A DNA stretch of 64,000 nucleotides from Emiliania huxleyi CCMP1516 (taxonomy: Eukaryota). The notes under the pieces were generated by a model. It ran no database searches. It saw only the letters and a program-made list of their open reading frames with translations, and had not been told where the DNA came from. The translations under genes and the position numbers were made by a program. Location of the stretch: NCBI RefSeq assembly GCF_000372725.1, contig NW_005201192.1, positions 124,001-188,000 of the forward strand. Reading direction: 5' to 3'. Positions 1 to 64,000 of this stretch are shown here, piece after piece. Every line of letters starts with the position of its first letter. The stretch's first letter is position 1.

Positions 1-546
1 AAGTTCAAGCGACACATCGAATTCCTCGCGACTCGGGAGGGTAAAGGGGGCACGCTCCCCCACCTACGGGGGGTCGTTTCCTTCTGACGCGACGAGCGAG
101 GCAACAAAGAGAGAGGCCGTAGAACTCACCCACAAAACCACCTATACTAATTTCTCATTCACCTTTTTGGTCTGTGCTAGACGTTTCGCCCCGTGCCCGT
201 GAGCGTGTGTGTGTCGCCCCACACGCCCCGCCTTTTACTACCATGTACCATCTGCCAACGCGCCATGCAACGCGCAACGGCCTTTTTTACTGACTCTCTG
301 TGCACACTCGAACCCTCGCACCTAATGTGCGCGCCATAGGCTGTCCAGTCGCAGTCGTTCGGGGTGACTTGTGTGCATGCACAACATGACATGTACATGT
401 ACATGTGTATTTTTTGCAGGGCGAGGAACAAGATCCTGCACACCATGCGCACACTCGAGAGAGAGCGTCCGGCCTCACGTGCTCTGAGATGAGCTCTATT
501 TCAGATTCACAATATGTTCCGGTCCACAATGTGAGAGACTGTGTCC

Positions 547-1061
547 TTAGAGCTGCTCCATATCGTCGTCGTCAAGGAACGCTTCGCAATCTGCGCCGCG
601 CTTGGAAACCTCTGAGTTCCTCGGTATGCTCGCCTCCTTGAGCTTCTTCGAGGTCAGCGTCGAAGTGAGCACGCCGATGCGAATCTCGAGCTGTTTTGTC
701 TCGGTGCGCAGCTGCGTAAGGGCCGTCTTCACCTTGAGCAGCGGCTTTGTGTCCGTCATCGACGCACCTCGGGTGTCCATCTGCGCCTTCACTTTGGCGA
801 GATCCTCCGAGACGGACTGAAGATCACTGGTCAGCGCGTTGATCGTGTCAGCATTCTTGTTGTACTCCTCCATGCGAGCCCTCAGCTCATCCTTTCTCTC
901 TGCATAGCGCGCGACCGCGTCGGCGCATTGGGTGTTGACCTTCTGCTCGGCGTTTTGAATGGCCTGCAAAGTCCGCGCGAGATCCTCCGCAAGCCGCTCG
1001 AGCGTCGCGGCCGTCTCCGGCGCGAGCGCCTGCAGCTTCGCCTGGTGCGACTTTGTGTTGA
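547..1061 (-). pseudogene. IFT57: IFT57/HIPPI intraflagellar transport protein, C-terminal coiled-coil part only (5' truncated or upstream exons missing)
   Basis: QMDTRGASMTDTKPLLKVKTALTQLRTETKQLEIRIGVL resembles the IFT57 C-terminus (E-GSSMTDGAPLVKIKQ...MDIRIG). The frame stays open upstream to about 1061 with no ATG before the recognisable region. Confidence 0.75.
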
Positions 1062-1316
1062 CTAGAGCCCCAGCCTACTCCGCGTGAACTCTCGAGGGAT
1101 CTCGAGTTGCTCCCAGCTGCTCGGTGTACGAACTCTGTTCACAGCCTTGTTATTGAGAAGAAAATACGTCGTATGGCGCTGTGCGCTGGTCTGTGAGAGG
1201 TTGAGGTGCGAGCCCTGGAGGCCCTGGGGATGGGGGGAGACTACCCGCGGGCCTAGATGGCCGCGCGCATTCACACCGAGCAGCGAGGAGTGACTGCGGC
1301 ACAGCAGAGGAGATTC

Positions 1317-2207
1317 ATGTTCGTGGTGGCGCTTTCTGGCGTGCTGCTGGCGTCGGCCGGCCACGTCGTCCGCCTGTCGGTTCGCGCACGCCACGCAGTA
1401 CCATCCTCCCACATCCGGGCGTCCGAAGCGCCTGAGAAACGTCGGATCCCTGAGCCTCTGGTGGAGTGGGGCATGACCGAAGAGCTGTACTCAAAGCTGT
1501 CGCACAACTACCGGCGCAACTTCATAAAGCTCATGAAGCGTGGCGACGAGGAGATGGCGCGCAGCAAAATTACCAGACTTCGCGGGTACCTCTGCAGCGA
1601 CGCCGACGCGGACGCGACTCCCGCTGCTGCCGCCAGCGTCGCCGACGCACCTCCTGAGCAGCCACCGGCGACGGCAGCGCCACCGCCATCGCCACCGCCA
1701 CCAGCGGCGCCACGAGCGTCGCCCACGCCAGCGCCCTCGGCTGCAGCGGCTGAGGCTTTGGAGGCCTCGGCGGTGCTACAGGCAGAGCTTGCATCTGCGA
1801 GGCGCAAGCTGGCGGCAGCCGATGCGGCAGCGGCTGCGGCGGCCGAAGTGGTGGCTGAGGCGGAGCTTGTCCGAGCGGAGGCGGCCCAGGAGGTGCAGCG
1901 GGTGGAGGCGGCAGCGGCGGCGGCTGCAGCGGCCGAGGCGGCGGCGGCGGCCGAGGCGGCGGCGGCGGCCGAGGCGGCGGCGGTGGAATCGAAGGAGGAG
2001 GCGGAGGCGGAGGCGGAGGCGGAGCAAGAGGCAGCCAGCGCGGCGGCGGCGCAGAGTCTGCACGTGGAGGTTGCTTGCCCGGAGACGCTGCCTCTTTCGC
2101 GCGCGATGCGGCTGCGTTTGCCCGACGGCCGCGAGTTCGACATCAGCGTGCCGGAGGGCATCAGCGCGGGCGAGACCTTCACGGTGGGGCCAATCCCTCC
2201 GGCGTGA
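1317..2207 (+). CDS. Hypothetical protein with signal peptide, Ala/Glu-rich coiled region and small C-terminal beta domain
   Basis: Hydrophobic N-terminus MFVVALSGVLLASAG; coding-like GC3; C-terminal LPDGREFDISVPEGISAGETF. Confidence 0.6.
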   Translation: MFVVALSGVLLASAGHVVRLSVRARHAVPSSHIRASEAPEKRRIPEPLVEWGMTEELYSKLSHNYRRNFIKLMKRGDEEMARSKITRLRGYLCSDADADATPAAAASVADAPPEQPPATAAPPPSPPPPAAPRASPTPAPSAAAAEALEASAVLQAELASARRKLAAADAAAAAAAEVVAEAELVRAEAAQEVQRVEAAAAAAAAAEAAAAAEAAAAAEAAAVESKEEAEAEAEAEQEAASAAAAQSLHVEVACPETLPLSRAMRLRLPDGREFDISVPEGISAGETFTVGPIPPA

Positions 2208-2662
2208 GTGGCTATCGGCGCGACGTGCCGCATCCCGGCTCTCTCTCTGAGTCTGAGCCACGCGACCCCGAGTCGTGTTCAAGACATGAATGTCCACACT
2301 GGAGGTGTAGTTGTGTTGGCGTCGCCGGGTGCGGGGGGGGCACCTTTAGCTAAGTCTTTAGCTATTACAGGCGCACGATGTGTGTGCCATCTCGGTCTGC
2401 GCGCTCAGTCTGCGCGCACACTCTCTTGCCTTCAGGAGACGCGGAGGGGGCCCTCACTCACTCTGCACACGTTTTTTACACCGGCTACCCCCGACACCCC
2501 ACATTTTGTACCCTGGAGTAGCCTGCTGGTCCCGCGCATGCACTGCTGAGTCATGACGCGGCGCGCCGTCAGCCGACACGTCGCTGCCTTCAGTCAGCCT
2601 TGCGGGCGTCCCCGGCGCTTGTGAGCCATGTGCGCGTGCCGGTGCTCGCGAGGCCCCGCAAC

Positions 2663-3091
2663 CTACCGTGATGCCCAAAGAGCGAGGACTAGCTCGGCTG
2701 CCTCGTGAAGCGCAACAAATCGCCCGCCGGCGTGAGCCGACGTGGCACGGTCGCGCACACTGGCCACGCGAGCCATCAGCGATGCATCCTCATCAGATGA
2801 GCGGCTGTGCAGCAGCGCGTGCAGGAGCTGAAGAAAGCTCGGGTGGGCGTCGCCCGCGGCGTCTGAAGCGAGCCGGCAGAGCGCGGCGCGATCGCCGCGC
2901 TGCCGCCACGCATCCAGGTCTTCGCTGCTCGCAGACTCGAGCCAGTGCCGCCGTTGTTGCAGCGCATCGGCGGCTGTCGCAAGGCGCTTGTTGATGTGCT
3001 CGTCCATGTGCTCGTCCGAGAACATTTCTACCTGCCGACGCTTCAACGTGCCGACGATGTTGTTAACGTTCTCGACGGCCATGTTCTCCAT
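2663..3091 (-). CDS. Hypothetical protein (142 aa)
   Basis: ATG at 3091 downstream of an AT-rich promoter-like tract; natural composition (MENMAVENVNNIVGTLKRR...). Confidence 0.5.
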   Translation of the reverse strand: MENMAVENVNNIVGTLKRRQVEMFSDEHMDEHINKRLATAADALQQRRHWLESASSEDLDAWRQRGDRAALCRLASDAAGDAHPSFLQLLHALLHSRSSDEDASLMARVASVRDRATSAHAGGRFVALHEAAELVLALWASR

Positions 3092-4814
3092 CGCGGCTGG
3101 GGGCGGCGGCTGCGCAGCGTGCGTGCGTGCGGCGTGCGTGTCAGGCAGGAGGGCGATGCTGCCAGCCCTCTTCGCCACCGTCGGTGAAAAGGCAGTGGTA
3201 AGCGCCCGCGAAACAGTGCACGAAAAAAGAATTTTCGCGCGAATAGAACATATAAGAGAGAAGCGGGGTTTTAAAAACAAGAACCGGAAAGAACAAGGAA
3301 AAGAAATCGTGGGGGGGGCTGTGACCCCAAAGGGGTGCGTGTGTGTGGCAAACAACTAAGCCCAGCCACCAACCACCCGCCAGCGACGAAACAAAACAAA
3401 ACAAAACAAAATTGTATACAAAAAGAATTGCGGCGACGAGAATTTTACATACAAGGTGAAAAACAATTTTACCGGGCTGACGCGCAACAGCCAACACTGG
3501 GCACAGCCCACAGGACTGGCAGGGCGCAACCCACTGGCACACTAGGTACAGCGGGAAAAAGAAAAGAATTCAGCGGGTTAGTATGGTGATCCGCCTCCAC
3601 TCTTGTGTTGCTCGCTCCGCCCGGGCGGAGGGCATGGCCGCGGAGGAGGCGAGTGAGCGCTTGCGCCTTGCCAGGCCTCGTTCCGCAGACAGTGGGGGAA
3701 AATTAATAAGTGGCCCCGCGAGCTGGTGGGAATAGGACCGCCGCAAGCGGCGTGGCATGGGGCGGTTGAGCATCCCTCTGGGGGCCCCTCTGCGCCGGGG
3801 AGGCGTTGTTGGAGGCTAGGACGCAAGCGTCCGTCGCCCTTTTCAAACTCGGGGCCCACTCCGCTGCGCTCCGACCCGAATTCGGAGGGCCATGAAATTT
3901 AAGGTGTTGCTGCGCAAAAGGGGCGGGGCGCGGGCGCGCGCGGCAGGCCGAGAGCTCTTTTTGGAGACCAGACCTTTCGATGGTTCATGCTTTCTATGTC
4001 TATCTATCATGCTTCATGACACGACACGCGGTGGTGGGAGCTGGTGGAGCTGTCAGCTGATCGATCCAAGATGGTGGGGAGTGGGGGGCATGGCTGGGCA
4101 TGCAGGTCCGCCAGTCGGCCCGGCCTCTGACGTGGTGCTGCCGCTGCATTCGCTGAAGAAGAGAGGTGCGACGGCTTGATTTGGAGGCACTGGAGGCGAT
4201 GGCGCTAGCGAAGGGAGGTTGGGCCGGGCCGTGAGGGGCTGATGGCGCTGGCCAGCGCGGGGTGTGAGATGCCGTCGTCGTCGTATACTGCTGGCCCTCG
4301 CCCTCAGTTGCCAGGGCTGTGGGCTGCAGAATTGGCGTCTGTGGCGTCTACGCAGGCTCTCTGCAGCGTGATGGCTGGCGGGACTGCGAGGCCGGCGGCA
4401 GCGGAAGGAGAGGCTGGGCACGAGCCAGGAACAGGCTGGCCAGTCCGCAGGTGGCTGCGCTCGGGCGAGCGCGCGCGCACATGGCAGGCCGAGCAGGCTC
4501 GGCATGTATGGTGAACCCCCCGATGTCGCGATGGCGGTCCCGCTTTTCCGCGATCATTTCGTCCGTCCAACCGAAGGAAGCGCCGGATCGCCCATGTTTA
4601 GCGTTTACCAAACTTGAACCGACGTTCTTTTCGGCTCTGAGATTCCGTTTTCGCCCGGTATATTCGGATTTTCGCTATTTGGTCGTGTGGGTGTGAATCC
4701 CGGGATTAGTCAATGGTACCGCGTCGGCGACGCGGGCGCCTTGCGGGCAGAGCCCTTAGCCACCCAATAAAAGTCTTGCGCGGTGCGCGGTCAAAACACG
4801 GAAAACTCGAAGTG

Positions 4815-4866
4815 CTCCCCGGCCCTGTGGATGTGAGGCTACCGACTGCACTCCAAGTGCTCCAAA
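4815..4866 (+). repeat. 3'-terminal fragment of repeat family C with (CTCCAAGTG) tail
   Basis: CTCCCCGGCCCTG..GATGTGAGG.TAC.GACTGCACTCCAAGTGCTCCAA also occurs at about 15692-15740 and inverted at 28482-28529. Confidence 0.7.
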
Positions 4867-4884
4867 ACGTGCGAGGCTTCACGC

Positions 4885-5971
4885 TTAGGTCCCTCCTTCG
4901 GCGAGCGCCGCCGGAGCCGCTTCGCTCGGCGGCCTGCCGTCCGGCGACGCGGCGGGCGAGGGCGGCTCCGCGACGGGCTCCACGGTGATCTCGTGCTTGA
5001 GGAAGCGGCCGAGGCGAGGAGCAGCTGGACGCAGCCATCTCGCTGCGACGGGAGGGATGGCTGCGTCAGCCGCAGCCACCTGGGCAGCGCGGGGAGGCGG
5101 CGGGAGGGGAGGCGACGGGCTTGGTCTAGGGCCGCGGCGCCTCCCAGAAGCCGTCGAAGACGAGCGATCGGCCGTTGGAGAGGCGGAGCTCGAGCGAGTT
5201 GTCCGAGGCCTGGGACCAGTGCAGGAACCGGGCGTGGCGGACGGCCTCGAGCTCGATGAGTGGCAGGGCGAACATGGCGGACTGGTCGTAGGAGAGGAAG
5301 CAGACGTGCGCCGGCGTGAGGATGAGGTGGCCGGTGCGGCTCTGGTGCGAGACGCGGAATGTGTGCAGCGCCTCCTCGTCGGCGGGGAGAGCGAAGAGGG
5401 CTCTGAGCGCCTCCGCCATCGGCAAGCCGGTGCCGACGTGGCTCGCGCGTCGCGAGTCGTTGAACTCTGAGAATCGCGCCTGCATCACCGGCACGCCCTC
5501 CCTCGCCACTCCTCCCGCTGCGAAGAGGTCGTCGGTGTGGACGCCGATCGAGACGACCCAGTCGTGCTGCAGCGCCTCTGCTGCGGTCATGCGGCGCGCC
5601 GGGTCGACGGCGAGGAGGCGGCCGAGAAAGTCGCGCGCGGAGGAGGAGATGCCCTCCCAGTACTTGTGCGGGAAGCGGTACGAGCCGGCTCGCACGCGCG
5701 CGTTCATCTCTGCGTCCGTCTGGCCGAAGAAGGGCGGCGAGGCGGAGAGGAGGATGTAGACGACGACGCCGACGGACCAGAGGTCGCAGGCGGTCGAGTA
5801 CTGCGACAGCGCGGCGCGGCTCGTCTCGCGCGACAGCACCTCGGGAGCGACGTACCCCGGCGTGCCGCAGCGCAGCGTCTTCCTCAGGCCGTCGGGCGCG
5901 AGCGCGACGATCCGCGAGAGGCCAAAGTCGGTCAGCTTGAGCTCTGCGCCGGGCGCGTCGGAGGCGAGGAG

Positions 5972-6004
<33 letters not shown>

Positions 6005-6579
6005 CTTCCGGTCGTGCAGGTAGAGGACGGCGTTGAGAAGCTTGAAGGTGAAGTACCGCGCGTCCTCCTCGGTGTACCTGCCGAGCTGCACGATCCGGTC
6101 AAAGAGCTCGCCGCCGGTGACCTCCTCCATTACGAGGTAGACCTTCACCTCGCTCTCAAAGATCTGCGGACGGGCGTGGGAACGACGGGTGGCCCTGGCG
6201 AGGCGTCGAAGCTCTCCGCGCGAGAGCGCACCTCGAAGAGACGGACGATGTTTGGATGCTGGACCGAGCGCAGGATCTCGACCTCGGCGCGAATCATGTC
6301 GCGACGCTCGGCTGAGCGCGAGAGCGGCTTCCTCACCACCTTGATGGCAACGGTGTCGCCGGCCGCCAGCCGGCAATGCGGCGTCGCGCACCTGCACGTC
6401 GCTCGGATCACCTTTGCAAAATTGCCCGTGCCGAGCGTGTCTCCAAAGGCGTAGTGAGCGTGAACAGAGGCGGTGCCCTCGCCGAACAGCGGTGGATTCG
6501 ACGACGACGACGCCGCTTCTCCGTCGACAGACGTGGCCCTGGAGCGCGGCGAGCCGACGGAGGAGGGTGCTGGCTGCAT
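4885..6579 (-). CDS. CaMK-family Ser/Thr kinase with C-terminal GRAM/PH-like domain; exons about 6579-6232, 6163-5141, 5079-4885
   Basis: GTGNFAKV, VAIK, HRDLKPEN, DFG, CGTPGYVAPE, DLWSVG; GT-AG intron 6164-6231; probable GC-AG intron 5080-5140. Confidence 0.85.
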
Positions 6580-7099
6580 GGGAAATGTCGAAAAAACAGG
6601 CGAATTGGATTATGCTTGGGGCGGACAGCATGACGGGTAGTTAGGGTAGGTCTGGGCCCTCCGTCGGGTTTTCCCCTCTCTTCACGCTGGAATTTTCACA
6701 GAAGAAAAAGAATTATGCGGGGTGTGAGGCTGCCAACGAGGAACGAGAGAAGAATATAGGGTGGATAAAGCGCCTGTTCACGGCATGGAGGGTGAGCCAC
6801 ACCGAACGTACCGAGCGAAGGGCCGAGCGGAAGGAGGACGGGGAAGATGACTCGGAGGAGGACGAACCAGTGGAAATTCAGTTGTCAGATGTCACGGATG
6901 CATCCGAAGGGGACCCCAGCGCCGGCATCATCCGTAGAGGCACGAGTGTTCGAAGAGAGAGTGGACCTGAGCAACAACATGACGTGTAGGCAAATGATCG
7001 GAGTGGGAGTCAGAAATGTGGTCCTTGCGCGAGGGGAGCTTGATAGACTCGAGGGGCCAGGATACGCCGCGAGGAGGACGGAGTTGCGCAAGGCGAAAG

Positions 7100-7495
7100 A
7101 AGCCGCGAGAACAAGGGACCGGCAGGCGGCGGCGTCGCAGGACGAGGCAGAAGAGAACGACGCGACAGAGGAGGAAGTGACAAGGGAGAGACCGACGAGA
7201 GTGGGACGGCCGCGAGGTGGCATGAAGGTTGCAGCGAGAAGCGGCGAGAGACTGCGAAAAGAGATACGAAGAGGCAGACTCCCCAGGGTGGGCGACGGCT
7301 AGCGCACCACACTCCTCTCCTTAAAATCCCTGTGTGGTGGCGGCGTGCCGTTCTCCCATCCCTCCCTTGGGTTGTGTGTTTTCTTTCTTTCTTTCTGCAC
7401 TCCAAGTCCGCTCCAAGTGCCAGTTCAGGTGGAATTCCGAATTTTCGCATCGTGGGATTTCCATCCCTCCCTTGGGTTGTTTTTCTTTCTTTCTT
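7100..7495 (+). mobile_element. Retroposon (LINE/SINE-like) 3' fragment, family A, with (TTTC)n tail and duplicated tail
   Basis: Near-identical to the reverse complement of 28250-28481 and 29384-29500, and to 41671-41722; the copies share one end at the (TTTC)n tail and differ at the 5' end. Confidence 0.7.
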
Positions 7496-7652
7496 CGCGG
7501 GGTGGGGGTGGGGGTGGCGGCACAAAACTCTCTCGCACGCTGGGCACGGGACTGGCGCGCACTGGCACTAACACAGGTACACCACGGGAGCCGCCTAAGC
7601 GCTGCTCACTAGATCCGTTAAACGCCCGAATGGAGGGGGTAGGGGGTATGTA

Positions 7653-8130
7653 CGTTCGGGCTTATTTTAAGATGAGGTAAACAGCAATAGATCCCCCTGA
7701 AGCGGCCTAACTAATCGATACCCAGCCCTCACGGAATCGGTCCCTCGTTGTACAGCAATCGATCCTTCACAGTGCCCGTCCTGCCAAACTTGCCGAGAAT
7801 CGGTCCCCCACCCACCCAGGTCACCTGTGGCGCGAAGCTCATGTCTCCCGCCCTCGGCGCGCCGACCGCGCAGCGGCGGCAGACCACCCTCAGGTTCGAG
7901 GGGCGCCTGGGGCTGAGCGGGCTGCCTCCGCCAGAGTTTGGCTCGCCCACCCGCGGGCTGTCACCCTGCCACGGGTCGCAAGCCCTCTGCCGGCCGGAGC
8001 GCCGGCTGCGCAGGCTTCCAGCAATTGGTCCCTTGGCAAGCGCGAATCGGTCCCCCTGGCTCCAGGAACTGATCCGGCACTGCACCCGGATCTATTGCTG
8101 TTTACCTCATTTAAAATAAGTACCCGACGG
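7653..8130. mobile_element. MITE with ~42-bp TIRs and TA flanks (Tc1/mariner-like)
   Basis: CGTTCGGGCTTATTTTAAGATGAGGTAAACAGCAATAGATCC (7653-7694) is inverted at 8088-8130; TA on both sides. Confidence 0.8.
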
Positions 8131-8212
8131 TATGTATGTATGTATGTAGGAAGGTGAAGAACAGCCAGGCTCGGACTGGACACCAACGCGGTATGGGTGG
8201 ACGCTGGACAGA
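8131..8212 (-). repeat. Retroposon 3' end, family D, with 4-bp repeat tail
   Basis: AAGGTGAAGAACAGCCAGGCTCGGACTGGACACCAACGCGGTATGGGTGGACGCT recurs at 15819-15874, next to (TATG)n here and (TAGG)n there. Confidence 0.7.
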
Positions 8213-8550
8213 TGATGACGGCACGCACGAGCGACACACACAGACACAAAAACAGGCTCACTAGGGGGTCTGCACAGGAAGTGTTGTCAGCGCGCGGGTA
8301 TGGCGTGGGTGCCGTGAGGGTGGGCATGCGCGTGCAACATCAATCGCCAGCAGCGTACCGGTAGCTGCGGGCGGAGGAGCGGGCAGGATGCACCATGCAC
8401 CACGAGCCACGAGGCAGCTGCGCTTTGACGCTACAGAATGGGAGAGTCCGATGGCTGGGCTTGTCGCCGGGCGAGCTAGCCCCTCAGCCGGCCGCGGAGG
8501 TGCTCCCCTCCTACCCCCTCTGCGCGACTAACCAGGGTTTTTAGAAGCCG

Positions 8551-11500
8551 ATGATCGCCTCCCACACGGCCGCGCTATACACCGCAGTCCACCGAGCCCT
8601 CACCGCCGACCTGCCAGAGCTGCTCCGCCTCGCCGCCGATGCCCTTGCCACGGTGCCAGCACCGCCTGACCTCGCCGGATGGTCCGAGCTAACACGGGAG
8701 GAGCTCTTTCGTCTTGCGCCCGTCTGCGGCTCCCTCGTCGTCCTCTTGTTTGGACTCCCTGCCTGTGTGCTGTGCGAGCCGCGAATTGGCAGGACCGGCG
8801 AATACTGGCTCACCCGCGTCGCCCTGCTCCGCGGCATCGGCCTTCTTTACGTCTTCGCCTTTGCTTCGAGCGCGATGCAAGGACGGGCGCTGTTCGGTGC
8901 GAGAGGGCTCTTCGCACCCGCGACCGGCTCTTCGGGACCAACGCCGGCCCTGGACCTGCTTGCCGGCGCCGGCGTGGGCTCAGCCGACGCGCGCGTCGAG
9001 CTCGCCTCCCTGTGTGGGCTGCTGCTCTCTCTCCTCCTCGCCTTCGGAGGGCCTCGCTTCGCGCTGTGGGCGCCGCTGCCCGCCAGCCTCTGGCTTCTGC
9101 ACCTCTCCCTCGTCAACAACGCCTCGCGCCTCCTCCCGGCCCACAGCTGGGAGTGGGCCGCGCTGGAGCTCGGCTTCCTCGCCATCTTCCTCGCGCCCGA
9201 GTGGCCTCCTTCGACGCTGTACCCGCGGCTGCTCCCGCCCCCCTCCGCGGTGCTCCTCCTCTTCCGGTGGCACCTCTTCCGCCTCCTGCTCGGCGCCGGC
9301 CTCTCCCGGCTCGCCGACCACTCCCCCTCCTGCTGGCGGCGCCTCGACTGCGCCGCGGCGCACCACGAGACGCAGCCGATGCCGACGCCCCTCGCCTGGC
9401 TGCTGCACGGGATGCCTGCGAGGTGGCGCGCGGCAGAGGCGGCCGTCTCTCTCGCCGCGCTGATCCTCGCCCCCTTCGCGGCGCTGCTGCCGTCGCGCGC
9501 CGCGCGCCTCGCGACCTTCTGGATCGAGGCTGGCGTCCAGGCTGGCGCCCCAGCGCGCCTCGCCCCTCCCAGCTCCTCCTCCACCAACCACCACCCCTCC
9601 AACACCTCTCCCCGTGCCCGGCCCTCGCAGGTGGGCTCGATGGCGAGCGGCAACGTTGGATTCGCCAACTGGGCCGCCCTCGTCCCCGCCCTCGCCCTCC
9701 TCGACGACGCCGCCCTCGCGCCCTTCTTCGGCGCCGCAGCGGCGGACGCCGCCGCCGCCGCCGCCGCACAGGCGGCCGCGCTCACCGCCGCGCCGCCGCC
9801 GCCGAGGCCGAAGCCGCCAGCTTCGGCAGCCACTGCTGCCTCCACCGCATCCACCTCCATGGCCGGTCCGAGGCGGCGCCGAGGTGGCGGCGCCGGGCCG
9901 GCGGCGGCGGGCGGCGGCGGGGCGCTGCGAGCGTGCCGGCGCGGCGCGTGCGTTGCCTACCGGCGCGGCCGCGCAGCAGTGCAGGCTTGCCTCCTCGGCC
10001 TCGTCTGCGTCAAGTCGCTCTCTCCGCTGGCTGCGCTCTTCTCGCCCGCGCCGCAGCCGCAGCACTACGACCGCTGGTTCCTGGTCAACGCCTATAGCGG
10101 CAGCTTTGGCGGCGACGCGGTCCGCTCGGGGAGAGGGCAGCTGCGGCCGTCCTCGAGGCGGCCCCCTCCCCCTGACCAGCCCGGCGCCCCTCGGCAGGTG
10201 CACGCGCATCGAGTCACCCTCGCCCTCGACTACTCGAACGACCCCCTCCTCGAGCAGGAGCCGCTCCGCGCCGCGCTCGCGCCGCACCAGCCCGCGCCCC
10301 GCTGCACGGACCAGCCCGGCCCGGTCGGCAAGGACGAGAGGGGCGCCTCGTACACTTGCGCGCAGCTCGCGCGGGCGAGCGCGTGCAGCACCGACAAGCT
10401 GCGCGCGACGTGCCCGCTCGCCTGCGGCGTGCCGCGCTGCGACGGCAGGGTCGCCCTGCCCGACGCCCTCGTGGCGCGCGTCGGGGCGGGTGACGACTAC
10501 GGCCGTGACGCGCTCGGCCGCAAGACGGAGGGCGGAGAGGTGCGGTGGTCGCCGCTCAGCTTCGCTAACCTGCCCGGCGAGCTGCGCGCCGCTCCCCGCT
10601 GGAGCTCGCCGCTGCACCACCGCTTGTCGTGGGAGGCAGCTGCTGCGAGCGGAGCAAGGGGGGGCGGGGGGGGCGCCGGTCTCCAACCCCTCCCCCCGCC
10701 GCTGGCAGGTCTGGTCCGCAGTCGCGGCGCGTCTCGAGTCGGTCGGCGAGGCGGCGAGCGGGGCGGGCGGCGAGCCGCCGCCACTCGTCGAGCTGCAGCT
10801 GCCCGGCTTCGTGCTCGAGCTCGTCCGCAGGCTGCTCGACGGCGACGCGGACGCGGTGCAGCTGCTCGCGACGCGGGCGCGCGGCGCGCTGCGGCGCCCG
10901 CGGCGGAACTCGAGCGTGCGGGGGCGGGCCTACGGCGTGGTGGGTCCAGCCGCCATTCGCGCGCGGCTGTGGGTCTATCGCTTCTCCTCCCTGGCCGCGC
11001 TCTTGCAGCGCGGGGAGTGGTGGGAGCGCGAACCGCTCTCGTCGCCCGCCATCTACAGCCGCCGCCCCCGCCCTCGCAGCCCCGCGGCGGCGAAGGCGTC
11101 GGCCACGGCGGGGACGGAGCAGGCAGCCACAGAGGAGCCGCCGCCGCTGCCTCCGAGGGCCTTGCCGTGGGTGCGGCAGCGGCTTCTCCAGCTCTCCACC
11201 GTCGGCGCGGCGGTGGCCATCGACGGAGTGGTGCACTCCACGGCGCCGCTCCTCATGGCTGCCGCGCTCGCCCTGTACTCCACGCTGCTCCTCCTCGCCG
11301 GCGTGGCAGACTACGGCGGCGTCGACGCGGTCGCAGCGCCGGCTCTCGCACGGATGGGCGCCTCCGCCGCCCACATCGGCGCAGCCATCGGCGCCCTCGA
11401 CGTCTCGTCGCCCGAGCGGTGCGTCGCGGCAGTCTGGAAGCTCGTCGCTACAGCCGCCGTCGTCGCGACGACGTGTCTCCTCTGGGCGGTGGGCTGCAGC

Positions 11501-11611
11501 TCGGGCACCTGGAGGGCGGCGATAGTCGCGCAGCTGCGCTTGCCGCCTCGTCAGATGGCGGCGCTGGTGCTGCTACCCGTGCTGATAGGCTGGCATGCAT
11601 GGTCGGGCTGA
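8551..11611 (+). CDS. Lipase maturation factor (LMF)-like membrane protein, multi-exon, with an inserted Cys-rich ShK-like module
   Basis: WEWAALELGFLAIFL, FRLLLGAG, HETQPMPTPLAW, SGNVGFANW, LVNAY, SPLHHRLSW, IRARLWVYRFS...GEWWERE are degenerate LMF1/2 motifs spread over frames joined by introns. Confidence 0.75.
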
Positions 11612-12041
11612 CGCGAGCGAACTGCAGCTCGAGGTCGAGCTCCGATGAATTTTCATCGGAGCAGACGGAGGGAATTTGTGTGCTGACTCACGTGTCCGCG
11701 GTCCTCCTCTGTACGGCGGCTCTACTACCGACGCCCCCGCGAGTCCCCTGCCGTGTCTGGGAGAGGATTGGACCGAATGTATTTGTTTCTAGCCGATGCC
11801 GTGGAAGATGTAATCCACGCCCACACCACATGGAAGATACTAGCGCTCATGCAAATCAACACACACCCGCGCACACGTCGGTGTCACCGTAACGGAAACG
11901 GTGTGTGTGCCGCGCGCCAACGGTACACGACTCACGAGGCGCAGGAGAGAGGAGTCATGCTGGGGACATACACATGCAGGAGACTCGGGCCTGGACCCGC
12001 GCGGCCCTGAAAGGGCCTGCGCTCTCATTCATGCGGCTCGC

Positions 12042-15000
12042 TCAGAGCGCTATGGAGAGGCCTGCGCGCACAGCCGTCGACGCACGGCGGCCGTCTCCGG
12101 ACTCGGCCGCCCGGTCGAGCGGCAAGCTCGCCTGCAGCTCGACGGCGCCAGCGTCGCCGAGCTCCGTCTGCCGCGAGGGGGGGAAGGGGGGGGGGGCAAG
12201 GGGGGGCGTGAGGCCATCCCGAGGCGGGCAAGACGCGAGGTGGCGCTGGGCTCTGTGCGCCGCGAGACGGGGCGGGCTCACCCTCTGAGTGACGATCATC
12301 TCTGCGCCGCCGCCACCGCCGCTGCGGCGGCGCCCTAGCGCGGCGCGGAGGCGCGCGTCGAGGGTCAGCCCCGTGATCGCCGGCTGCGCGCCAAGGCTGC
12401 GCTCTGCCTGCGGCCGCGGAGGCTCCTCCGCGCGCGCGAGTCGCACGCAAGCGGAGAGCTCCGCAGAGAGCTCGCCGCTGGCCGACTCGCGCCGAGCTCG
12501 AGCGACTCGCGCCGACCTCGCCGACTGCGCCGGGGCGAGCGGCGCGGCGGGCGGCTCGAGGGTGGGCGCGCCGCCTTGCGCCGCCCCCTCCGACGCCCCC
12601 GCCACTGGCGACGGCGGCGTCGCCCCGCCCCTCGGGGCGGCGAGGACGGCGTGGTGCAGCGCCTGCTGCTGGCCTTGGGCGGCGTGCGCGCTGGAGAGGC
12701 GTCCCCGCTCGAGCCCCCCCCACTCGGGCCCCCGCTGGGCGACGGAAGCGGCGGGGGGGCTGGCGGCGCCGTTCGCCGCCTCCGCGGAGTCCGAGGGCGG
12801 GGATGGTGGCGGGGGAGGCGGAGAAGAGCCTTGGGCAAGCGCGTGCTGCGGCGAAGAGCCCGCGCCCAAGGAGGGTGCCGGAGGCTGGGCGGGGAGCGGC
12901 GTGCGGGTGGATCCGCCGGGGGGCCGCGCGCCAGGCGGGCCCTCCTGCCCCGCCCCGCCGGCAGTCTCCCCGACCCCCACCCGCACCGCCGCGACACCGA
13001 CACTGTGTGTCCAGCTCCACTCTCCTCCGCGGCGCTTCGAACTGGCGGCTCCGGTCCGCCCGTCGCGCCGCCGCGCGTCGAGGAGCCGGAGCAGCCGCCA
13101 GCGGCGCGGCTCGCAACGCAGCTCGGTGCTCGAGATCGCTCCCTCCGCTGAGCGGCGCCAGCCGAGCGTACCCGTCCACCTCCTCTCCTCGCCGTCGAGC
13201 GAGAGGCGGGCGAGGAGAGGCAGCAAAGCGAGCGAAGACGCACCCTCGCCTACAGCGAGAGCGGCGTGGCGGGTGAGCGCCTGCCCGCAATCCGAGGGAG
13301 CGACGGCTCGGCTCGCGGCGCCGCGGGCGCGCGACGCCGCCGCCGCGCCGCCCTCGCGGCCCGCCCGCCGCCCCGGCGGCGCTTGTGTCGCCGTCCCTCG
13401 CCCGGGGCGCGGGAAGGGTACTGGAGCCGCTGTGGAAGGGAGCGAAGAGCGGGGCAGCCGAGGGGCGGCGCTGCCGAGCATGAGCTCCCTCGCCGCCGCC
13501 TCGGCGCGCGTCTCGCACATCGGCGCCGCCTGGAGGCGAGCCTGCAGCCGCCGGTCGAGCGAGGCAGCCAGGGGACGGGCGGGGGACGCACGCGGACTCT
13601 CGCGGCTCTTCGCGGCGCCCCCGCCCGCGCGGCCGCCCCGGCGGCCGCCCTCCGGCCCGCCGAGGCGCACGACCCCGCCGGACACGCTAGCGCCCACCCG
13701 CCCCGCAGCAACCCTCGCGTGGACCGCCACGGACGCCTGCTCGTGCGCCCCTCCGCAGGCCAAACTCCCGCCCAGCCATGGCCCGTCCACGCCTCGCAGC
13801 AGCGAGCCCCAGCCCGCCGAGCCGCGCCCGCCCGGCGCGACCGCCCTGCCCGCCGCGCCGCCTCCCTCTCGGAGGCGCGCGCTCACGGTGCACACCGCGC
13901 TCGCGTTTGCGCCCGGCAGCTCGAGCCGGCGAGTCATCGCACGCAACAGCACGGGCGCGACCTGCACCGGACGGGCACGCGCGGGGTCGGGCTCCTGGCC
14001 TCCCCGCTCCCCCGCCGTCGCCCCCACACACACCTCCACGGCGGGCGAGCGCAGAGCCACCGCCGCAGCGCCGCCTCCGTCGAGCGCGGCTGTCAGCCGG
14101 CAGCCGCCAAGCCCGCGGCCCATGCCTCGGCCTGCCCCGCCGGCCGCTCCCGGGGCGGCGGGCGTCGACTTGCGCGGAGGGGCCGGAGTCTCGCCCCTGG
14201 CCTCGCCCTGCCGCCCGCCCTGCCGCCCGCCCTGCCGCCCGCCCTGCCGCCCGCCCTCCTGCGACCCGCTCCGCTTCTCCCTCCCTCGAACCAGCCTCTC
14301 CCAGAGCGGCGCCGGGCCGCGCGACGGCGACGGAAGAGGGATGGCCCGAGGGATGGCCCTCGACGCGGAGGCCGCAGCAGCCTCGCGCGAGGCCGGCTCG
14401 GCGGCACTCGGGGCAGCGACGCGCGCGGGGGTCGGAGCATCGCGGTTGGAAGACAGGCCCGCGGGCAGGGCGAGCGAGGCGCCGCCGCGGCCGCTCGAGA
14501 CCCAGCCGACGGCGTCTTGGAGGACGAGGCCACCGTCAGAGAGGTCAAGGGAGCAGCTCGACGCCTGCAGCGTCCCTGCGAACCCGCCTCCCGCCTGCAG
14601 CCCGCGGAGCGCGTCGCCCGCGTCGGCCCGGCCAAGGCGGCGGCGCGCCAGCTCGAGCAGCGACGGCGAGTCTCGCCCCCAGCGCACCAGCCGGTGGGCA
14701 GCCCCGCCCGGCGCCAGCCCGGACGCACCCGCTCCCGCCAGGTGCTCGCTCGCCCCGAGTCGGACCGCCGGCGGGACAGACCACTGCACGCGCACCGGCC
14801 CAGCCGCATGAGCGGCGCCGAGGCTGCTCGAGAGGGTGAGCCCGCGCGAGCGCAGCCGCAGCTGGCCGGCGGAGAGGCGGGTCGCGCCGCGGCACTCGTA
14901 GGTCGCGCCGCCATCGCCGTCGAGACGCACCACCAGGCAGTCTGTTGAGACTGAAACCGCCGCGCTGCTGCCTGGCTCGCCCGCGAGGGACTTGTGCAGC

Positions 15001-15134
15001 AGGACGTCCTCGCGGGGGAACGGGCCGTGCTTGGGCCGGACGACCCGTAGACGACGAGCTGACACCTCCATCGACACGCTGCTGCCGTCGCGGGAGAGGA
15101 GCAGCGGCGGAGGGCCCATATCAGAACCCGCCAC
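12042..15134 (-). CDS. Large Ala/Gly/Arg-rich hypothetical protein, probably intron-containing
   Basis: 1030-codon open frame starting beside an AT-rich promoter; no domain recognised. Confidence 0.45.
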   Translation of the reverse strand: MAGSDMGPPPLLLSRDGSSVSMEVSARRLRVVRPKHGPFPREDVLLHKSLAGEPGSSAAVSVSTDCLVVRLDGDGGATYECRGATRLSAGQLRLRSRGLTLSSSLGAAHAAGPVRVQWSVPPAVRLGASEHLAGAGASGLAPGGAAHRLVRWGRDSPSLLELARRRLGRADAGDALRGLQAGGGFAGTLQASSCSLDLSDGGLVLQDAVGWVSSGRGGASLALPAGLSSNRDAPTPARVAAPSAAEPASREAAAASASRAIPRAIPLPSPSRGPAPLWERLVRGREKRSGSQEGGRQGGRQGGRQGGRQGEARGETPAPPRKSTPAAPGAAGGAGRGMGRGLGGCRLTAALDGGGAAAVALRSPAVEVCVGATAGERGGQEPDPARARPVQVAPVLLRAMTRRLELPGANASAVCTVSARLREGGGAAGRAVAPGGRGSAGWGSLLRGVDGPWLGGSLACGGAHEQASVAVHARVAAGRVGASVSGGVVRLGGPEGGRRGGRAGGGAAKSRESPRASPARPLAASLDRRLQARLQAAPMCETRAEAAARELMLGSAAPRLPRSSLPSTAAPVPFPRPGRGTATQAPPGRRAGREGGAAAASRARGAASRAVAPSDCGQALTRHAALAVGEGASSLALLPLLARLSLDGEERRWTGTLGWRRSAEGAISSTELRCEPRRWRLLRLLDARRRDGRTGAASSKRRGGEWSWTHSVGVAAVRVGVGETAGGAGQEGPPGARPPGGSTRTPLPAQPPAPSLGAGSSPQHALAQGSSPPPPPPSPPSDSAEAANGAASPPAASVAQRGPEWGGLERGRLSSAHAAQGQQQALHHAVLAAPRGGATPPSPVAGASEGAAQGGAPTLEPPAAPLAPAQSARSARVARARRESASGELSAELSACVRLARAEEPPRPQAERSLGAQPAITGLTLDARLRAALGRRRSGGGGGAEMIVTQRVSPPRLAAHRAQRHLASCPPRDGLTPPLAPPPFPPSRQTELGDAGAVELQASLPLDRAAESGDGRRASTAVRAGLSIAL

Positions 15135-15183
15135 CGTTTACTACGAGCCTCGCGCCACAAGCGAAACGACAAAAAACACACTT

Positions 15184-15286
15184 TTCGCCGGTTAGTGCAC
15201 TAACCTCCGAGAAACCCTTCGAATCGCTCCTCATCGCAAACCCTGTCAGCAGAGTCCTCCTACGGGAATGTACGTAAGAGCCACAT
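15184..15286 (-). repeat. ~110-bp hairpin-ended dispersed element (family E), copy 1
   Basis: Reverse complement of 16295-16400; contains the perfect palindrome GGTTAGTGCACTAACC. Confidence 0.85.
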
Positions 15287-15364
15287 AGAAAATTTTTAGG
15301 TGCAACGTTGGTTTCTCCGTTTTCTTTCTTTTCTTTTAGCCTCGAACCATCGGAATAGCGAACA

Positions 15365-15741
15365 GGAGGGAGGACCGGGAGGAGAGGGGAGCCCCTTCGG
15401 ATGGGGGGTGGGGAGATCGGGCGGAGGAGCCCTGAGTGGCGATGTCGGGTGAGAGTGTACGTCATGCTCGTGTCTGGTGTTTATACTATCTCCGAGTAGA
15501 GGCAGAGAGAGGGGGCGTTCCGCCGCTAGGGGACACCCAAAGCGCAGAACTAACCCTCGGAGACCTGTGTTTACTTTACGGCCCTTTCCCTGCGAACGCG
15601 CACCCCCCCAGGGCTAGGGCTCTCTAGCCCGTGTACCCTCGAGTAACCCGATGCCGATCATCCGCGGCGGCCCGCTGGGTGCGCTTCTTAGCTCCCCGGC
15701 CCTGGATGTGAGGTTACTGACTGCACTCCAAGTGCTCCAAG
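15365..15741 (+). mobile_element. Repeat family C 3' portion ending in (CTCCAAGTG)n
   Basis: ~370 bp homologous to the reverse complement of 28482-28830. Confidence 0.75.
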
Positions 15742-15802
15742 GGCGGCAACACACCCATCAAGCTACAGATCAACGGAGGAGCTGCGCCGTGACCTACAGA
15801 GA

Positions 15803-15881
15803 GTAGGTAGGTAGGTAGAAAGGTGAAGAACAGCCAGGCTCGGACTGGACACCAACGCGGTATGGGTGGACGCTAGACAGA
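15803..15881 (-). repeat. Retroposon 3' end, family D, second copy
   Basis: Matches 8131-8212. Confidence 0.7.
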
Positions 15882-16288
15882 GAGTCAGCTCAGCGGCGCT
15901 GGGGAACGACCAACCCGTAGAGATCAAACCCATGGCCGTGCGGGGGGTGACTCGAGCCCGGTGAGGGAGAACAGAAGCTCAGTCAGCACTGCTGGGTGAC
16001 AAATCTTGGTGCACACGTGACCAACTGTGATCTGAAGGGGGCCGAGGAGGGCGGTGGCACGGAGAGGTGGGCGCGCAGCGAGGCGAGGTGGCCGGCGGCG
16101 ATATCGGTTTGCAGGCTCGCGGCGGACGCCATCACCGAGTCGAGACGCGGCAGCTACGCCCGGAAGGGCGGTGTCGCACGGCGCCCGCCAGCGGACGGCT
16201 CTCTTCTGGCTGCGCACGGGCGCCGACATCTTGGCAAACCTTGGCCCGCAGCCCGCGCCGTAAGCTTTTTCAGTGTACGTCTCTCTCT

Positions 16289-16400
16289 CAGTGTATGTAG
16301 CTCTTACGTACATTCCCGTAGGAGGACTCTGCTGACAGGGTTTGCGATGAGGAGCGACCCGACGGGTTTCTCGGAGGTTAGTGCACCACTAACCGCCGAA
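16289..16400 (+). repeat. Family E element, copy 2
   Basis: ATGTAGCTCTTACGTACATTCCCGTAGGAGGACTCTGCTGACAGGGTTTGCGATGAGGAGCG...GGTTAGTGCACCACTAACCGCCGAA. Confidence 0.85.
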
Positions 16401-16584
16401 GCGCAAGCGCTTGGAGCAAGAGAACTGCCACGTATCGGTCTCATACTAGCACCCCACCTCGCGAGCCGACGTTCTGGCTCAGCGAGGTTGCTGCGGAGCA
16501 CTCGCCGGGTCTTTTTTCTTTTTGCTCTTCCGGTACACTTCCCAAGACTGACTGAGACTGACTGTACACTTCCCAAGGCTGCGC

Positions 16585-17280
16585 ATGCTGCTGCCGTCCT
16601 GCTCTATCCCGCCTGTGCGGCCGCTGCTGCTGCACACCGTCGCAACTTCGGGCGTCGCCATGCTGGCGGACCCCGCGCTGGCTACGTCATCGGCGGCGGA
16701 TCTGCCGCCCGCGACATCATTTGAGCCTCAGGGCGACCCGCTGCAGGCGGCGATTCTATTCTCGGTGGTTGCGCTCCCATTTGCCTATTGGTGGTACATC
16801 TCGGTGCCCGAGGCGCGACTCGCGCTTGCAAAGGACAAGCGCCTCAAAGAAGGCGAAACTAAGAGATACCTCGACGAGCTCGCGGACGACCCGAGCGGCA
16901 GGAAGGCCGAGCGCTGGTTCTTCGCCAAGTGGCTGAGACAGAATAAGCCGAGCAGGCCTGCTGCTGCAAAGGCCGCACCAGAGGACGAGGCGGCGGCGCT
17001 ACCGCCAGAGGAGGCGGCGGCGGCGCTACCGCCAGCACCTCCTCCAGAGCCCGCGCGCGACGCTTCGCTTGGGGTGCTATTCAAACCGGCGTCGCTGAAA
17101 GGCAACGCGACGCCGAAGTTTTGGTCGGGAGACAACCCCATCGTCGTCACGATGGGTGGCCTTGCCCTAGCTGGCGTCGTCGCAACAGCGGCGCAGAGCG
17201 GCAGCGGCGCGCACGTGGCCGATATCGTGGTGCTGGGCGCGGGGCTGGCGTTTGGGCTGAGCAGGCTCACCCTCGACTAG
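16585..17280 (+). CDS. Hypothetical membrane protein, possibly plastid-targeted
   Basis: Three hydrophobic segments; coding-like composition. Confidence 0.6.
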   Translation: MLLPSCSIPPVRPLLLHTVATSGVAMLADPALATSSAADLPPATSFEPQGDPLQAAILFSVVALPFAYWWYISVPEARLALAKDKRLKEGETKRYLDELADDPSGRKAERWFFAKWLRQNKPSRPAAAKAAPEDEAAALPPEEAAAALPPAPPPEPARDASLGVLFKPASLKGNATPKFWSGDNPIVVTMGGLALAGVVATAAQSGSGAHVADIVVLGAGLAFGLSRLTLD

Positions 17281-17447
17281 CGCCTATTCAGAATAATTCT
17301 TTTCTTGCCAGTGGTGGAACAGCTCGCCACTCGAAGCCACACCCAACCTTTTGCGCTCACTGTAGTGCGCGTCGGGCTTGAGGTTCGATACCGAGTTTTG
17401 GCTACGACGGCCCGCAGCGGAACAGGGCAATCCGAGCTACACGCACG

Positions 17448-18668
17448 ATGCTGCGACTTCCCGCAGCCATCCTGCTCGCCCTCACCCCAGCGAGGGCGAC
17501 CCGCCTCCGGCTCGTCAGCTTCAACATCCACGGTTGGCGCGATGCGGACCACACAGACAGGCTCAGCGACCTCATCAAAGCCATCGCAGCCCTTCGGCCC
17601 GACGTGGTCTGCCTGAACGAGGTGCTCTTCCCGTTTGTCGGCCCGCCCAAAGAGGATCCCTACTGGGAGGCTGTGCGCGAGCGGCGCGGCTACCTCCACG
17701 TGCCGCCGGCCGGGAGCAGGCCAGACGAGCGGGACGAAGACAACTATCTGCGGCGGCTCGCTGCCGCGCTGGGCCTGCCGCACATTTGCTTCGGGGCGGC
17801 TGTCGGCACCGACCCAGAGCCGCGCCCGTTTGCGCGCTGCTTCTTTGCGCAGTACCCCTTCGGCAACGCCATCCTCTCGCGCTTCCCTCTCTCCGATGTG
17901 CGTCACTCGCTGCTCTCCGTGTCTCCCGCCGACCTGACGTGCGGCGACCAGCCTCGCACAGACAGCGACTTGGAGCACCGCGCCCTCACCACGGCCCGGC
18001 TGCGGCTGCCGGGAGGCGGGAGCCTCGGCGTCGCTGTCACGCACCTCGACCACAAGGCGGAGGCTCTAACCTTACCCTAACCCTAACCATAACCCTAACC
18101 CTAACCCATACCCTAACCTCGACCACAAGGCGGAGGCTCTGCGAGAGCGGCAGGTCGCCGCCGCCGTCGAGCGATGCGCTGGCGCGTTTGGGTCGCTGCC
18201 GCATGTCCTGTGCGGCGACCTCAACTCTTTCAGCAGGGGAGACATGAGCGCGCGGCAGTGGAGTGAGATCTGCGCGCTGTACGAGAGCCGCGGCTGGGGT
18301 GAGTGAATCGCCATCTCTCGCCCATCTCTCGCCTCTCCCCTCACCGTCTCCCTGCTCGCCGTCTTACTGCTCCTCTCGTCTCACCGTCACGCGGCCGCCC
18401 GGTAGGCTCGCCGCGGCCCGACTCGCTGGTGCGAGCCGTCCTGCACGCCGCCGGCTACTGCGACAGCTTCGGGGCCATCCTCCGACCTGCTGTCCTTCCA
18501 AACGTGCTGCCTCCCCCGACCTGCTGGACGAACACTCGGCTCGACTACGTGCTCCTCTCGCAGGTGGCGGCGGCCGGGGCGGTGCGGGTGACGGCCCACA
18601 AGACGGTGCGGGACTGTGACGTGTCGGACCACTTCCCTGTCTTATGCGAGATTGACATATCGAGATAG
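17448..18668 (+). CDS. Endonuclease/exonuclease/phosphatase (EEP) family protein with signal peptide; exons 17448-18056, 18130-18298, 18406-18668
   Basis: SFNIH, DVVCLNEV, GNAILSRFP, THLD, GDLN, RLDY and SDHFPV motifs; frame restored by two introns. Confidence 0.88.
18066..18118 (+). repeat. Interstitial telomeric repeat (CCCTAA)n, about 8 degenerate units
   Basis: ctaaccttaccctaaccctaaccataaccctaaccctaacccataccctaacc. Confidence 0.9.
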
Positions 18669-18982
18669 ACCCGGTATTCACTCTCCTCGAGCGCAAGGAC
18701 GCGGGGAGCTTCACGCGGAGTTGTCGGAGCTTCGCGCAAAGGTCAAGGACCTGGAGGCCAAGAAGCTCAAGGAGTGAACGCCTTCATCTCAAGGATTAGG
18801 ACATAGTGTTAGTGACTGTCCGTTGTCGGTTATACGGTGTATGTGGGAGTCCCCACTCCCATTATTGAGACGACGCTTTTGTCTTCGAATCTTGACTAAC
18901 AGCTTTCGTGAAGGATGGATTGAAAAACATTCGAACAAAGAAGAGGCGACGGGAGGAACCGGCAGAGGATGCAGTGACGTGA

Positions 18983-19007
18983 CACACACACACACACTCA
19001 CACCGCA

Positions 19008-19042
<35 letters not shown>
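18983..19042. repeat. (CA)n microsatellite, interrupted
   Basis: Direct observation. Confidence 0.9.
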
Positions 19043-19043
<1 letters not shown>

Positions 19044-19143
19044 GCTCACCCACGCGCACCGGGCCTTGCACTTTGAATGCCGTGGGGCTCCTGTCGTTAG
19101 ACGTGGAGACGCGAGGGTTGCCCCCCCTTGCCCCACCACCTCG

Positions 19144-19515
19144 TAGAGCTGTTTAACATTAACTTTGGGCCTAACAGTTGCGCTATCGTGTTGGCTTGAA
19201 ATCCTTAACGTTGTTCAAGTGTTCACCCCAGCCCATGCTGTTACTGTTTGTTACTGTTGTTACTGTTGTTCAGCGGTCAGCAAGCAGAAAATCCCAAAAA
19301 AACCGGGTAAACCCCGAAATACCTGGGGTTTCCCGGGTATTTCGGGTATTACCCGCACTGGACGCTGGAGATCGTCGTGGGTCACTGCCAGGCCTTCCTT
19401 ATTGTTGTTCAGCCGGCCTAACGTTAGCTACTGTTGTTGGGGAGCCCCACTGTTGTTCTGTTGTTACTGTTAACACTAGCAACACTGTTCAGCTCCCAAC
19501 GTTAAACAGCTCCTA
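19144..19515. mobile_element. hAT-type MITE (372 bp) with 8-bp TSD
   Basis: Starts TAGAGCTGTTTAAC and ends GTTAAACAGCTCCTA; CCACCTCG is duplicated at 19136-19143 and 19516-19523; subterminal GTTACTGTT repeats. Confidence 0.88.
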
Positions 19516-19814
19516 CCACCTCGTGTGTGTGGAGAAGTTTACTTACCTTACCTTACCTTACCTTTCGGTGCTACCCCCCTGTCGCGCCTATCTGTATCTC
19601 TCGCTCTCTGCCAACTGCCTTGCTCTCTCCACCACCTCGGTCGCGAGAGGTGGAGGTCTCTGACGTGTCGGTGTGTCCCTGCACCCTGGGAGCTGAAACA
19701 CGAGTGTGCCGTACTCCGTCCGAGAGCGCAGCACGAGCACGGAGCAGCGCAGTGTGCGCACCTCCCGAGCAAGCGTGGAGCAAGGTGCGGGCTGACCGGT
19801 GCAAGTGCAATGTG

Positions 19815-21092
19815 TCACGCCCCCGTGCAGTTGAGTCTCCCTTCAACGCACGCCGTCAGGCGACCCTGTTCCTCCGCGGTAAGCTCCCTGCTGTACGTGC
19901 CAAAACTGTTCTTCTTCTGCCACGGCTGCGGCTCCTTGTAGCCGTACAAGAATGAGAACGTAAGTGGCTCGTTGTATTCCTGGCCGACGAGCGTCGGACA
20001 GCCGTTCTCCTTGTAGTCGTTCCAGTCAAAGGAGCTGCTCTCCTTCAAGTCGTCGGCGGTAAGTCGGCAAGCCTGCGCCTGCGCCTGCGCCTGCCCCTGG
20101 AGCTGCCGCTGCGTTCCAAGTCTGCGACGAGAAGCCAGCAAAGGAGGGCAAATGGCCTGGTAGGGAAGGATGGTCGCGAGCACGCTGCCGTTGAGCTGCC
20201 ATTGGTGGATGCAGTTGCAATACCGCTCCGCCGTGTGCTGCTGGGAGGGGATGACCTGGGCGAGGCAATTCTGGCAGCCGTGACCAGTCATGGGGTCGTA
20301 AGTGGTTGTGCAGCTGGTCGGATCGCGGAGGAGGAAGTCGGGCGGGTAGATGCCATTCAGCCAGGCGTCCTTGTAGTCGCCCGCAGAGATAACATTCGTC
20401 GGCGCAATGGCGTGGAAGAAGGCGAGGTTGGAGCCACCCAGCTGCGACGGGCAGCCCGACTGCTCAGGCTCGCAGTTTGGGGCGCCGGTTGAGGCGTTGA
20501 CTCCAAGCGATAGGTCTAGCTTGTCCGAGTCCACATCGTTGGTCGTGATTGGATTGTTGGGCAGGTCGGGCGCCCGCCGATCCCAGATGTGAAAGAAGCA
20601 GTTTACCTCGGGCTCAGTCCAGCTAGTGACGCTGGAAGCAAGGCAGACGAACTCGCCGAAGTTGAACGCGCCGCCGCCAATGACCGGGTCGCGGACACCT
20701 GTGCTGTACATATGCTCCTGCGGCGCGTCATTTGGCGACGGCGCCATGAATGTCGTGATGGAGTTCATGGCGCGCACGTCAATATTGGTCGGGCACTTGG
20801 GGCAAGTGGTGGTGGAGTTGAAGTTGGCCTCGGTCGTCTCTTCGGCGATGTCTGGATGCACGCCCCGGGCGAGCATAGCCTTCACAACGTCCTCCTTGAC
20901 CACGGTGCAATCTGGCTCGAAGTACGGGTCGAGATCGCCGTTCTTGCACATGAGGCCCATGAACGGGCAGTTGATGAGGTGGAAGTCGGTGCAGCAGGCG
21001 TGCGGTAGCGACGCGGAAGGAGAGCTCCCACTCGGAATCCCCGGCCTCGTTTGCTTGAATGACCGCAGTCGTGAATCCCAAACGGTTTCAAA
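19815..21092 (-). CDS. Cys-rich extracellular-type protein lacking an evident N-terminus (possibly 5' truncated)
   Basis: Strong C-ending codon bias, many Cys, SRRRL..RQLQ motif; frame open to a TAA at about 21093 with no signal peptide. Confidence 0.6.
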   Translation of the reverse strand, partial: FETVWDSRLRSFKQTRPGIPSGSSPSASLPHACCTDFHLINCPFMGLMCKNGDLDPYFEPDCTVVKEDVVKAMLARGVHPDIAEETTEANFNSTTTCPKCPTNIDVRAMNSITTFMAPSPNDAPQEHMYSTGVRDPVIGGGAFNFGEFVCLASSVTSWTEPEVNCFFHIWDRRAPDLPNNPITTNDVDSDKLDLSLGVNASTGAPNCEPEQSGCPSQLGGSNLAFFHAIAPTNVISAGDYKDAWLNGIYPPDFLLRDPTSCTTTYDPMTGHGCQNCLAQVIPSQQHTAERYCNCIHQWQLNGSVLATILPYQAICPPLLASRRRLGTQRQLQGQAQAQAQACRLTADDLKESSSFDWNDYKENGCPTLVGQEYNEPLTFSFLYGYKEPQPWQKKNSFGTYSRELTAEEQGRLTACVEGRLNCTGA

Positions 21093-21094
21093 TT

Positions 21095-21378
21095 ACCCGG
21101 CGCATTCCACTACCGGGTGATCTGGAAGAATTTAAACAAATGAACTCTCTCTCACAGCAGACAGGCTCGACACAGGTGGAAGAAGTAGAAGACATTTCGC
21201 CCGCCGGGTAACCTGCAAACGACATTTCGCCGTGAGGCCGTGTAACGTTGGGTAGCCTGGAAACGACACTAACGACATTCGTCGCCGCACCGGGTGATCT
21301 GAAATCGCCCACACCGGGTGATCTGGAAAACGCCGGGTGATCTGCGAGGCGAATCTCAAAAACCGGGTCATCTGAAAT
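21095..21378. repeat. Cluster of five CCGGGT(G/C)ATCTG motifs; transposon subterminal-like
   Basis: Copies at about 21113, 21290, 21313, 21333 and 21363. Confidence 0.6.
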
Positions 21379-21465
21379 TTATCCATTGCGCATTGGAATA
21401 TGTGGCTCTTACGAACATACCCATTCAGCTAAAAGTTCACAGTATGACTGTTCTTTTCCAGTGAG

Positions 21466-21585
21466 CAGTGTATGTGGCTCTTACGAACATACCCGTAGGT
21501 GGACTGCTGAGTGCTGACGGGGTTGCGATGAGGAGCGACACCGAAGGGTTTCTCGCTCGGGGTTAGTGCACCACTAACCGCCGAA
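21466..21585 (+). repeat. Family E element, copy 3 (head also duplicated at 21399-21422)
   Basis: Same sequence and same 3' end (CACTAACCGCCGAA) as copy 2. Confidence 0.85.
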
Positions 21586-21765
21586 CGAATCTTTCACCTC
21601 AGAACATACAATACATACCGTGCACGGACAGTGTTGGAGAAATAGGTTGACCGTTGGGTATGCTGTCGTCGGACTTGTGAACTCGATTGTGCAGGTGATG
21701 ATCTGATTAATTCACGCGTGGCGGTCCCATGATCACAAGTTTTTCAACCCACGACCGTAACCGCC

Positions 21766-22917
21766 ATGTCGGAGGCCGTCGACGCGCACGTGCGGCGCAA
21801 ATACGACGTCCAGGCGAAGCTGGGAAAGGGTGCGTACGGTATCGTCTGGCGGGCGGTTGATCGGCGCTCAGGCGAGACTACTGCGCTCAAAAAGATCTTC
21901 GATGCCTTCCAGAATGCGCAAGACGCCCAGCGCACGTTCCGCGAAGTGATGTTCCTGCAGGAGATGTCGGGGCACGAGCACATAGTGACGCTGCTGAACG
22001 TCCTCAAAGCCGACAATGACTGCGACCTCTACCTCGTTTTCGAGCATATGGAGACGGACTTGCACGCGGCAATACGCGCGGGAATCCTGCAAGACGTCCA
22101 CCACCGCTACATTGTGTGGCAGGCGCTCAAGGCGCTCAAGTTTATGCACTCCGCGGAGCTTCTGCACCGAGACATGAAGCCTTCGAACCTGCTTCTGAAC
22201 GGCGACTGCCTCGTCAAGGTAGCTGACTTCGGACTCGCGCGCTCCATGCGAGACCTTGACGCCGCCTCACGAGGAGGGCCTGCGACGGTCATGACTGACT
22301 ACGTGGCGACCCGGTGGTACCGTGCGCCGGAGATCCTGATGGGCTCTCCGCGCTACACGTTTGGGGTGGACATGTGGTCGATCGGCTGCATTCTCGGCGA
22401 GATGCTCTCGGGGACGGCCGTCTTTCCCGGCTCATCGACGCTGGACCAGCTGGAGAGGATAATGGGACTCACCGGCAAGCCCAAAGCAAGCGAGGCCGAG
22501 GTGCTGAGCCCATATGCACTCGAGATGCTCTCGCAGCTGCAGGCTCCTCCGCCCGCCGAGACCACGTGGAGCAAACACTTTCCGTCCGCGTCGCCCGACG
22601 CCTTGGACCTGATGCGCCGCTGCCTCTCCTTCAACCCCGCCCATCGGCCGAGTGCAGAGGAGGCCCTCGCGCATGAGTACGTGGCTCAGTTCCACGACGA
22701 GGCGGCGGAGCGGCGCGCCACGAGGCTTGTCGAGTGCATCATTGACGACAACACGCAAAAGGCGACCTGCGTGTACCGGGAGCGCCTGTACCACGAGATC
22801 ACAAAGATGAAGCGTCGGAAAAAGAGCGCCAAGCAGGGGCTCCGCGGGGAGGGGCAAGGTCAGGGCGAGGGCGACAGCATATCGGCAGGGCTCGGAGCGC
22901 AGCATAATCCGCGATAG
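21766..22917 (+). CDS. MAPK15: MAP kinase, ERK7/8 (MAPK15) subfamily, intronless
   Basis: LGKGAYGIVW, KKIFDAF..DAQRTFRE, HRDMKPSN, MTDYVATRWYRAPE (TDY activation loop). Confidence 0.9.
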   Translation: MSEAVDAHVRRKYDVQAKLGKGAYGIVWRAVDRRSGETTALKKIFDAFQNAQDAQRTFREVMFLQEMSGHEHIVTLLNVLKADNDCDLYLVFEHMETDLHAAIRAGILQDVHHRYIVWQALKALKFMHSAELLHRDMKPSNLLLNGDCLVKVADFGLARSMRDLDAASRGGPATVMTDYVATRWYRAPEILMGSPRYTFGVDMWSIGCILGEMLSGTAVFPGSSTLDQLERIMGLTGKPKASEAEVLSPYALEMLSQLQAPPPAETTWSKHFPSASPDALDLMRRCLSFNPAHRPSAEEALAHEYVAQFHDEAAERRATRLVECIIDDNTQKATCVYRERLYHEITKMKRRKKSAKQGLRGEGQGQGEGDSISAGLGAQHNPR

Positions 22918-23105
22918 CTACTGCGCCGCGTGAAATCTATGTTATGTCAAATGATCTGGTGGCGGTCGCTCTAGACGATGTTCGCTCTCTGAACATGTCC
23001 CGGCTTGATCCCAAGCGTGTTTGAGATCCTCCCTCGGGCTGTTAAATCTCCTCATCTCTTTCCCACCTAGGCGGGGCGGTGGGCGTGTGCGCGCGGCGCG
23101 GCGGT

Positions 23106-23185
<80 letters not shown>
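23106..23185. repeat. (GT)n microsatellite, about 39 units
   Basis: Direct observation. Confidence 0.95.
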
Positions 23186-23186
<1 letters not shown>

Positions 23187-23809
23187 CTGCGACAAGGGAC
23201 CATCGGCTTGTATCATTAACAACGAAGGCCTCAATGATTTTTAGATTTTACGCGCGGCGGAAAGAACACACCCCAACCCTCTTCGACCTCACCCAAAAAG
23301 CACGATTCTCAAGTCAGGGCCGTCAGGGCCTTTGGCTTTGCCAGAACTGCCACTCCGGTGTTCCCTTAAGACTCCTCTGCATCATCGGAGTTCGGAGCGT
23401 CGCTGGCCACCACCCCCTCTCGGTTGTCCACGTGGGACTGGAACGTTGTGGGACGGTATCGCTCGCCGGGCGAGTGCGAACCTTTTATCTTAAACGCTCA
23501 TTTTTTTCTTCTCTGATCATAAACCAGTAAGTGTGTAGTTGGACCGCCGACGTGCTCAGCTGCTCATCGAAGACCGATGCTGTGCAGAGCGCCGCCATGC
23601 GGCCTAAACTAGCCAGCGTCCGCACTGGCCGCCCGCACAGGGCATGACTCGCGCCTCGAACTAACGTACCTGTATCTCACCAAACGCGAGAGTTTTACTA
23701 GTGCCAGGGAGAATGACAGTGACGTAGCGGTGCCTGTGGGGGGGGGGGGGGGCTTCAGGGTAAGCTTTGCAGGGGACTCGTAGGCGCGTGGCGACTAAAA
23801 GGCGGCGGC

Positions 23810-24025
23810 TCGCAGACGCACTTGGACTTGGCAGCGTCGCACGGCGTCGTGACTGGCCCCTTCTTTATCGTCGACCAGGCAAATGGTCCGCCGCACTTCA
23901 CCGCCATTTCTCCAGCCTTCTTGCCGACCCAGATCTCGAAGCCTTTGAGATACTTCTTCGTCTCGGAAGGCTTGTTCTTGGTATCCGGGGTGACGGTCAC
24001 GGAGCTGATGGGCTGCTGATTCTCC
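23810..24025 (-). CDS. Isolated coding-like exon, possibly a discoidin/fucolectin-like fragment
   Basis: QPISSVTV...YLKGFEIWVG...C with coding bias; gene structure unresolved. Confidence 0.35.
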
Positions 24026-24538
24026 AGGGTGACCTAATTAATGTGTCAGTCAGGGGAGGGCGGTCGCCAATGGTGAAATGCCACGAGAGGGGAGAGGGCG
24101 AGGAACGCCGGGGTGCCTTGGCGAGAACGCGGCGAGGCTAACGGAACAAAAGCGCGAAACCGCCACCGCTCACCGGCAATGCCACCGACGGCGCCCACAC
24201 GCCCTTTGAGAGCATCGCTCGAGAACATCATGTCCGTTAGTTTTTTCAGACGAGTGCGAACCTGCGAAGCCACAAAGTCGTAAAGCACACAACATTCCGC
24301 ACATCTCACGGGAGGCGACGAGGACGACCCCGCTGCCGCTCCCCGGGCCCGATATAGCACAAAAAGATCGCACGGGCGGGGACCTGTTCCTTTTCACCCA
24401 TCTCACAGTAGAGGTGTGTCCGTTTTTATTTATTTATTTAGCACATTCCGACTGGCGCACCACGTGTCGCGAGTCAGAGAGCGCTGAGCGGAGCGGAGGC
24501 TTATACACAAACCATATCCCCGGCACAGGGGCGCCTCT

Positions 24539-26440
24539 TCAGCCCTCTTCGTCGCCTACGTAGTCGCGCAGCACGAGCGAGACGTGCGGCTTCCTCAGCT
24601 TGCTCAGCGCAGCGAAGAGCACATTTTTCACCCGGTGGAAGGAGAGGCCGAGCGCCTCGCCCACCTCCTTGACCGCCATCGTCTCGCCGCTGCCGCCGAG
24701 ACCGAAGCGCATCTGCACCACCTTCGCCTCCTCCTCGGTGAGGTAACGCGTCATCACGCTCTGCAGGTCGCGCTGCAGCATCGACTGCACCATCTCCGCC
24801 TGCGCCGTCTCGGCGCGCTCGTCGGGCAGGAAATCGCCCACCGTGAGGTCGTCGCCCGACGGAGCGTCGAGCGAGGTTGCCCGCCGGTTGACGAGCTCGA
24901 CCACCTGGCGCACCTTGGCAGGGGGAGGGGCGCGCAGAGGTGTGAGGCGGCGCGCGGGGGGGGGAGGGGAGCCACACTCCTCCGCCGCCGCGCCTTTGCG
25001 GCCGAGATGTCGCCCACGAGCGCCGCCACCTCCTCGTCGGTCGGGTTGAAAGCGGCGCCGGCGCGCAGCTCCTCCTTGGCGCGCACGATCTTTGCGTAGA
25101 CGGTCTGTACGCGCGAGGGCAAGCGGATGGTGCGGCTCTGCTCGCGGATGGTCCGGGTGAGCGCGTTGCGGATCCAGTAGGTAGCCTGTGCGGGGCCCAA
25201 GGGCAGCGGTCGGGAGGAGGGGGAGTGGGCCGTGGCGGGGCGAGGAGGAGAGGGGTTGCATAGGTTGAGAAGCGGAGTCCGAGGGAGACGTCGAACTTCT
25301 CGGCGGCCTTGATGAGGGAGATGGACCCCTCCTGCATCAGGTCCTGCGGCCGGTGCGGTGGCGAGATGTGGGGAGATGTGGGGAGATGTGGGGAGATGTG
25401 GGGAGATGTGGGGAGATGGACCCCTCCTGCGGCCGGTGCGCGGTGGCGAGGTTGGCGGTGGCGAAGCGGCGTCCGTCGGGCGCACGGCGCGAGGGGGGGC
25501 GAGGGGGGCGCGAGGGGGCGGGGGGTGGCGGAGGGGGGAGGCGGCCGAGGGAGGGGGAGGGAGGAGTGTGGGCCACCTGCTCCGTCGTCCCGTGGTCGAT
25601 CCGCCCGCCGCCGCTCCGCTGCAGCGCGCGGATCGCGCTGCGCACCAGACCGGCGTTGCTCGTGATGAGGCGCGCCTCCGCCTCCCGGCCGAGGTCGACC
25701 GCCTCCTGCAGCTCCTCTGGCGACAGGCCCGCCGCCCTCGCCCAAGCCGCCTGATGCCGCGCCGCCGCCACCTCCACGCCGCCTCCGCTCCGCCGCTCTC
25801 CTGCGCCGCCCGCCCGGCTGTGGAGCGACTCCGCCGCCGGCGCCGGCGCCGCCACGGCACCTCGCGTCGCCACGCCAACGGCGACGCCTTCGCTCGAGAG
25901 CGAGAGGCCTCCTCCTCCGCCGCCGCCTCCGCCACCGCCCCCTCCCTGCCGCGAGCCGTGCAGCTCCCCGCCGCCGCTCCACGACACGGGCCACTCGGCG
26001 GCCGCGGCCTGGGCGGACGCCTCGGCGTGGAGCACGTCGCCACGCACCGCCTCGAGCTGGCGCAGCCGCTGCACGCGCTGGCAGAGCTGGATCTCCTCCG
26101 CGTGCTCGAGCAGCCTCGCGCGGCTGGTGCTCGCCACAAAGCCGGTCAGCGCGCTGGGTCGCTTTTGCCCCGTCGGGCGGCGGCGAGGGCGGCCGCGGCC
26201 TCCACGGCCTCGCCCGCCACCGCCGCGTCTCCCGGTGGACGCCCCGCTGCCGCGAGCCGTCCTCTGGCTGTCGGCTGGGGCCGCTGCTCCCGGCGCTGCC
26301 GGTCCTCGGAGGATTACGCACGGCACCCGCCAGCGCCTAGCGACCGCCGCGGGAGCGCCGGTCAGCCCGGGCCGCTGCACTGGAGCGAAGGCCGAACCGG
26401 CTCCGAGGCTGAGCAGGAGGAGGACGGCGGCGGGAGGCAT
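24539..26440 (-). CDS. Nucleus-encoded plastid sigma-70-type RNA polymerase sigma factor, at least 3 introns
   Basis: Bipartite leader (GSAFAP); LLEHAEE, LITSNAGLV, DLMQEGSISLIKAAEKFD..GLRFSTYATYWIR, QSRTIRLP, MRFGL..VGEALG..ALSKLR. Confidence 0.92.
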
Positions 26441-27234
26441 ATGACACACAATTTGCCAGTCAGGGGCTGGACAGGGGGCTGAGGGGTCGCGCTCTCTCGC
26501 GCTGGAGACCTTTCGCCGACATTTCTCGAGTAGAGCTCTATCCGCTTCTTGAGCACTTGAGTGAGCACCGGATAGGGTCGATTCCGCATGGTACGGGACC
26601 CCTCGATCGTCTCGCCCATCCGCTTCTGGCAAATTGTGTGTGCCAGTCAGGTGCCAGTACTAGTAGCGTAGTAGGATGAGATTATGAAAAACGCCGGAAT
26701 TCGGACGAGTACTCTCGCCTGCACAAATTCGATAAGTGGGACAAGGAGGGATGCGTCCCAGGGTCCTGGAGTTTCAGGCGTGCTTTCGCTCCGACTCCTC
26801 GGTGACCAAACGACGAGCTGGAGAGCTGGCGACCGAACGCTACCCGAGGCGGCTGGCGGCGATGGACGACCGAGCGGAGACGCAACGAATCGAGGAGCGG
26901 CTCCCGCAGGGAACCGACGAGTGGCTCGCGAGACCCTCGTAGCCGTGGGTAGCACCTTTTATTCTTTTTCTTTGAAAGAAAGTTGAAAGCCTCCCTTGCG
27001 CCTTGCTTGGGTTGCCTTTTCTTTCTTTTTCTTTGAACAGGTCTATCACTGCGCAGAGGGGCCCCCGGAGGAATGCCCACTCTCTCAATCAACCGCTCCA
27101 CGCCACGCCGCTTGCGGCGGTAAAGAAAGAAAGGGGGGGTGTCGGAGGAAAGAAGGAAAGAAAGAACAGACAACAACCTCCAAGTGCTCCAACCCAAAAG
27201 AGGGATGGGAGGGATGGGAGGACGGCGGGGAACA

Positions 27235-28056
27235 GTCTGACATCAGAGGGGCTCCGTCGCTGTCAGGCCCTAACGTGACAGCCTGACAGCCCGACAGCAC
27301 ACAGTGGCCTGACAGCAGCGCTGACAGCCCGACAGCCCGACCAGCCCGACAGCAGCACAGACCGTACACAGCCGTGCAGCCTCTTTCTTGTGCCCCATGA
27401 GGGTATAACAAAACTATTACATGCAAAGACATGCACATGCGAGTGTGGTCCATGCAGTGTCATGGGATGGTCATGCCTCATGGGTCTCTCTCTCAACCCT
27501 CCCGCCCCACCTCTGCGGACCCGCGGCTGTGCTACAACTACAGATGAAGCTACCAGCTAGCCTTCTGGGGCCCTACAGCCATATGCCTACGGCGTCTGGG
27601 TGGGGGTGGCCGCCGCCGTCTGTGCCGCGCTGCTGCCGCCGCCGCCTGCGCCGCCATCTGCGCTCCCCAGGCGGACCCCTTCTGGCAGAGTAGAGACTAG
27701 AGTATGTGTAGTAGAGTCCTGCTGGTCTCCTCTTGATAATGTCATAAGTGTGGATGGTGTGTCAGAGCCTGACAGCACCCCGACAGCACCAACCGACAGC
27801 ACCTGACAGCACCGGCGTCTCTGACAGCAGCAGCAGCCCGACAGCTCTGACAGCTCCGACAGCGTCTGACAGCAACACCCGACAGCTCCGACAGCACCCG
27901 ACAGCTACGGAGCCCCTCTGATGTCAGACAAGCACCCGACAGCACCCGACAGCACTGACAGCACCTGACAGCTGGTCTGACAGAGGCACCTGACAGTGCC
28001 TGACAGTGCCTGACAGCCTGACAGATCACCTGACAGCACCTGACAGCCTGACAGCC
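27235..28056. repeat. CTGACAGC/CCGACAGC motif arrays with a 23-bp inverted repeat; decayed DNA-transposon end(s)
   Basis: GTCTGACATCAGAGGGGCTCCGT (27235-27257) is inverted at 27907-27929; dozens of (C/T)GACAGC units. Confidence 0.65.
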
Positions 28057-28249
28057 AGGCGAGGGCTCAGGGGGCAGGGGCGATTCGCTGCTGGCTGGCG
28101 GTGGCGACGGGCTCCGCCTGATTGATGCTCGACCTGCTTGGAGCGGAGCGGGCTACGGGGGCAGCGCGCGGCATATCGGGCTTGTGAAAAGAAAAAAATC
28201 GCCGCGGAGGGTGGGAGATGAATAGATAAAACGGAACGCCAAGGTGGGA

Positions 28250-30160
28250 AACAAAAGAAAGAAAGAAAACAGACAACACCCAAAGGGGGGGATGGGAGGA
28301 CGACGGCACGCCGCCACCACACACCACACAGGGATTTTAAGGAGAGGGGTGTGATGCGCTAGCCGTCGCCCACCCTCGGGCGTCCGCCTCTTCCTATCTC
28401 TCTTCGCAGTCTCTCGCCGATTCTCGCTGCAACCTTCATGCCACCTCCGGCTCGCGGTCGTCCCACTCTCGTCGTTCTCTCGGAGCACTTGGAGTGCAGT
28501 CGGCAGCCTCACATCCAGGGCCGGGGAGCTAAGAAGCGCACCCAGCGAGCCAGATAAGATCGGGATCGGGTTACGGGCTAGAGAGCCCTTAGCCCTGGGG
28601 GGGTGCGCGTTCGCAGGGAAAGGGCCGTAAAGTAAACACGGTTCTCCGAAGGTTAGTCCGCGCTCCGGGTTTCCCCTAGCTGCGGAGCGCCCCTCTACTC
28701 GGAGCTAATAAACACCAGACACGCACACGACGTACATCCTCACTCTCGTCGACGTCACCCATCAGGGCTTCTCCGTTCGACCTCACCTCCCTCGATCCGG
28801 GGGGGCTCTCCACTCCCGGTCCTCCCCCCCCCTCGCTTTCCGCTGGTTGGGCAACGGATGCGGGGCCCGGCTTCCCCTCTCCTAGCCTTTTTCGGCCGCG
28901 GCCCCGTCGCCGTCTCGTCTTCTCTGCCTGATCCTGTTGACTCCGCCTCCGGCGAGCCCGTGCCCGACTCCCCGGGCGAGGGCGGTGGCGTTGGATCGTG
29001 TCGCCCCCCCTCCCCGGGGGGTCGGGCCGGTTCTCCTCGGTCGACGAATCGCGCCCGCATCCGCGGTCTGCTCTCTCTATCGTCCTCGGCTCGCCCCGAC
29101 GTGGCCCTCCTTGTCGTAGTTCACGGTGGTCTGGCTGTCGCCGCGACGGGTCTACCCCCGGTGAGCTCGTATGCCCCGACTCCACTCGCAGAGGCCGAGT
29201 CAGCTCGACTCTCACCCCCTCCGACAGTTGACTCCAGGTCTCACCCGGGGCCCTCCGGTCTTGGCCTTCCGGTTCGCCGGACGGCCCGCTGTCGTCTCGC
29301 GGCACCTCCCCTCCCTCGGTCCCCTCCGTGTGTAATAATCCAGCCTCCGATGGGGCGGTTCTGGGTTCCCCAAGGTTCGTGAGGGTCTCTCTCTTGTCGC
29401 TTCTTCCTCTGTCGCGTCGCTCTCCTCTGCTTCGTCCTGCAACGGCGCCGCCTGCCGCTCCCTTGCTCTCGCTTCTTCTCCCGCCTTCGTCGCAGCTACG
29501 AGGCGGAAAAGAAAGAAAGAAAACAGACAACCCAAACGAGGGATAGGGGAGGAGGACAGGGTTCCCCACCTGCACGAGCAGGATTTTGGAAGGACGATCA
29601 GGGGGACAGGTGGGCTCTCCTGCTCCTGACAAGGGACACGACAGGCTCGCAGCGCGGTGCACGGTGGGCTCCCAACTCCACTGGCGGTCTCATCTCAGTC
29701 TAGCGACCTTCCTCCGGCTTCTCACCGGCAGTCTCTCACTACCACGGGCACACTGACACCGGGGTAATAAATAAATAATCCGGACACACCAAACAAGGGG
29801 TGGGAGAAGGACAGGGTCCCCACCTGCGCGAGCAGGATCTTGTAAGGACGATCAGGGACACAGGGGAACGGGAGCGGGGAGCGCATCGCGACACGGAGGG
29901 GGGCTGGGCAGGGTTCACCCACACGACAGGGTCCCAGGGATTCCCCTCTCGTATAGGACAAAGTTGCACCCGGCGGCACGGGGGCAGGCGCGGGCCTCCT
30001 ACTGGTTGCGCTCTCCTAGTTCTCCTGCTACTGACAAAAGGGACAGCGACAGGTTCGCAGCACGGTGGACTCCCTATTCCACTGGCGAACTCTCTCGACT
30101 AGCGACCTTCCTCCGGCTTCTCACTAGCAGTCTCTCACTATCACGGGCACACTGACAGAG
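28250..30160 (-). mobile_element. Stack of co-oriented retroposon fragments: family A (28250-29505) interrupted by family C (28482-29383), then two family B copies (29506-29760, 29765-30158)
   Basis: Each unit is homologous to a separate copy in the window (7100-7395, 15365-15741, 43524-43721) and each has a simple-repeat tail. Confidence 0.75.
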
Positions 30161-30386
30161 GCGGCCAAGGCTCACGTCGTGGGTGGCAGAGGCGGTGATA
30201 GGAGTCTCCCACTCTGTGGGATCGCTAGTGGTGCGGCCTACTCGTGTCCTCGCCCTTGCGGTCTTGAGAGGGAAGGGGAAGGGGCTGTGTGTCTGTGTAT
30301 GTGTGTGTGTGCATGTGACACAGGGGTGGGTGTGCGGCGGTTTCTTTCGGCCGTAAGCGGACCATTTGGCGGCCACGTCCAAGGCC

Positions 30387-31391
30387 ATGAACATCCTCAT
30401 GCAAACCATCTTTGTGGCCCTGGTGTCGGAGATAATCTTCCTTTTGCTCCTCGTCACCCCGTGGCCCGCCGGATTCCTCGGGCCGATCCTGCGTGCCATC
30501 TCGTCCTCCAAGACGCTCGAGACCGCCGCCAAGCCGCTCGTTTGGTTCTTCGCGCTCGTCGTGGCCAACTGGCTGCACTCGACGCGAGAGATGCTGCGGC
30601 TGAACGGCGAGTACACGGACAAGAAGGCGGGCGACATCGGCCAGAAGCTGATGCACGAGGTGATGATGTTCCGCAGTCAGCGGGACTTTTACCTGGCCGG
30701 CTTCACGGCGCTACTGCTGCTGGTGCTGCGGCGCATCTACCTGCTCGTCAAGGAGGTGCACACGCTCAAGGCGAGCTCGACGGCGCTCAAGCGGCAGGCG
30801 GAGCAGGCGGCGGCGGCGTACACGAGCCAGCTCGACGAGATCGAAAAGCTCAAAAAGGGCGCGGCGGCTTCCGGCTCGTCGCCTCCCGCCACTGCGAAGG
30901 GCGTGCTCTCCGGCCGGCTCGACGCGGACGAGATCGAGGCGCGCGCCAAGGCGGCCGCGGCGGAGGCGCTGACGTCTCCAAAGGCGGCGGCCGCCGCCGC
31001 CGGCGAGGGGGACGGCGAGAGGGGCGCGGGCATGCGGGCCAGGAGGGTGGGCGCGTCATTGTGAGGCGCCCGGAAAGATGCGTGTCTGTAGGCGAGAGCG
31101 TGGGCGAGCTCAAGGAGGAGAACGCGCGGCTGCGCTCGACGATCGGGTCGCTGCGCGGCGAGGCGCAGCAGGCGGCCGCCTCTGCCGAGGCGCTGCAGCG
31201 GCAGGCGGAGAACCTGAGCAAAGAGTACGGCAAGGCGTGCGGCGGAGCAGGCGCCGCCCCGAGGCCGCGCAGGCGGGTCCCTCTCACGGCGGGCGCGGCG
31301 TGGACAGGTGGTGGCGCAGAAGGAATCGCTCGAGAACCGCCTCGCCGACTTCGAGCTCGTCATGGGCGATTCGGTCAAGAAGGAAAAGTGA
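30387..31391 (+). CDS. BCAP31: BAP29/BAP31-like ER membrane protein, multi-exon
   Basis: Three TM segments, FRSQRDFYLAGF motif, coiled coil with ALQRQAENLSKEY, C-terminal KKEK ER-retrieval signal. Confidence 0.85.
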
Positions 31392-32044
31392 GGCGGGGGC
31401 GCGAGGCGGCGCTCGGGGCGTCTCGACTGGCGGCAGAGGCCAGAGGCCGCGCTGTCTGCGCGGTGGGTGTTGCGAGAGTCGACTCCGTCCGTCGTCGGTC
31501 GGTTTTTGCGCCACGCGCTCGCGATCCCGCATCCCGCTGCGGCGCGGCGTCACTCTCTCGTGCGCGACACCGTGCGTAGGCCGTAGCCCACCCCGCACCC
31601 GCGCCACGGCCCACTCCGCCCGCTCGTGATTACTGGCCTACAATGTGCCACAGAGTTTACCTGTGTGTGCGTGTGTCGTGACGGTGACTCCTGAGGGTGT
31701 ATCCAATGGCGCTGGTTGTGCGCCCTCTCTGCTCTCTCCGCAGCGCGAAACTGGGAGACTCGCTCGCGCACGTGCTAGCTTAGTGCTTACATGTCGATCT
31801 AGCTTCAACTGGAGTTTTCACTTTTTTTGGCTTCAATGTCCTTTCAACCACGAAGATCGAAGTCGAAGAGAGAAGCGAGTCGATCGTACCGATCGAGACA
31901 CCGCGCGAGAGCACTCACCCACGCGACCACGCGAACAGAAAACACACACATGAGAACAGCTGCACTCACAAGCTGCCAACAACACACCTAACACAAGCAG
32001 GGGCACCTTGCCATTAGGAGCGCCCTCGCTTCTGTCTCGCCGAC

Positions 32045-32767
32045 TCAGCCATTCTTGTGGTTGTGAGCGAGCCGCGCGTACTTTTGAGCGAGGAGGCGGT
32101 GGTGCTCCTCCTTTTCGGGCGGCAGGCTCTTCTTCACCTTGCCGGGCACGCCCAGCACGAGCGAGTTGGGCGGGACCACCGTGCCCGCGCTCACGATCGC
32201 GCCAGCGCCGACGATGGAGCCGCGGCCGATGACTGCGCCGTCGAGCACGGTCGCCTGCATGCCAATCAGGCAGTGGTCCTCGATGGTGCAGCCGTGGAGC
32301 ACGGCGCGGTGGCCGACGACGACGTGCTCGCCGATGACGGTCGGGTCCTCGTCGCCCAGGTGCACCACCGTCCCGTCCTGCACGTTCGAGTTTGCGCCCA
32401 CGCTGATGTAGTTGAGATCGCCCCGCAGCACGCAGCCGTACCAGACTGAGGAGCCCTCGGCGAGGCGGACGTCGCCCACCACCGCGGCCCCCGGCGCCAC
32501 GAGTGCGCTCTCCGCCACCGAAGGCAGGCTCTCGCGGTACCGGTCGATGATGGCGCCAGGATGCCTCGCGCGGAGCTCGCGGAGCGCCGCCTCGAGCCGC
32601 GGCAGGTCCTCCGGCGGGCCGGCTGCACGAGGGACCGTCTGCTCGCCGACCACCATCGGGTTGACGCTGCGGCGCGCCGGCGCGGCCGGCGCCGACTGGG
32701 AGGACAGCGCTCGCGCGAGCGGGCGGCAAACCCGCCGTACCCGCGTTACTTGCGCGACAGCCGACAT
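32045..32767 (-). CDS. Gamma carbonic anhydrase-like (hexapeptide repeat) protein with mitochondrial-type presequence
   Basis: VVGDVRL, WYGCVLRGD, NSNVQDGTVVH, VGHRAVLHGC; three His ligands present. Confidence 0.9.
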   Translation of the reverse strand: MSAVAQVTRVRRVCRPLARALSSQSAPAAPARRSVNPMVVGEQTVPRAAGPPEDLPRLEAALRELRARHPGAIIDRYRESLPSVAESALVAPGAAVVGDVRLAEGSSVWYGCVLRGDLNYISVGANSNVQDGTVVHLGDEDPTVIGEHVVVGHRAVLHGCTIEDHCLIGMQATVLDGAVIGRGSIVGAGAIVSAGTVVPPNSLVLGVPGKVKKSLPPEKEEHHRLLAQKYARLAHNHKNG

Positions 32768-32903
32768 GTGCACACCACTGTGTTTTTTTTCGAAGAAAAA
32801 GAAAAAACCATGACCCAGTTTTAGTTTACTGGCAGACAAGGGAGAGGGGGTTGTGTTCTCTACCCCCCTAGGGGCCCTACGCGCGGCGTGAGAGCTCTCT
32901 TTT

Positions 32904-32971
32904 CTCTCAGTTATCGAGCTCTTAAGTACATTCTGGAGGAGGACTGCTGACAGGGTTTGCGATGATGAGCG
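32904..32971 (+). repeat. Family E element, partial diverged copy 4
   Basis: AGCTCTTAAGTACATTC..AGGAGGACTGCTGACAGGGTTTGCGATGATGAGCG. Confidence 0.75.
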
Positions 32972-33446
32972 TCTGCAGCGCAAACTTTTTTCTTTGAGCT
33001 TAGCCTTCGGTGTTATGAAACAACGCAAGGCGGACATGGCATATCGCTCTCGGGCCCACAGACATCCCGCACACTCGCCGCACACCCGCCGCCCCCGCGC
33101 GCGCCCCACCCCGGCCGGGAGAAAGGGGAGTGACAGTTTGGGATGGCAACAGCCCGAGTATGTTGAGTCCTGGCTCAACAACGCAGATAACAAGAGGGGG
33201 TGGTCCGGCTCACAGGTCCGGCTCACGCGCCTCGAGCTGACCCTCTACCGCACTGGTCACTTCCGCCCCCTCGCTCCCAACCCATCCACCCCGCCCCGGG
33301 CCGCGCCGCGCGATCTCGGGCGATCTCGCGCCATCTCGGGGCCGCGCCGCGCGATCTCGCACAATCTCTTTTTGTAAGATTCTTTTCGCCTAGCAAACGG
33401 CCAGCCAATTTGACGGGTGTTGCTGCCGCCGTTGCCGCCGCGCGCA

Positions 33447-34142
33447 ATGCAGACACCCCCCCGATCGCCGCCGCCGCGCGCCGCCTCCTCGCCCGGGGCC
33501 GCCTCGCCCGACCCGCGCAAGCTCAGCCGGCTCCGGCGTCACCTAAAGCAGCAGCTCTCCGAGCAGCAGGGCAAGTTGCTCGACGCAGTTGCCGCGGCAC
33601 CCTCGGCCGATGAGGTGTTCGATTTTGTCTCGCTGCATGCGAGGATCCACGACCTGCAGGCCGACCTGAAGACCGTGGACGAGGCGTGCCGAGCCGCGGT
33701 GCAGGCCGCGTGGAGCCGCGAGGGCAGGCCGCCCCCGAGCACACCGCCCACTCCGTCGTCCTCAAGCTCTCCGCTAACATCGCCGCTCCGATTTGCCACC
33801 AGTCGGCGAGGGCCGCGCCACGCAGCGCCTGCCCGCCCGTCGCCACCCCTCCTCTGCCTTGGCGAGGGTGGCTCCTCCTCGCCGGGGCTCATTGCAGCCC
33901 GCGGGGCCCGAATCGTCAGCGCCGCCGTGGCGGAGGCGGAGGCTGCGCTCGAGGCGTGGCGGCCAGGGGGCAAGGGGGTCACCACAGGGGCGGTGGCGAG
34001 CAGTGCGAGCCCGCCCGCGCCCACCGGCCTCGACCGCCTCTTTCGAAAGATCCTCTGCGGTGCCGACGTCGACGCACTCGCCGAGTCCATCCTGCGCGAC
34101 AATGACGCGTTGCTCGACAACTGGAAGCTGGTGGTGCAATAA
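33447..34142 (+). CDS. Hypothetical protein
   Basis: ATG after a promoter-like tract; helical N- and C-terminal segments. Confidence 0.55.
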   Translation: MQTPPRSPPPRAASSPGAASPDPRKLSRLRRHLKQQLSEQQGKLLDAVAAAPSADEVFDFVSLHARIHDLQADLKTVDEACRAAVQAAWSREGRPPPSTPPTPSSSSSPLTSPLRFATSRRGPRHAAPARPSPPLLCLGEGGSSSPGLIAARGARIVSAAVAEAEAALEAWRPGGKGVTTGAVASSASPPAPTGLDRLFRKILCGADVDALAESILRDNDALLDNWKLVVQ

Positions 34143-35065
34143 CATGCTCGGTGGCCGGTGCCGGTTGGGTACGCATGTGCAGGGTAAGAGAGTCAGCAGA
34201 GTACGTGTGCACGGCGTGTCGAGCATCCGTCGGTTCCGGCAATAGCCAAGCCGAAGCGCCCCAGCCGTCGGTGCCCGCCCCGAGTGCGAGAGTGGTCTCT
34301 GGTCAGTGCTCAGTCGAATTAGTATTAGATCTGGTTACTTCGACGAAATAGCGGCGACAAACTTGTCCGTTGTCGCTTGTCGGGACAACATGCTGGGATA
34401 TATGTATATGTTATGTCCCCCTCATGGTCATGCACACGACTACACATGCACATGCGACACACACCTTGGTCCTTGCATTCTCCATTCACACAGGATAAAG
34501 GGTGTGGATGCTGGGTTGATTCACGGAAATCGGGGGACGCACCTCGCCACAGACGGTCCCGCCTCGCCGCTATGACCGCTGCACGGCCCATACCATCCGC
34601 TGTGCAGCGGTCTTGGGTCTTTGTCCGGAGTGAATACTCCAACGCGCTCGTCGGTGACGGTGTCCCCCGATTTCGCCGCGCTCGGCGAACCTCGACAGCG
34701 CTTTCGGTGGCATGCAGCTCTTTGCGACAGAAGCCTGGAGAGCAGCTCCTCTGCTGCTCACACACTCTGCACAGTTGACACAGCCTACTGTGCGGCTGCC
34801 ACAGCTGTGACAGCGATGGGCTCGCCCTCACTGGCCCTCAGTCACTTGTGCTGCGGCTTGTGTGAGCGACACTGCTCGGCGACTGCCGGCACACTGTGAG
34901 ACCATGGGCGTGAGGTCAAACCACGCTACCAGCGCTTGGTCACATCGGCCCCGAGGTCAGATCCATCTACTCTGTTGATGACAAGACTTGTCTACCGGCT
35001 GGAGCCGAGCAGGAAGGCCCGGCGCACAACCCCCTGGTCAACTCACCCTCCACACCCCGTACGGA

Positions 35066-35201
35066 CATGCACATGACATGACATGACATGACATGAACAT
35101 GAACATGAACATGAACATGAACATGAACATGAACATGAACATGAACATGAACATGAACATGACATGAACATGGACATGGACATGGACATATATGGGACAT
35201 G
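35066..35201. repeat. (CATGA)n/(CATGAA)n/(CATGGA)n satellite
   Basis: Direct observation; a related CATGTA tract lies at about 385-406. Confidence 0.9.
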
Positions 35202-35748
35202 GGGTCATGAACCGCGTTCGCAAGGATTCCCAACATTTTCAAGTTTCTCAACTTTTTCATCGCATGAGATCATGAGATATCATGTCACATGTGTGCCGCG
35301 CATGCAATGGCATATAAAGATAAAAGAAAAACATGCCTCACTCAAGGACAATCTCTTACGCGACAGTCGCACGGCGGCCGGTGTGCCGCGGGGGTCGTCC
35401 CACGTCCCGCTCCAACTGCTGTGTCTCTAGAAGTGAGTTCGGCAACGAGGAAAGGTGCGCCGGGAGGGCAGTACTGGTCCCGATCCGGTGGCCCCCTCCC
35501 CGCGCCTCGGCGCCTGCGCGCCCGCGGCAGCCTCCCAGCGCCCTCCCCAATCAGCCTCGCGCTGGCCGCCTCAGGGCCGCCTCCTCCCACCCCTCCCTGC
35601 GAACGGAAGGACGGGCCGAAGCGGGAGGCCTGCCCGCGACGAGCTGCGCGCGACGCGGGGCTGCGCGGCCAGCGAGGGCCGGCCAGCGAGGGGCGAGGGA
35701 GGAGGGCGAGGGAGGACGCCCCGCCGCCCCTCACTCCTCCTCGGACCG

Positions 35749-36830
35749 TCAGTCCTCCTCGGACCGGTCCGATCGGTCGTCGCGGTAGCGAGAGCGGCCC
35801 TTGCCCTCCGACTCGCTCCTGCCGCGACGCGGCGGCGACTCGCGGCGCCGGTCGCGGTCGCGGTCGCGGCGGTCGTAGTCGCGGTCACGCCTAAGTGGCG
35901 CGGTGGCGTGACGGCTCGGCGAGGAGGAGTGTGTCCGCCCTCCCGGGGCCCCGTCGGAGAGGCTAGGGCCGCACCGGTCAGACTCGCGGTCGCGGTCGCC
36001 CCGGCGGTCGTAGTCGCGGTCGCGCCGCCGGTCCTCGTCCCGCTCCCTCTCCCGCCGACCGCCGCCGCCGCCCCCCCCGCTCGAGGAGTGCGAGAACTTG
36101 CACGACGCGCGAAAGCAGCGGCCCTGCTTGAAGTCCCAGCACTCACCCGCGCCAAACGTGCCGCCGCCGCCGCCGCCGCCGCGGTCGCCGCCGCGGTCGG
36201 GCGGGCGGCGGTAGGTGCTGCCGCCGCCGCGCATCCTCGGCGGCGGCTCGGGCAGCGGGTCGCGCTGGTCGTCGAAGTCGGGCAGCAGGACGGTGGTGTC
36301 TGGCTCCGGCTCGGCCGCGGCGCTCACCTTGGGGGGGGAGTTGGGGGAAGTTGAGGGGAAGTCGGGGGGAGGGCGTTTTGGGGGGGTGAGGCTGGTGGCG
36401 GCGAGGGGCGGCGTCGCGGTCTTGCGCTGCTCTTGTTGCCGGCGACCTCGCCGACCCCTGCTGTGTCCCTCTCGCCCGCCTCTCGGGCTCTCTCTCGCCT
36501 TGATCTTCTTGCCGACCATCTCGTCGACCAGCGCGCCGGGCGAGCCGATGGCGTTGTCGGCGAGGCGGAGCACAAACACGGGGGGCTTCTCCTCCTCCTT
36601 TGGCGCCTGCGGGCAAGGGGCGAGCCGGGCTCGAGCTGTGGCTCGGGCTGGCTCGAGGCGGTGCGGCCCTCTCGCCGGCCCCTCCCCTCCTCTTGCCGCC
36701 CCTCCCCTCCTCTCGCCGCCCCTCGCCGCCCCGCCCTCTCGCCCTCCCTGCCGCGGGCGGGCGAGGCACGCCGTGTTTGTGTAGCCGACGCGCGCCCAGT
36801 GCGCGTACTGGATGAGCTTGGAGGCGCCGG
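35749..36830 (-). CDS. CCCH zinc-finger, RD/RS-rich RNA-binding protein; multi-exon, start not identified
   Basis: CWDFKQGRCFRASCKFSH followed by RD/RE repeats; several short introns. Confidence 0.65.
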
Positions 36831-37172
36831 CCTGCCGCGGGGGCGGGTCACTCTTGGACGTGTCTTGGACGTGTCGTGGAGAAGGGGGGGGGGGGGGGGT
36901 CATAACAAACACGGTACAGGATCGAGTTGCACGCGTGCACGCCGCTGAAGCAGTGACCAGTGTCGTCCCACCCCCTCTCCATCGTCTCCCGGTCTCCCTG
37001 GGAGACGTCGGCGGTGGTGGCGGTGTGGCCGATCGAGGTACAAGAGGAGCTTGTTCAGCAGGATCCGGAGTGGTCAGACGCACTATATACCCCTCCACTG
37101 CACTCTGCACACTGCTCACACTGGGCCGCCTGAGAGTGAGACCCGTGTGTGCGGTGCGAAGCACATCCTCTC

Positions 37173-39145
37173 CATAGCGGGTGGGCAAGCCCTAAAACGG
37201 CGGGAGGGGTAGGGCTATATCGATAGAGCTAGAGGGCTCAACCACCCCTCCACCCCTCCACCCTCCACCCCTCCACCCTCCCGGAGCGAGAGGGGTCCGT
37301 CCTCGAGCCCTCCCACTTCCACCCCTCCGACCGGAGGGCTCGCCAGCCCACAGGGCTGGAGGGGTCCCCGTCGGATCGGCGTCGGGAGGGCTCCACAGGG
37401 TCCCATAGGGCTAGCGCGCTGGGAGGGTGGAGCGGTCCACCGGGGAGAGGGGTCAGGAGGGCTGGGCGAGGCGGGAGGGGTGGTGGGGTCCAGGAGGGCT
37501 CGCCGCCCCCCCGAGCTCGGGTGATAGGCAAGAGGGCTCGGGCGCCGGGTGGGCTCGGAGGGACGGTCGGACAAAGGGAGGATCTTCGTGGCGGGAGGGC
37601 TCGAGAGGGGTCGGAAGGGCCTCCGGGAGGGGTCGCAAAAAAAGAATGGCGCGGAGCTTCCGAGAGTGCCCGCCACGAGAGGGCTAGAGGGGTCGGAGGG
37701 GTTTAGAGGGCTGGAGGGCTGCAGGCCTGCTGCCGCCCATGGACGCGGGTCAACCGGCGACGGCGCCCGTGATCGAGGGACCGGCGACGGCGAATGAGCT
37801 GGTCTCTGCGCCGCACGACTTCACCCACGTTCGCGACTGTGGCCATCCAACAGTCTGCCGGCGCGGCGGGCGCATTCGAATGCGCCGGCCGCGCCGGCAG
37901 ACTGCCAGTCCGGGCGGGCCTGCTGCGGCAGGGCGCTGCAACGCCGCCGCCTCGCCGCCACAGCAGCGCCGCCCCCGCATGGCTGCCGCCAGCAATGTCG
38001 CCGCCAGCCGCCGCCCCCAGCCGCCGCCGCCAGCTGCCGCCAGCACTGCAGCGACAGCTCTCTCTGCTGCCCAGGCGCCGCCGCGGCCACGAGTGTCACC
38101 GCCACGAGTGCCGCCGCCGTCAGCGTCGCCATGGCCGCTGCCGCCGCCAGGCGGGCGAGCGAGGAGCTCCATATGAGTGTGTGTCTGGAGGCTGTGGCGC
38201 TTCCGTTTTAGCGGAAACCCCAGGTATTTCGAATACCAAACGCGCTTCGTGTTTGCCTTGAGGAGCGCAGCGACGAGTCCGTAAGGAGCGGCCCCAGCTT
38301 GCTGGGTGCGGCGCCGCCGCGCGCCGTATCGAGAGACTCCGTCGGGGCAGGTTAAAATCGCGCCGCAGGCTGCCCGCACCCCGGGCCGTCCGCGCACAGA
38401 CACCACGGAAACGCCTCATGATGTGTATTGCACCACTTCCGTATGCCTGCAGGTATCTTTAACCGAGCCCTCCGAGCCCTCCACACCCCTCCACACCCCT
38501 CCGACCCCTCCGACCCCTCCGACCCCTCCGACCCCTCCGACCCCTCCGACCCCTCCGACCCCCTCCACACCCCTCCGCGAGCCCTCCAGGCCCCCCGAGC
38601 CCTCCGACCCCTCCGACCCCTCCGACCCCTCCGAGCCCTCCGAGCCCCCCGAGCCCGGCTCGGTGGCTCGCCCCTCCGAGCCCTCCGGGCACTCCATCCC
38701 TCATGAGCCCTCCCGAGCCCTCCCGAGCCCTCCAGCGCCACCCTCGTGCCTCTCTGCCCTCCGAGCCCTCCGAGCCCTCCGAGCTCTCCACCCCTCCCGA
38801 GCCCCACCCCTCGCGCTAGGGACCCTCTTGCCGGACGACACCCTCCGAGCCCTCCAAGCCCCCCGAGCCCTCCAGACCCCTCCAGACCCCTCCATCCGCA
38901 CAGCCCCTCCGGCCCCTCTAGCCCCCTCCGACCCCTCCAGCCCTCTCTAGCCCACTGGACCCCTCCTACGCCTCGCTTTTGGCCAGCCCTCCAAGCCCCC
39001 ACCCCTCCTGGGCCCTGCCGCCTGACACCTCTATCGGTGGAGGGCTTTAGGTCACGGTCCACACTCCCGCCCTCCCGACCCCTCCACACCCCTACAGCGG
39101 CACCCCTACCCCTCCCGCCGTTTTAGGGCTTGCCCACCCGCACTC
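37173..39145. mobile_element. Non-autonomous TIR DNA transposon (~1.97 kb), hAT-like
   Basis: GCGGGTGGGCAAGCCCTAAAACGGCGGGAGGGGTAGGG is perfectly inverted at 37177-37214 and 39104-39141; (C)ATCCTCTC is duplicated on both flanks; inverted CCCTCCGA subterminal arrays. Confidence 0.92.
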
Positions 39146-39553
39146 ATCCTCTCGATCGCCATCCACGCATCACCGACACCGTGTTGGCGTGCTCTCTCGA
39201 AAAGAAGAAACACCTTTCAGGCGGCGTGAGAGCCGTGACGAGACGGCGAGGATCATGATCCGTCATGAACATGTGGAGATGTGATTGCACCCATGTGTGC
39301 TGCGCATGAACAAAAGCCGCTTCTCAAGCGTGGAAAAAGGGAGAAGTGTCAGTGTGAGGGGAGGGGGCGTAGGCTGGCGTTTTTGCCTTTGAAAACTGAA
39401 CAGTTTTATTTTTCATGCATGAAAGAGAAAGACATAGAGCATACAGGCAGAGAGTTGCCGCGATAATATACCCTTATACCGACGCACCGAGCCCGCAGCC
39501 CCGCACGGGCGGGCTCCCCGTCGCGGCGTCTCTCTTGAGCTCGCGCGGCTCCC

Positions 39554-40882
39554 TCAAGGGGCCTCCTCGGCGGCGATCCGCTTGAGGCGCGGCGAGAGGA
39601 GCGATCCGACGAGGAGCTGCAGCGGGTGCTGCAGCAGCAGCGGCGTGCACAGCAGGCCGAGGTCGGGGCGGCCGGCGAAGACGACGCCGAGGAGCGGCAT
39701 GCCGAGGGCGAGCGTCTTCTGCGTCGCCGTGAGCGTGAGCGTGATCCGCTGCTTGGCGCGCAGGCCCGCGAGGCCGCCGAGCTGCCACGCGAGCCAGAGG
39801 TGCGAGGCGTGCAGCCCGGCGACAAAGGCGAGCAGGCCGGCGAGCGTGGCGGGCGGCACGCCAAAGCCGCGCAAGAAGGTGTCGCAAAAGGTCGAGTAGA
39901 CGATGAGCAGGAGGAGCGACTCGGAGCTGCGGGAGAGCAGCTTCCTCCTCCCCGCGAGCACGCCCGCCCCCTGCAGCGGAGGGCGGAGCAGCTGCCCGAC
40001 GAGCAGCGGCAGCAGCACGCGCGTCGCGAGCTTCTGCAGCGTGTCGGCCGCAGAGAGCGCGCCGGCGGAGCCCACGAGCTTGAGGAGGAGGTACGGCGTG
40101 AGCAGCACGCCGAGCAGGTTGCCGAGCACCTGTTGACTCATCGGTGCTGGCTCAACCTCACCAGCCGGAGCGCCACGCCGAGCACCGCTGCCGGCAGCAC
40201 CGCGTTGAAGATGGCGACGGCCTCGTCGCCGCCGGACGAGCGCGAGAGGGCGACGCACATGTTGATGGTGGTGGGCAGCAGGCCCATCACGACCATGCCG
40301 TCGCGCAGCGCCGGCTGGAGCAGTCCGGCCGCGAGCAGCGCGTTGCACGAGAGCACGGTGGTGAGCGGGATGAGCAGCAGGTTGAAGCCCTGGATGAGCG
40401 CGTGCAGCCGCACCGAGACGGCCGCGCGTGCGAGCTCGCTCGTCGGCAGGTTGAGCCCCGAGAGCAGAAAGATGCCGCACGTCGCGCCCTGCCGTGCGAG
40501 AGAGAGGGAGCCGCGACGGTCAGCATCTGTGCCGTCGCGAGTGTGGCGCCGGAAGGTGATGGGGAGGTGCGGCAGTGCGCACCCACGCCACGGTCCGCTC
40601 AGGGCGCAGCGGGCCGCCGCGGCGACCGAGCGGTGGGTAAGCGGCCGCCAGCGCCACGGCCGTGACCACGCCCACCAGAAAGTAGCGGCGATCGAGGAAG
40701 CCGGCGACGGAGGAAGTGGCCGTCTTGAGCCGCTGCAGTGGCGTCGGCCGGCCGTCGGATGCGGCTGGCGATGTAGCGAGCAAGGGAGGCGGGGAGCGGA
40801 GGAGCACGGGTGGTGCGCGAGAGAGCGGCAGCGCCGGCGTGAAGGCCGCGGATGAGGCGGCGGCAACAGCGAGGACGATCAT
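39554..40882 (-). CDS. SBF-like/SLC10A7 sodium:bile acid symporter family transporter, probably plastid-targeted
   Basis: IFLLSGLNL, LPTTINMCVALS..GGDEAVAIFNA, IVYSTFCDTF, QKTLALGMP, HPLQLLVGS. Confidence 0.88.
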
Positions 40883-41670
40883 GGTGTGATGCGGGCAGAG
40901 CTCGAATGAAGAAAACTCTGTCTGCCGGCACGTTTTACCAAGCTGCAAACCCTATTCTCGCACTCCGGGCCCTGGGTTGGTTGGGTGGTCCCCCACTCTG
41001 CGCACTTCAGGCCTCCAGATGTTGGTTGGTTGGTCCCGCACTCTCCGCACACCTTCTATTACACACATAACCAGACAGCCCCTCCCGACGGGGACGCCAC
41101 CACCCTCGCCCAGGGATCTACAATGCAAACGGATCGGCTCAGTGCTGCTCACGATCAACTTGGCAACCTGAGCAAGAGCCACGCGATCGGCGGGATTGCA
41201 ATCATCGCTCTGCAAGCTGCGCTCAAAGTGGCTACGAGGTGGCACGGGCTGCCGCTCGAGCGAGGCCTTTTTGCGCTGATCGAGTATGGCACTGATGTTT
41301 TTCACGTAGCTCCCGAGCGTGGTGCGGTCGGTGCTGCTGGTCAGTTCGCTGGCGAGCGAATGCGGCAGCGCAGCGCGCACGAACCGCCACGGGCTGCCGC
41401 GAGGCCCGGCGCGCGGTAGGCCGATCACTGACCAGCATCACAGCTGCTCGGTCATCTCCCAGCTCGGCATGGTCGTGCGTGACCACCGACGCTGTCGGCA
41501 TTTCCCCGCTAGGGCCTAGGCGCTAGGCACCTGCTCTCGAATGGACGCAAATCGCGCAAGCTGACTCTTCAGCGGGCGCAGCTCCTCCCCACACGTCGCG
41601 AGCGGACGGAGTAGGCGGACATCTACAAACTTAAGAAAACAACAGTGACAGAGGTTTGTTATAATTCTAT

Positions 41671-41722
41671 CCTTAAAATCCCTGTGTGGTGGCGGCGTGC
41701 CGTCCTCCCATCCCTCCCTTCG
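41671..41722 (+). repeat. Family A retroposon tail fragment
   Basis: CCTTAAAATCCCTGTGTGGTGGCGGCGTGCCG, as at 7319-7350. Confidence 0.75.
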
Positions 41723-41943
41723 CTGTCTGTTTTCTTTCTTTTTACAATTCTGATCTTTGCCAAAAGAAAAAAGAGCGGCTGCAACGACGGTGGCCTCATC
41801 ACCCACCTCGGAGCGGTACGACTCGGGAGGCTGTCGCGCCTATGACATTACAAAAGAAATAAAAATAAAGAAACTTCCTTCGGCGACCCACACCGATCGC
41901 CATCACTCTGCCGTCCGCGAGACGGTGCAGGCCCATCGGTGAG

Positions 41944-43214
41944 ATGATGAACGCTGCAGGCAGATCGCTGCTGCGGCGGCCGCAGACCGCTGCTGCGACG
42001 CTGTCTGGCTCGAGGAGGGCGCTCGCCACCGCGCCAAAGATGAAGAGCTTCTCCATCTACCGCTGGAACCCCGACGAACCAAACTCAAAGCCGCACATGC
42101 AGGAGTACTCGATCAATATGAACGAGTGCGGCCCGATGGTGCTCGACGCGCTCATCAAGATCAAGAATGAGCTGGACCCGACGCTGACGTTCCGTCGCTC
42201 CTGCCGCGAGGGCATCTGCGGCTCGTGCGCGATGAACATCAACGGCAGCAACACGCTCGCCTGCCTCTGCAAGATTGACACCAACCCCTCCACGGCCATC
42301 TACCCGCTGCCGCACATGTACGTCCTTAAGGACCTGGGTGCGCCCGCCGGGGCGCTGCCCCCCCTCCCCCCCAGTTTCGAGGAAGATTTCGCATACCTAT
42401 GATCCTAATACGCATGAATCCTTAACAAATCAGGACGAACCCTACCTACAGGCNNNNNNNNNNNNNNNNNNNNNNNNNNNNNNNNNNNNNNNNNNNNNNN
42501 NNNNNNNNNNNNNNNNNNNNNNNNNNNNNNNNNNNNNNNNNNNNNNNNNNNNNCCCCCCCCCCCCCCCCCCCCCTGGCCCCCTGCACCGCCCTCCCACCC
42601 TTTGGGCGCGCCCGCGTGCTCAGAGGTGTTCCCGCGCCTCCCCTGCGCGCGCAGTGCCGGACCTGACGCACTTTTACGAGCAGCACAAGTCCGTGCAGCC
42701 CTACCTGATCAACGACGACATCACAGATGTCGAGCACTACCAGTCCAAGGAGGACCGCTCCAAGCTCGACGGCCTGTACGAGTGCGCCATTACACATATG
42801 CCCCCTGGGCCACCCCCCTGCTCCCCCTCCCGACGCGCGACGTCGGCGCGTCGGGAAGCGCCTAGCCCCTGCCGCCCGCCTCGAGCGATCCCGGATCGAA
42901 TCCCCGTGCACGGCCTCCCCCCCCCCCCCCACCCCCCTTGCAGGTGCGTGCTGTGTGCTTGCTGCACGACTTCCTGCCCGTCGTACTGGTGGAACACCGA
43001 CAAGTACCTGGGCCCGGCGGTGCTGCTGCAGTCCTACCGGTGGCTCGCCGACTCGCGAGACACCATGAAGGCGGAGCGCCTCAAGTTCCTCGACGACGCC
43101 TTCAAGGTCTACCGCTGCCACACCATCATGAACTGCTCCAAGACCTGCCCTAAGCACCTCAACCCGGGCAAGGCGATCGCTCAGATCAAGCTCGAGATGG
43201 CCGCGTCGCACTAG
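41944..43214 (+). CDS. SDHB: Succinate dehydrogenase iron-sulfur subunit, 3 exons
   Basis: [57 protein letters not shown]. Confidence 0.95.
42454..42553. other. Assembly gap (100 N) in SDHB intron 1
   Basis: N run adjacent to poly-C. Confidence 0.99.
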
Positions 43215-43523
43215 CCGCCCGCCACCCTCGTAGAACTGTGATGATGTGGATCGTGTTGTGAAGGAAGAAAGCTCGCGGGGCCGTGCTCGAGCACGGCCCG
43301 TTTGCAGCGGCGCCCTTATCGGCTTGTCGCATGTGCGCTGTGCGGGCGGGGTTTTTGCCGGCTGTTGTTCAAAGGCACTGCGCAGCCTGTCGCACCTGCC
43401 TTTGATTCAAGAGCCGGAGGACGTACCGATTGCTCGGCTGGTGGAGTCAGAAGTCACGGTTGAGATGAAACGATTTTGCCGTAGGAAAGTTGCGGGGGGC
43501 GCTCTTCCTCTTGCGAAACTGCG

Positions 43524-43721
43524 AAAGAAAGAAAGAAAGAAAGAAAACAGACACGCCAAACGAGGGATGGGACGAGGACAAGGTCCCCACCTGCACGAGC
43601 AGGATTTTGGAAGGACGATCAGGGGGACAGGTGGGGCTCTCCTGCTCCTGACAAGGGACACGACAGGCTCGCAGCGCGGTGCGCGGTGGACTCCCACATC
43701 CACTGGCGGTCTCATCTCAGT
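43524..43721 (-). mobile_element. Family B retroposon 3' fragment with (TTTC)n tail
   Basis: Near-identical to 29506-29699. Confidence 0.8.
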
Positions 43722-43777
43722 GAAACTGCGACGGACCGTAGCGGCTCCCAGATTTTTTCTTCTTGTCAAGCCCAAGA

Positions 43778-44515
43778 ATGGTCGCACTGGGCATCTTTGG
43801 GCTTTGCGCCGCGCTCGTCCCCGCGCGGCCCGCTGCCAGCGGGGCGGTGCGCGCGCGCGGCGTCTTCGCGCCGCGGATGGCCGCCGGCGCCGCCGGCGTG
43901 CAGCAGATTGACGGCGTGCGGGTCGGCCCGCCTCCCGACCTGCCCTCGCTGCTGCTGAACAACCGGATCGTCTACGTTGGGGCGCCGCTGGTTCCGTCGG
44001 TGACGGAGCTGGTCGTGGCGCAGCTGCTCTTCCTCAACTACGAGACGCGAGAGAAGCCCGTCTACATGTACATCAATTCGGTGGGCTCCGCGGGCGTCGC
44101 GTTTGAGACCGAGGCGTTTGCGATCGCTGACACGATGAACTACGTGGGCCCCGAGATCGAGACGATCTGCATCGGCACAGCATTCGGCACGGCGGCGATG
44201 CTGCTCGCCAACGGTGTCAAGGGCAAGCGCGCCTGCCTGCCGAACGCCTCCATCATGCTCTCGCAGCCGCGCTCGCAGGCGCGTGGACAGGCGTCTGACA
44301 TCAAGATCAAGGCGACCGAAGTGCTCAAGGCGCGCAACGCGATCAACGAGCTGCTCGCGGAGAAGACGGGACAGCCGCTCGAGAAGATCACCGCCGACTC
44401 GATGCGCACAAAGTACCTCGAGCCCGACCAGGCCGTGTCGTACGGGCTGATAGACAAGGTTCTGCGCTCGGAGAACGACCTGCCGCAGAAGCCAACGTTT
44501 CTCGGCCAGCTCTGA
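43778..44515 (+). CDS. clpR: Plastid Clp protease non-catalytic subunit ClpR
   Basis: PPPDLPSLLLNNRIVYVG, YMYINS, FETEAFAI; catalytic Ser and His positions replaced (AFGTAA, LSQP). Confidence 0.88.
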   Translation: MVALGIFGLCAALVPARPAASGAVRARGVFAPRMAAGAAGVQQIDGVRVGPPPDLPSLLLNNRIVYVGAPLVPSVTELVVAQLLFLNYETREKPVYMYINSVGSAGVAFETEAFAIADTMNYVGPEIETICIGTAFGTAAMLLANGVKGKRACLPNASIMLSQPRSQARGQASDIKIKATEVLKARNAINELLAEKTGQPLEKITADSMRTKYLEPDQAVSYGLIDKVLRSENDLPQKPTFLGQL

Positions 44516-45308
44516 GGCAGGGCTCGGGTGGGGCGAGCCGGCCTCGCGATGGAGTCGGCCTCGCGATGGATTGCAGTCGCGCAAACGAGCGAGGCGGCGG
44601 CCCAGCGCTTCGTTGACGGTGTCCGGTGTGCAACGACATCGTGCAGCGTGTGTGCACCGTGACGCTCGCGGCTCAGTGGTCAGTGCGAAGTGGAATTCGT
44701 TGGCCCCTTGTACTTATTGCATCTGATTGAAAACACGACGATCCCTCAACGTGCCCTGCTCCACCTCCTCCTCCAGCCTCCACTGACCCCTGTGTGACCA
44801 CACCCTGTGAGTAGCGCCCACTGTGTGCACACACTTCTCACTTGTCCGCACCGCCCTGACCCACACCGCTGGCGAGAGCGGTCTGCTGTCCCTTCGGCCT
44901 TCGCGCGTGTTTTGCATTCTCTCTACAAACACGGATATCCCAGGCCGCAGTCCGCACGGTCTGGACTCCGTCTCGAAGCGTCGGACTCTGTCTCGGCTCT
45001 CGCTCCCACCGACAGTCATCGCAACAGAGAACAGACAACAGTCAGACGAGGTGCACGGCACAAGTCTGTCTCTGTCTCGCTCTATACTCTCACCCTCAAC
45101 ACAGCATGCGTTTCGTGCATGCGGCCATGCAGAAGGTTCAACGTCCTCAGGTCCCAGAGGTCTGACTCATAGTCACACGAGCTGAGCGCTGCGGCGGCTA
45201 GCGGCCGCCCACGTTGAAGGGGTGCTGCTCGAGGAACACGGCGGGCAGCTGCGGCAGCGGCGCCTCGACTCGGGCCGGCGCAGGCTCGAGCTCAATGCCC
45301 ATCTCTGC

Positions 45309-47855
45309 CTACCGGCAGGATCGCGGAAAGCTCAGGGAACGTTCGCGGCCAGCCTGAAACCCGATGCCCGTCGCTGCCGCCGCCGCCGCCTCCGCCTGAG
45401 CGGCCTCGCGCTGCGCTGCCTCCTTGGCGCGGTGCTCCTGCGAGGCGCGGAGAGTCGCGAGGCTTGCATCGAGACACCGCGTCCCGGCCCCTCCCCTTCT
45501 CTTCCGGCGCGCGAGGCGCTCTCGATCGTCTGCCGCGGCCGCGCGCGTCCCTCTGCCGCACTCTCGGCCGCACAGACTTACCGCGTCTCTCTGCCGCACT
45601 CTCTGCCGCACTCTCTGCCGCACTCTCTGGGATGCCTCGCCTTGAGCAGCCTCCGCTCCGCCTCCTCGCGCAGCTGCGTCGGCGACTTCGGCCGGAGCGC
45701 CTCGATCTGCGGCGTCGTGCCGAGCAAGTGGTTCGGCAGCGACTGCGCAGGCTCGTCCTCGAAGCAGCGGCTCTCGTGGGACCCCTCAAAATGCCTTCGG
45801 GAGGGCGGAGACAAGGCTCCGAAGAGGGTCCGAGAGAGGATAGCGGCTCTCGCGGTGCGTGTCGGACTGCCTCGCCCACTCCTCCACCTCGAGGCTCGAC
45901 GAGGAGAGCCCCTTGCCCAGCGTCAGCCAGCCGCGCCGCAAGTTGTGGTCCTCGCCTACGGCCGTTCACAGCACACTCACTCACTGAGGAGCTCGAGTGG
46001 TCGAGTGAGGAAGCAGCCAAGCTGGTCGTCGCCTACGGGCGCAGGTCAGGACTCGGCGCACCGCTGCCGTCCCAGGGCAGGGCAGTGCGAGATATGGGAG
46101 GTATGGGGAGATATGCACCGCTGCCGTCCCAGGGCAGGGCAGTGCGAGATGCGAGCCAAGGGGAAGCGCAAGCGAGGGGGGAGGCGCAAGACGAGGAGAG
46201 GTGCCAAGGCGAGGGGGAGGCGCAGGCGAGGGGGTTCGGTGCAGGGGAAATGGGGGGGGGGAGGGGGGAGAGGGGCGGTGTGAGAAGGGGGCGGCGTCGC
46301 CGAAGAGCTCGAGCCGCCGCCGGCCATTGGAGAAGTGCTCGATGATGGCGTAGAGCTCGGTCGGCTTCTCGGTGGAGCCGTACGGCGGCTCCTAGACTTG
46401 AGCTGGCTCGTCGTCACCCGTTAGAGCGGCCCCCCTCTCGGTGGACCCGCAAGGGGAGCTCCTACGGAGGAAAGCTCCGAGAGGCTTCCGGGGAGCCTCG
46501 CGGCGGCGGCTCCGCCGAGGTGGTTGGCGGCGGCGCCTCGCTCAGCATCACGTGAGATATGGGGAGATATGGGGAGATACGAGGAGATATGGGGAGATAT
46601 GCGGAGATATGCGGAGATATGGGGAGATATGCGGCGCCTCGCTCAGCATCACGTCCGTGTCGACATTAGCGTGGATGATGTGCCTGACAGGGAGGTCGAG
46701 TCGACTCAACCGAGCTGCATGGGTGGGCGCCTGCCGACTCCGGGCTGATTGAGCTCGCTGAGCTGAATGTAGCGAGGGCGTGTGTGTCTGCCGGCGCCCG
46801 GGGGAGAGTGGGCGGCGGGGCGCGGGGAGGGTGCGGGTGCAGGGGGAGGGTGTGGGTGCGCGTGTCGGTGCGCCCGTCGTAGTTGCGGCGGACGGTGCCC
46901 TTGATGCCGACGAGGCAGTGCTCCTGCAGGGAGAGAAGGGAGGGGGAGGAGGGGAAGGGAGAAAAGGGAGAGGGAGAGAGGGGCGGGGTGAGGGCGGGCG
47001 AGGAGACGGGCGGCGGAAGAGGGCGGGCGGCGGAAGAGGGCGGGCGGGGGCGTGGCAGGCTCGCCGTGGTCGGCGTGACGACCGAGTCGGGCAGGAAGTG
47101 CGTGTTGCGGCCGGTCGCGCGGTTCGACTTGACCCACGAGATGTCTTCACACCTGCCGACCCAGGAGATGTCTGAGATGTCACACCTGCAGGCTTGGCCC
47201 ACAGGATGTCTTCACACCTGCCGACAGGTGCAAGGCGCAGTGCTCAGCGGTGCGTGACTGCCCGGCACGGCCTCGCGGGGTGAGAGAGGCGCTCGCGCCG
47301 GCGGAAGCCCCATTTGCGCAGGCAGGCGCGACCCCACTGCAAGGAGACGCCCGAGCCGCTCCAGAGGAAGCAGAACGAGGGCGTCTCGGTGATGGCCTCG
47401 ATCCGCAGGTTCATCACCTCCTGCGGAGTCCACACCTCGTCTTCGTCGCCCTCCATGAGCGCGCCCGCGGCCGCCTTGCGGCGCCGGTACTCCTCCCACG
47501 GCGGGTCGATCAGCACGACGTCAAACTTCGTGCCCAGCTCCGTGAGGTCGAAGGTTCGCAGGTCGACCTGCCGGCACGCCGGCGGCGTCGCCCGCTCGGC
47601 GATGAGCGCGTCCTTGAGGTCGACCAGCTCCTTGAGCTTCGGGTACTCCTGAAAGCGCTCCTCGACATCCGAGTCGCGAATGAAGTTTGCTGGCCTCAAG
47701 CCGGTGTCGACAAAGTGCTGAGCGTAGTCGTTCTTGGCCCGATCAAAGCGTCCGCCCCACCTCCCGCCTCCGCGGCCGCCTTTGCCGCGACCGCGACCGT
47801 AGGGCCCTGGCCTCGAGGAGGAGCCGTGCCCTTGTCGAGGAGACGGACCGCTCAT
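45309..47855 (-). CDS. METTL14: m6A methyltransferase non-catalytic subunit METTL14 (MT-A70), multi-exon; 3' end approximate
   Basis: NDYAQHFVDTGLRPANFIRD, FQEYPKLKEL, DPPWEEY, KWGFRR/CEDISWVK, EHCLVGIKGTVRR, IHANVDTDV, KPTELYAIIEHF..GRRRLELFG. Confidence 0.92.
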
Positions 47856-48010
47856 GTTGCCAACGACGTGCGAGCCGAGTGCTGCAGCGGCTGAGTCGGC
47901 AGTGCTCGGCTCGAGCGAGACAGGACGCCGCCCGCGCCGCGAACGTTTCTTTCATTTATGAAAAAGGTTTTCTTTCTTTGATAGTTGAGAAGCGAAATTT
48001 AAGAATTCTT

Positions 48011-48645
48011 CATAGCGGGTCAGCAAGCCCTAAAACGGCGGGAGGGGTAGGGCTATATCGATAGAGCTAGAGGGCTCAACCACCCCTCCACCCCTCCACC
48101 CTCCACCCCTCCACCCTCCCGGAGCGAGAGGGGTCCGTCCTCGAGCCCTCCCACTTCCACCCCTCCGACCGGAGGGCTCGCCAGCCCACAGGGCTGGAGG
48201 GGTCCCCGTCGGATCGGCGTCGGGAGGGCTCCACAGGGTCCCATAGGGCTAGCGCGCTGGGAGGGTGGAGCGGTCCACCGGGGAGAGGGGTCAGGAGGGC
48301 TGGGCGAGGCGGGAGGGGTTGTGGGGTCCAGGAGGGCTCGCCGCCCCCCCGAGCTCGGGTGATAGGCAAGAGGGCTCGGGCGCCGGGAGGGCTCGGAGGG
48401 ACGGTCGGACAAAGGGAGGATCTTCGTGGCGGGAGGGCTCGAGAGGGGTCGGAAGGGCCTCCGGGAGGGGTCGCAAAAAAAGAATGGCGCGGATCTTCCG
48501 AGAGTGCCCGCCACGAGGCCGAGAGGGCTAGAGGGGTGTGTAGGGCTGGAGGGCTGCAGGCCTGCTGAATCCGCCCATGGACGAGGATCAACCGGTGACG
48601 GCGCCCGTGATCGAGGGACTGGGGACGGCGAATGAGCTGGTCTCT
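48011..48645 (+). mobile_element. Left end of a second copy of the 37173-39145 TIR element; no right end seen in the window
   Basis: Begins CATAGCGGGT; about 630 bp highly similar to 37173-37807. Confidence 0.9.
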
Positions 48646-51600
48646 GAGCTTCGGGACGGCGAGTCGCAGCCATCCGGGCCGAGCCCGCTGCCGAGCGGAG
48701 CGGAGGTTCCAGAGAAGCCGGGCCTCACGCAAGCAGTGGAGCAGGGCTGCTACGACGCGGTCCGTGAGGTCGTCCAGGATTTGATGATCAGCTTGACGGA
48801 ACAGCTTTCAACGGAGGCTGTCGCCAAGGAGACGGAGGCGGCTTGGCAGCAGCTGGCTGATGACGGCGACGTGCTCGCCATGCAGTTCGCGCACATCGCA
48901 AGCGCTGTCCAAGGCGTGCCCATATCGGCGGTTGCGACCGTTGTGGAGGCGTCGGCCGAGGCGCTCTTGCGCGCCGTCAACATGGTTGTTTCCACCTCCG
49001 CCAATGGCGAGAAGCGCACTCCTTTCTCTGCCTTCTCGTCGTGCTATCGGTCTGTGGTTGCAGGGTGCGTCACACTCCACTCTCATTTCCTCACACACAC
49101 ACATTGCAGTCACTCGTAAGCATGTGACACAGGACCGGATCGGCCAAGTCTCTGATCTTCAAGGCGATCGCCCCGCAAGCCCTTGTCCCGAACGTCGTAG
49201 CCGAGGTTCTGCGGCCTGAGCACGGGCAGACGGAGGCGCCCGCCGCGCTCCGGGAGGCGATCAACTATCACCCGCGCGAGACAAACGGCGACCTCAAGGG
49301 CTTGATGACGGCCGGCACCGCCTCCTGTGCGCTTCTCATTGAGCACCACCCTTCCTCCCTCTTCGCCACCCACTCGTTGCTGCGTGCCTGCGCTCTTAGG
49401 CGTCATGAACAAGCTCGTCGCTCACCCAGATCTGTGGCGCCTCCTTATGTCCGTCCCTGAGGGCCAGGAGTGGGTTGCCAACATCGAAAAGTCGAGCTCG
49501 CCGGCCGAGCTCTCCGCCTGGACCAAGTTTTGGGACGCCGGCGAGGAGGTCGCCAAGGGCACCGGTGTCACCGACATCAAGCGCATGCACTTTATGATGT
49601 CGCTGCTGCTCATGACGCAGCACGAGTCGGTCTTGCGCATGGCTAAGATGGAGGACAAGAACAAGAACGGCCTCTTCGGCCGTTTCCTCATCACCTTCTA
49701 CGAGAAGAACGCCTTCGACTTCTCCTCCATTCTCGGTGCCGACTACAAGGACCTGCTGTCGGACGAGGGCAAGCAGAAAATGGCGCCGCTGATCGGCGCG
49801 CTCACGGAGCGGGCGATGAAGCTCCTCATGGCGGCGTGGGTTGCGGACGAGTTCCCGCCGCTCTCGGTCCTCTCAGCGTATCAGGAGCAGACGCGCGACA
49901 CGGCTGCGCGGCGGGCCGAGGCGGCGGCTGCGCAGCGGGCCGAGGCGGCGGGCGAGGAGGGCGAGGAGGGCGAGGAGGCGGCGCAGGCCAGCGAGGAGGA
50001 CGAGGAGCCGACCGCGTCGCAGCTCTCTGCGGCGGGGGCTGACTACAGCGTCCTCAACTACGCGGACATCAACAATGGCACAGGCGTGCAGGGGGTGGAC
50101 CGGGCGCCGCTCTCGGAGGAGGGGCAGGAGGAGGAGGGCGAGGACACCGTCCCCCCTCCGAGCCTCACCTCCTCCGGCCGGTCGTCGTTGGGCTCCTCGC
50201 GCCGCTCGTCGTTGGGCGCCGCCGACGGTGCGCCGCCGCCGCAGGAGTCGATGGAGATGCAGAGGAAGCGGTTCGCGACGGAGACATCGACCATGATGCC
50301 GGACGTTCCCGGTGGCGCGCACGCCCTCCTCGTCGCCGCACTCGAGTGCTACGACAACGAGTACATGCGGCAGAGCAGCGGCCCCGACGGGCCAGGCAAG
50401 GCCGGCTACGTGGCCGCCGCAGGCAAGGGTGGCACACACATGCTGCGCCGCTGCCCCACGTTGGCCCGTCTCCGCAAGGGCGCGGAGCTCCTTTCGATGC
50501 TTCAGGGCGTCCGCCGCATGCCTATCGTCGACTCCGACGGCGGCCCGCTCTTCCTCAAAAAGCTGATCGCGGCCATGCAGGAGCGCAAAGACCTCAAGCT
50601 CGGCTGCGACTATCTCGCCGGGGACCCCAACGGCGCTGGGCTTGTGGCCACCGTCGACCGGGCGTCCACGTACCTCGCCTTCATCACCGGGCAGTTGCTT
50701 CTCAAGTCGAGCTACGCCGCCGTGGTCGCGGGCAAGGACGTGCTGCCTCCGGTCGCCAACGTGCCGTCGGTCGTGGCCGTGCCGACGTCGGCAGCGGAGG
50801 CGGGCGGACAGGGGTCCGCCGGCCGGACGCCTGGCCCCGCCACCGACATGCTGGGGCGCGCTCGCAAGATCATGGTCACCGACAGCTTTTTCGTCACGCC
50901 GAGCGAGTTGCCCAAGCACTGCACCCTCGAGCAGTTTCGCGAGGCGGCCGAGCACCTCGAGAGCAACGGGCTCGCGCTCCTCTTCTCTGAGGTGATTGGC
51001 TTTGGGCCGGCGCAGAACATGGTCACGCTCCTAGGACATGGCACCATGATCCGCACCGGCTGCAAGGTCACCTTCGTCGTCAAGATGCTGTCCTACGTGG
51101 GCTGCGACGAGAGCCTCGCGCGGGCGCATCTCTCTGCCGCCGAGGCCAGCGACTACGACGCGCTTCTGCACCAGTCGACCGGCGTCGCTCGCACGGCCAA
51201 GGAGAAGATGCTTCGGCTGCTCACTTACATGGCCTCGGTGGCGGCGCTGGCTGGACGGCTCGACACGCTCGCCGAGCCGGGCGCCATCCGATCGGCGGCG
51301 CTCACGGCGTACCAGTTCTCGGGCGGCTCCCTCTCTGCGCTGACCACCGCCGCGCAGAAGCTGACGCAGCGCAACCTCGACGGGAAAAAAAGGCGGGCGC
51401 TGCTGGAGGCCAAGGCGAAGAACGAGGCGCTGGACCGGGTCCTAGGCGACGCCTCGGAGCTCAAGAAGCTGCACGAGGCCACGCTCCAGGCCGCGCAACG
51501 CCTGCGGCTCGCTGCCACCTCACATACCCGCCAATCCCGCCCACCTCGCCAGCCCGCCGCTCCCATGTCTCCACGTCCCCAGCAGTGCCCGCAAACTCAG

Positions 51601-51784
51601 CCCTGATGCGCCCTCTCAGCTGGCCATCCTCACCAAGAAGAAGCTCGAGCCGGCCAAGTACTCGAGCCTGGAGCTGCTCCCGCACGTTGAGGTGCCCTCT
51701 GAGCCGGCGGGGCCCACCACCTCTACGGATGATTCCTCTGGCAAGCGGGCCAAGGCTGCTGGGGACGACGACGACTTCACGTAG
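48577..51784 (+). CDS. DUF3987/YfjI-like divergent AAA+ (helicase-related) protein; exons about 48577-49013, 49133-49314, 49400-51489, 51620-51784
   Basis: Spliced P-loop-like NGEKTGSAKS, degenerate Walker B LLMSVPE, KFWDAG, MSLLLMTQ..NGLFGRFLI arginine-finger motif, wHTH-like FREAAEHLESNGL. Confidence 0.65.
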
Positions 51785-53002
51785 TTCTGCGTCAGCCTGC
51801 GCTGCCCGGGCGGGTGCGGTCTCGGCGCTCGCCGGCGCGTCCTCGCGCCGCCAACCAGCGTCCTCCTCAGGCGACAGGAAGCTGGGCGGAGCAACCCCGT
51901 TTTGGCGCGGGGCGACGGCTTTGGGTGGAGTCTAGTCGGCGGCGTTGTGTGTGGTGCTCTCCGAACGGACTCTGCCGGGGTCTTGGGTTTGGAGAGAGAG
52001 AGTGGGAAGTGGCGAAAGAGGCGATGAGTGGCGGCCGCGGCGGTGTATATGAGGTGGAGCGACCACCCACATGAACACGTCTTTACATGAAATGGCGTTA
52101 CATGACATTTGCAAGCACATCCCGCCGACGAATCAGAGAGAGAGAGGTTTTTAGCAATACCAGAGAATTAGATTTTTCCCTTGATTTTCCGCCGCTCTTT
52201 TCCGTGTCAAGGCGGGAGCGACACATTTTCTGCTGCGAAGCTAAACTCTTCTCGGACGGACGAAAGGAGTCTCGCCTGTCCTCCCTGCCGAAGAGGAGAG
52301 CAGACACAGGCGATTCAAAGGTCGCTGCTCCCTGAGACGGCACAGTCTGGCCGCAGCGACGCGTGCCGCGAGCGAGAGGCTGACTCGGAAGACACAGTCG
52401 AGGGCTTATGTCGGCAAGCAGTCGGCGGCACTATCGAGTGGCTAAAGTGGCTGAAGGCCAAAGCCGCTGCTCCAGGGCGTCGAACGCGCGTCGAGCCGCA
52501 GCGGCATCCGACCGATGGTGATGCTCGGCGGCGCCGGTGGCGCCTACAGAGACTTCTTCCACCCGGAGAATGACGACGCCCTCTCGGTGCGAGCACTCTG
52601 TGATCAGACCGCTGAGCTCGGTGCGATGCTCTATAGCTCGATGCTGCGACGCTGCGGCGTACGGTCACCGATGCTGATAGCTGAGGCAAGGTACCGAAGC
52701 CGAAGTGTCCGGCGCAAAGTTGCGGATTTGCAGTAGGGCCTGCTTTGTACCACTGCGCGGTTTAGCAGGAGTGCCGCGAGATTGAGAGAGCACTCCCAGC
52801 ACTCCAAGCACTGCAGAAGGATTTGGGCGCTCTCGTAACGGGTTTGTGTGTTAATGACACATTCCTGGTCAGACATAAACAAAGTTTTACGCGGTACAAA
52901 GAACGACACCGTGACCGGGAGCGGAGCTTTCAACTCACACGCACACACTCTCTCGGGCGCGTGCCCTCGCCAGAGACGCCATACTCGCGTGTCACGCGTC
53001 GG

Positions 53003-53490
53003 TCACTTGCTGCGCTTCTTCGCCTGCGCCTGCTTGCGGCGCTCGCGGAGCACTGCGCGGCGCTCTGACGCGGCCTTGACCCGCTTGCGCCGCCACTGCA
53101 TGTACTGCTCCTCGTGCTTCTGGCGCCAAGCTTGGTATGTGGCGGACTCCAGGTCGTACGCCCGCTTGCCGCTCAGCAGCAGCCGAGCGAGCTCGTCACG
53201 CTCCTTTGGCCCAATTACCGTGGCGTCCGCCAGGCCGTACGCCGCGCGCATGCGGCGCACCTCGATGATCGGCTCCTCCATGCAGTCCTACAGTACGCGG
53301 CACGAGGGCAAAGGGGGTTGGTCGGGCGGTTACGAGACTGGAGCGTTAGGCATGGGAGAGGGTGCGCGAACCGTGCGGATGGTCCGCTCGTTCTTGAGCC
53401 ACACCATACGGTGTACAAAGAAGGTGGCGTTCGAGATGGCCATCTCGTTGATGATGTGCTTGAGCAGGCCCAGCCAGGCCGCTGCTGCAA
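53003..53490 (-). pseudogene. Two-exon 3' fragment of an unidentified gene
   Basis: LLKHIINEMAISNATFFVHRMVWLKNERTIRT, an intron, then DCMEEPIIEVRR...; in-frame TAA upstream and a repeat tail at about 53547. Confidence 0.45.
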
Positions 53491-53720
53491 CTTAAAGTTG
53501 CGTTCGCCGCATTTTTACTTGTACACTCCAGCTATCGGTGCTGGATGGAGCACTTGGAGCGCGGTTCGTACCCTGATGGTGGGTGTGCAGCATCACACCT
53601 GAGAACTGCGTCCTTTCAACCATGCGAGGAGGGGGCGTGACATACGCCGAGTTGGCCGTGTCACCATCTCCGACGGTGGAGTCGCGCCAGACTCCGCGGT
53701 GCTCAAGACTGTGCAGCTTC

Positions 53721-55617
53721 ATGCCGGCGGCCCTCCTCACGTCCCTGGCCCTCGGGCAAATGGTCGCTAGCGGCGGCGACTTCCTGACGCGCAACGGATT
53801 CGCGACTCTCGTGCGCGCCCCACCTGTCCCTGCTTCCCCAGGAGGCGTCGCCACCACACGTCGCGGGATAGCCTCGGCCGCACCGCACGAAGAGGGGATA
53901 GCCTCGGCGGCACCGCCATGGCGCGGGATAGCCTCGGCCGCACCGCGCTGATTCACGGCATAATCGCGGATGTGAGGGCGTGACGCTCGCCAAAGACTGT
54001 TTGTGATGATGCCGCAGGGACCCCGCCCCGAGTTCCTCGTTGCGACCATGCGCTCGTCTTCCACGATCAAGCACGACCTCGAGCAGTGCCTCAAGCAGCC
54101 TCCGTCCTTTTTCGAGCAGCACACCTTTAGCATCGGCCACCGCGGTGCGTGCATGCAGTTCCCAGAGCACACGGCTGAGTCATACGTGGCGGCGGCGGCA
54201 ACCGGGGCCGGCATCATCGAGTGCGATGTGGCGGTGACCAAGGACGGCGAGCTCGTGTGCCGCCATTCGCAGTGCGACCTCCACACCACCACCAACATCC
54301 TGCTCACCTCGCTCGCTGACAAGTGCACGGAGCCCTTCAAGCCCGCAGATCCTGACAGCGGCACTGGTGCTTCGGCTAAGTGCTGCACGTCAGACATCAC
54401 CCTCGCGGAGTACAAGACACTGTGCGGCAAGATGGACGGAATGGATTCGACGGCCACGACCGCCGACGAGTACGTCAAGGGGACCGCCGCCTGGCGAACC
54501 GACCTCTACTCCACCTGCGGAACCGTCGTCTCTCACGCGGAGTCCGTGGAGCTCATCAAGAGCCATGGCGCGCTCTTCACGCCCGAGCTCAAGGCTTACA
54601 CGCCGGGCGCGCGCCGGGCCCCCGAGATATGTAGGATTGGGCTGCTGCGGGACGCACGCTTGAGTTCCGCCCTGCTGCAGGCGTCGGCATGCCTGCCTAC
54701 AACACGATCCGCCAGAAGCTCATGGATGAGTACACGAGTGCGGGCGTGGCGCCGTCGGATGTCTGGCTGCAGTCGTTTGTGGAGCAGGATGTGATGTACT
54801 GGCTGGCGGCCTCGCCCGCTGGCTTTGGCCCGCAGGCGGTGATGCTCGACAACAACTACACGGACGGCACGGCAGGCGGCTTGATCGACGCCTTTGACAG
54901 GCTCTCGTCGGCCGGCGTGAAAATCCTGGCGCCTCCGATGCAGATGCTCGTCAAGGTTGGTGCTTGACGGGCTGCGGCCCCTTTTCTCCCCTGCTCCCCT
55001 CACGGAGAGTGCTCCTCCCCCGGCACGCACCGCAGGTGGAGGCAGGCGAGTACCTCCCGTCAAACTACGCGATGGCGGCCAAAGCCAAGGGCTTCGAGCT
55101 GATCACTTGGACGCTCGAGCGGTCGGGTCCGCTCGTGTCGGGCGGCGGCTGGTGCGTGAGTGTGCTGCGTGAGATCGCCCGTGATCGAACACAATAAGGA
55201 AGCTACTCACCCCCCTCGGTACAACCATGCACTCTCATACGCATATTTCCGAACAGGTACTACGGCACCTCGAACGACCACACCAAGGTGGACGGCGACA
55301 TGCTCGACCTCACGCACACGCTCGCCACAAAGGTCGGCGTGGTACACACAATCCGAACTTCTGTGAGTGGCGCCCCAACAGACATTGCGCTAAGCTTCCG
55401 CCCTCCGCTGTAGCTCGGCATCTTCAGCGACTGGCCAGCCACGACCACGTTCTACGCAAACTGCATGCTCAAGCCTCGCATCTCGATCGGCGAAGCGTGC
55501 GACCCTCTTCGCCCGGCTTGCGCCTCCGGACTCGCTTGCCTCCCGAAGCCGCACTCGCGCCGCAAGCTCATGTTCGCCTCGACGGACAAGTGCGCCGCGG
55601 ACTATACGTGCATGTGA
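53721..55617 (+). CDS. Secreted glycerophosphodiester phosphodiesterase (GDPD), multi-exon
   Basis: [62 protein letters not shown]. Confidence 0.93.
53863..53946 (+). repeat. 3 x 30-bp tandem repeat in GDPD intron 1
   Basis: GGGATAGCCTCGGC(C/G)GCACCGC core separated by 8-bp variable linkers. Confidence 0.85.
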
Positions 55618-55932
55618 GCCTTCGCGAGGCCGCGTGCAAGCGTGGATCCGCGGAATGCGGGAGCCCAAGCGCGGATCCGCGGAATGCGGGAGCCGGCCCT
55701 CAAGGCTGGGCCCCCACCTAGTCGCGACAAGTGGTGCGCTAGTCGCACTCCCCTTTCTAGCGTGATCCACGGACTCAACACAAGCCGCAGGCTTCGCAAG
55801 ACGGTGTCCGGCGGGTTGGTGAACTGTATAAGTGCGTGTACATATGGAGAGAGACAACATCGACAACCAACACGCCCGTCGCCCGAACGTAAGTTCGGCT
55901 GAGTTGACGATGCATGTGTGCAGCGCTCCGGC

Positions 55933-57587
55933 TCAGCCGAGCCAGCCGCCGTACGAGTATGTGTCCCCGCCACCCTGCTCGCTCCTGACTCTGTTCTCGA
56001 GCAAGCGAGCGGCGGGGCTAGCCACGCCCTGTTGCACAGCTGTCGACGTCGCTCCGGCAACCGCGGACGCCGCGGACGCCGTTCCACCTGGCACCTCCGC
56101 CGAGAGAGGCGCGGACGGCTACCTCGCTCCTCGGGCTCCGCATACGCGATCTGCATCGCGCTGCCCGTGCCCCGCCCCACCACACCGACCCTGAGGTCGA
56201 GAGAGATGTCGAGCCCCACTGTCACTGCGCCCTTTGCGAGCAGCTCGAGGAGTAGCGTGTTGAGGGTGGTGGCGGGTGCGCGCAGAACGATCGGGAAGGC
56301 GCGGTCCGACGGGCGGCGCGAGAAGGCCGCGAGTGCGAGCGGCGGGTCGAGCCGCGGCATCGTGACGGAGCCAACCTTGGAGCCGCCGTAGACGATGCCT
56401 ATCGAGATTGCCTGGACCGAAGCCGAGACGTTGAACGGGTTGGATACGCGGCAGGCCGCGGAGGCGTGGACGACTGCGTCGCCCCACGGGTTGACCAGCT
56501 TGCTCGTCACCAAGCCAGTGAGCGCCTGCGGGACGTCCAGCGACATTGCGATCTCGTCGAAAAAGTGCGCGCCGCCTGGGCGGCCTGGAAGCGACGTGTC
56601 GAGGCGCAGAGACGAGAGCGCGGCATCAAACAGCGGCTCGCTGGCGGCGGTGATGACAGCGGTCAACCCTGTCGACGCCCTGCCCGACACGTAGTCATGG
56701 AGCACCGCGCGAAACGCATCCGACTCCTCGTCGGGGACGGCGAGATGCCCAGTAAGCGAGAGTGAAGTGACTCCTCTCCGCATGCTGACGGGTCCGACCG
56801 TCGACACCTTTGCGAAGGCCGTGCCGTCGCTTGTCAGGATGGAGAAGTCGAGCACGCCGATGGACAGGAGTTGGAAGGACGACGGGTTCCGGATGCGCAC
56901 CCCCATCGAAAGCGCGACGGTGGCGTTGCCTTGGTTTGGCTGAAGCTCGAACGAGTCGATCAGAGGGTCGAGTCCCCCCGCGCCTCTGAGGTGTAGCCGT
57001 TTCACAAGCGAGAGCTGGCGGAAGTGGCCGAGCAGCGGCACATGCACGTCCACCCATCCAGCCACGTCGAGCTCGAGCTCCGACTCCTGCACCACCGCAG
57101 CGCTCAGGGCCTGGAGTGGACCGAGCCCGAGCGGCACAGCCATTGGGCCGGCGATGGTGATTGGCACCGCACCGCCTCTGTCGAGCGAAATCCGACCCAC
57201 CTCCAGCCGGCCCACCACCCCACCACCGTGCACGACGTCGAGGCTGGCAGAAGTTATGCTGCAGCCCACAGGAAGAGGAATCAGGTCGAGAACGCCTGTC
57301 GCCTCGACGAGCAGCGAGCTTCCGTCGCCAGCCGCGAGGCTGAAGGTTTCCAGCTTCAGCACGGAATTGCCAACGACGGTCTGCACAGCCGCCCTCGCAA
57401 TCACCAGCACAAATACGAGGGCGATGAAAGCGAGGCACAACTGAGTCCGGCGACGAAAGCGAGGCACGGCTGGCTGCGGGTGTTGGTCGTTTGTGTCAGC
57501 AGGTCTGTTGTGGGTCCGTTTCTTCGCGAGCGGCGAGCTACAGGCGACGGCGACTGGCAGAACATCATGCGACTCAGCCCGCGGCAT
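55933..57587 (-). CDS. Single-TM protein with repeated LEA-2/DUF3712-like beta domains
   Basis: N-terminal TM; repeated IRNPSSF and VSNPFNV motifs; 3' end inferred. Confidence 0.6.
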
Positions 57588-58446
57588 GATGTCGGACGCG
57601 CATAAGGAGAGGAGTCGCTGCAAGGACAGACTGTTTTCTGTGATCATCGCTCGGCTGAGGCGGGCAGCGCGCGGAGCTGGTTGCTGCACACGTCGAGCTC
57701 CTGCAGACCAGCCAGTCAGTCAGCGCCCAGTCCAGAGCGGGGCCTTGGTTCCTTCTTCCGCCGTGACTTTTGAATTGACGCGACCTTCAAGTTATTTGAC
57801 GGAATTACCTCGCATTCATTCAAGAAATTTTCAGTGTACGTACGCACTTTTAGCTTTCTGGGAGAAAAGGGAGAGGGGGTTGTAGCTCTTACTGTGCCGT
57901 ACGAAAGTGTGGAACAGGTTGGAGCAGCAGCTCCTGAGCAGCTAGCTGAGCACGGCGCCGCAGGCGCCTGTTGAATAGGTCCAGGTGATAGCCCTGGATG
58001 GGCAATGCATACGCCTAGTCGAGGAGAGTCTCTGCAGGATGTCAGACGCGGCATCATGTCGGACGCGCATAAGGAGAGGAGTCTCTGCAGGGAGACTGAA
58101 CGGCTGTCGGGCTGAGGCCCCCCTGCACTTCTAAGCTCATCCCTGCTGCTAGAGAGGGGGGGAGGGGGGGGGTCAAGACGTTGATATACCGATTTCTGCT
58201 ACCGTACTGGGACCTCGTAGCGCATTGCACCAAACCAGCCCCTTCACACGTGTACACACAGCGACACGCTCCAGACACGACATCCCTGCCCGCCGCTGCG
58301 CGCTCCCGGCTGCCGTCTGGCGTGTACATCTAAAACGGCTGTCTTCAGCCGCATGCACCCCCCCCCCCCCCCGCACACACGCAGAAAGCAGGAGTTCGAG
58401 CAGGAGTGCAGTGCAAATCTGCGGATACCGCAGTCCTCGTCCGCGC

Positions 58447-60593
58447 TCAGAGGGCGAGGCACTTGTGCGCGAGGGCTGCCGGCACGTCGGGGCTGGAGCC
58501 GAAGAGCATCTCGCGCGACGGGCCCATGCCTTGCTGGTAGACCGCGAGGCAAATGGATCCCTTGGGGCACGAGTTCGCCTCGCCGCAGTCGGGCGCGTCC
58601 GAGAGGGCGGGTGGCGACGAGTCCGGGAAGTGGCCTGCCCCGGCGGCGAAGACGGCGTCGTGGAAGCAGACCATCATCCAGCGCGTGTCAAAGGTCTGGC
58701 CCAAGTCGGGCGCTTCGGCGGGGATGAGTCCGAACTGGTTGACCGCAGGGAAGTTCGTGTCGGTGCCGGCGATGTAGCAGTGCTCGTCGTAAATCATAAG
58801 CTGCTCCGTCGTCCACTGCGAGAAGGCGTAGGTGAAGACGCCGTTGCCGTCGACATCGAACGGGTCGGCGACGTTCATGTAGTTTGCGAGGCACATCTTC
58901 TTAAACGTGTGGTCGTCGTTCTTCTCGTTCAGGTCGATGATGCAGATGCGGTTGTTCTGAGCAGCAGACGCGACCGACGACCGATGAGTGGTGGTCGGGC
59001 CGGGGTGGGCATGGGGGCGGGGGAGGGGGGAGGCGCGCGGCGAGCGCTCACACCGGCATCCCCTGACTGAGCTTGTTCTTGTCATTGGGAAAGCCCGAGC
59101 GCTCGGCCACGGCGATCTTGCTCGATGAGCCGGGGAGCGGGTACGCGTCGGCGATGCAGCACGCCCCGTCTTCGAAGGGGTAGAAGCCGGCAAAGGAGGT
59201 GAAGGCGAGCGGATCGGCCATGATGTTGAAAACGCGGATGCCGGGCTCGCCGCGCGCGGCGAGTGTCGAGCCGCCGTTGCGCTCGATGAATCCGATGACG
59301 AGGTTGTTGCCCATGGACACGAGCCCCTCGTAACCGCCGCTCGAGCCGTGTCTGACGTACTCAGACGCGTCGGCGGTTGCGTCGTCTGAGATCTTGCACT
59401 CGTTGGTGGCGAGGTCGGCGAGGGAGCAGTGCACCTTGTCGCCCTTGGAGGTGAGGTACTTGCCGTTGAATTCGCCGGTGGTCGAGTCGATGTCTGGCGT
59501 GCGGACCATCGGGCCCTTCACCTTGCCGGTCGAGGCGTCGATCGGGAAAAGGGCGGGCATCAGCTCGTCGCCGATGATGCCTAAAGGGCACAGAGCGTGT
59601 GTGTGTGCGCTGTACTTCCCCTGAAGTGGGTGGGGGGAGGGGAGAGGGGGGGGAAGCGTGTGAGCGCGCCGTAAGTGTGATTGATCATAGCGAAGCCCTC
59701 CACGTCAAAGTCGCGGCCGGTGAGGACGCGCGCGGACTTGTAAGACGCGCCGCCGAGCTCAGCCTTGGGGGTCTCCCACGTGCCATCGGGCACCTTGTAG
59801 GCCACTTGGATGTCGGCTCCGTTCTCCCACCGGATGTGGCCGTCGGGGTCGTGCAGCAGCATGATGCCTTTGGAGACGGCGGTGTTCCACTTTGGGAAGG
59901 TGGCCTCGCCGTGGCGGTAGGCGAAGGGAAAGTTGAGCTCAATCCTGAACGAATGGCGCGGGCGATGAGGGAAGGGGTGGTGATGGCGAGGGGAGGGGTC
60001 GGCCGGCACACAGGTTGAGGTGCAAAGGGTAGTCCCACGAGTTTGCTGCATTGCCAAAGCCATTGTCAGTGAGGCACAGGAACTGGTTGGCAGCGACTTG
60101 GCCGGTTGCGTCCATGTACCGCTCGATGTCCGAGAAGCCAACCGACGGGACGTAGTCCCACGGGCCTGCCTCCATTCCGCACCAGGCCGAGGCAAAGTCC
60201 GTGTCGGAGCACGTCGGGTTAGAGGGCGAGTTGCCGTCAGCCGCCTTCTCGGTGCCGGAGGTGATGCCGTCCAAGACGGTTGGAACGGGGCCGATGGACG
60301 TCCCAGTGCCGAAAGACTTGGTCCCTGCGTAGTGCGCCTGGCCAACTAGGTAGTGCTCGAGCGACTGAGGCGGGTGACGACAAGCTGAGTGATGTGCGCG
60401 CTCGACGAGTGATGTGACGAGGATGAGCGCACTCGGCGAGCGGTGTGCGCCATCACAAACGATACGTTGGGCGGCACAAAGAGGTGATAGGTGCGTGCTC
60501 GAGAGGAGTGATTGTGTTACGTACCAGTCCGTTGCGCGTCAGGAAGTCGCCGCCGCTAGCGAGGGCCAGGGACGTGAGGAGGGCCGCCGGCAT
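58447..60593 (-). CDS. Secreted phytase-like esterase / atypical alkaline phosphatase (EHAP1/PhoA-aty-like), multi-exon
   Basis: LTDNGFG..NSWDYPL, LTGRDFDVEG, IGDELMP, GGYEGL, DTNFP motifs of the 'esterase-like activity of phytase' family. Confidence 0.8.
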
Positions 60594-60937
60594 GAAGCTG
60601 CACAGTCTTGAGCACCGACGGAGTCTGGCGCGACTCCACCGTCGGTGATGGTGACACGGCCAACCTCGGCGCTGTGTGTCAACCCCAGAGCTTGGCAACC
60701 TTAGTGGCCGCAGGCCACACGCCCGTAGGGCGTGAACTCGTCGCGCGCGTAAGCGCGCGAAGAAAATTTTCAGAGATAAGTACGTACTTACCCTGGGGAA
60801 GGCCTTGTTTTCACGTCCTTAGCGAGTGATGCAATCACGTTCTTGTTTTGCCCAAAACAAGACCGTGCTCGCACGTTCTTATTGGCTGTGGCAAAGACAC
60901 GCTCCGCCTCCTTCGCCGTCGCCAGCGGCGCTGCACC

Positions 60938-61333
60938 ATGCAGGCGTACTTTCCGCCCGCCGATGCAGCGGCGCCCGCGGCCGCCGGCGCGGGCGAGGCG
61001 GCAGACGGCTCTGACCAGCGGACAGCGGCACTACCCGCGGGCGCGCCGGCGCCGCCGCAGGCGGCTGCGTCCGGCCCCGAGGTGGCAATGCCGTCGTACC
61101 AGCCGTGGAAGCAGTCCCGGCCGGAGTGGAAAGGCTGCACTGCAGAGCAGTGGGCCGCCTCCCGCTGCAAGACCGACGACTACATCGCACCCACGATGCC
61201 CAAGGGTTCTGCGCCCGGCAAGATGTGGTCCTTTGGCGTCTGCCAAAAGGGGGCGGCTGTTGGTACGAAGCAGTGGTCGGCGTGGGAGGGTGGGGTGGGT
61301 GCGCCGTGGGTGCGCTGTTTGTGTACATCTTAA
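60938..61333 (+). CDS. Small Trp/Cys-containing hypothetical protein
   Basis: Coding-like bias; no recognised family. Confidence 0.4.
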   Translation: MQAYFPPADAAAPAAAGAGEAADGSDQRTAALPAGAPAPPQAAASGPEVAMPSYQPWKQSRPEWKGCTAEQWAASRCKTDDYIAPTMPKGSAPGKMWSFGVCQKGAAVGTKQWSAWEGGVGAPWVRCLCTS

Positions 61334-61457
61334 CAAGTGCTCCGAGCGCTTAACTATAATTCTTTTTTGCCCGAGGGCGCTTCTTTTTCTCAAGACCGTA
61401 AAATCACGACCGTACAATCATTTGCCGCGTGTCTTCGAGCGACAGTTTGGCCCAACC

Positions 61458-61850
61458 ATGTCTGGCCCTCGAAGGTCTGCTTGGTTCTTGCGGCATCAGG
61501 CGGCCATGATCGAGGACCGCCAGTCGAAGACGCTGCTGACTGACGAGACCGTGCAGCGGCTGCGGGCGCAGCGGCAGCGGCAGTGGCAGAAGGTGGCGGC
61601 AGACTTCAACAAGCGCCTGGATGAAGCGAATGAGCGCGCGGACGCATCAATCGCAGCGTGGCTCGCGGCTCACAAGGAGCGCGTCGCGCTCGGCATGACG
61701 ACCGACGGTGGGACCACGACCGACCACTGCGACACCGAAGGTATGACCGAGGAGGTCGCGGCCGAGAACGCGCCGCTGGTGAACGGCCAGGGATACGTTT
61801 GGGCCGAGGGCTACGGCGGCCGCCCCGGCTGGGTTCTCTGCGTAGATTAG
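61458..61850 (+). CDS. Small helical hypothetical protein
   Basis: ATG in good context; coding-like bias. Confidence 0.45.
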   Translation: MSGPRRSAWFLRHQAAMIEDRQSKTLLTDETVQRLRAQRQRQWQKVAADFNKRLDEANERADASIAAWLAAHKERVALGMTTDGGTTTDHCDTEGMTEEVAAENAPLVNGQGYVWAEGYGGRPGWVLCVD

Positions 61851-62573
61851 GGCCAGGATAGGGCCAGGAGCCGCCGACGTCCGGCGCGAGGACCGGCTAT
61901 TGCGCACAGAAGCGAGCGGAGCGAGCCGAAGAGAAAATTTGAGGCTTAAGGTCGTACTTGCATGTATGTACGTCCCTGTTTTGACAGTACGTACGTAGTG
62001 TCTGAAGTACGTCCGTGATTGAGCTGAGGCGCACGTACGCGAGGGGCGCTGGCGTGTCGTCAGCAAGGTCGTGTGGGCTGGGGGCATTTCCGCCCACGTT
62101 CTTGCAATACGTACTTGATTTCACGGTCGTGAAAGCAAGGTTGCCAAGCTCTGGTCAACCCCCCCCAAATGTTTCGAACCTGTGTGCCGAGAGAGAGTTG
62201 GGCTCGTTGAATTCTTTTAATTAATGGAGTTTACTCCTAAAATTCTAGTACTGGACCGGGACTGGCGCGCGGCAAGAAACTCGCGGATGGGGGATGGGAC
62301 ACCCCGAAGTGCGAAGACGGTCACAAGACGGAAGAGCCAAGTCTTGCCCCAAGTGCAAAACGCGCGCGTCGCCCATCTCTCAACATGGAGAGATGCCTGC
62401 ACTACTATTTATTTATAAACGCGCGCGAAGTGCTCCACAAGCTGGAGCTCAAACCCACGAACGATTGTACACAGCGCCAGCCTCCCGCCCAAACTAACAA
62501 ACAACTGTAACTGTACTGGGTGACTGCGGTGCTCGACATGGATCGTGAGAGGCGAGGCATGCCATGGTGAGCC

Positions 62574-63909
62574 TCAGCGCACGGCCCTCGAACTGCCGGC
62601 GGGCTGCGCCGGGGCTGCGCCGTCCCTGAAGGGCGCTCGGCAGAGCTGTGCGTGCGACGCGGTGGTCACCCAGTAGAGTGTCTCCGGCGTGAGGTCGTTG
62701 GCGAGCTCGGCCTCGTACTCGGCGCCGAGGATGCTGACCTTGGCCTTGACCGAGGCGGGCAGCACCTGTTCGTGCCACGAGCCGTGTGAGGAGCAGCGGC
62801 CCCGTCCCCGCGCCGGCGTCTGCCTTCCGCAGGCGCCGTCGAGAGGATGCGGTAGAGGCGCGCCATGAAGGAGGGCGCGTTGATCACGACCGCCTTGGAG
62901 AAGGAGGACGGGTAGTGCGTGGCGAAGGCGAGCATCACGTCCTGCGCGGGCGCCGGACGCCGCGAGTCTAGCTGTTGGAGTACGCGGCTTGGAGAGGGCA
63001 GCGGGCCGGGAGGGGAGAGGGGGGGGGGGGGGGGCCAGGTCAAGGGCCCGGCGGAGGAAAAAAAAAGGCGGGGTGTCCACCGGGTGTCGCCTTTGTGAAG
63101 CTCAGCGTGGTAAAGGTGACCATGTGCGTGCCTGCGGGACAGGCGCAGGGCGTGTCGAGGACATGTCGGGGACAGGGAGGCGTCGTGAAGTCGACCAAGC
63201 TGCGCGTGCCGAGCCCGGCCAAGTCGAAGAGCTCGTACGTCTGCTGCAGCCGCCCGCTCGTGACGGAGGTGCGGTCGAGCCGGCGCTGCAGCGTGTCGAC
63301 GAGGGCGAGGTAATAGGGGTAGAGCAGCTTTGTATCCGACGGAGGCGCGCACGCGCCGAGGCGCTCGATCTTGACCGGGCTGCCAGACTTCGAGTAGCCG
63401 CAGTGGAAGCCGATTGGCCAGTGCCCCACCGCCTACGACGGCAAGGACGACGGGGATCACGCGTGGCGGCACTCTCGCGTCCGAGCAGCGCCAGGGTGTC
63501 GCGTCGCCCACTCTCCGTGAGGCATCTCTGCCGCGCAGAGCCAGCGCGACTCTGCGAGGGCGTCGAGCTCGGGCTTGTCCGGCAGGTTGTCCCGCTTCCA
63601 CGCGAGCGCGCGCCGGTACACCCGCTCGACCGCGCGCGCGTCGGTGCCGTGCTCCCGCACCACTCGCAGCAGCTGCACGGCCACCACCTTCCCGTCCTCA
63701 GGCAGGTTGGGCGGCGGCGGCGACTGACGGAGCGAGTGCTTGACGGCATAGATGACCGCGAGCTCGTCGGGCGTGGCCATGCCGCCGCCGCAGTCATCGG
63801 GCGTAGGCGACGGCGCAGACAACGCTCGCGAAGGCGGCGCCGACTTTGCTGGCCGCAGAGAAGCGGTGCCGATCAGACAAGAAGCGGCGCCGAGCGATGC
63901 CACGGCCAT
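62574..63909 (-). CDS. CRAL-TRIO/Sec14 lipid-binding protein, multi-exon (frame is open to the window edge)
   Basis: ALAWKR, HCGYSKSGSPVKIERLG, LFDLAGLG, HYP..VVINAPSF, LPASVKAKVSILG. Confidence 0.85.
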
Positions 63910-64000
63910 CACGCCGAGGAGCAGCGGCGACGCACGAGGCTCAGCCACAGTGAGCAGGAGCACGGGTAGCAGGGCGACATTCGCGACGCGCCAACTAGAT

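Follow-up and report, generated by a model that had tools for sequence, protein, structure and literature searches.

Several described routes of intron gain and of telomeric insertion share parts of the arrangement found at the locus reported here. The new introns of Daphnia pulex attributed to break repair (PMC4202315; reviewed in PMC3443670) are likewise bounded by a direct repeat of the adjacent exon, and parallel gains near one site are described. The repeats reported there are 4-12 bp long and the inserted DNA is mostly of no known source (PMC4202315), whereas at the present locus a 25-bp repeat supplies both splice sites and the filler is telomeric. Neither paper contains the string "telomer" in its main text. 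Tandem genomic duplication of an exon segment carrying AGGT, as outlined in PMC3443670, likewise turns a proto-splice site into both a donor and an acceptor and leaves the protein unchanged; in contrast, foreign filler makes up two thirds of the intron described here, at a site that reads AG|GC rather than AG|GT. Introners and transposon-derived introns, as presented in PMC3443670 and PMC6726248, also arise by an insertion with a target-site duplication and are precisely spliced. They differ from the present intron, which shows no terminal inverted repeat or element body and exhibits a duplication far beyond a few bases.

The short interstitial telomeric sequences of mammals are likewise short telomeric tracts at a repair site with in-register microhomology, and the subclass with duplications makes up 4.6% of the rodent and 16% of the primate loci (PMC2246262). 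In the available portion of that source they are not described as introns, whereas the insert reported here lies in a coding sequence and is very likely removed from RNA. Breaks with 3' overhangs are reported to give rise to tandem duplications through CST-Pol alpha-primase fill-in in human and mouse cells, which is the break geometry proposed here; the abstract of that work features neither telomeric filler nor introns (PMC8355091). Break-repair gain, duplication-driven gain and telomeric insertion with duplication are already known separately, and their combination was not found in the literature searched. An intron of telomeric filler is undescribed in that literature (titles and abstract openings, with few subscription papers), and intronic cases may be included in the supplementary material of PMC2246262 and of PMC13518057 (Fig. 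S5).

The sequence source of new introns is stated to be mostly unknown (PMC4202315). In an endonuclease/exonuclease/phosphatase (EEP) family gene of Emiliania huxleyi, the bases of a whole intron can be traced, there is evidence for its removal from RNA, and the host is a bloom-forming, cultured alga with many sequenced strains, so that repair-driven intron gain becomes testable by genome scans and paired-nick experiments. The evidence argues strongly that this is a new spliced intron formed from a repair scar with telomeric filler, a core that is common to the mechanisms considered most seriously below.

The host gene and the 73-nt insert

The window, which is the whole stretch of DNA analysed (64,000 nt of E. 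huxleyi CCMP1516), encodes the EEP-family (Exo_endo_phos) gene on the forward strand in three exons. Exon 1 (17448..18056) ends in ...THLDHK, matches Pfam PF03372 (E 6.5e-10) and is covered by RNA contigs. It is followed by the 73-nt GC-AG intron (18057..18129 at the preferred junction), which is missing from the RNA contigs of runs X10, X12, X14 and X15. Exon 2 (18130..18298) encodes AEALRERQ...GDLN...RGW, and intron 2 (18299..18405) is a GT-AG intron of 107 nt that contains 11-mer CCATCTCTCGC-type repeats with no flanking duplication. Exon 3 (18406..18668) encodes the RLDY and SDH motifs and the stop codon. Removal of the 73 and 107 nt gives a predicted protein of 346 aa that is identical to the transcript protein P0032. 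This product belongs to the PF03372 family, matching the profile over its whole length (positions 1-225) with 67.3 bits against a cut-off of 24.5 (E 2.1e-18). No solved structural relative of P0032 was found at E values up to 1.

The protein cluster of this gene includes the E. huxleyi CCMP1516 reference model EMIHUDRAFT_201362 (P0034) together with transcript-derived members, a composition that assigns the window to E. huxleyi or its species complex. The reference model lacks 14 residues, THLDHKAEALRERQ, with the conserved HLDH among them, and has a differing C-terminus without the SDH motif. The missing THLDHKAEALRERQ fits a GT-AG call at 18036-18153, so the annotation of EMIHUDRAFT_201362 probably failed to call the 73-nt intron, an example of how gene finders overlook introns of this type.

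Direct sequence comparison identifies an exact 25-mer at 18043-18067 and again at 18116-18140, both on the forward strand, and neither copy can be extended on either side. Among direct repeats within 200 nt, none longer than 14 nt arose in 100 triplet-shuffled versions of the gene region (mean of the longest 9.4), so an exon-sequence direct repeat beyond chance stands at both ends of the insert, as in introns from staggered-break repair. The 48-nt spacer between the copies (18068-18115, forward strand) is of the CCCTAA type and consists of eight hexamers, five perfect and three variant, with 5 mismatches in 48 positions. An earlier note on this DNA, made from the letters alone, had reported the duplication and about 8 CCCTAA units; the duplication stands as described, and the count holds if variants are included and drops to five for perfect units. 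The E. huxleyi telomere repeat is given as TTAGGG (10.1101/2024.05.26.595999), and the spacer is a tract of the host's own telomere repeat, 5 of its 8 units being perfect. No other telomere-type array occurs in the 64-kb window. No non-repeat segment that could represent a telomerase-RNA fragment was identified within the filler, and the insert is composed of duplicated exon and telomere-type filler only, giving every intron base an identifiable source. The insert sequence reads without terminal inverted repeats, element body or poly(A), and thus does not display the hallmarks of an introner or transposon-derived intron. The sense strand of the filler is the C-rich strand and contains neither AG nor GT.

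When the insert is retained, an in-frame TAA at 18078-18080 ends the product after 210 aa, which agrees with the frameshift and stop described in the earlier note. That note also held that removal of the 73 nt restores the frame into GDLN with the catalytic motifs downstream. The restored frame is confirmed, but the last of these motifs additionally require removal of the 107-nt intron at 18299-18405, which the note had left unstated.

There are 26 equivalent ways to cut out 73 nt. Two of them (18057-18129 and 18063-18135) give GC..AG on the sense strand and yield the same mRNA, and none gives GT..AG. The AAG|GC proposed earlier as the GC donor at 18057 and AG acceptor at 18129 is one of these two, and its GY donor and AG acceptor are those of a GC-AG intron. 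The junction at 18057-18129 is likely preferred, on indirect grounds that consist of one record and general splicing rules: its acceptor (18128-18129) is the earliest AG past the filler, and the insert-bearing record P0039 carries an E>D change in copy 1 right after AAG, where the spliced records all keep E. With this junction, copy 1 is exonic for 14 nt and then intronic for 11 nt, with the donor AAG|GCGGAG. The opening 14 nt of copy 2 are intronic, its acceptor reads AAG|GCG, and its leading ACC extends the telomere repeat in register. The insert contains six CTAAC words, in line with the branch-point consensus that the earlier note had seen in the repeats. Candidate branch-point adenines lie at 18098 and 18104 in the filler and at 18116 just past it, which is 31, 25 and 13 nt upstream of the acceptor at 18129.

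The telomeric content bears on whether the 25-mer was simply duplicated in tandem, with slippage later expanding its junction into a hexamer microsatellite. Intron gain through tandem duplication of AGGT-like sites is described as an accepted route (PMC3443670), and the bare duplication junction would read CT-ACC, one base short of a CTAACC unit. A single unit is, however, a poor seed, the array coincides with the telomere repeat of the species, and the 25-nt intermediate would shift the frame while probably being too short for splicing. This origin is accordingly considered highly unlikely.

The metagenome contig L001 is identical to the window over 18000-18200, insert included, and this independent copy rules out an assembly artefact, against which the earlier note had cautioned, as the source of the insert. 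The surroundings exhibit further variation. In the 5' region of the gene (17285-17439), L001 and the sequencing runs X2 and X7 carry a different sequence, and a short high-copy element lies at approximately 17353-17398. At 16533-16577 a 14-bp duplication flanks AGACTGACTG repeats, and L001 lacks window positions 16480-16569, indicating that this region is polymorphic.

RNA and genomic contigs across the insert

Splicing was assessed from assembled contigs of public sequencing runs, with RNA and DNA samples unmatched. Nineteen runs were listed, 15 of which contain the stretch (X16-X19 are nearly devoid of it), and eight were compared. Four are RNA runs from four studies (X10, X12, X14, X15) and four are genomic-looking, of which X1 is guessed to be DNA and X2, X3 and X7 are of unrecorded library type. 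Positions 18062-18120 were masked in this comparison, so the inserts of X2, X3 and X7 are deduced from contig offsets and not read as letters. Zero RNA depth over 18056-18109 was discounted because the repeat is masked there.

Exactly 73 nt are missing from the RNA contigs in all four runs. In each, one contig spans from 18047 to 18121 at consecutive record positions (617/618, 181/182, 194/195 and 689/690), with more than 31 letters on either side. None of the four genomic-looking runs joins across the site; their paired contigs end within the insert, the left ones reaching 48, 42, 11 and 11 letters beyond 18061 and the right ones beginning 29, 43, 10 and 10 letters before 18121. In a word-graph simulation with an assumed word length of 31 letters, an empty allele would be joined and a mix of empty and filled alleles would end at 18067 and 18116; neither pattern is seen. 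The contig ends of X2 fit the spacer of the window, those of X3 and X7 (18072, 18111) are an exact fit to three copies of the 25-mer, and those of X1 fit none of the arrangements considered. Three copies in X3 and X7 would mean that the intron unit occurs twice, separated by an exon of zero length. Assembly collapse was considered as a cause of the RNA joins and rejected, as the 25-bp repeat is shorter than the assumed 31-letter words and the genomic runs do not collapse it.

Intron 2 serves as an internal reference. It is joined in X10, X14 has a loose end with exon-3 letters, and X15 stops short of it. All four genomic-looking runs keep intron 2 and also cross intergenic DNA. The splicing of intron 2 in X10 and the ending of X14 in exon 3 indicate that the RNA contigs derive from processed RNAs. 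Six listed variants are common to X10 (RNA) and X3 (genomic), and the two differ by one 3-nt insertion at 18734. Since the insert is present in DNA and cleanly gone from RNA, it is likely an intron, and taken together the 73 nt are very likely a spliced intron, as judged from contigs of unmatched samples. The precise removal from RNA of a segment that stands in DNA is what a spliceosomal GC-AG intron should display, again at the level of such contigs. The earlier note had asked for a 73-nt junction in RNA and had named retention in transcripts as fatal to its proposal of a self-removing intron made of telomeric filler and a duplication; the junction is found, the RNA contigs of all four runs lack the insert, and none of the genomic-looking runs skips it.

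The protein records give a mixed picture. Fifteen of the 20 cluster members are listed, comprising three that are fully spliced, five with the insert, four without the insert but with intron 2 kept (P0009, P0033, P0036, P0038), one mis-spliced model and two that are uninformative. Six protein records retain the insert (P0037, P0039, P0041, P0042, P0044, P0097). The four insert-less records that keep intron 2 may represent part-spliced RNA, as suggested by P0033, which is a transcript isoform, or empty alleles. They speak for reading the insert as an unspliced, disrupting allele, with RNA contigs that come from strains or alleles never carrying it, and the RNA and DNA samples do differ. Against this, the insert is missing in all four RNA runs and joined across in none of the genomic-looking ones, and no run exhibits the contig ends predicted for an empty/filled mix. 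L001 and the six protein records retain the insert, the more diverged haplotype included, and both flanks of the gene are intact. An unspliced allele is therefore very unlikely. No allele of E. huxleyi or of a sister species is proven empty, with no join in the four genomic-looking runs and four ambiguous protein records.

Age of the intron and its neighbours in related genes

The intron opens with 11 bases identical to those that begin exon 2 and closes with 14 bases identical to the end of exon 1. As both ends are exact exon copies and the rest is filler, there is no room for old sequence and the intron is new in sequence. The intronic and exonic 25-mers are identical at 25 of 25 positions, giving a 95% upper bound of 11% divergence. 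A more diverged haplotype (P0039, P0044) likewise carries the insert, which is therefore older than the split between the haplotypes.

The earlier note had proposed comparing orthologues for an empty site, and the outcome is divided. Six distant relatives on contigs of 8-364 kb (P0007, P0055, P0072, P0086, P0087, P0112) read uninterrupted through HLDH(K/R)xE; their proteins are approximately 47-62% identical, and they are taken here as putative empty genomic sites. In contrast, one distant lineage (P0017, P0109, P0176) exhibits an apparent GT intron directly after HLDHK, at the same position as in E. huxleyi. An old intron at this position in orthologues was among the outcomes that the earlier note had named as refuting, and this lineage goes part of the way towards it. 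Read-through tails in protein records suggest introns near HLDHK in four other lineages at four positions. Besides the one directly after HLDHK, these are an apparent intron inside the K codon (P0011 with P0096), one after RAE, which is possibly the position of the alternative junction (P0134), and one after KAEE (P0048).

An alternative history is that of an ancient intron that kept a conserved position while its content was overwritten later, and the apparent introns right after HLDHK (P0017, P0109, P0176) and after RAE (P0134) speak for it. The exact exon copies at both ends, however, leave no old sequence in the E. huxleyi intron, and the neighbouring apparent introns occupy four different positions. 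P0017 and P0176 are 86% identical and form one lineage. Two trees (the first of 34 rows, six of them trimmed; the second of 40 rows with N-terminal columns only) separate this same-position lineage widely from E. huxleyi and have uninterrupted lineages branching between the two, although many inner forks are weak. Persistence of an old intron is thus given very little credence. The intron of P0017, P0109 and P0176 is instead read as a parallel gain, and the data agree better with recurrent gains at AG|GY sites than with a single old intron. Parallel gains are reported to account for 47.8% of the new introns in Daphnia (PMC4202315).

Telomere-frame peptides are found in four of 251 protein records, two of which (P0003, P0180) look like chance. 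In P0011, a 12-residue duplication flanks a PNPN tract at the apparent exon end and donor, at the protein level; the contigs of P0011 and P0096 are both 3448 nt. In P0075, the exon sequence runs into VRVRVR and then a stop in the G-strand orientation, while most of its cluster mates are full length, and this protein-level pattern suggests a TTAGGG-sense insertion. The two records are hints of telomere-type tracts in this gene in two further lineages. The repeats of P0075 are in the opposite orientation to those of the E. huxleyi insert.

Source of the filler and similar scars in the window

A duplication of 25 bp implies two complementary 3' overhangs. In the proposed mechanism, two nicks approximately 25 bp apart would leave such overhangs, and the minus-strand overhang, ending in GGT, would prime the in-register addition of about 8 TTAGGG units. 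The new end, GGTTAG, would pair by two bases with the terminal CT of the other overhang, and filling of both gaps would duplicate the 25 bp. The duplicated AAG|GC would then provide a GC donor from copy 1 and an AG acceptor from copy 2. The C-rich filler would add branch-point-like CTAAC words and no rival AG, so that splicing would restore the frame exactly, and the allele would survive because the alga routinely uses GC donors. Approximately 55% of E. huxleyi donors are reported to be GC (PMC7779022). In this coding sequence AGGY is present in 18% of 25-mers against 6% for AGGT, so tolerance of GC donors triples the share of 25-bp duplications that carry a splice-ready AG|GY, consistent with the aid that the earlier note had ascribed to it.

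Telomerase acting on a staggered break with 3' overhangs that was then rejoined is put at slightly under an even chance as the source of the filler. At this single locus, 3 nt of the G-strand primer end continue the repeat register; at the opposite end 2 nt do so, displaced by one base. In-register break ends are described as a mark of telomeric insertions at mammalian breaks, and no more than 1.56% of random breaks would be expected to have a register of at least 3 nt (PMC2246262); the break end found here, 3 nt in register at one locus, conforms to this pattern. No local telomeric template is present elsewhere in the 64-kb window. GGTTAG is the release register of vertebrate telomerase, and a G-strand filler would end in this way. 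On the other side, microhomology is expected from any templated copying, the left junction is one base off the register of the main tract, and the filler has 5 mismatches in 48 positions against 0 of 25 in the duplication (p=0.16).

Exact flanking duplications of at least 12 nt are found at 7 of 87 tandem arrays in the window and at none of 250 random intervals (p=6e-5). Among the seven is one simple tandem of two copies; the arrays were grouped after the data had been seen, and in repeat-rich DNA random intervals do not provide a perfect control. The scar of duplication plus filler is carried by four of the five ATCTC-type 10-11-mer arrays in the 64 kb. Two lie on the reverse strand in a METTL14-like gene, whose exon limits are presumed from reading frames and motifs. 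One of these (46530-46654) has an exact 24-bp duplication that flanks 77 nt of repeats of the ATATCTCCCC type and by frame spans an exon end and a GC donor. The other (46058-46150) has a 36-bp duplication with 21 nt of 10-mer-type filler and is apparently intronic. At 25316-25440 (array scar 25342-25440), also on the reverse strand, overlapping 16- and 20-bp duplications surround CCACATCTCC repeats where a gene with weak sigma-70 similarity (below the cut-off) has an acceptor-like site. At 33298-33359, a 21-bp duplication around 10-mer GCGATCTCGG-type units lies upstream of an ORF. As judged from reading frames, the four 10-mer scars lie at existing splice boundaries, within an intron or outside the coding sequence, and the telomeric scar is the only one of the five that is internal to an exon. 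None of the five fillers contains AG on its C-rich strand. Two short peptides from the METTL14 region gave no PDB match.

The same scar with non-telomeric filler suggests that a telomerase-free route exists and hints that such repair operates generally in this genome, and its presence at four of five 10-11-mer arrays makes copying from an array a close rival to telomerase. In that case the same new intron would have arisen from a staggered break, with a repair polymerase using a pre-existing telomeric or interstitial array as the template for the filler, as part of a general route that includes the 10-11-mers. This is a real but tentative possibility. The exact flanking duplication at the single telomeric array as well as at the 10-11-mers and the three variant hexamers in the filler speak for it, and interstitial telomeric tracts are reported to be pervasive in another coccolithophore (PMC13518057). 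The contig ends of X2 also fit a variant tract common to another locus, for which one substitution in any telomere read would suffice. Against it, the excess of variants in the filler is not significant, and the window has no telomeric template, whereas approximately 450 bp separate two of the 10-mer scars, either of which may have served as template for the other. Part of the unit is contained in the duplicated stretch itself in three of the four 10-mer scars, and these may be local expansions.

A third source for the filler would be target-primed reverse transcription by a non-LTR or Penelope-type retroelement, in which only the RNA repeat tail was copied and a target-site duplication was left. 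Elements of both types can bear repeat tails, and the same geometry of a 3' primer end, short microhomology and duplication would be expected, but the insert has no element sequence or poly(A) and this source is improbable.

If the window is typical, the same scar explains some of the intronic 10-11-mers of E. huxleyi and links them to the interstitial telomeric tracts of coccolithophores. Intronic 10-11-bp repeats were reportedly noted by Read et al. in 2013. On a broader and rather speculative reading, which we regard as unlikely, haptophytes would routinely patch breaks with G-rich simple repeats and long duplications, using telomerase and a second template for the 10-11-mers. Such patching would be a main, ongoing source of new introns and of repeat-rich intron interiors, with GC tolerance tripling the exon targets that survive. 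The tally behind this reading is three apparently independent telomere-type tracts in one gene family (E. huxleyi, P0011, P0075) and five scars in one 64-kb window.

Further repeats were observed in the window. On the reverse strand at 47140-47225, an exact 21-bp duplication spans an acceptor-like CAG|GT; its two copies are separated by 44 nt of degenerate copies, and removal of 65 nt gives RCEDISWVKSN. Exact direct repeats of 24 bp (21399-21494) and 20 bp (7356-7480) surround non-repetitive spacers of 48 and 85 nt, respectively. Near-identical blocks at approximately 37190-37620 and 48028-48458 lie 10.8 kb apart and are possibly a dispersed element or a local duplication.

Telomere-pattern scans identified at least 126 loci in viral contigs and at least 123 in prokaryote genome contigs. 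Filtering the listed loci for non-telomeric flanking duplications returned the control L001 and six other loci, none convincing, with at most one 11-bp case (L214); these are non-haptophyte collections and uninformative on frequency. Eight of the loci (L141, L162, L193, L196, L204, L225, L231, L238) belong to one prokaryote-labelled assembly whose megabase contigs contain many internal telomere-type tracts, a pattern suggestive of eukaryotic contamination.

Follow-up and report, generated by a model that had tools for sequence, protein, structure and literature searches.

Repeat-filled target duplications at a METTL14 splice donor of Emiliania huxleyi and in marine metagenomes: a probable variant of break-repair intron gain

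How new introns arise is an open question. A METTL14 gene of Emiliania huxleyi CCMP1516 poses it in a concrete form: the end of one of its exons is present twice, on either side of an array of 10-nt repeats. The gene lies in a 64,000-nt stretch of contig NW_005201192.1 (positions 124,001 to 188,000; hereafter the window) with a G+C content of 65%. A sequence-only reading of the window had proposed that such arrays do not arise by slippage and are written into breaks by a templated polymerase, either tail-only target-primed reverse transcription (TPRT) or a telomerase-like ribonucleoprotein (RNP). Recent surveys, in the portions available, attribute bursts of intron gain to transposon-like introners. 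The question is how the array arrived at the METTL14 donor and whether the same process makes introns elsewhere.

Duplications and fillers in METTL14 and the window

The host gene, on the minus strand at positions 45578 to 47855, matches METTL14 with an E value of 3.9e-45 (1e-6 for METTL3); six introns are seen in RNA, and the frame is open once spliced. The copies of the duplicated target lie on the same strand at 46631 to 46654 (first in transcript order) and at 46530 to 46553 (second, now intronic); they are identical over 24 nt, and this 24-mer is found only twice in the window. The 77-nt filler between them (46554 to 46630, minus strand) holds 7.7 units of a GGGGAGATRT-type 10-mer, namely four full canonical units, three variants, and a 7-nt partial unit, and its sense strand is the C-rich one. 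RNA contigs of two runs (X11 and X13) join 46390 to 46637, giving a 246-nt intron with GC..AG ends (46392 to 46637, minus strand). Because the intron runs from 46637 to 46392, the duplication takes in the last 17 nt of the exon with the first 7 nt of the intron, and its first copy carries the GC donor in use, with the intron start at 46637. The exact direct repeat, the roughly eight GAGAT units, and the coverage of the METTL14 exon end and GC donor, all described in the sequence-only reading, are borne out. Use of the other copy's donor would lengthen the message by 101 nt and end the METTL14 frame; since the RNA shows the first donor in use, the METTL14 protein is unchanged. The AG/GC in the second copy is predicted to allow the 101-nt unit to be spliced on its own. 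The 246-nt intron is the new 101-nt unit plus an older 145-nt intron.

In each of the six non-RNA runs examined (X8, X9, X2, X3, X4, and X5), one contig crosses the left junction of the array and another crosses the right, none of those listed spanning both flanks alone. Since independent contigs cross each junction in every one of these runs, an assembly artefact is rejected, and the structure is real and common to the runs. One X11 contig ends precisely at 46553, a hint of a second form (an empty allele or the 101-nt unit spliced separately) that, as a contig end only, was kept out of the evidence. The X11 RNA contigs break exactly at 46029 to 46058, a second acceptor-like site, and at 46553, the end of the duplicated copy; these contig ends may reflect stepwise splicing of stacked units. 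Position 46668 is A in the window and G in each of the eight runs examined out of 17, and in the alignment of positions 47301 to 47855 the protein has DPPW where human METTL14 has EPPL.

The next intron of METTL14 holds a second event (46058 to 46150, minus strand), in which an exact 36-nt repeat, with 6 nt of junction homology, surrounds a 21-nt filler. The site is filled in six of six non-RNA runs. In RNA run X11, a contig joins 46057 to 46115, the 36 letters at the joint being assignable to either side, and the insert itself is covered by no X11 contig; the site there has at least one apparent single-copy empty form, with one target copy and no filler, from this one RNA run. This form was considered as a splice product and rejected, because the 36-nt repeat has no AG/GY on the sense strand, and a template-switch artefact is unlikely, because the depth table has no filled-allele contig over the insert in X11. 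The presence/absence polymorphism for which the sequence-only reading had proposed to look may thus be seen once, at this neighbouring array, and not at 46530, where no empty allele was found in the six non-RNA runs; none was seen among the census loci listed below.

Duplications with fillers also occur elsewhere in the window. A 65-nt unit at 47128 to 47225 (minus strand) duplicates a METTL14 acceptor and exon start with 25 of 28 positions identical. A GTGGGGAGAT array at 25316 to 25440 (minus strand) lies within a diverged duplication across the predicted acceptor of a sigma-factor gene. The telomeric intron of like architecture and different repeat mentioned in the earlier reading is real: a telomeric filler with a 25-nt duplication at 18043 to 18140 (plus strand) lies within an exonuclease/phosphatase exon, where an exact 73-nt GC..AG new intron is predicted at 18057 to 18129. 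At the 46530, 46058, 25316, and 18043 sites, the sense strand is the C-rich strand in four of four cases. Stacked older units in the METTL14 introns are significant only at 47153 (25/28) and at the 46530 site; further candidates at 46392 (p = 0.017 and 0.24) and 45956 (p = 0.14) were weak and were set aside.

Several other repeats were observed in the window. Exact duplications of 24 nt (21399 to 21494) and 20 nt (7356 to 7480) surround non-tandem fillers in units of 72 and 105 nt, respectively, without exact splice ends. Two copies of a low-complexity element, each about 450 nt in length, are present (37230 to 37700 and 48050 to 48500), and a long 9-mer array extends over 38463 to 38966. Longer direct repeats, separated by 399 nt (29700 to 30170) and by 467 nt (57589 to 58083), are possibly LTR-like or local duplications.

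Arrays in marine metagenomes and units in exons

The census comprised at least 123 marine metagenome loci, picked by an exact 28-nt match, and the window; long flanks were available for 80. The loci are probably of mixed species, telomeric hexamers being abundant in 35 of 127 sequences and not in the window. A few sites are counted twice, and the spacer of L014 is common to contigs of runs X2 and X5. In total, 214 arrays were called, 158 of them with 80-nt flanks, and a direct repeat was accepted at a score of 10 or more. Among the loci listed, such a repeat was present in the flanks of 116 of the 158 arrays, compared with 3.2% of cross-locus pairs and 23 of 152 sites picked at random within these loci; inverted repeats were found at 6 of 158. 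No gap separates the left copy from the array in 85 of the 116, and the right copy is flush in 61. Under a stricter rule, with Tandem Repeats Finder used for the repeats, counts by family gave a duplication at 88 of 152 GGGGAGAT-type arrays and at 0 of 24 repeats with a period of 1 to 3 (p = 2e-8), again among the loci listed. The corresponding counts were 15/29 for CCGAGAT-type, 6/8 for CTAGG-type, 38/136 for telomere-like, and 8/39 for other 10- to 11-mer arrays, 4/44 for periods of 4 to 6 (all four being telomere-like variants), and 1/55 for other periods of 7 to 14. Across the two counting rules, 58 to 73% of the arrays listed have a flanking repeat.

These counts separate the arrays from microsatellites and minisatellites made by slippage (88/152 versus 0/24 and 1/55), a class that is accordingly rejected. 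The sequence-only reading had named beforehand an outcome that would speak against it, flanking repeats no commoner than around other microsatellites; they proved far commoner, and its statement that the arrays did not grow by slippage holds. We regard it as very likely that each array is an insertion with a target duplication.

Removal of 10 compound sites from 88 clean ones left 78, in which the duplication measures 13 to 42 nt (median, 25 nt) and is exact in 46; in the unit-length analysis, duplications range from 12 to 44 nt without a mode. Two variants of the 10-mer account for 534 of 668 units. Five loci (L093, L105, L107, L110, and L120) carry compound minisatellites in which target and array together form the repeated unit, the product of insertion several times over or of unequal exchange. 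The array pattern had no matches in the viral contig and genome contig collections. Three viral contigs with look-alike arrays, found with a shorter pattern in unrelated context, were treated as coincidence; L001 and L003, viral contigs of 92 to 96 kb, have such a GGAGATATGC array at their end within AT-rich sequence and were judged in the same way.

Among the 78 sites, the C-rich strand allows the filler plus one copy to be excised with GY..AG ends in 49 (23% in simulations), and the G-rich strand does so in 25 (21% expected). At 25 sites, the array-side end has an AG no more than 4 nt away (4.9% expected). Coding potential was classified for 130 loci of four families with a codon model trained on the window genes; the classifier is insensitive, scoring the 46530 and 18043 sites as "neither" and leaving 53 of the 130 loci unclassified. 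Both flanks are coding-like in 28 loci; removal of the filler and one copy restores the frame in 27 of them (p = 2.5e-12), and exact ends are present in 26 (19 GY..AG and 7 GA..AG), against 33% expected. The available part of PMC4028052 gives GA donors as 4% in E. huxleyi. For the GGGGAGAT loci alone, the frame is restored in 17 of 18 and the ends are exact in 16 of 18; among all 74 of these loci, both sides are coding in 18, only the upstream side in 10, and only the downstream side in 15, with 31 unclassified. Two loci scored better on the G-rich strand, and the strand bias that the earlier reading had proposed to check is 28 versus 2. Nontelomeric units with two coding flanks begin at 60 nt and cluster at 66 to 80 nt, and longer duplications tend to go with shorter fillers (rho = -0.44 and -0.37); this floor and this inverse relation are expected from a minimum intron length.

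Homology searches on the predicted exon pairs matched at few places. The unit of L021 falls inside an Fn3-like Pfam match, splitting it between positions 26 and 28 of the profile, and a two-sided Pfam family match was absent in the other 18 of 19 pairs. PDB searches matched both sides for one of three pairs, on different chains, and returned nothing for both pieces of L044 and one piece of L068. The upstream exon of L017 had no match to the LMF protein of the window. Judged from frame and splice ends, the exonic survivors are likely to be new introns of about 70 nt with the C-rich strand as sense. These predicted introns in exons had been missed in the earlier reading.

The writer of the filler

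The reading toward which we lean, by a modest margin over doubt, is that an array is inserted where a staggered break is repaired by copying a few units from existing arrays and that it persists through removal by splicing. We infer the following steps. Nicks 13 to 44 nt apart would leave 3' overhangs, one of which would anneal by a few bases to the C-rich strand of an array and be extended by 30 to 80 nt; the template would most simply be abundant intron RNA, or another genomic array. The new end would then be joined to the other overhang, and fill-in would duplicate the target. Selection would retain intronic events and those in which the duplication spans a donor or acceptor, as at 46530; in exons, an event would be kept if the duplication gives G/GY or G/GA and AG in a unit of about 60 to 70 nt, which would make an exact new intron. 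The array likely persists because splicing removes it, and with copying from arrays under such a filter, the repeat family would propagate via intron sequence. Telomeric fillers would likely be supplied by telomerase to the same type of break.

A doubtful alternative assigns the writing to a dedicated short-template RNP, either telomerase that uses a second RNA or else a telomerase-like reverse transcriptase, that adds the G-rich 10-mer to 3' ends at staggered breaks, with the same splicing filter. In-register microhomology of at least 3 nt at the 5' junction of the G strand, found at 14 of 46 exact sites (4.4% in the null) and at 12 of 32 away from acceptors, would fit it and resembles that at telomerase-made interstitial telomeres (PMC2246262, in the part available). 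The 3' junction has 6 of 46 (3.8% in the null), an asymmetry that is weak as a sign of the primed strand (p = 0.075). Telomeric fillers of the same anatomy (38/136) also fit, as do 11 directly fused pairs of a G-rich and then a C-rich telomeric tract and the GAGAT tracts paired with opposite-strand tracts of another family in the inserts of L041, L056, and L071. The fused telomeric order is what two telomerase-extended ends would give, and selection by splicing could also be its source; two divergent telomeric pairs each have 18 to 21 nt of other sequence between them. Against a dedicated RNP, however, the fused pairs occur in 11 of 200 telomeric and in 0 of 202 GAGAT cases (p = 0.0004), and a template would be needed for each of at least four repeat families and for non-tandem fillers as well; no template RNA turned up in the contig data covered. 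The end phase is spread uniformly over all ten positions, though joining could trim the ends, and start phases and lengths also vary. Variants come in blocks, with neighbouring units alike in 547 of 723 comparisons (50% expected) and a single variant making up the whole of 69 of 151 arrays. Arrays with perfect duplications (purity of 0.63) are no purer than those with diverged ones (0.74), so the variant units probably date from the insertion itself. When repeat pairs were sought without bias, 128 emerged (1 in shuffled sequence). Their filler is GAGAT in 52, telomeric in 20, another tandem repeat in 24, and non-tandem in 32; the non-tandem group shares the anatomy and peaks at 65 to 75 nt (14/32), and its exact excision in 12 of 21 is not clearly over the 40% expected by chance. 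Copying from arrays is favoured over the RNP by the variants in perfect-duplication arrays, the lack of a fixed end phase, and the non-tandem fillers. No less doubtful than the dedicated RNP is the broader proposal that a haptophyte telomerase-like RNP with several nontelomeric templates (GGGGAGATRT, CCGAGAT-type, and CTAGGAAG-type) beside TTAGGG writes G-rich repeats into staggered breaks as the main intron factory, with no transposon.

That the arrays are extremely 5'-truncated LINE or Penelope-like copies, left by TPRT of an element RNA that ends in the repeat, is improbable. The variable, long target duplications and the cleaner left junction (85/116, against 61/116 on the right) do suit non-LTR insertion, and Penelope-like Chlamys elements give very short truncated insertions with a median of 128 bp (PMC9977147, in the part available). 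However, no element body and no longer copies with a shared element 3' end were found beside the arrays among the matches listed for the at least 123 loci, a small sample that gave just dispersed families of 45 to 70 nt, and among exact duplications the right-junction excess is slight (30 versus 37 of 46 flush). Among the same matches, no donor-recipient pair or carried-over flank and no shared read-through sequence at array ends was seen. It is very improbable, and largely refuted, that a tandem duplication came first and that slippage then extended an array, starting at a local seed, to a spliceable length. Tandem duplication of AG/GT-type exon sequence is a proven intron route (PMC3443670, in the section available), junction homology might serve as a seed, and block-wise variants fit slippage; yet the same 10-mer (two variants in 534/668 units) occurs in unrelated targets, 30 of 78 sites lack left homology, the X11 empty allele has one target copy and no filler, and simple microsatellites lack the duplication (0/24).

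The part of the sequence-only reading that held the arrays to be insertions with target duplications and not slippage products is supported by the insertion footprint, the strand bias, the 5' microhomology (14/46 versus 4.4%), and one empty allele, and its choice of a TPRT tail or a telomerase-like RNP as the writer fares less well in view of the uniform end phase, the variants in perfect-duplication arrays, the absence of fused GAGAT pairs (0/202), and the non-tandem fillers of like form. On the junction, variant, non-tandem, and fused-tract data, we read the duplication as a general scar of staggered breaks and the filler as a copy of abundant sequence. In the non-RNA runs the arrays are covered thousands of times more deeply than the flanks, and their depth is high in RNA as well; it is not a copy number.

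Several sequences adjoining or filling the sites were recorded in their own right. Fused tail-to-tail telomeric arrays (G strand and then C strand) are present in L005, L017, L031, L040, L047, L053, L080, L083, and L119, three of them within a single detected duplication. A dispersed element of about 65 to 70 nt ending in CCGCWTCTAG, with 22 hits in 231 kb and intron-like ends, is perhaps a listed E. huxleyi introner family; it occurs in L012, L019, L028, L033, L045, L049, L064, L075, L078, L087, L093, L105, L120, and other loci. Arrays adjoining the predicted acceptor of this element are G-rich on the element's strand, an exception to the strand rule. The motif had been considered as an endonuclease site or as template read-through, and both were rejected because it is the end of this separate element. 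A short non-tandem family of about 45 nt, TGTGAAC...TTCAC...CTGTGAAC, is found in L004, L006, L014, L054, L081, and L111, and in L014, L054, and L081 it is the filler between duplications of 30 to 33 nt. AT-rich TTAA-type fillers lie between duplications of 23 to 32 nt, in units of 72 to 77 nt, at L070:895, L070:1587, and L099:149, in DNA of about 66% G+C.

Comparison with known routes of intron gain

The E. huxleyi genome reportedly contains stranded 10- to 11-bp intronic tandem repeats, for which Read et al. in 2013 are said to have proposed a role in exon-junction recognition, with no insertion footprint; these are likely to be the present arrays, with the same strand bias. If the reading given here is true, those repeats would be explained as footprints of intron birth, and introns would have a second genome-scale source, in which long target duplications with repeat fillers are screened by splicing. 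If the telomerase-like RNP were the writer, a repeat-writing reverse transcriptase would make introns genome-wide without a transposon. The class may also bear on the GC and GA donors and the heavy intron retention of Emiliania (PMC4028052, in the part available). Since some events are young, with perfect duplications, and at least one empty allele is apparent, strain genomes that already exist allow the model to be tested.

Telomerase-made short interstitial telomeric sequences, as the accessible part of PMC2246262 describes them, share the in-register microhomology at the break, which is present here at 14 of 46 sites against 4.4%. The telomeric fillers fit them directly; the telomere repeat of G. 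huxleyi is TTAGGG (10.1101/2024.05.26.595999, in the part available), which the filler at 18043 to 18140 matches and the GAGAT 10-mer does not. They differ in that a duplication accompanies just 4.6% (rodents) and 16% (primates) of the loci of PMC2246262 and that the text available draws no link to intron birth. Non-LTR and Penelope-like elements (PMC8557442 and PMC9977147) and Replitrons (PMC10288648), in the parts available, have in common with the arrays short insertions and target duplications of variable length, as TPRT would give, whereas no element body, terminus, or enzyme was found for the arrays among the matches listed. PMC8557442 gives a tail of 30 to 40 bp, and the term "TSD" is absent from its available text; haptophytes are absent from the main text of the Penelope paper, as far as it was available, and Replitrons are putative in haptophytes in that of PMC10288648.

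Introners (PMC9860276, 10.1101/2020.10.14.339549, and PMC12130899, each in part) resemble the exonic units in being inserted into exons and recruiting splice sites from the target duplication, and intron creation in exons is likewise predicted here by the restored frame (27/28) and exact ends (26/28). Unlike introners, however, the arrays have no fixed ends, fixed length, or terminal inverted repeats (TIRs; inverted flanks in 6/158), the filler is of low complexity, and the duplication is 13 to 44 nt (12 to 44 nt in the unit-length analysis) rather than 3 to 9 bp. Family similarity does not extend to both boundaries, since the 5' part of the intron is a locus-specific exon copy and phases and lengths vary. 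The available text of PMC9860276 lists five E. huxleyi introner families, two of them of 70 nt, with the target site duplication mostly given as "?". The same large survey dropped low-complexity families as possible microsatellite expansion, so the repeat-filler class would have been filtered from it.

The closest likeness is to intron gain by break repair and tandem duplication (PMC3443670, in the part available), in which direct repeats bound the intron, supply its splice sites, and allow exact excision. Here, too, repeats supplying both donor and acceptor exceed background in sequence prediction (49/78 versus 23% and 26/28 versus 33%). That paper, in the same part, counts five unambiguous intron gains by double-strand break repair, whereas here the repeat accompanies 58 to 73% of arrays, is long (13 to 44 nt), surrounds fillers from a few shared families, and looks genome-wide. 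The full-text literature searched, in the portions available (including PMC2784329, PMC12480563, PMC10290126, and PMC4028052), holds no description of the class, on which Read et al. 2013 and bioRxiv supplements could bear. Repeat-filled duplications are thus real and general and are a probably undescribed variant of break-repair intron gain, operating apparently at a genomic scale in haptophytes.

What the first reader, a model, noticed from the sequence alone, without database searches (positions are those of the whole stretch)
53645..60671. Two unrelated phosphate-scavenging enzymes share one leader/signal-peptide exon
Seen: 53645-53798 (+, GDPD) and 60528-60671 (-, phytase-like phosphatase) are near-identical inverted copies. 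They cover about 75 bp of upstream sequence plus [11 protein letters not shown](GQMV)[11 protein letters not shown], differ by an in-frame 12-bp indel, and each is followed by an intron. The catalytic domains belong to different families. Established: both enzyme types release phosphate from organic P and are typical P-starvation genes. Inference: exon shuffling or conversion gave the pair common regulation and secretion, making a small diester-to-monoester scavenging cluster.
Basis: partly seen in the sequence, partly recalled or inferred. Interest (0 to 1): 0.72.

Follow-up and report, generated by a model that had tools for sequence, protein, structure and literature searches.

The report
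Two unrelated enzymes share recombining leader
In a marine alga, two unrelated neighbouring genes for likely phosphorus-scavenging enzymes start with near-identical inverted copies of the same upstream DNA and predicted export-signal exon, spliced to both genes, and the two copies likely still swap sequence in natural populations.

Summary
The repeat is real: 53645-53798 (+) and 60671-60528 (-) match at 141 of 142 aligned bases, plus a 12-nt in-frame indel and two 1-nt indels. It covers about 76 nt upstream of the ATG and most of coding exon 1. RNA contigs show the leader spliced to the GDPD gene (3 of 5 runs) and to the phytase-like (PF13449-type) gene (2 of 5). The enzyme bodies are unrelated, and no third gene with this leader was found. 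New here: the copies look like they recombine. One metagenome contig joins the right flank to the GDPD gene (inverted arrangement), one RNA contig puts the GDPD-type leader on the phytase gene, and one DNA run mixes diagnostic sites. A diverged relative (7 of 65 bases differ) carries the leader on the phytase gene, while the two copies here are identical at those sites. Assembly chimeras are not excluded. Further upstream, both promoters carry polymorphic insertions, one hAT-like. Corrections: GDPD releases glycerol-3-phosphate, not phosphate; phosphatase activity, secretion and co-induction are untested. Verdict: new variant of a known process (copying of a targeting exon), probably kept alike by gene conversion. 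Interest 0.5.

The parts
53645..53798 (+). Shared block, copy A: 76 nt upstream of the ATG plus the first 26 codons of the GDPD gene, including the 12-nt GQMV patch (53752-53763)
60528..60671 (-). Shared block, copy B: 78 nt upstream of the ATG plus the first 22 codons of the phytase-like gene; no GQMV; two extra single bases upstream
53627..53644 (+). Decayed edge of homology upstream of the core: 12 of 18 bases match the empty-site form of copy B; random flank pairs reach this in 50 of 20000 draws
53721..53810 (+). GDPD exon 1 (30 codons; predicted short signal peptide plus linker); phase-0 GT donor at 53811
   Evidence: joint 53810>54018 in X11, X12 and X11, X13
53721..55617 (+). GDPD gene, 6 exons (53721-53810, 54018-54606, 54681-54955, 55036-55151, 55257-55341, 55414-55617), 452 aa; intron 2 is GC-AG; HRG, ExD and CRH motifs present; Cys-rich tail
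   Evidence: 5 of 5 introns seen as RNA joints; PF03009
60525..60593 (-). Phytase-like gene exon 1 (23 codons; predicted short signal peptide plus linker); phase-0 GT donor at 60524
   Evidence: X10 joint to 60365; X11 loose end of 15 letters equal to the spliced junction
58447..60593 (-). Phytase-like (PF13449-type) gene, 5 exons (60593-60525, 60364-60012, 59944-59670, 59580-59054, 58956-58447), 577 aa; intron 3 is GC-AG; Cys-rich tail
   Evidence: 3 of 4 introns as ordinary RNA joints, intron 1 as above; orthologues P0121-P0130
55950..57587 (-). Middle gene, LEA_2/DUF3712-type protein with one predicted membrane span, present in RNA contigs; 3' end approximate
53799..60527 (.). 6.7-kb interval between the inverted copies, which a crossover between them would invert
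   Evidence: sequence; L001 has the right flank joined to GDPD intron 1
60686..62153 (.). 1468-bp hAT-like insertion 14 nt upstream of copy B: perfect 17-bp terminal inverted repeats, 8-bp target-site duplication (60678-60685 and 62154-62161); absent from L001, X1 and X6
48011..53476 (.). 5.47-kb insertion ending 168 nt upstream of copy A; L003 and L004 carry a different segment of about 280 bp there; X1 and X6 show both junction types
53622..53720 (+). Upstream ATG in frame with the GDPD leader in the window (99 nt) and L003 (87 nt) but out of frame in L004 (100 nt); not a conserved coding extension

Best explanation
A ~160-bp block holding the proximal upstream DNA and the predicted signal-peptide exon is present as an inverted pair at the 5' ends of two unrelated genes, a GDPD and a phytase-like protein, is spliced to both, and is likely kept near-identical by repeated gene conversion between the two copies 6.7 kb apart. 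Shown: the repeat, the gene models, the splicing to both genes, the unrelated bodies, and recombinant-looking contigs. Inferred: the exon was copied once from one gene to the other (donor unresolved). The facing copies then pair within the chromosome and exchange short tracts, which homogenises alignable bases but leaves in-frame indels (12 nt, and 9 nt at the exon end). An occasional crossover would invert the interval and swap the distal promoters. Both proteins would be exported by the same leader. GDPD would cut glycerophosphodiesters to glycerol-3-phosphate and the phytase-like protein would likely release the phosphate, so a shared proximal promoter would couple two steps of organic-phosphorus scavenging.
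For: (1) Splicing: leader to GDPD in 3 of 5 RNA runs from 3 studies (X11, X12, X13); leader to phytase in 2 of 5 (X10, X11, one study). (2) Indels in the coding part keep the frame (12 and 9 nt); those upstream of the ATG do not (1, 1 and 13 nt). (3) A-B substitution divergence, 1 in 142, is at the allele level: four metagenome contigs differ from the window by 18/2292, 9/2124, 5/2404 and 8/881. Yet a diverged leader on the phytase exon in X11 differs at 7 of 65 compared bases (record 10) where A and B are identical; Poisson P(0 | 7) = 0.0009. So sequence moved between the loci after that split. The upstream edge is decayed (12 of 18), which fits an older duplication with a homogenised core. 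(4) Three recombinant-looking records from independent data sets. L001: right flank, B-type upstream sites, GQMV, GDPD intron 1. X10: 87 letters of GQMV-type leader joined to phytase exon 2; depth arithmetic gives 0.68/3.01 for the A form and 1.19/2.5 for the B form, observed 0.68/3.0. X1: the left-flank contig ends at 53696 with 3 unaligned letters and adjoins a contig carrying the B-type extra base (the 3 letters were not printed, so this is inferred). The window's copy A also has the B-type base at 53677 where the A alleles of L003, L004 and X6 differ. (5) Functional coupling: a GDPD with a phytase domain and an 'esterase-like activity of phytase' protein are both strongly induced by P limitation in Nodularia (PMC9846622, table rows); GlpQ needs a phosphatase for the last step (PMC5438359, passages).
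Against: All recombinant records are de Bruijn contigs, and the copies share exact runs of 56 and 35 nt, longer than a 31-letter word, so chimeras are possible. X6 visibly collapses both copies into one contig there (record 19). No raw reads were available. L001 stops 43 nt into GDPD-specific DNA, so inversion, conversion and local duplication cannot be told apart; 3 of 4 metagenome loci (L002-L004) show the window's arrangement. The diverged phytase leader is one 81-nt contig at depth 3.4, and the matching GDPD of that lineage was not found, so a single recent copy from phytase to GDPD also fits. The donor test was inconclusive. The leader's hydrophobic stretch is short (9-residue mean hydropathy 2.1) and no signal-peptide predictor was run. 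Shared upstream DNA is under 100 nt; further upstream the flanks are unrelated (329 of 500 shuffles reach the score).
Confidence: 0.62

Rival explanations
1. One recent copy of the phytase gene's promoter and leader exon onto the GDPD gene (a single conversion or template switch over an older leader), with no continuing exchange; the mixed contigs are assembly chimeras.
For: The diverged relative carries the short leader on the phytase exon; A-B divergence is at the allele level; all recombinant records are contigs through shared runs longer than 31 nt.
Against: Three data sets show three different mixed forms. L001 ends in exactly 121 nt identical to L003, which would fit a merge at a long word size that spans the 110 nt from right-flank-specific DNA to GQMV (assembler unknown, inferred). 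The upstream edge is decayed (12 of 18).
Confidence: 0.2
2. The inverted pair is the scar of an inversion made by staggered breaks, which duplicates single-copy DNA at both breakpoints; L001 would be the ancestral or a re-inverted haplotype.
For: Geometry is that of inversion-associated inverted duplications (PMC3355041, passages); L001 has the alternative junction; the region is rich in mobile insertions.
Against: The displaced gene's old 5' end should lie next to one copy. There is no ATG within 300 nt upstream of copy B, with or without the hAT-like insert, and the ATG before copy A opens a short non-hydrophobic stretch that is out of frame in L004. The second break would have to fall in frame just before a splice donor.
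Confidence: 0.08
3. Fission of an ancestral GDPD-phytase fusion gene: duplication in inverted orientation, each copy keeping the leader and one domain.
For: A GDPD with a phytase domain exists and is P-induced in Nodularia (PMC9846622); both proteins here end in a similar type of Cys-rich tail.
Against: None of the 120 listed longer GDPD relatives (of 7205 found) or the 10 phytase-like relatives shows both Pfam domains; the close relatives of both are stand-alone or tandem same-domain proteins. First introns are unrelated (67 of 500 shuffles reach the score) and the tails align poorly. Fission alone does not explain allele-level identity.
Confidence: 0.05
4. The block is a dispersed repeat or transposon fragment exapted twice.
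For: Both copies sit close to polymorphic insertions; no whole genome could be searched.
Against: Two hits in the window; 4 of 4 metagenome hits and 3 of 3 protein hits are this locus; 0 hits in viral contigs; in DNA runs X1 and X6 the loose ends at the block's borders are only the A and B flanks.
Confidence: 0.05

Closest known systems
Acquisition of a targeting presequence by copying from an unrelated gene (rice rps11-1 from atp2, Arabidopsis sdh3 from hsp70, carrot rps10 from hsp22; PMC2631504, passages)
   Same: An N-terminal targeting segment is copied between genes of unrelated families.
   Different: Those are mitochondrial presequences gained by newly transferred genes. Here it is a predicted secretion leader with proximal upstream DNA, on two neighbouring established enzymes, as an inverted pair with signs of continued exchange.
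Hessian fly SSSGP genes (PMC2955719, passages)
   Same: Promoter, 5' UTR and signal-peptide region are conserved while mature proteins differ; concerted homogenisation by short conversion tracts is proposed; clustered, with one inverted copy.
   Different: SSSGPs are one paralogue family with conserved introns and 3' UTRs. Here the bodies belong to two Pfam families and neither intron 1 nor the 3' ends are shared.
Inversions with inverted duplications from staggered breaks (Drosophila mojavensis 2h, 2q; PMC3355041, passages)
   Same: Single-copy DNA duplicated in inverted orientation at both ends of a segment, with new gene-promoter combinations.
   Different: Those duplications are kilobases long and fixed. 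Here 0.16 kb, matching one exon unit, with no remnant of a displaced 5' end.
GlpQ plus alkaline phosphatase two-step scavenging (Pseudomonas, PMC5438359, passages) and the GDPD-phytase-domain protein of Nodularia (PMC9846622, table rows)
   Same: The same two activities are predicted to act in series on glycerophosphodiesters under P limitation.
   Different: Bacteria couple them by the Pho regulon or by fusion; this alga would couple them by a shared leader block.

Membership tests
GDPD (PF03009) | Pfam score above the gathering cut-off | tested here: met
   58.7 bits against cut-off 23.6, exon 2
GDPD (PF03009) | Catalytic HRG, ExD and second His motifs (motif roles recalled) | tested here: met
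   HRG 71, ECD 98, CRH 111 in the spliced product
GDPD (PF03009) | Hydrolysis of glycerophosphodiesters | not testable with these tools
   needs an assay
Phytase-like (PF13449) | Pfam hit above cut-off | tested here: inconclusive
   4 of 4 single exons scanned gave no hit; orthologues P0122 and P0123 (54-55% identical) score 41 bits against cut-off 27.6; the spliced protein itself was not scanned against Pfam
Phytase-like (PF13449) | Intact conserved polar residues | tested here: met
   60 of 64 D/E/H/R/N/K columns invariant in 5 orthologues are kept
Phytase-like (PF13449) | Beta-propeller fold and phosphatase activity | tested here: inconclusive
   Model of orthologue P0123 had mean pLDDT 39, unusable; no PDB sequence match at E<=1; activity not testable
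Copied targeting exon (exon shuffling) | Shared segment is the first coding exon, spliced to both unrelated bodies in the same intron phase | tested here: met
   both phase 0; RNA joints; bodies E=9
Copied targeting exon (exon shuffling) | Segment works as a signal peptide | not testable with these tools
   short hydrophobic N-terminus, like the short leaders of orthologues P0122 and P0127; no predictor run
Copied targeting exon (exon shuffling) | Donor gene identifiable from orthologues | tested here: inconclusive
   no distant orthologue carries the leader; the diverged relative has it on phytase
Concerted evolution by gene conversion | Copies within a species more alike than to a relative's copy | tested here: met
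   0 differences between A and B where the X11 variant differs at 7 of 65; one short contig only
Concerted evolution by gene conversion | Mosaic alleles on single molecules | tested here: inconclusive
   three mixed contigs; no raw reads
Invertible segment between inverted repeats | Both reciprocal junctions exist | tested here: inconclusive
   right flank-GDPD seen in L001; left flank-phytase not seen among 4 loci
Invertible segment between inverted repeats | Dedicated recombinase nearby | not tested
   only 5 ORFs outside the two enzyme genes were scanned against Pfam and none hit a recombinase; the window was not scanned fully
hAT transposon (60686-62153) | Terminal inverted repeats and 8-bp target-site duplication (PMC4890040, passages) | tested here: met
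   17-bp perfect TIR, identical 8-bp TSD, empty site in L001
hAT transposon (60686-62153) | Transposase of 600-800 aa | tested here: not met
   element is 1468 bp; the one internal ORF scanned had no Pfam hit; non-autonomous at best

The most novel reading that the evidence does not exclude
The 6.7-kb cluster is a flip cassette segregating in wild plankton: crossover between the two leader copies inverts it without breaking either gene, so each phosphorus-scavenging enzyme can be placed under either distal promoter, themselves altered by transposon insertions. This would be a bacterial-style promoter-swap switch in a eukaryotic alga, built from a shared export exon.
Probability: 0.27. Interest if true: 0.78.

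Novelty: new variant of a known kind. Interest (0 to 1): 0.5.

Why it matters
It shows a concrete route by which a eukaryote can give unrelated enzymes of one pathway the same proximal promoter and export signal without an operon or a fusion, and keep them matched. The locus is compact, expressed and polymorphic in the sea, so four PCRs or one long-read set can test conversion against inversion, and a P-limitation time course can test whether a shared block under 100 nt is enough for co-induction. It also points to glycerol-3-phosphate as a candidate substrate for the poorly characterised algal PF13449-type proteins.

Tried and rejected
No whole genome is held, so third copies were sought only in the window, in contigs and in protein collections. 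Type II membrane-anchor reading of the GDPD N-terminus from the ATG at 53622: set aside, because it is out of frame in L004 and, by the extra base, in the X6 allele, and two RNA contigs begin at 53712-53713 (contigs cannot prove a start). Donor by N-terminal similarity: 9 of 121 GDPD flanks reached p<0.05, about chance, and none of the phytase flanks scored. Four close algal-type GDPDs share a Gly four residues before the LGPR motif with this gene (6 of 122 motif rows overall), too thin to use. Structure of orthologue P0123: pLDDT 39, so no fold search was run. ESM Atlas did not answer. PDB sequence search: 0 hits. NCBIfam: no family for 3 of 3 phytase-like orthologues. Viral contigs: 0. Psip1 (PMC11098088, passages) was a lead only: the paper treats the phytase-like domain as separate from Psip1, and homology was not tested. 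Earlier scan notes by sequence and by place: nothing. No B-form leader near-identical to the window was seen in any of the five RNA runs, and no phytase-intron branch in X1; missing cover in contigs is no evidence. Depths were not used to compare expression.
Full report
Observation. The two stretches are inverted copies. The local alignment has 141 of 142 gap-free columns identical, one substitution (53669), two single extra bases in copy B upstream of the ATG, and a 12-nt in-frame patch (GQMV) only in copy A. A 25-nt probe with up to 3 mismatches finds only these two sites, with 0 expected by chance. Weak homology continues about 18 nt further upstream: 12 of 18 against the insertion-free form of B, reached by 50 of 20000 random flank pairs. 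Beyond that the flanks are unrelated (329 of 500 shuffles reach the score), and so are the first introns (67 of 500).

Genes. Copy A heads a 6-exon GDPD gene (452 aa; PF03009 at E 1.3e-15; HRG, ExD and CRH motifs). Copy B heads a 5-exon gene of 577 aa on the other strand, 52-55% identical over nearly its full length to five proteins; two of these were scanned and pass the PF13449 cut-off. Its own four downstream exons, scanned singly, gave no Pfam hit. The bodies are unrelated (blastp E=9). Both first exons end on a Leu codon before a phase-0 GT donor; A has 9 more coding bases there. Two of the nine introns are GC-AG. With 65% GC and marine holders this suggests a haptophyte-like alga; that link is recalled knowledge and was not tested. 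Between the two genes lies an LEA_2/DUF3712-type gene present in RNA contigs.

Splicing. Five of the six listed RNA runs were laid (X10-X14); all are contigs. All 5 GDPD introns and 3 of 4 phytase introns appear as ordinary joints. The leader-to-GDPD joint 53810>54018 (GT..AG) is in X11, X12 and X13, three studies. The leader-to-phytase junction is in X10 (joint to 60365) and X11 (15 loose letters equal to the spliced junction), both from one study.

Start codon. In the window an upstream ATG at 53622 is in frame with the GDPD leader, which would turn the shared upstream part into a cytoplasmic tail. It is in frame in L003 (87 nt) but not in L004 (100 nt), and the X6 allele has the same extra base as L004. 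Copy B has no ATG within 300 nt upstream. Indels upstream of 53721 are 1, 1 and 13 nt; those downstream are 12 and 9 nt. I take 53721 and 60593 as the starts (inferred). The N-terminus is a short hydrophobic run like those of orthologues; secretion is predicted, not shown.

Third copies. A degenerate scan for the leader's core peptide gave 4 metagenome loci, and 4 of 4 are this locus; viral contigs gave 0. A protein search with the leader gave 3 hits among 37 candidates, all read-through translations of GDPD exon 1. Among 282 fetched proteins only these 3 carry leader motifs. No whole genome was held, so this is not exhaustive.

Exchange between the copies. (a) X11 holds an 81-nt contig at depth 3.4 with a leader lacking GQMV, spliced to phytase exon 2, that differs from copy B at 5 of 30 printed bases and 2 of 35 more. 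Copies A and B are identical at these sites; under independent divergence of that age the chance of 0 differences is about 0.0009. Either the duplication is younger than that split, with phytase as donor, or the copies were homogenised. (b) A-B substitution divergence (1 in 142) matches allele-level divergence of L001-L004 from the window (8/881, 18/2292, 9/2124, 5/2404). (c) L001 runs from the right flank through B-type upstream sites into GQMV and 43 nt of GDPD-specific DNA. L003, whose contig name has the same assembly prefix, has the left flank on GDPD. L001 ends in exactly 121 nt identical to L003, and right-flank-specific DNA lies 110 nt from GQMV. If 121 was the assembly word size (inferred; assembler unknown), that link rests on reads. 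(d) The X10 phytase contig carries 87 letters of A-form leader; predicted bin depths are 0.68/3.01 for the A form and 1.19/2.5 for the B form, observed 0.68/3.0. (e) In X1 the left-flank contig stops at 53696 with 3 unaligned letters and adjoins a contig with the B-type extra base (letters not printed). At 53677 the window's A has the B base while L003, L004 and X6 do not. Against this: the copies share exact runs of 56 and 35 nt, X6 collapses both copies into one contig there, 3 of 4 loci show the window's arrangement, and the reciprocal left flank-phytase junction was not seen. A chimeric L001 would need alleles that are themselves mixed (my reasoning), so some exchange is likely either way. 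Whether it includes crossover, and so inversion, is open.

Promoter context. A 1468-bp element with perfect 17-bp terminal inverted repeats and an 8-bp target-site duplication lies 14 nt upstream of copy B and is absent from L001, X1 and X6. These ends match the hAT definition (PMC4890040, passages), but it is too short for a transposase. A 5.47-kb insertion ends 168 nt upstream of copy A; L003 and L004 have a different segment of about 280 bp there. Any common regulation must therefore sit in the shared block of under 100 nt.

Function. GDPD releases glycerol-3-phosphate and an alcohol; a phosphatase makes the phosphate (PMC5438359, passages). In Nodularia a GDPD with a phytase domain and an 'esterase-like activity of phytase' protein are among the strongly P-induced genes (PMC9846622, table rows and one passage), which supports a two-step role by analogy. 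Fold and activity of the phytase-like protein could not be tested.

Comparison and novelty. Copying of targeting sequences between unrelated genes is known (PMC2631504, passages), as is homogenisation of promoter and signal-peptide regions in clustered secreted-protein genes (PMC2955719, passages) and inverted duplication at inversion breakpoints (PMC3355041, passages). PMC9306846 (one passage) and PMC11098088 (passages) added nothing decisive. Six searches (listings only, open-access library) showed no paper describing this locus or a shared GDPD/phytase leader; subscription papers and supplements were not seen. Three earlier AI notes describe analogous shared 5' modules in other genomes; they are unchecked and are not support. 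Verdict: observation confirmed; interpretation partly supported; new variant of a known kind; interest 0.5, and 0.78 if the segment proves to flip in the wild (probability about 0.27).

Noticed in passing
60686-62153: Non-autonomous hAT-like element with 17-bp TIRs and 8-bp TSD, polymorphic; the ORFs at 60830-61850 lie inside it.
   Followed up: yes
48011-53476: 5.47-kb polymorphic insertion with a 765-aa ORF (weak DUF3987, E 3.5e-5) and a minus-strand ORF near 53003-53495 (weak DUF7432); its first ~640 bp recur at 37169-37811 (96%). Element class unknown.
   Followed up: partly
55420-55617 and 58447-58620: Both enzymes end in a Cys-rich tail with an R-x-[LM]-[LM]-F-[AG]-S-like motif, also seen in relatives P0026, P0123, P0124, P0129 and P0135; possibly a common processing or anchoring module of algal secreted proteins.
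   Followed up: partly
57580-57633 and 58047-58098: 54-bp direct repeat (91%) covering the start of the middle gene and a site 470 bp upstream of it.
   Followed up: no
53490-53537: A stretch of about 50 nt upstream of copy A recurs elsewhere in the genomes of X1 and X6 with other flanks; a small dispersed repeat outside the shared block.
   Followed up: no
P0001-P0006, P0121: Several relatives are exact or near-exact tandem doubles of the GDPD or phytase-like domain; some may be assembly artefacts.
   Followed up: no
7090-7394, 15184-15741, 28254-28848, 29384-29864, 41667-43721: A web of dispersed 50-400-bp repeats in both orientations, probably mobile-element ends.
   Followed up: no
56081-56128: Three RNA runs share indels near the 3' end of the middle gene relative to the window, so its stop may differ between strains.
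   Followed up: no
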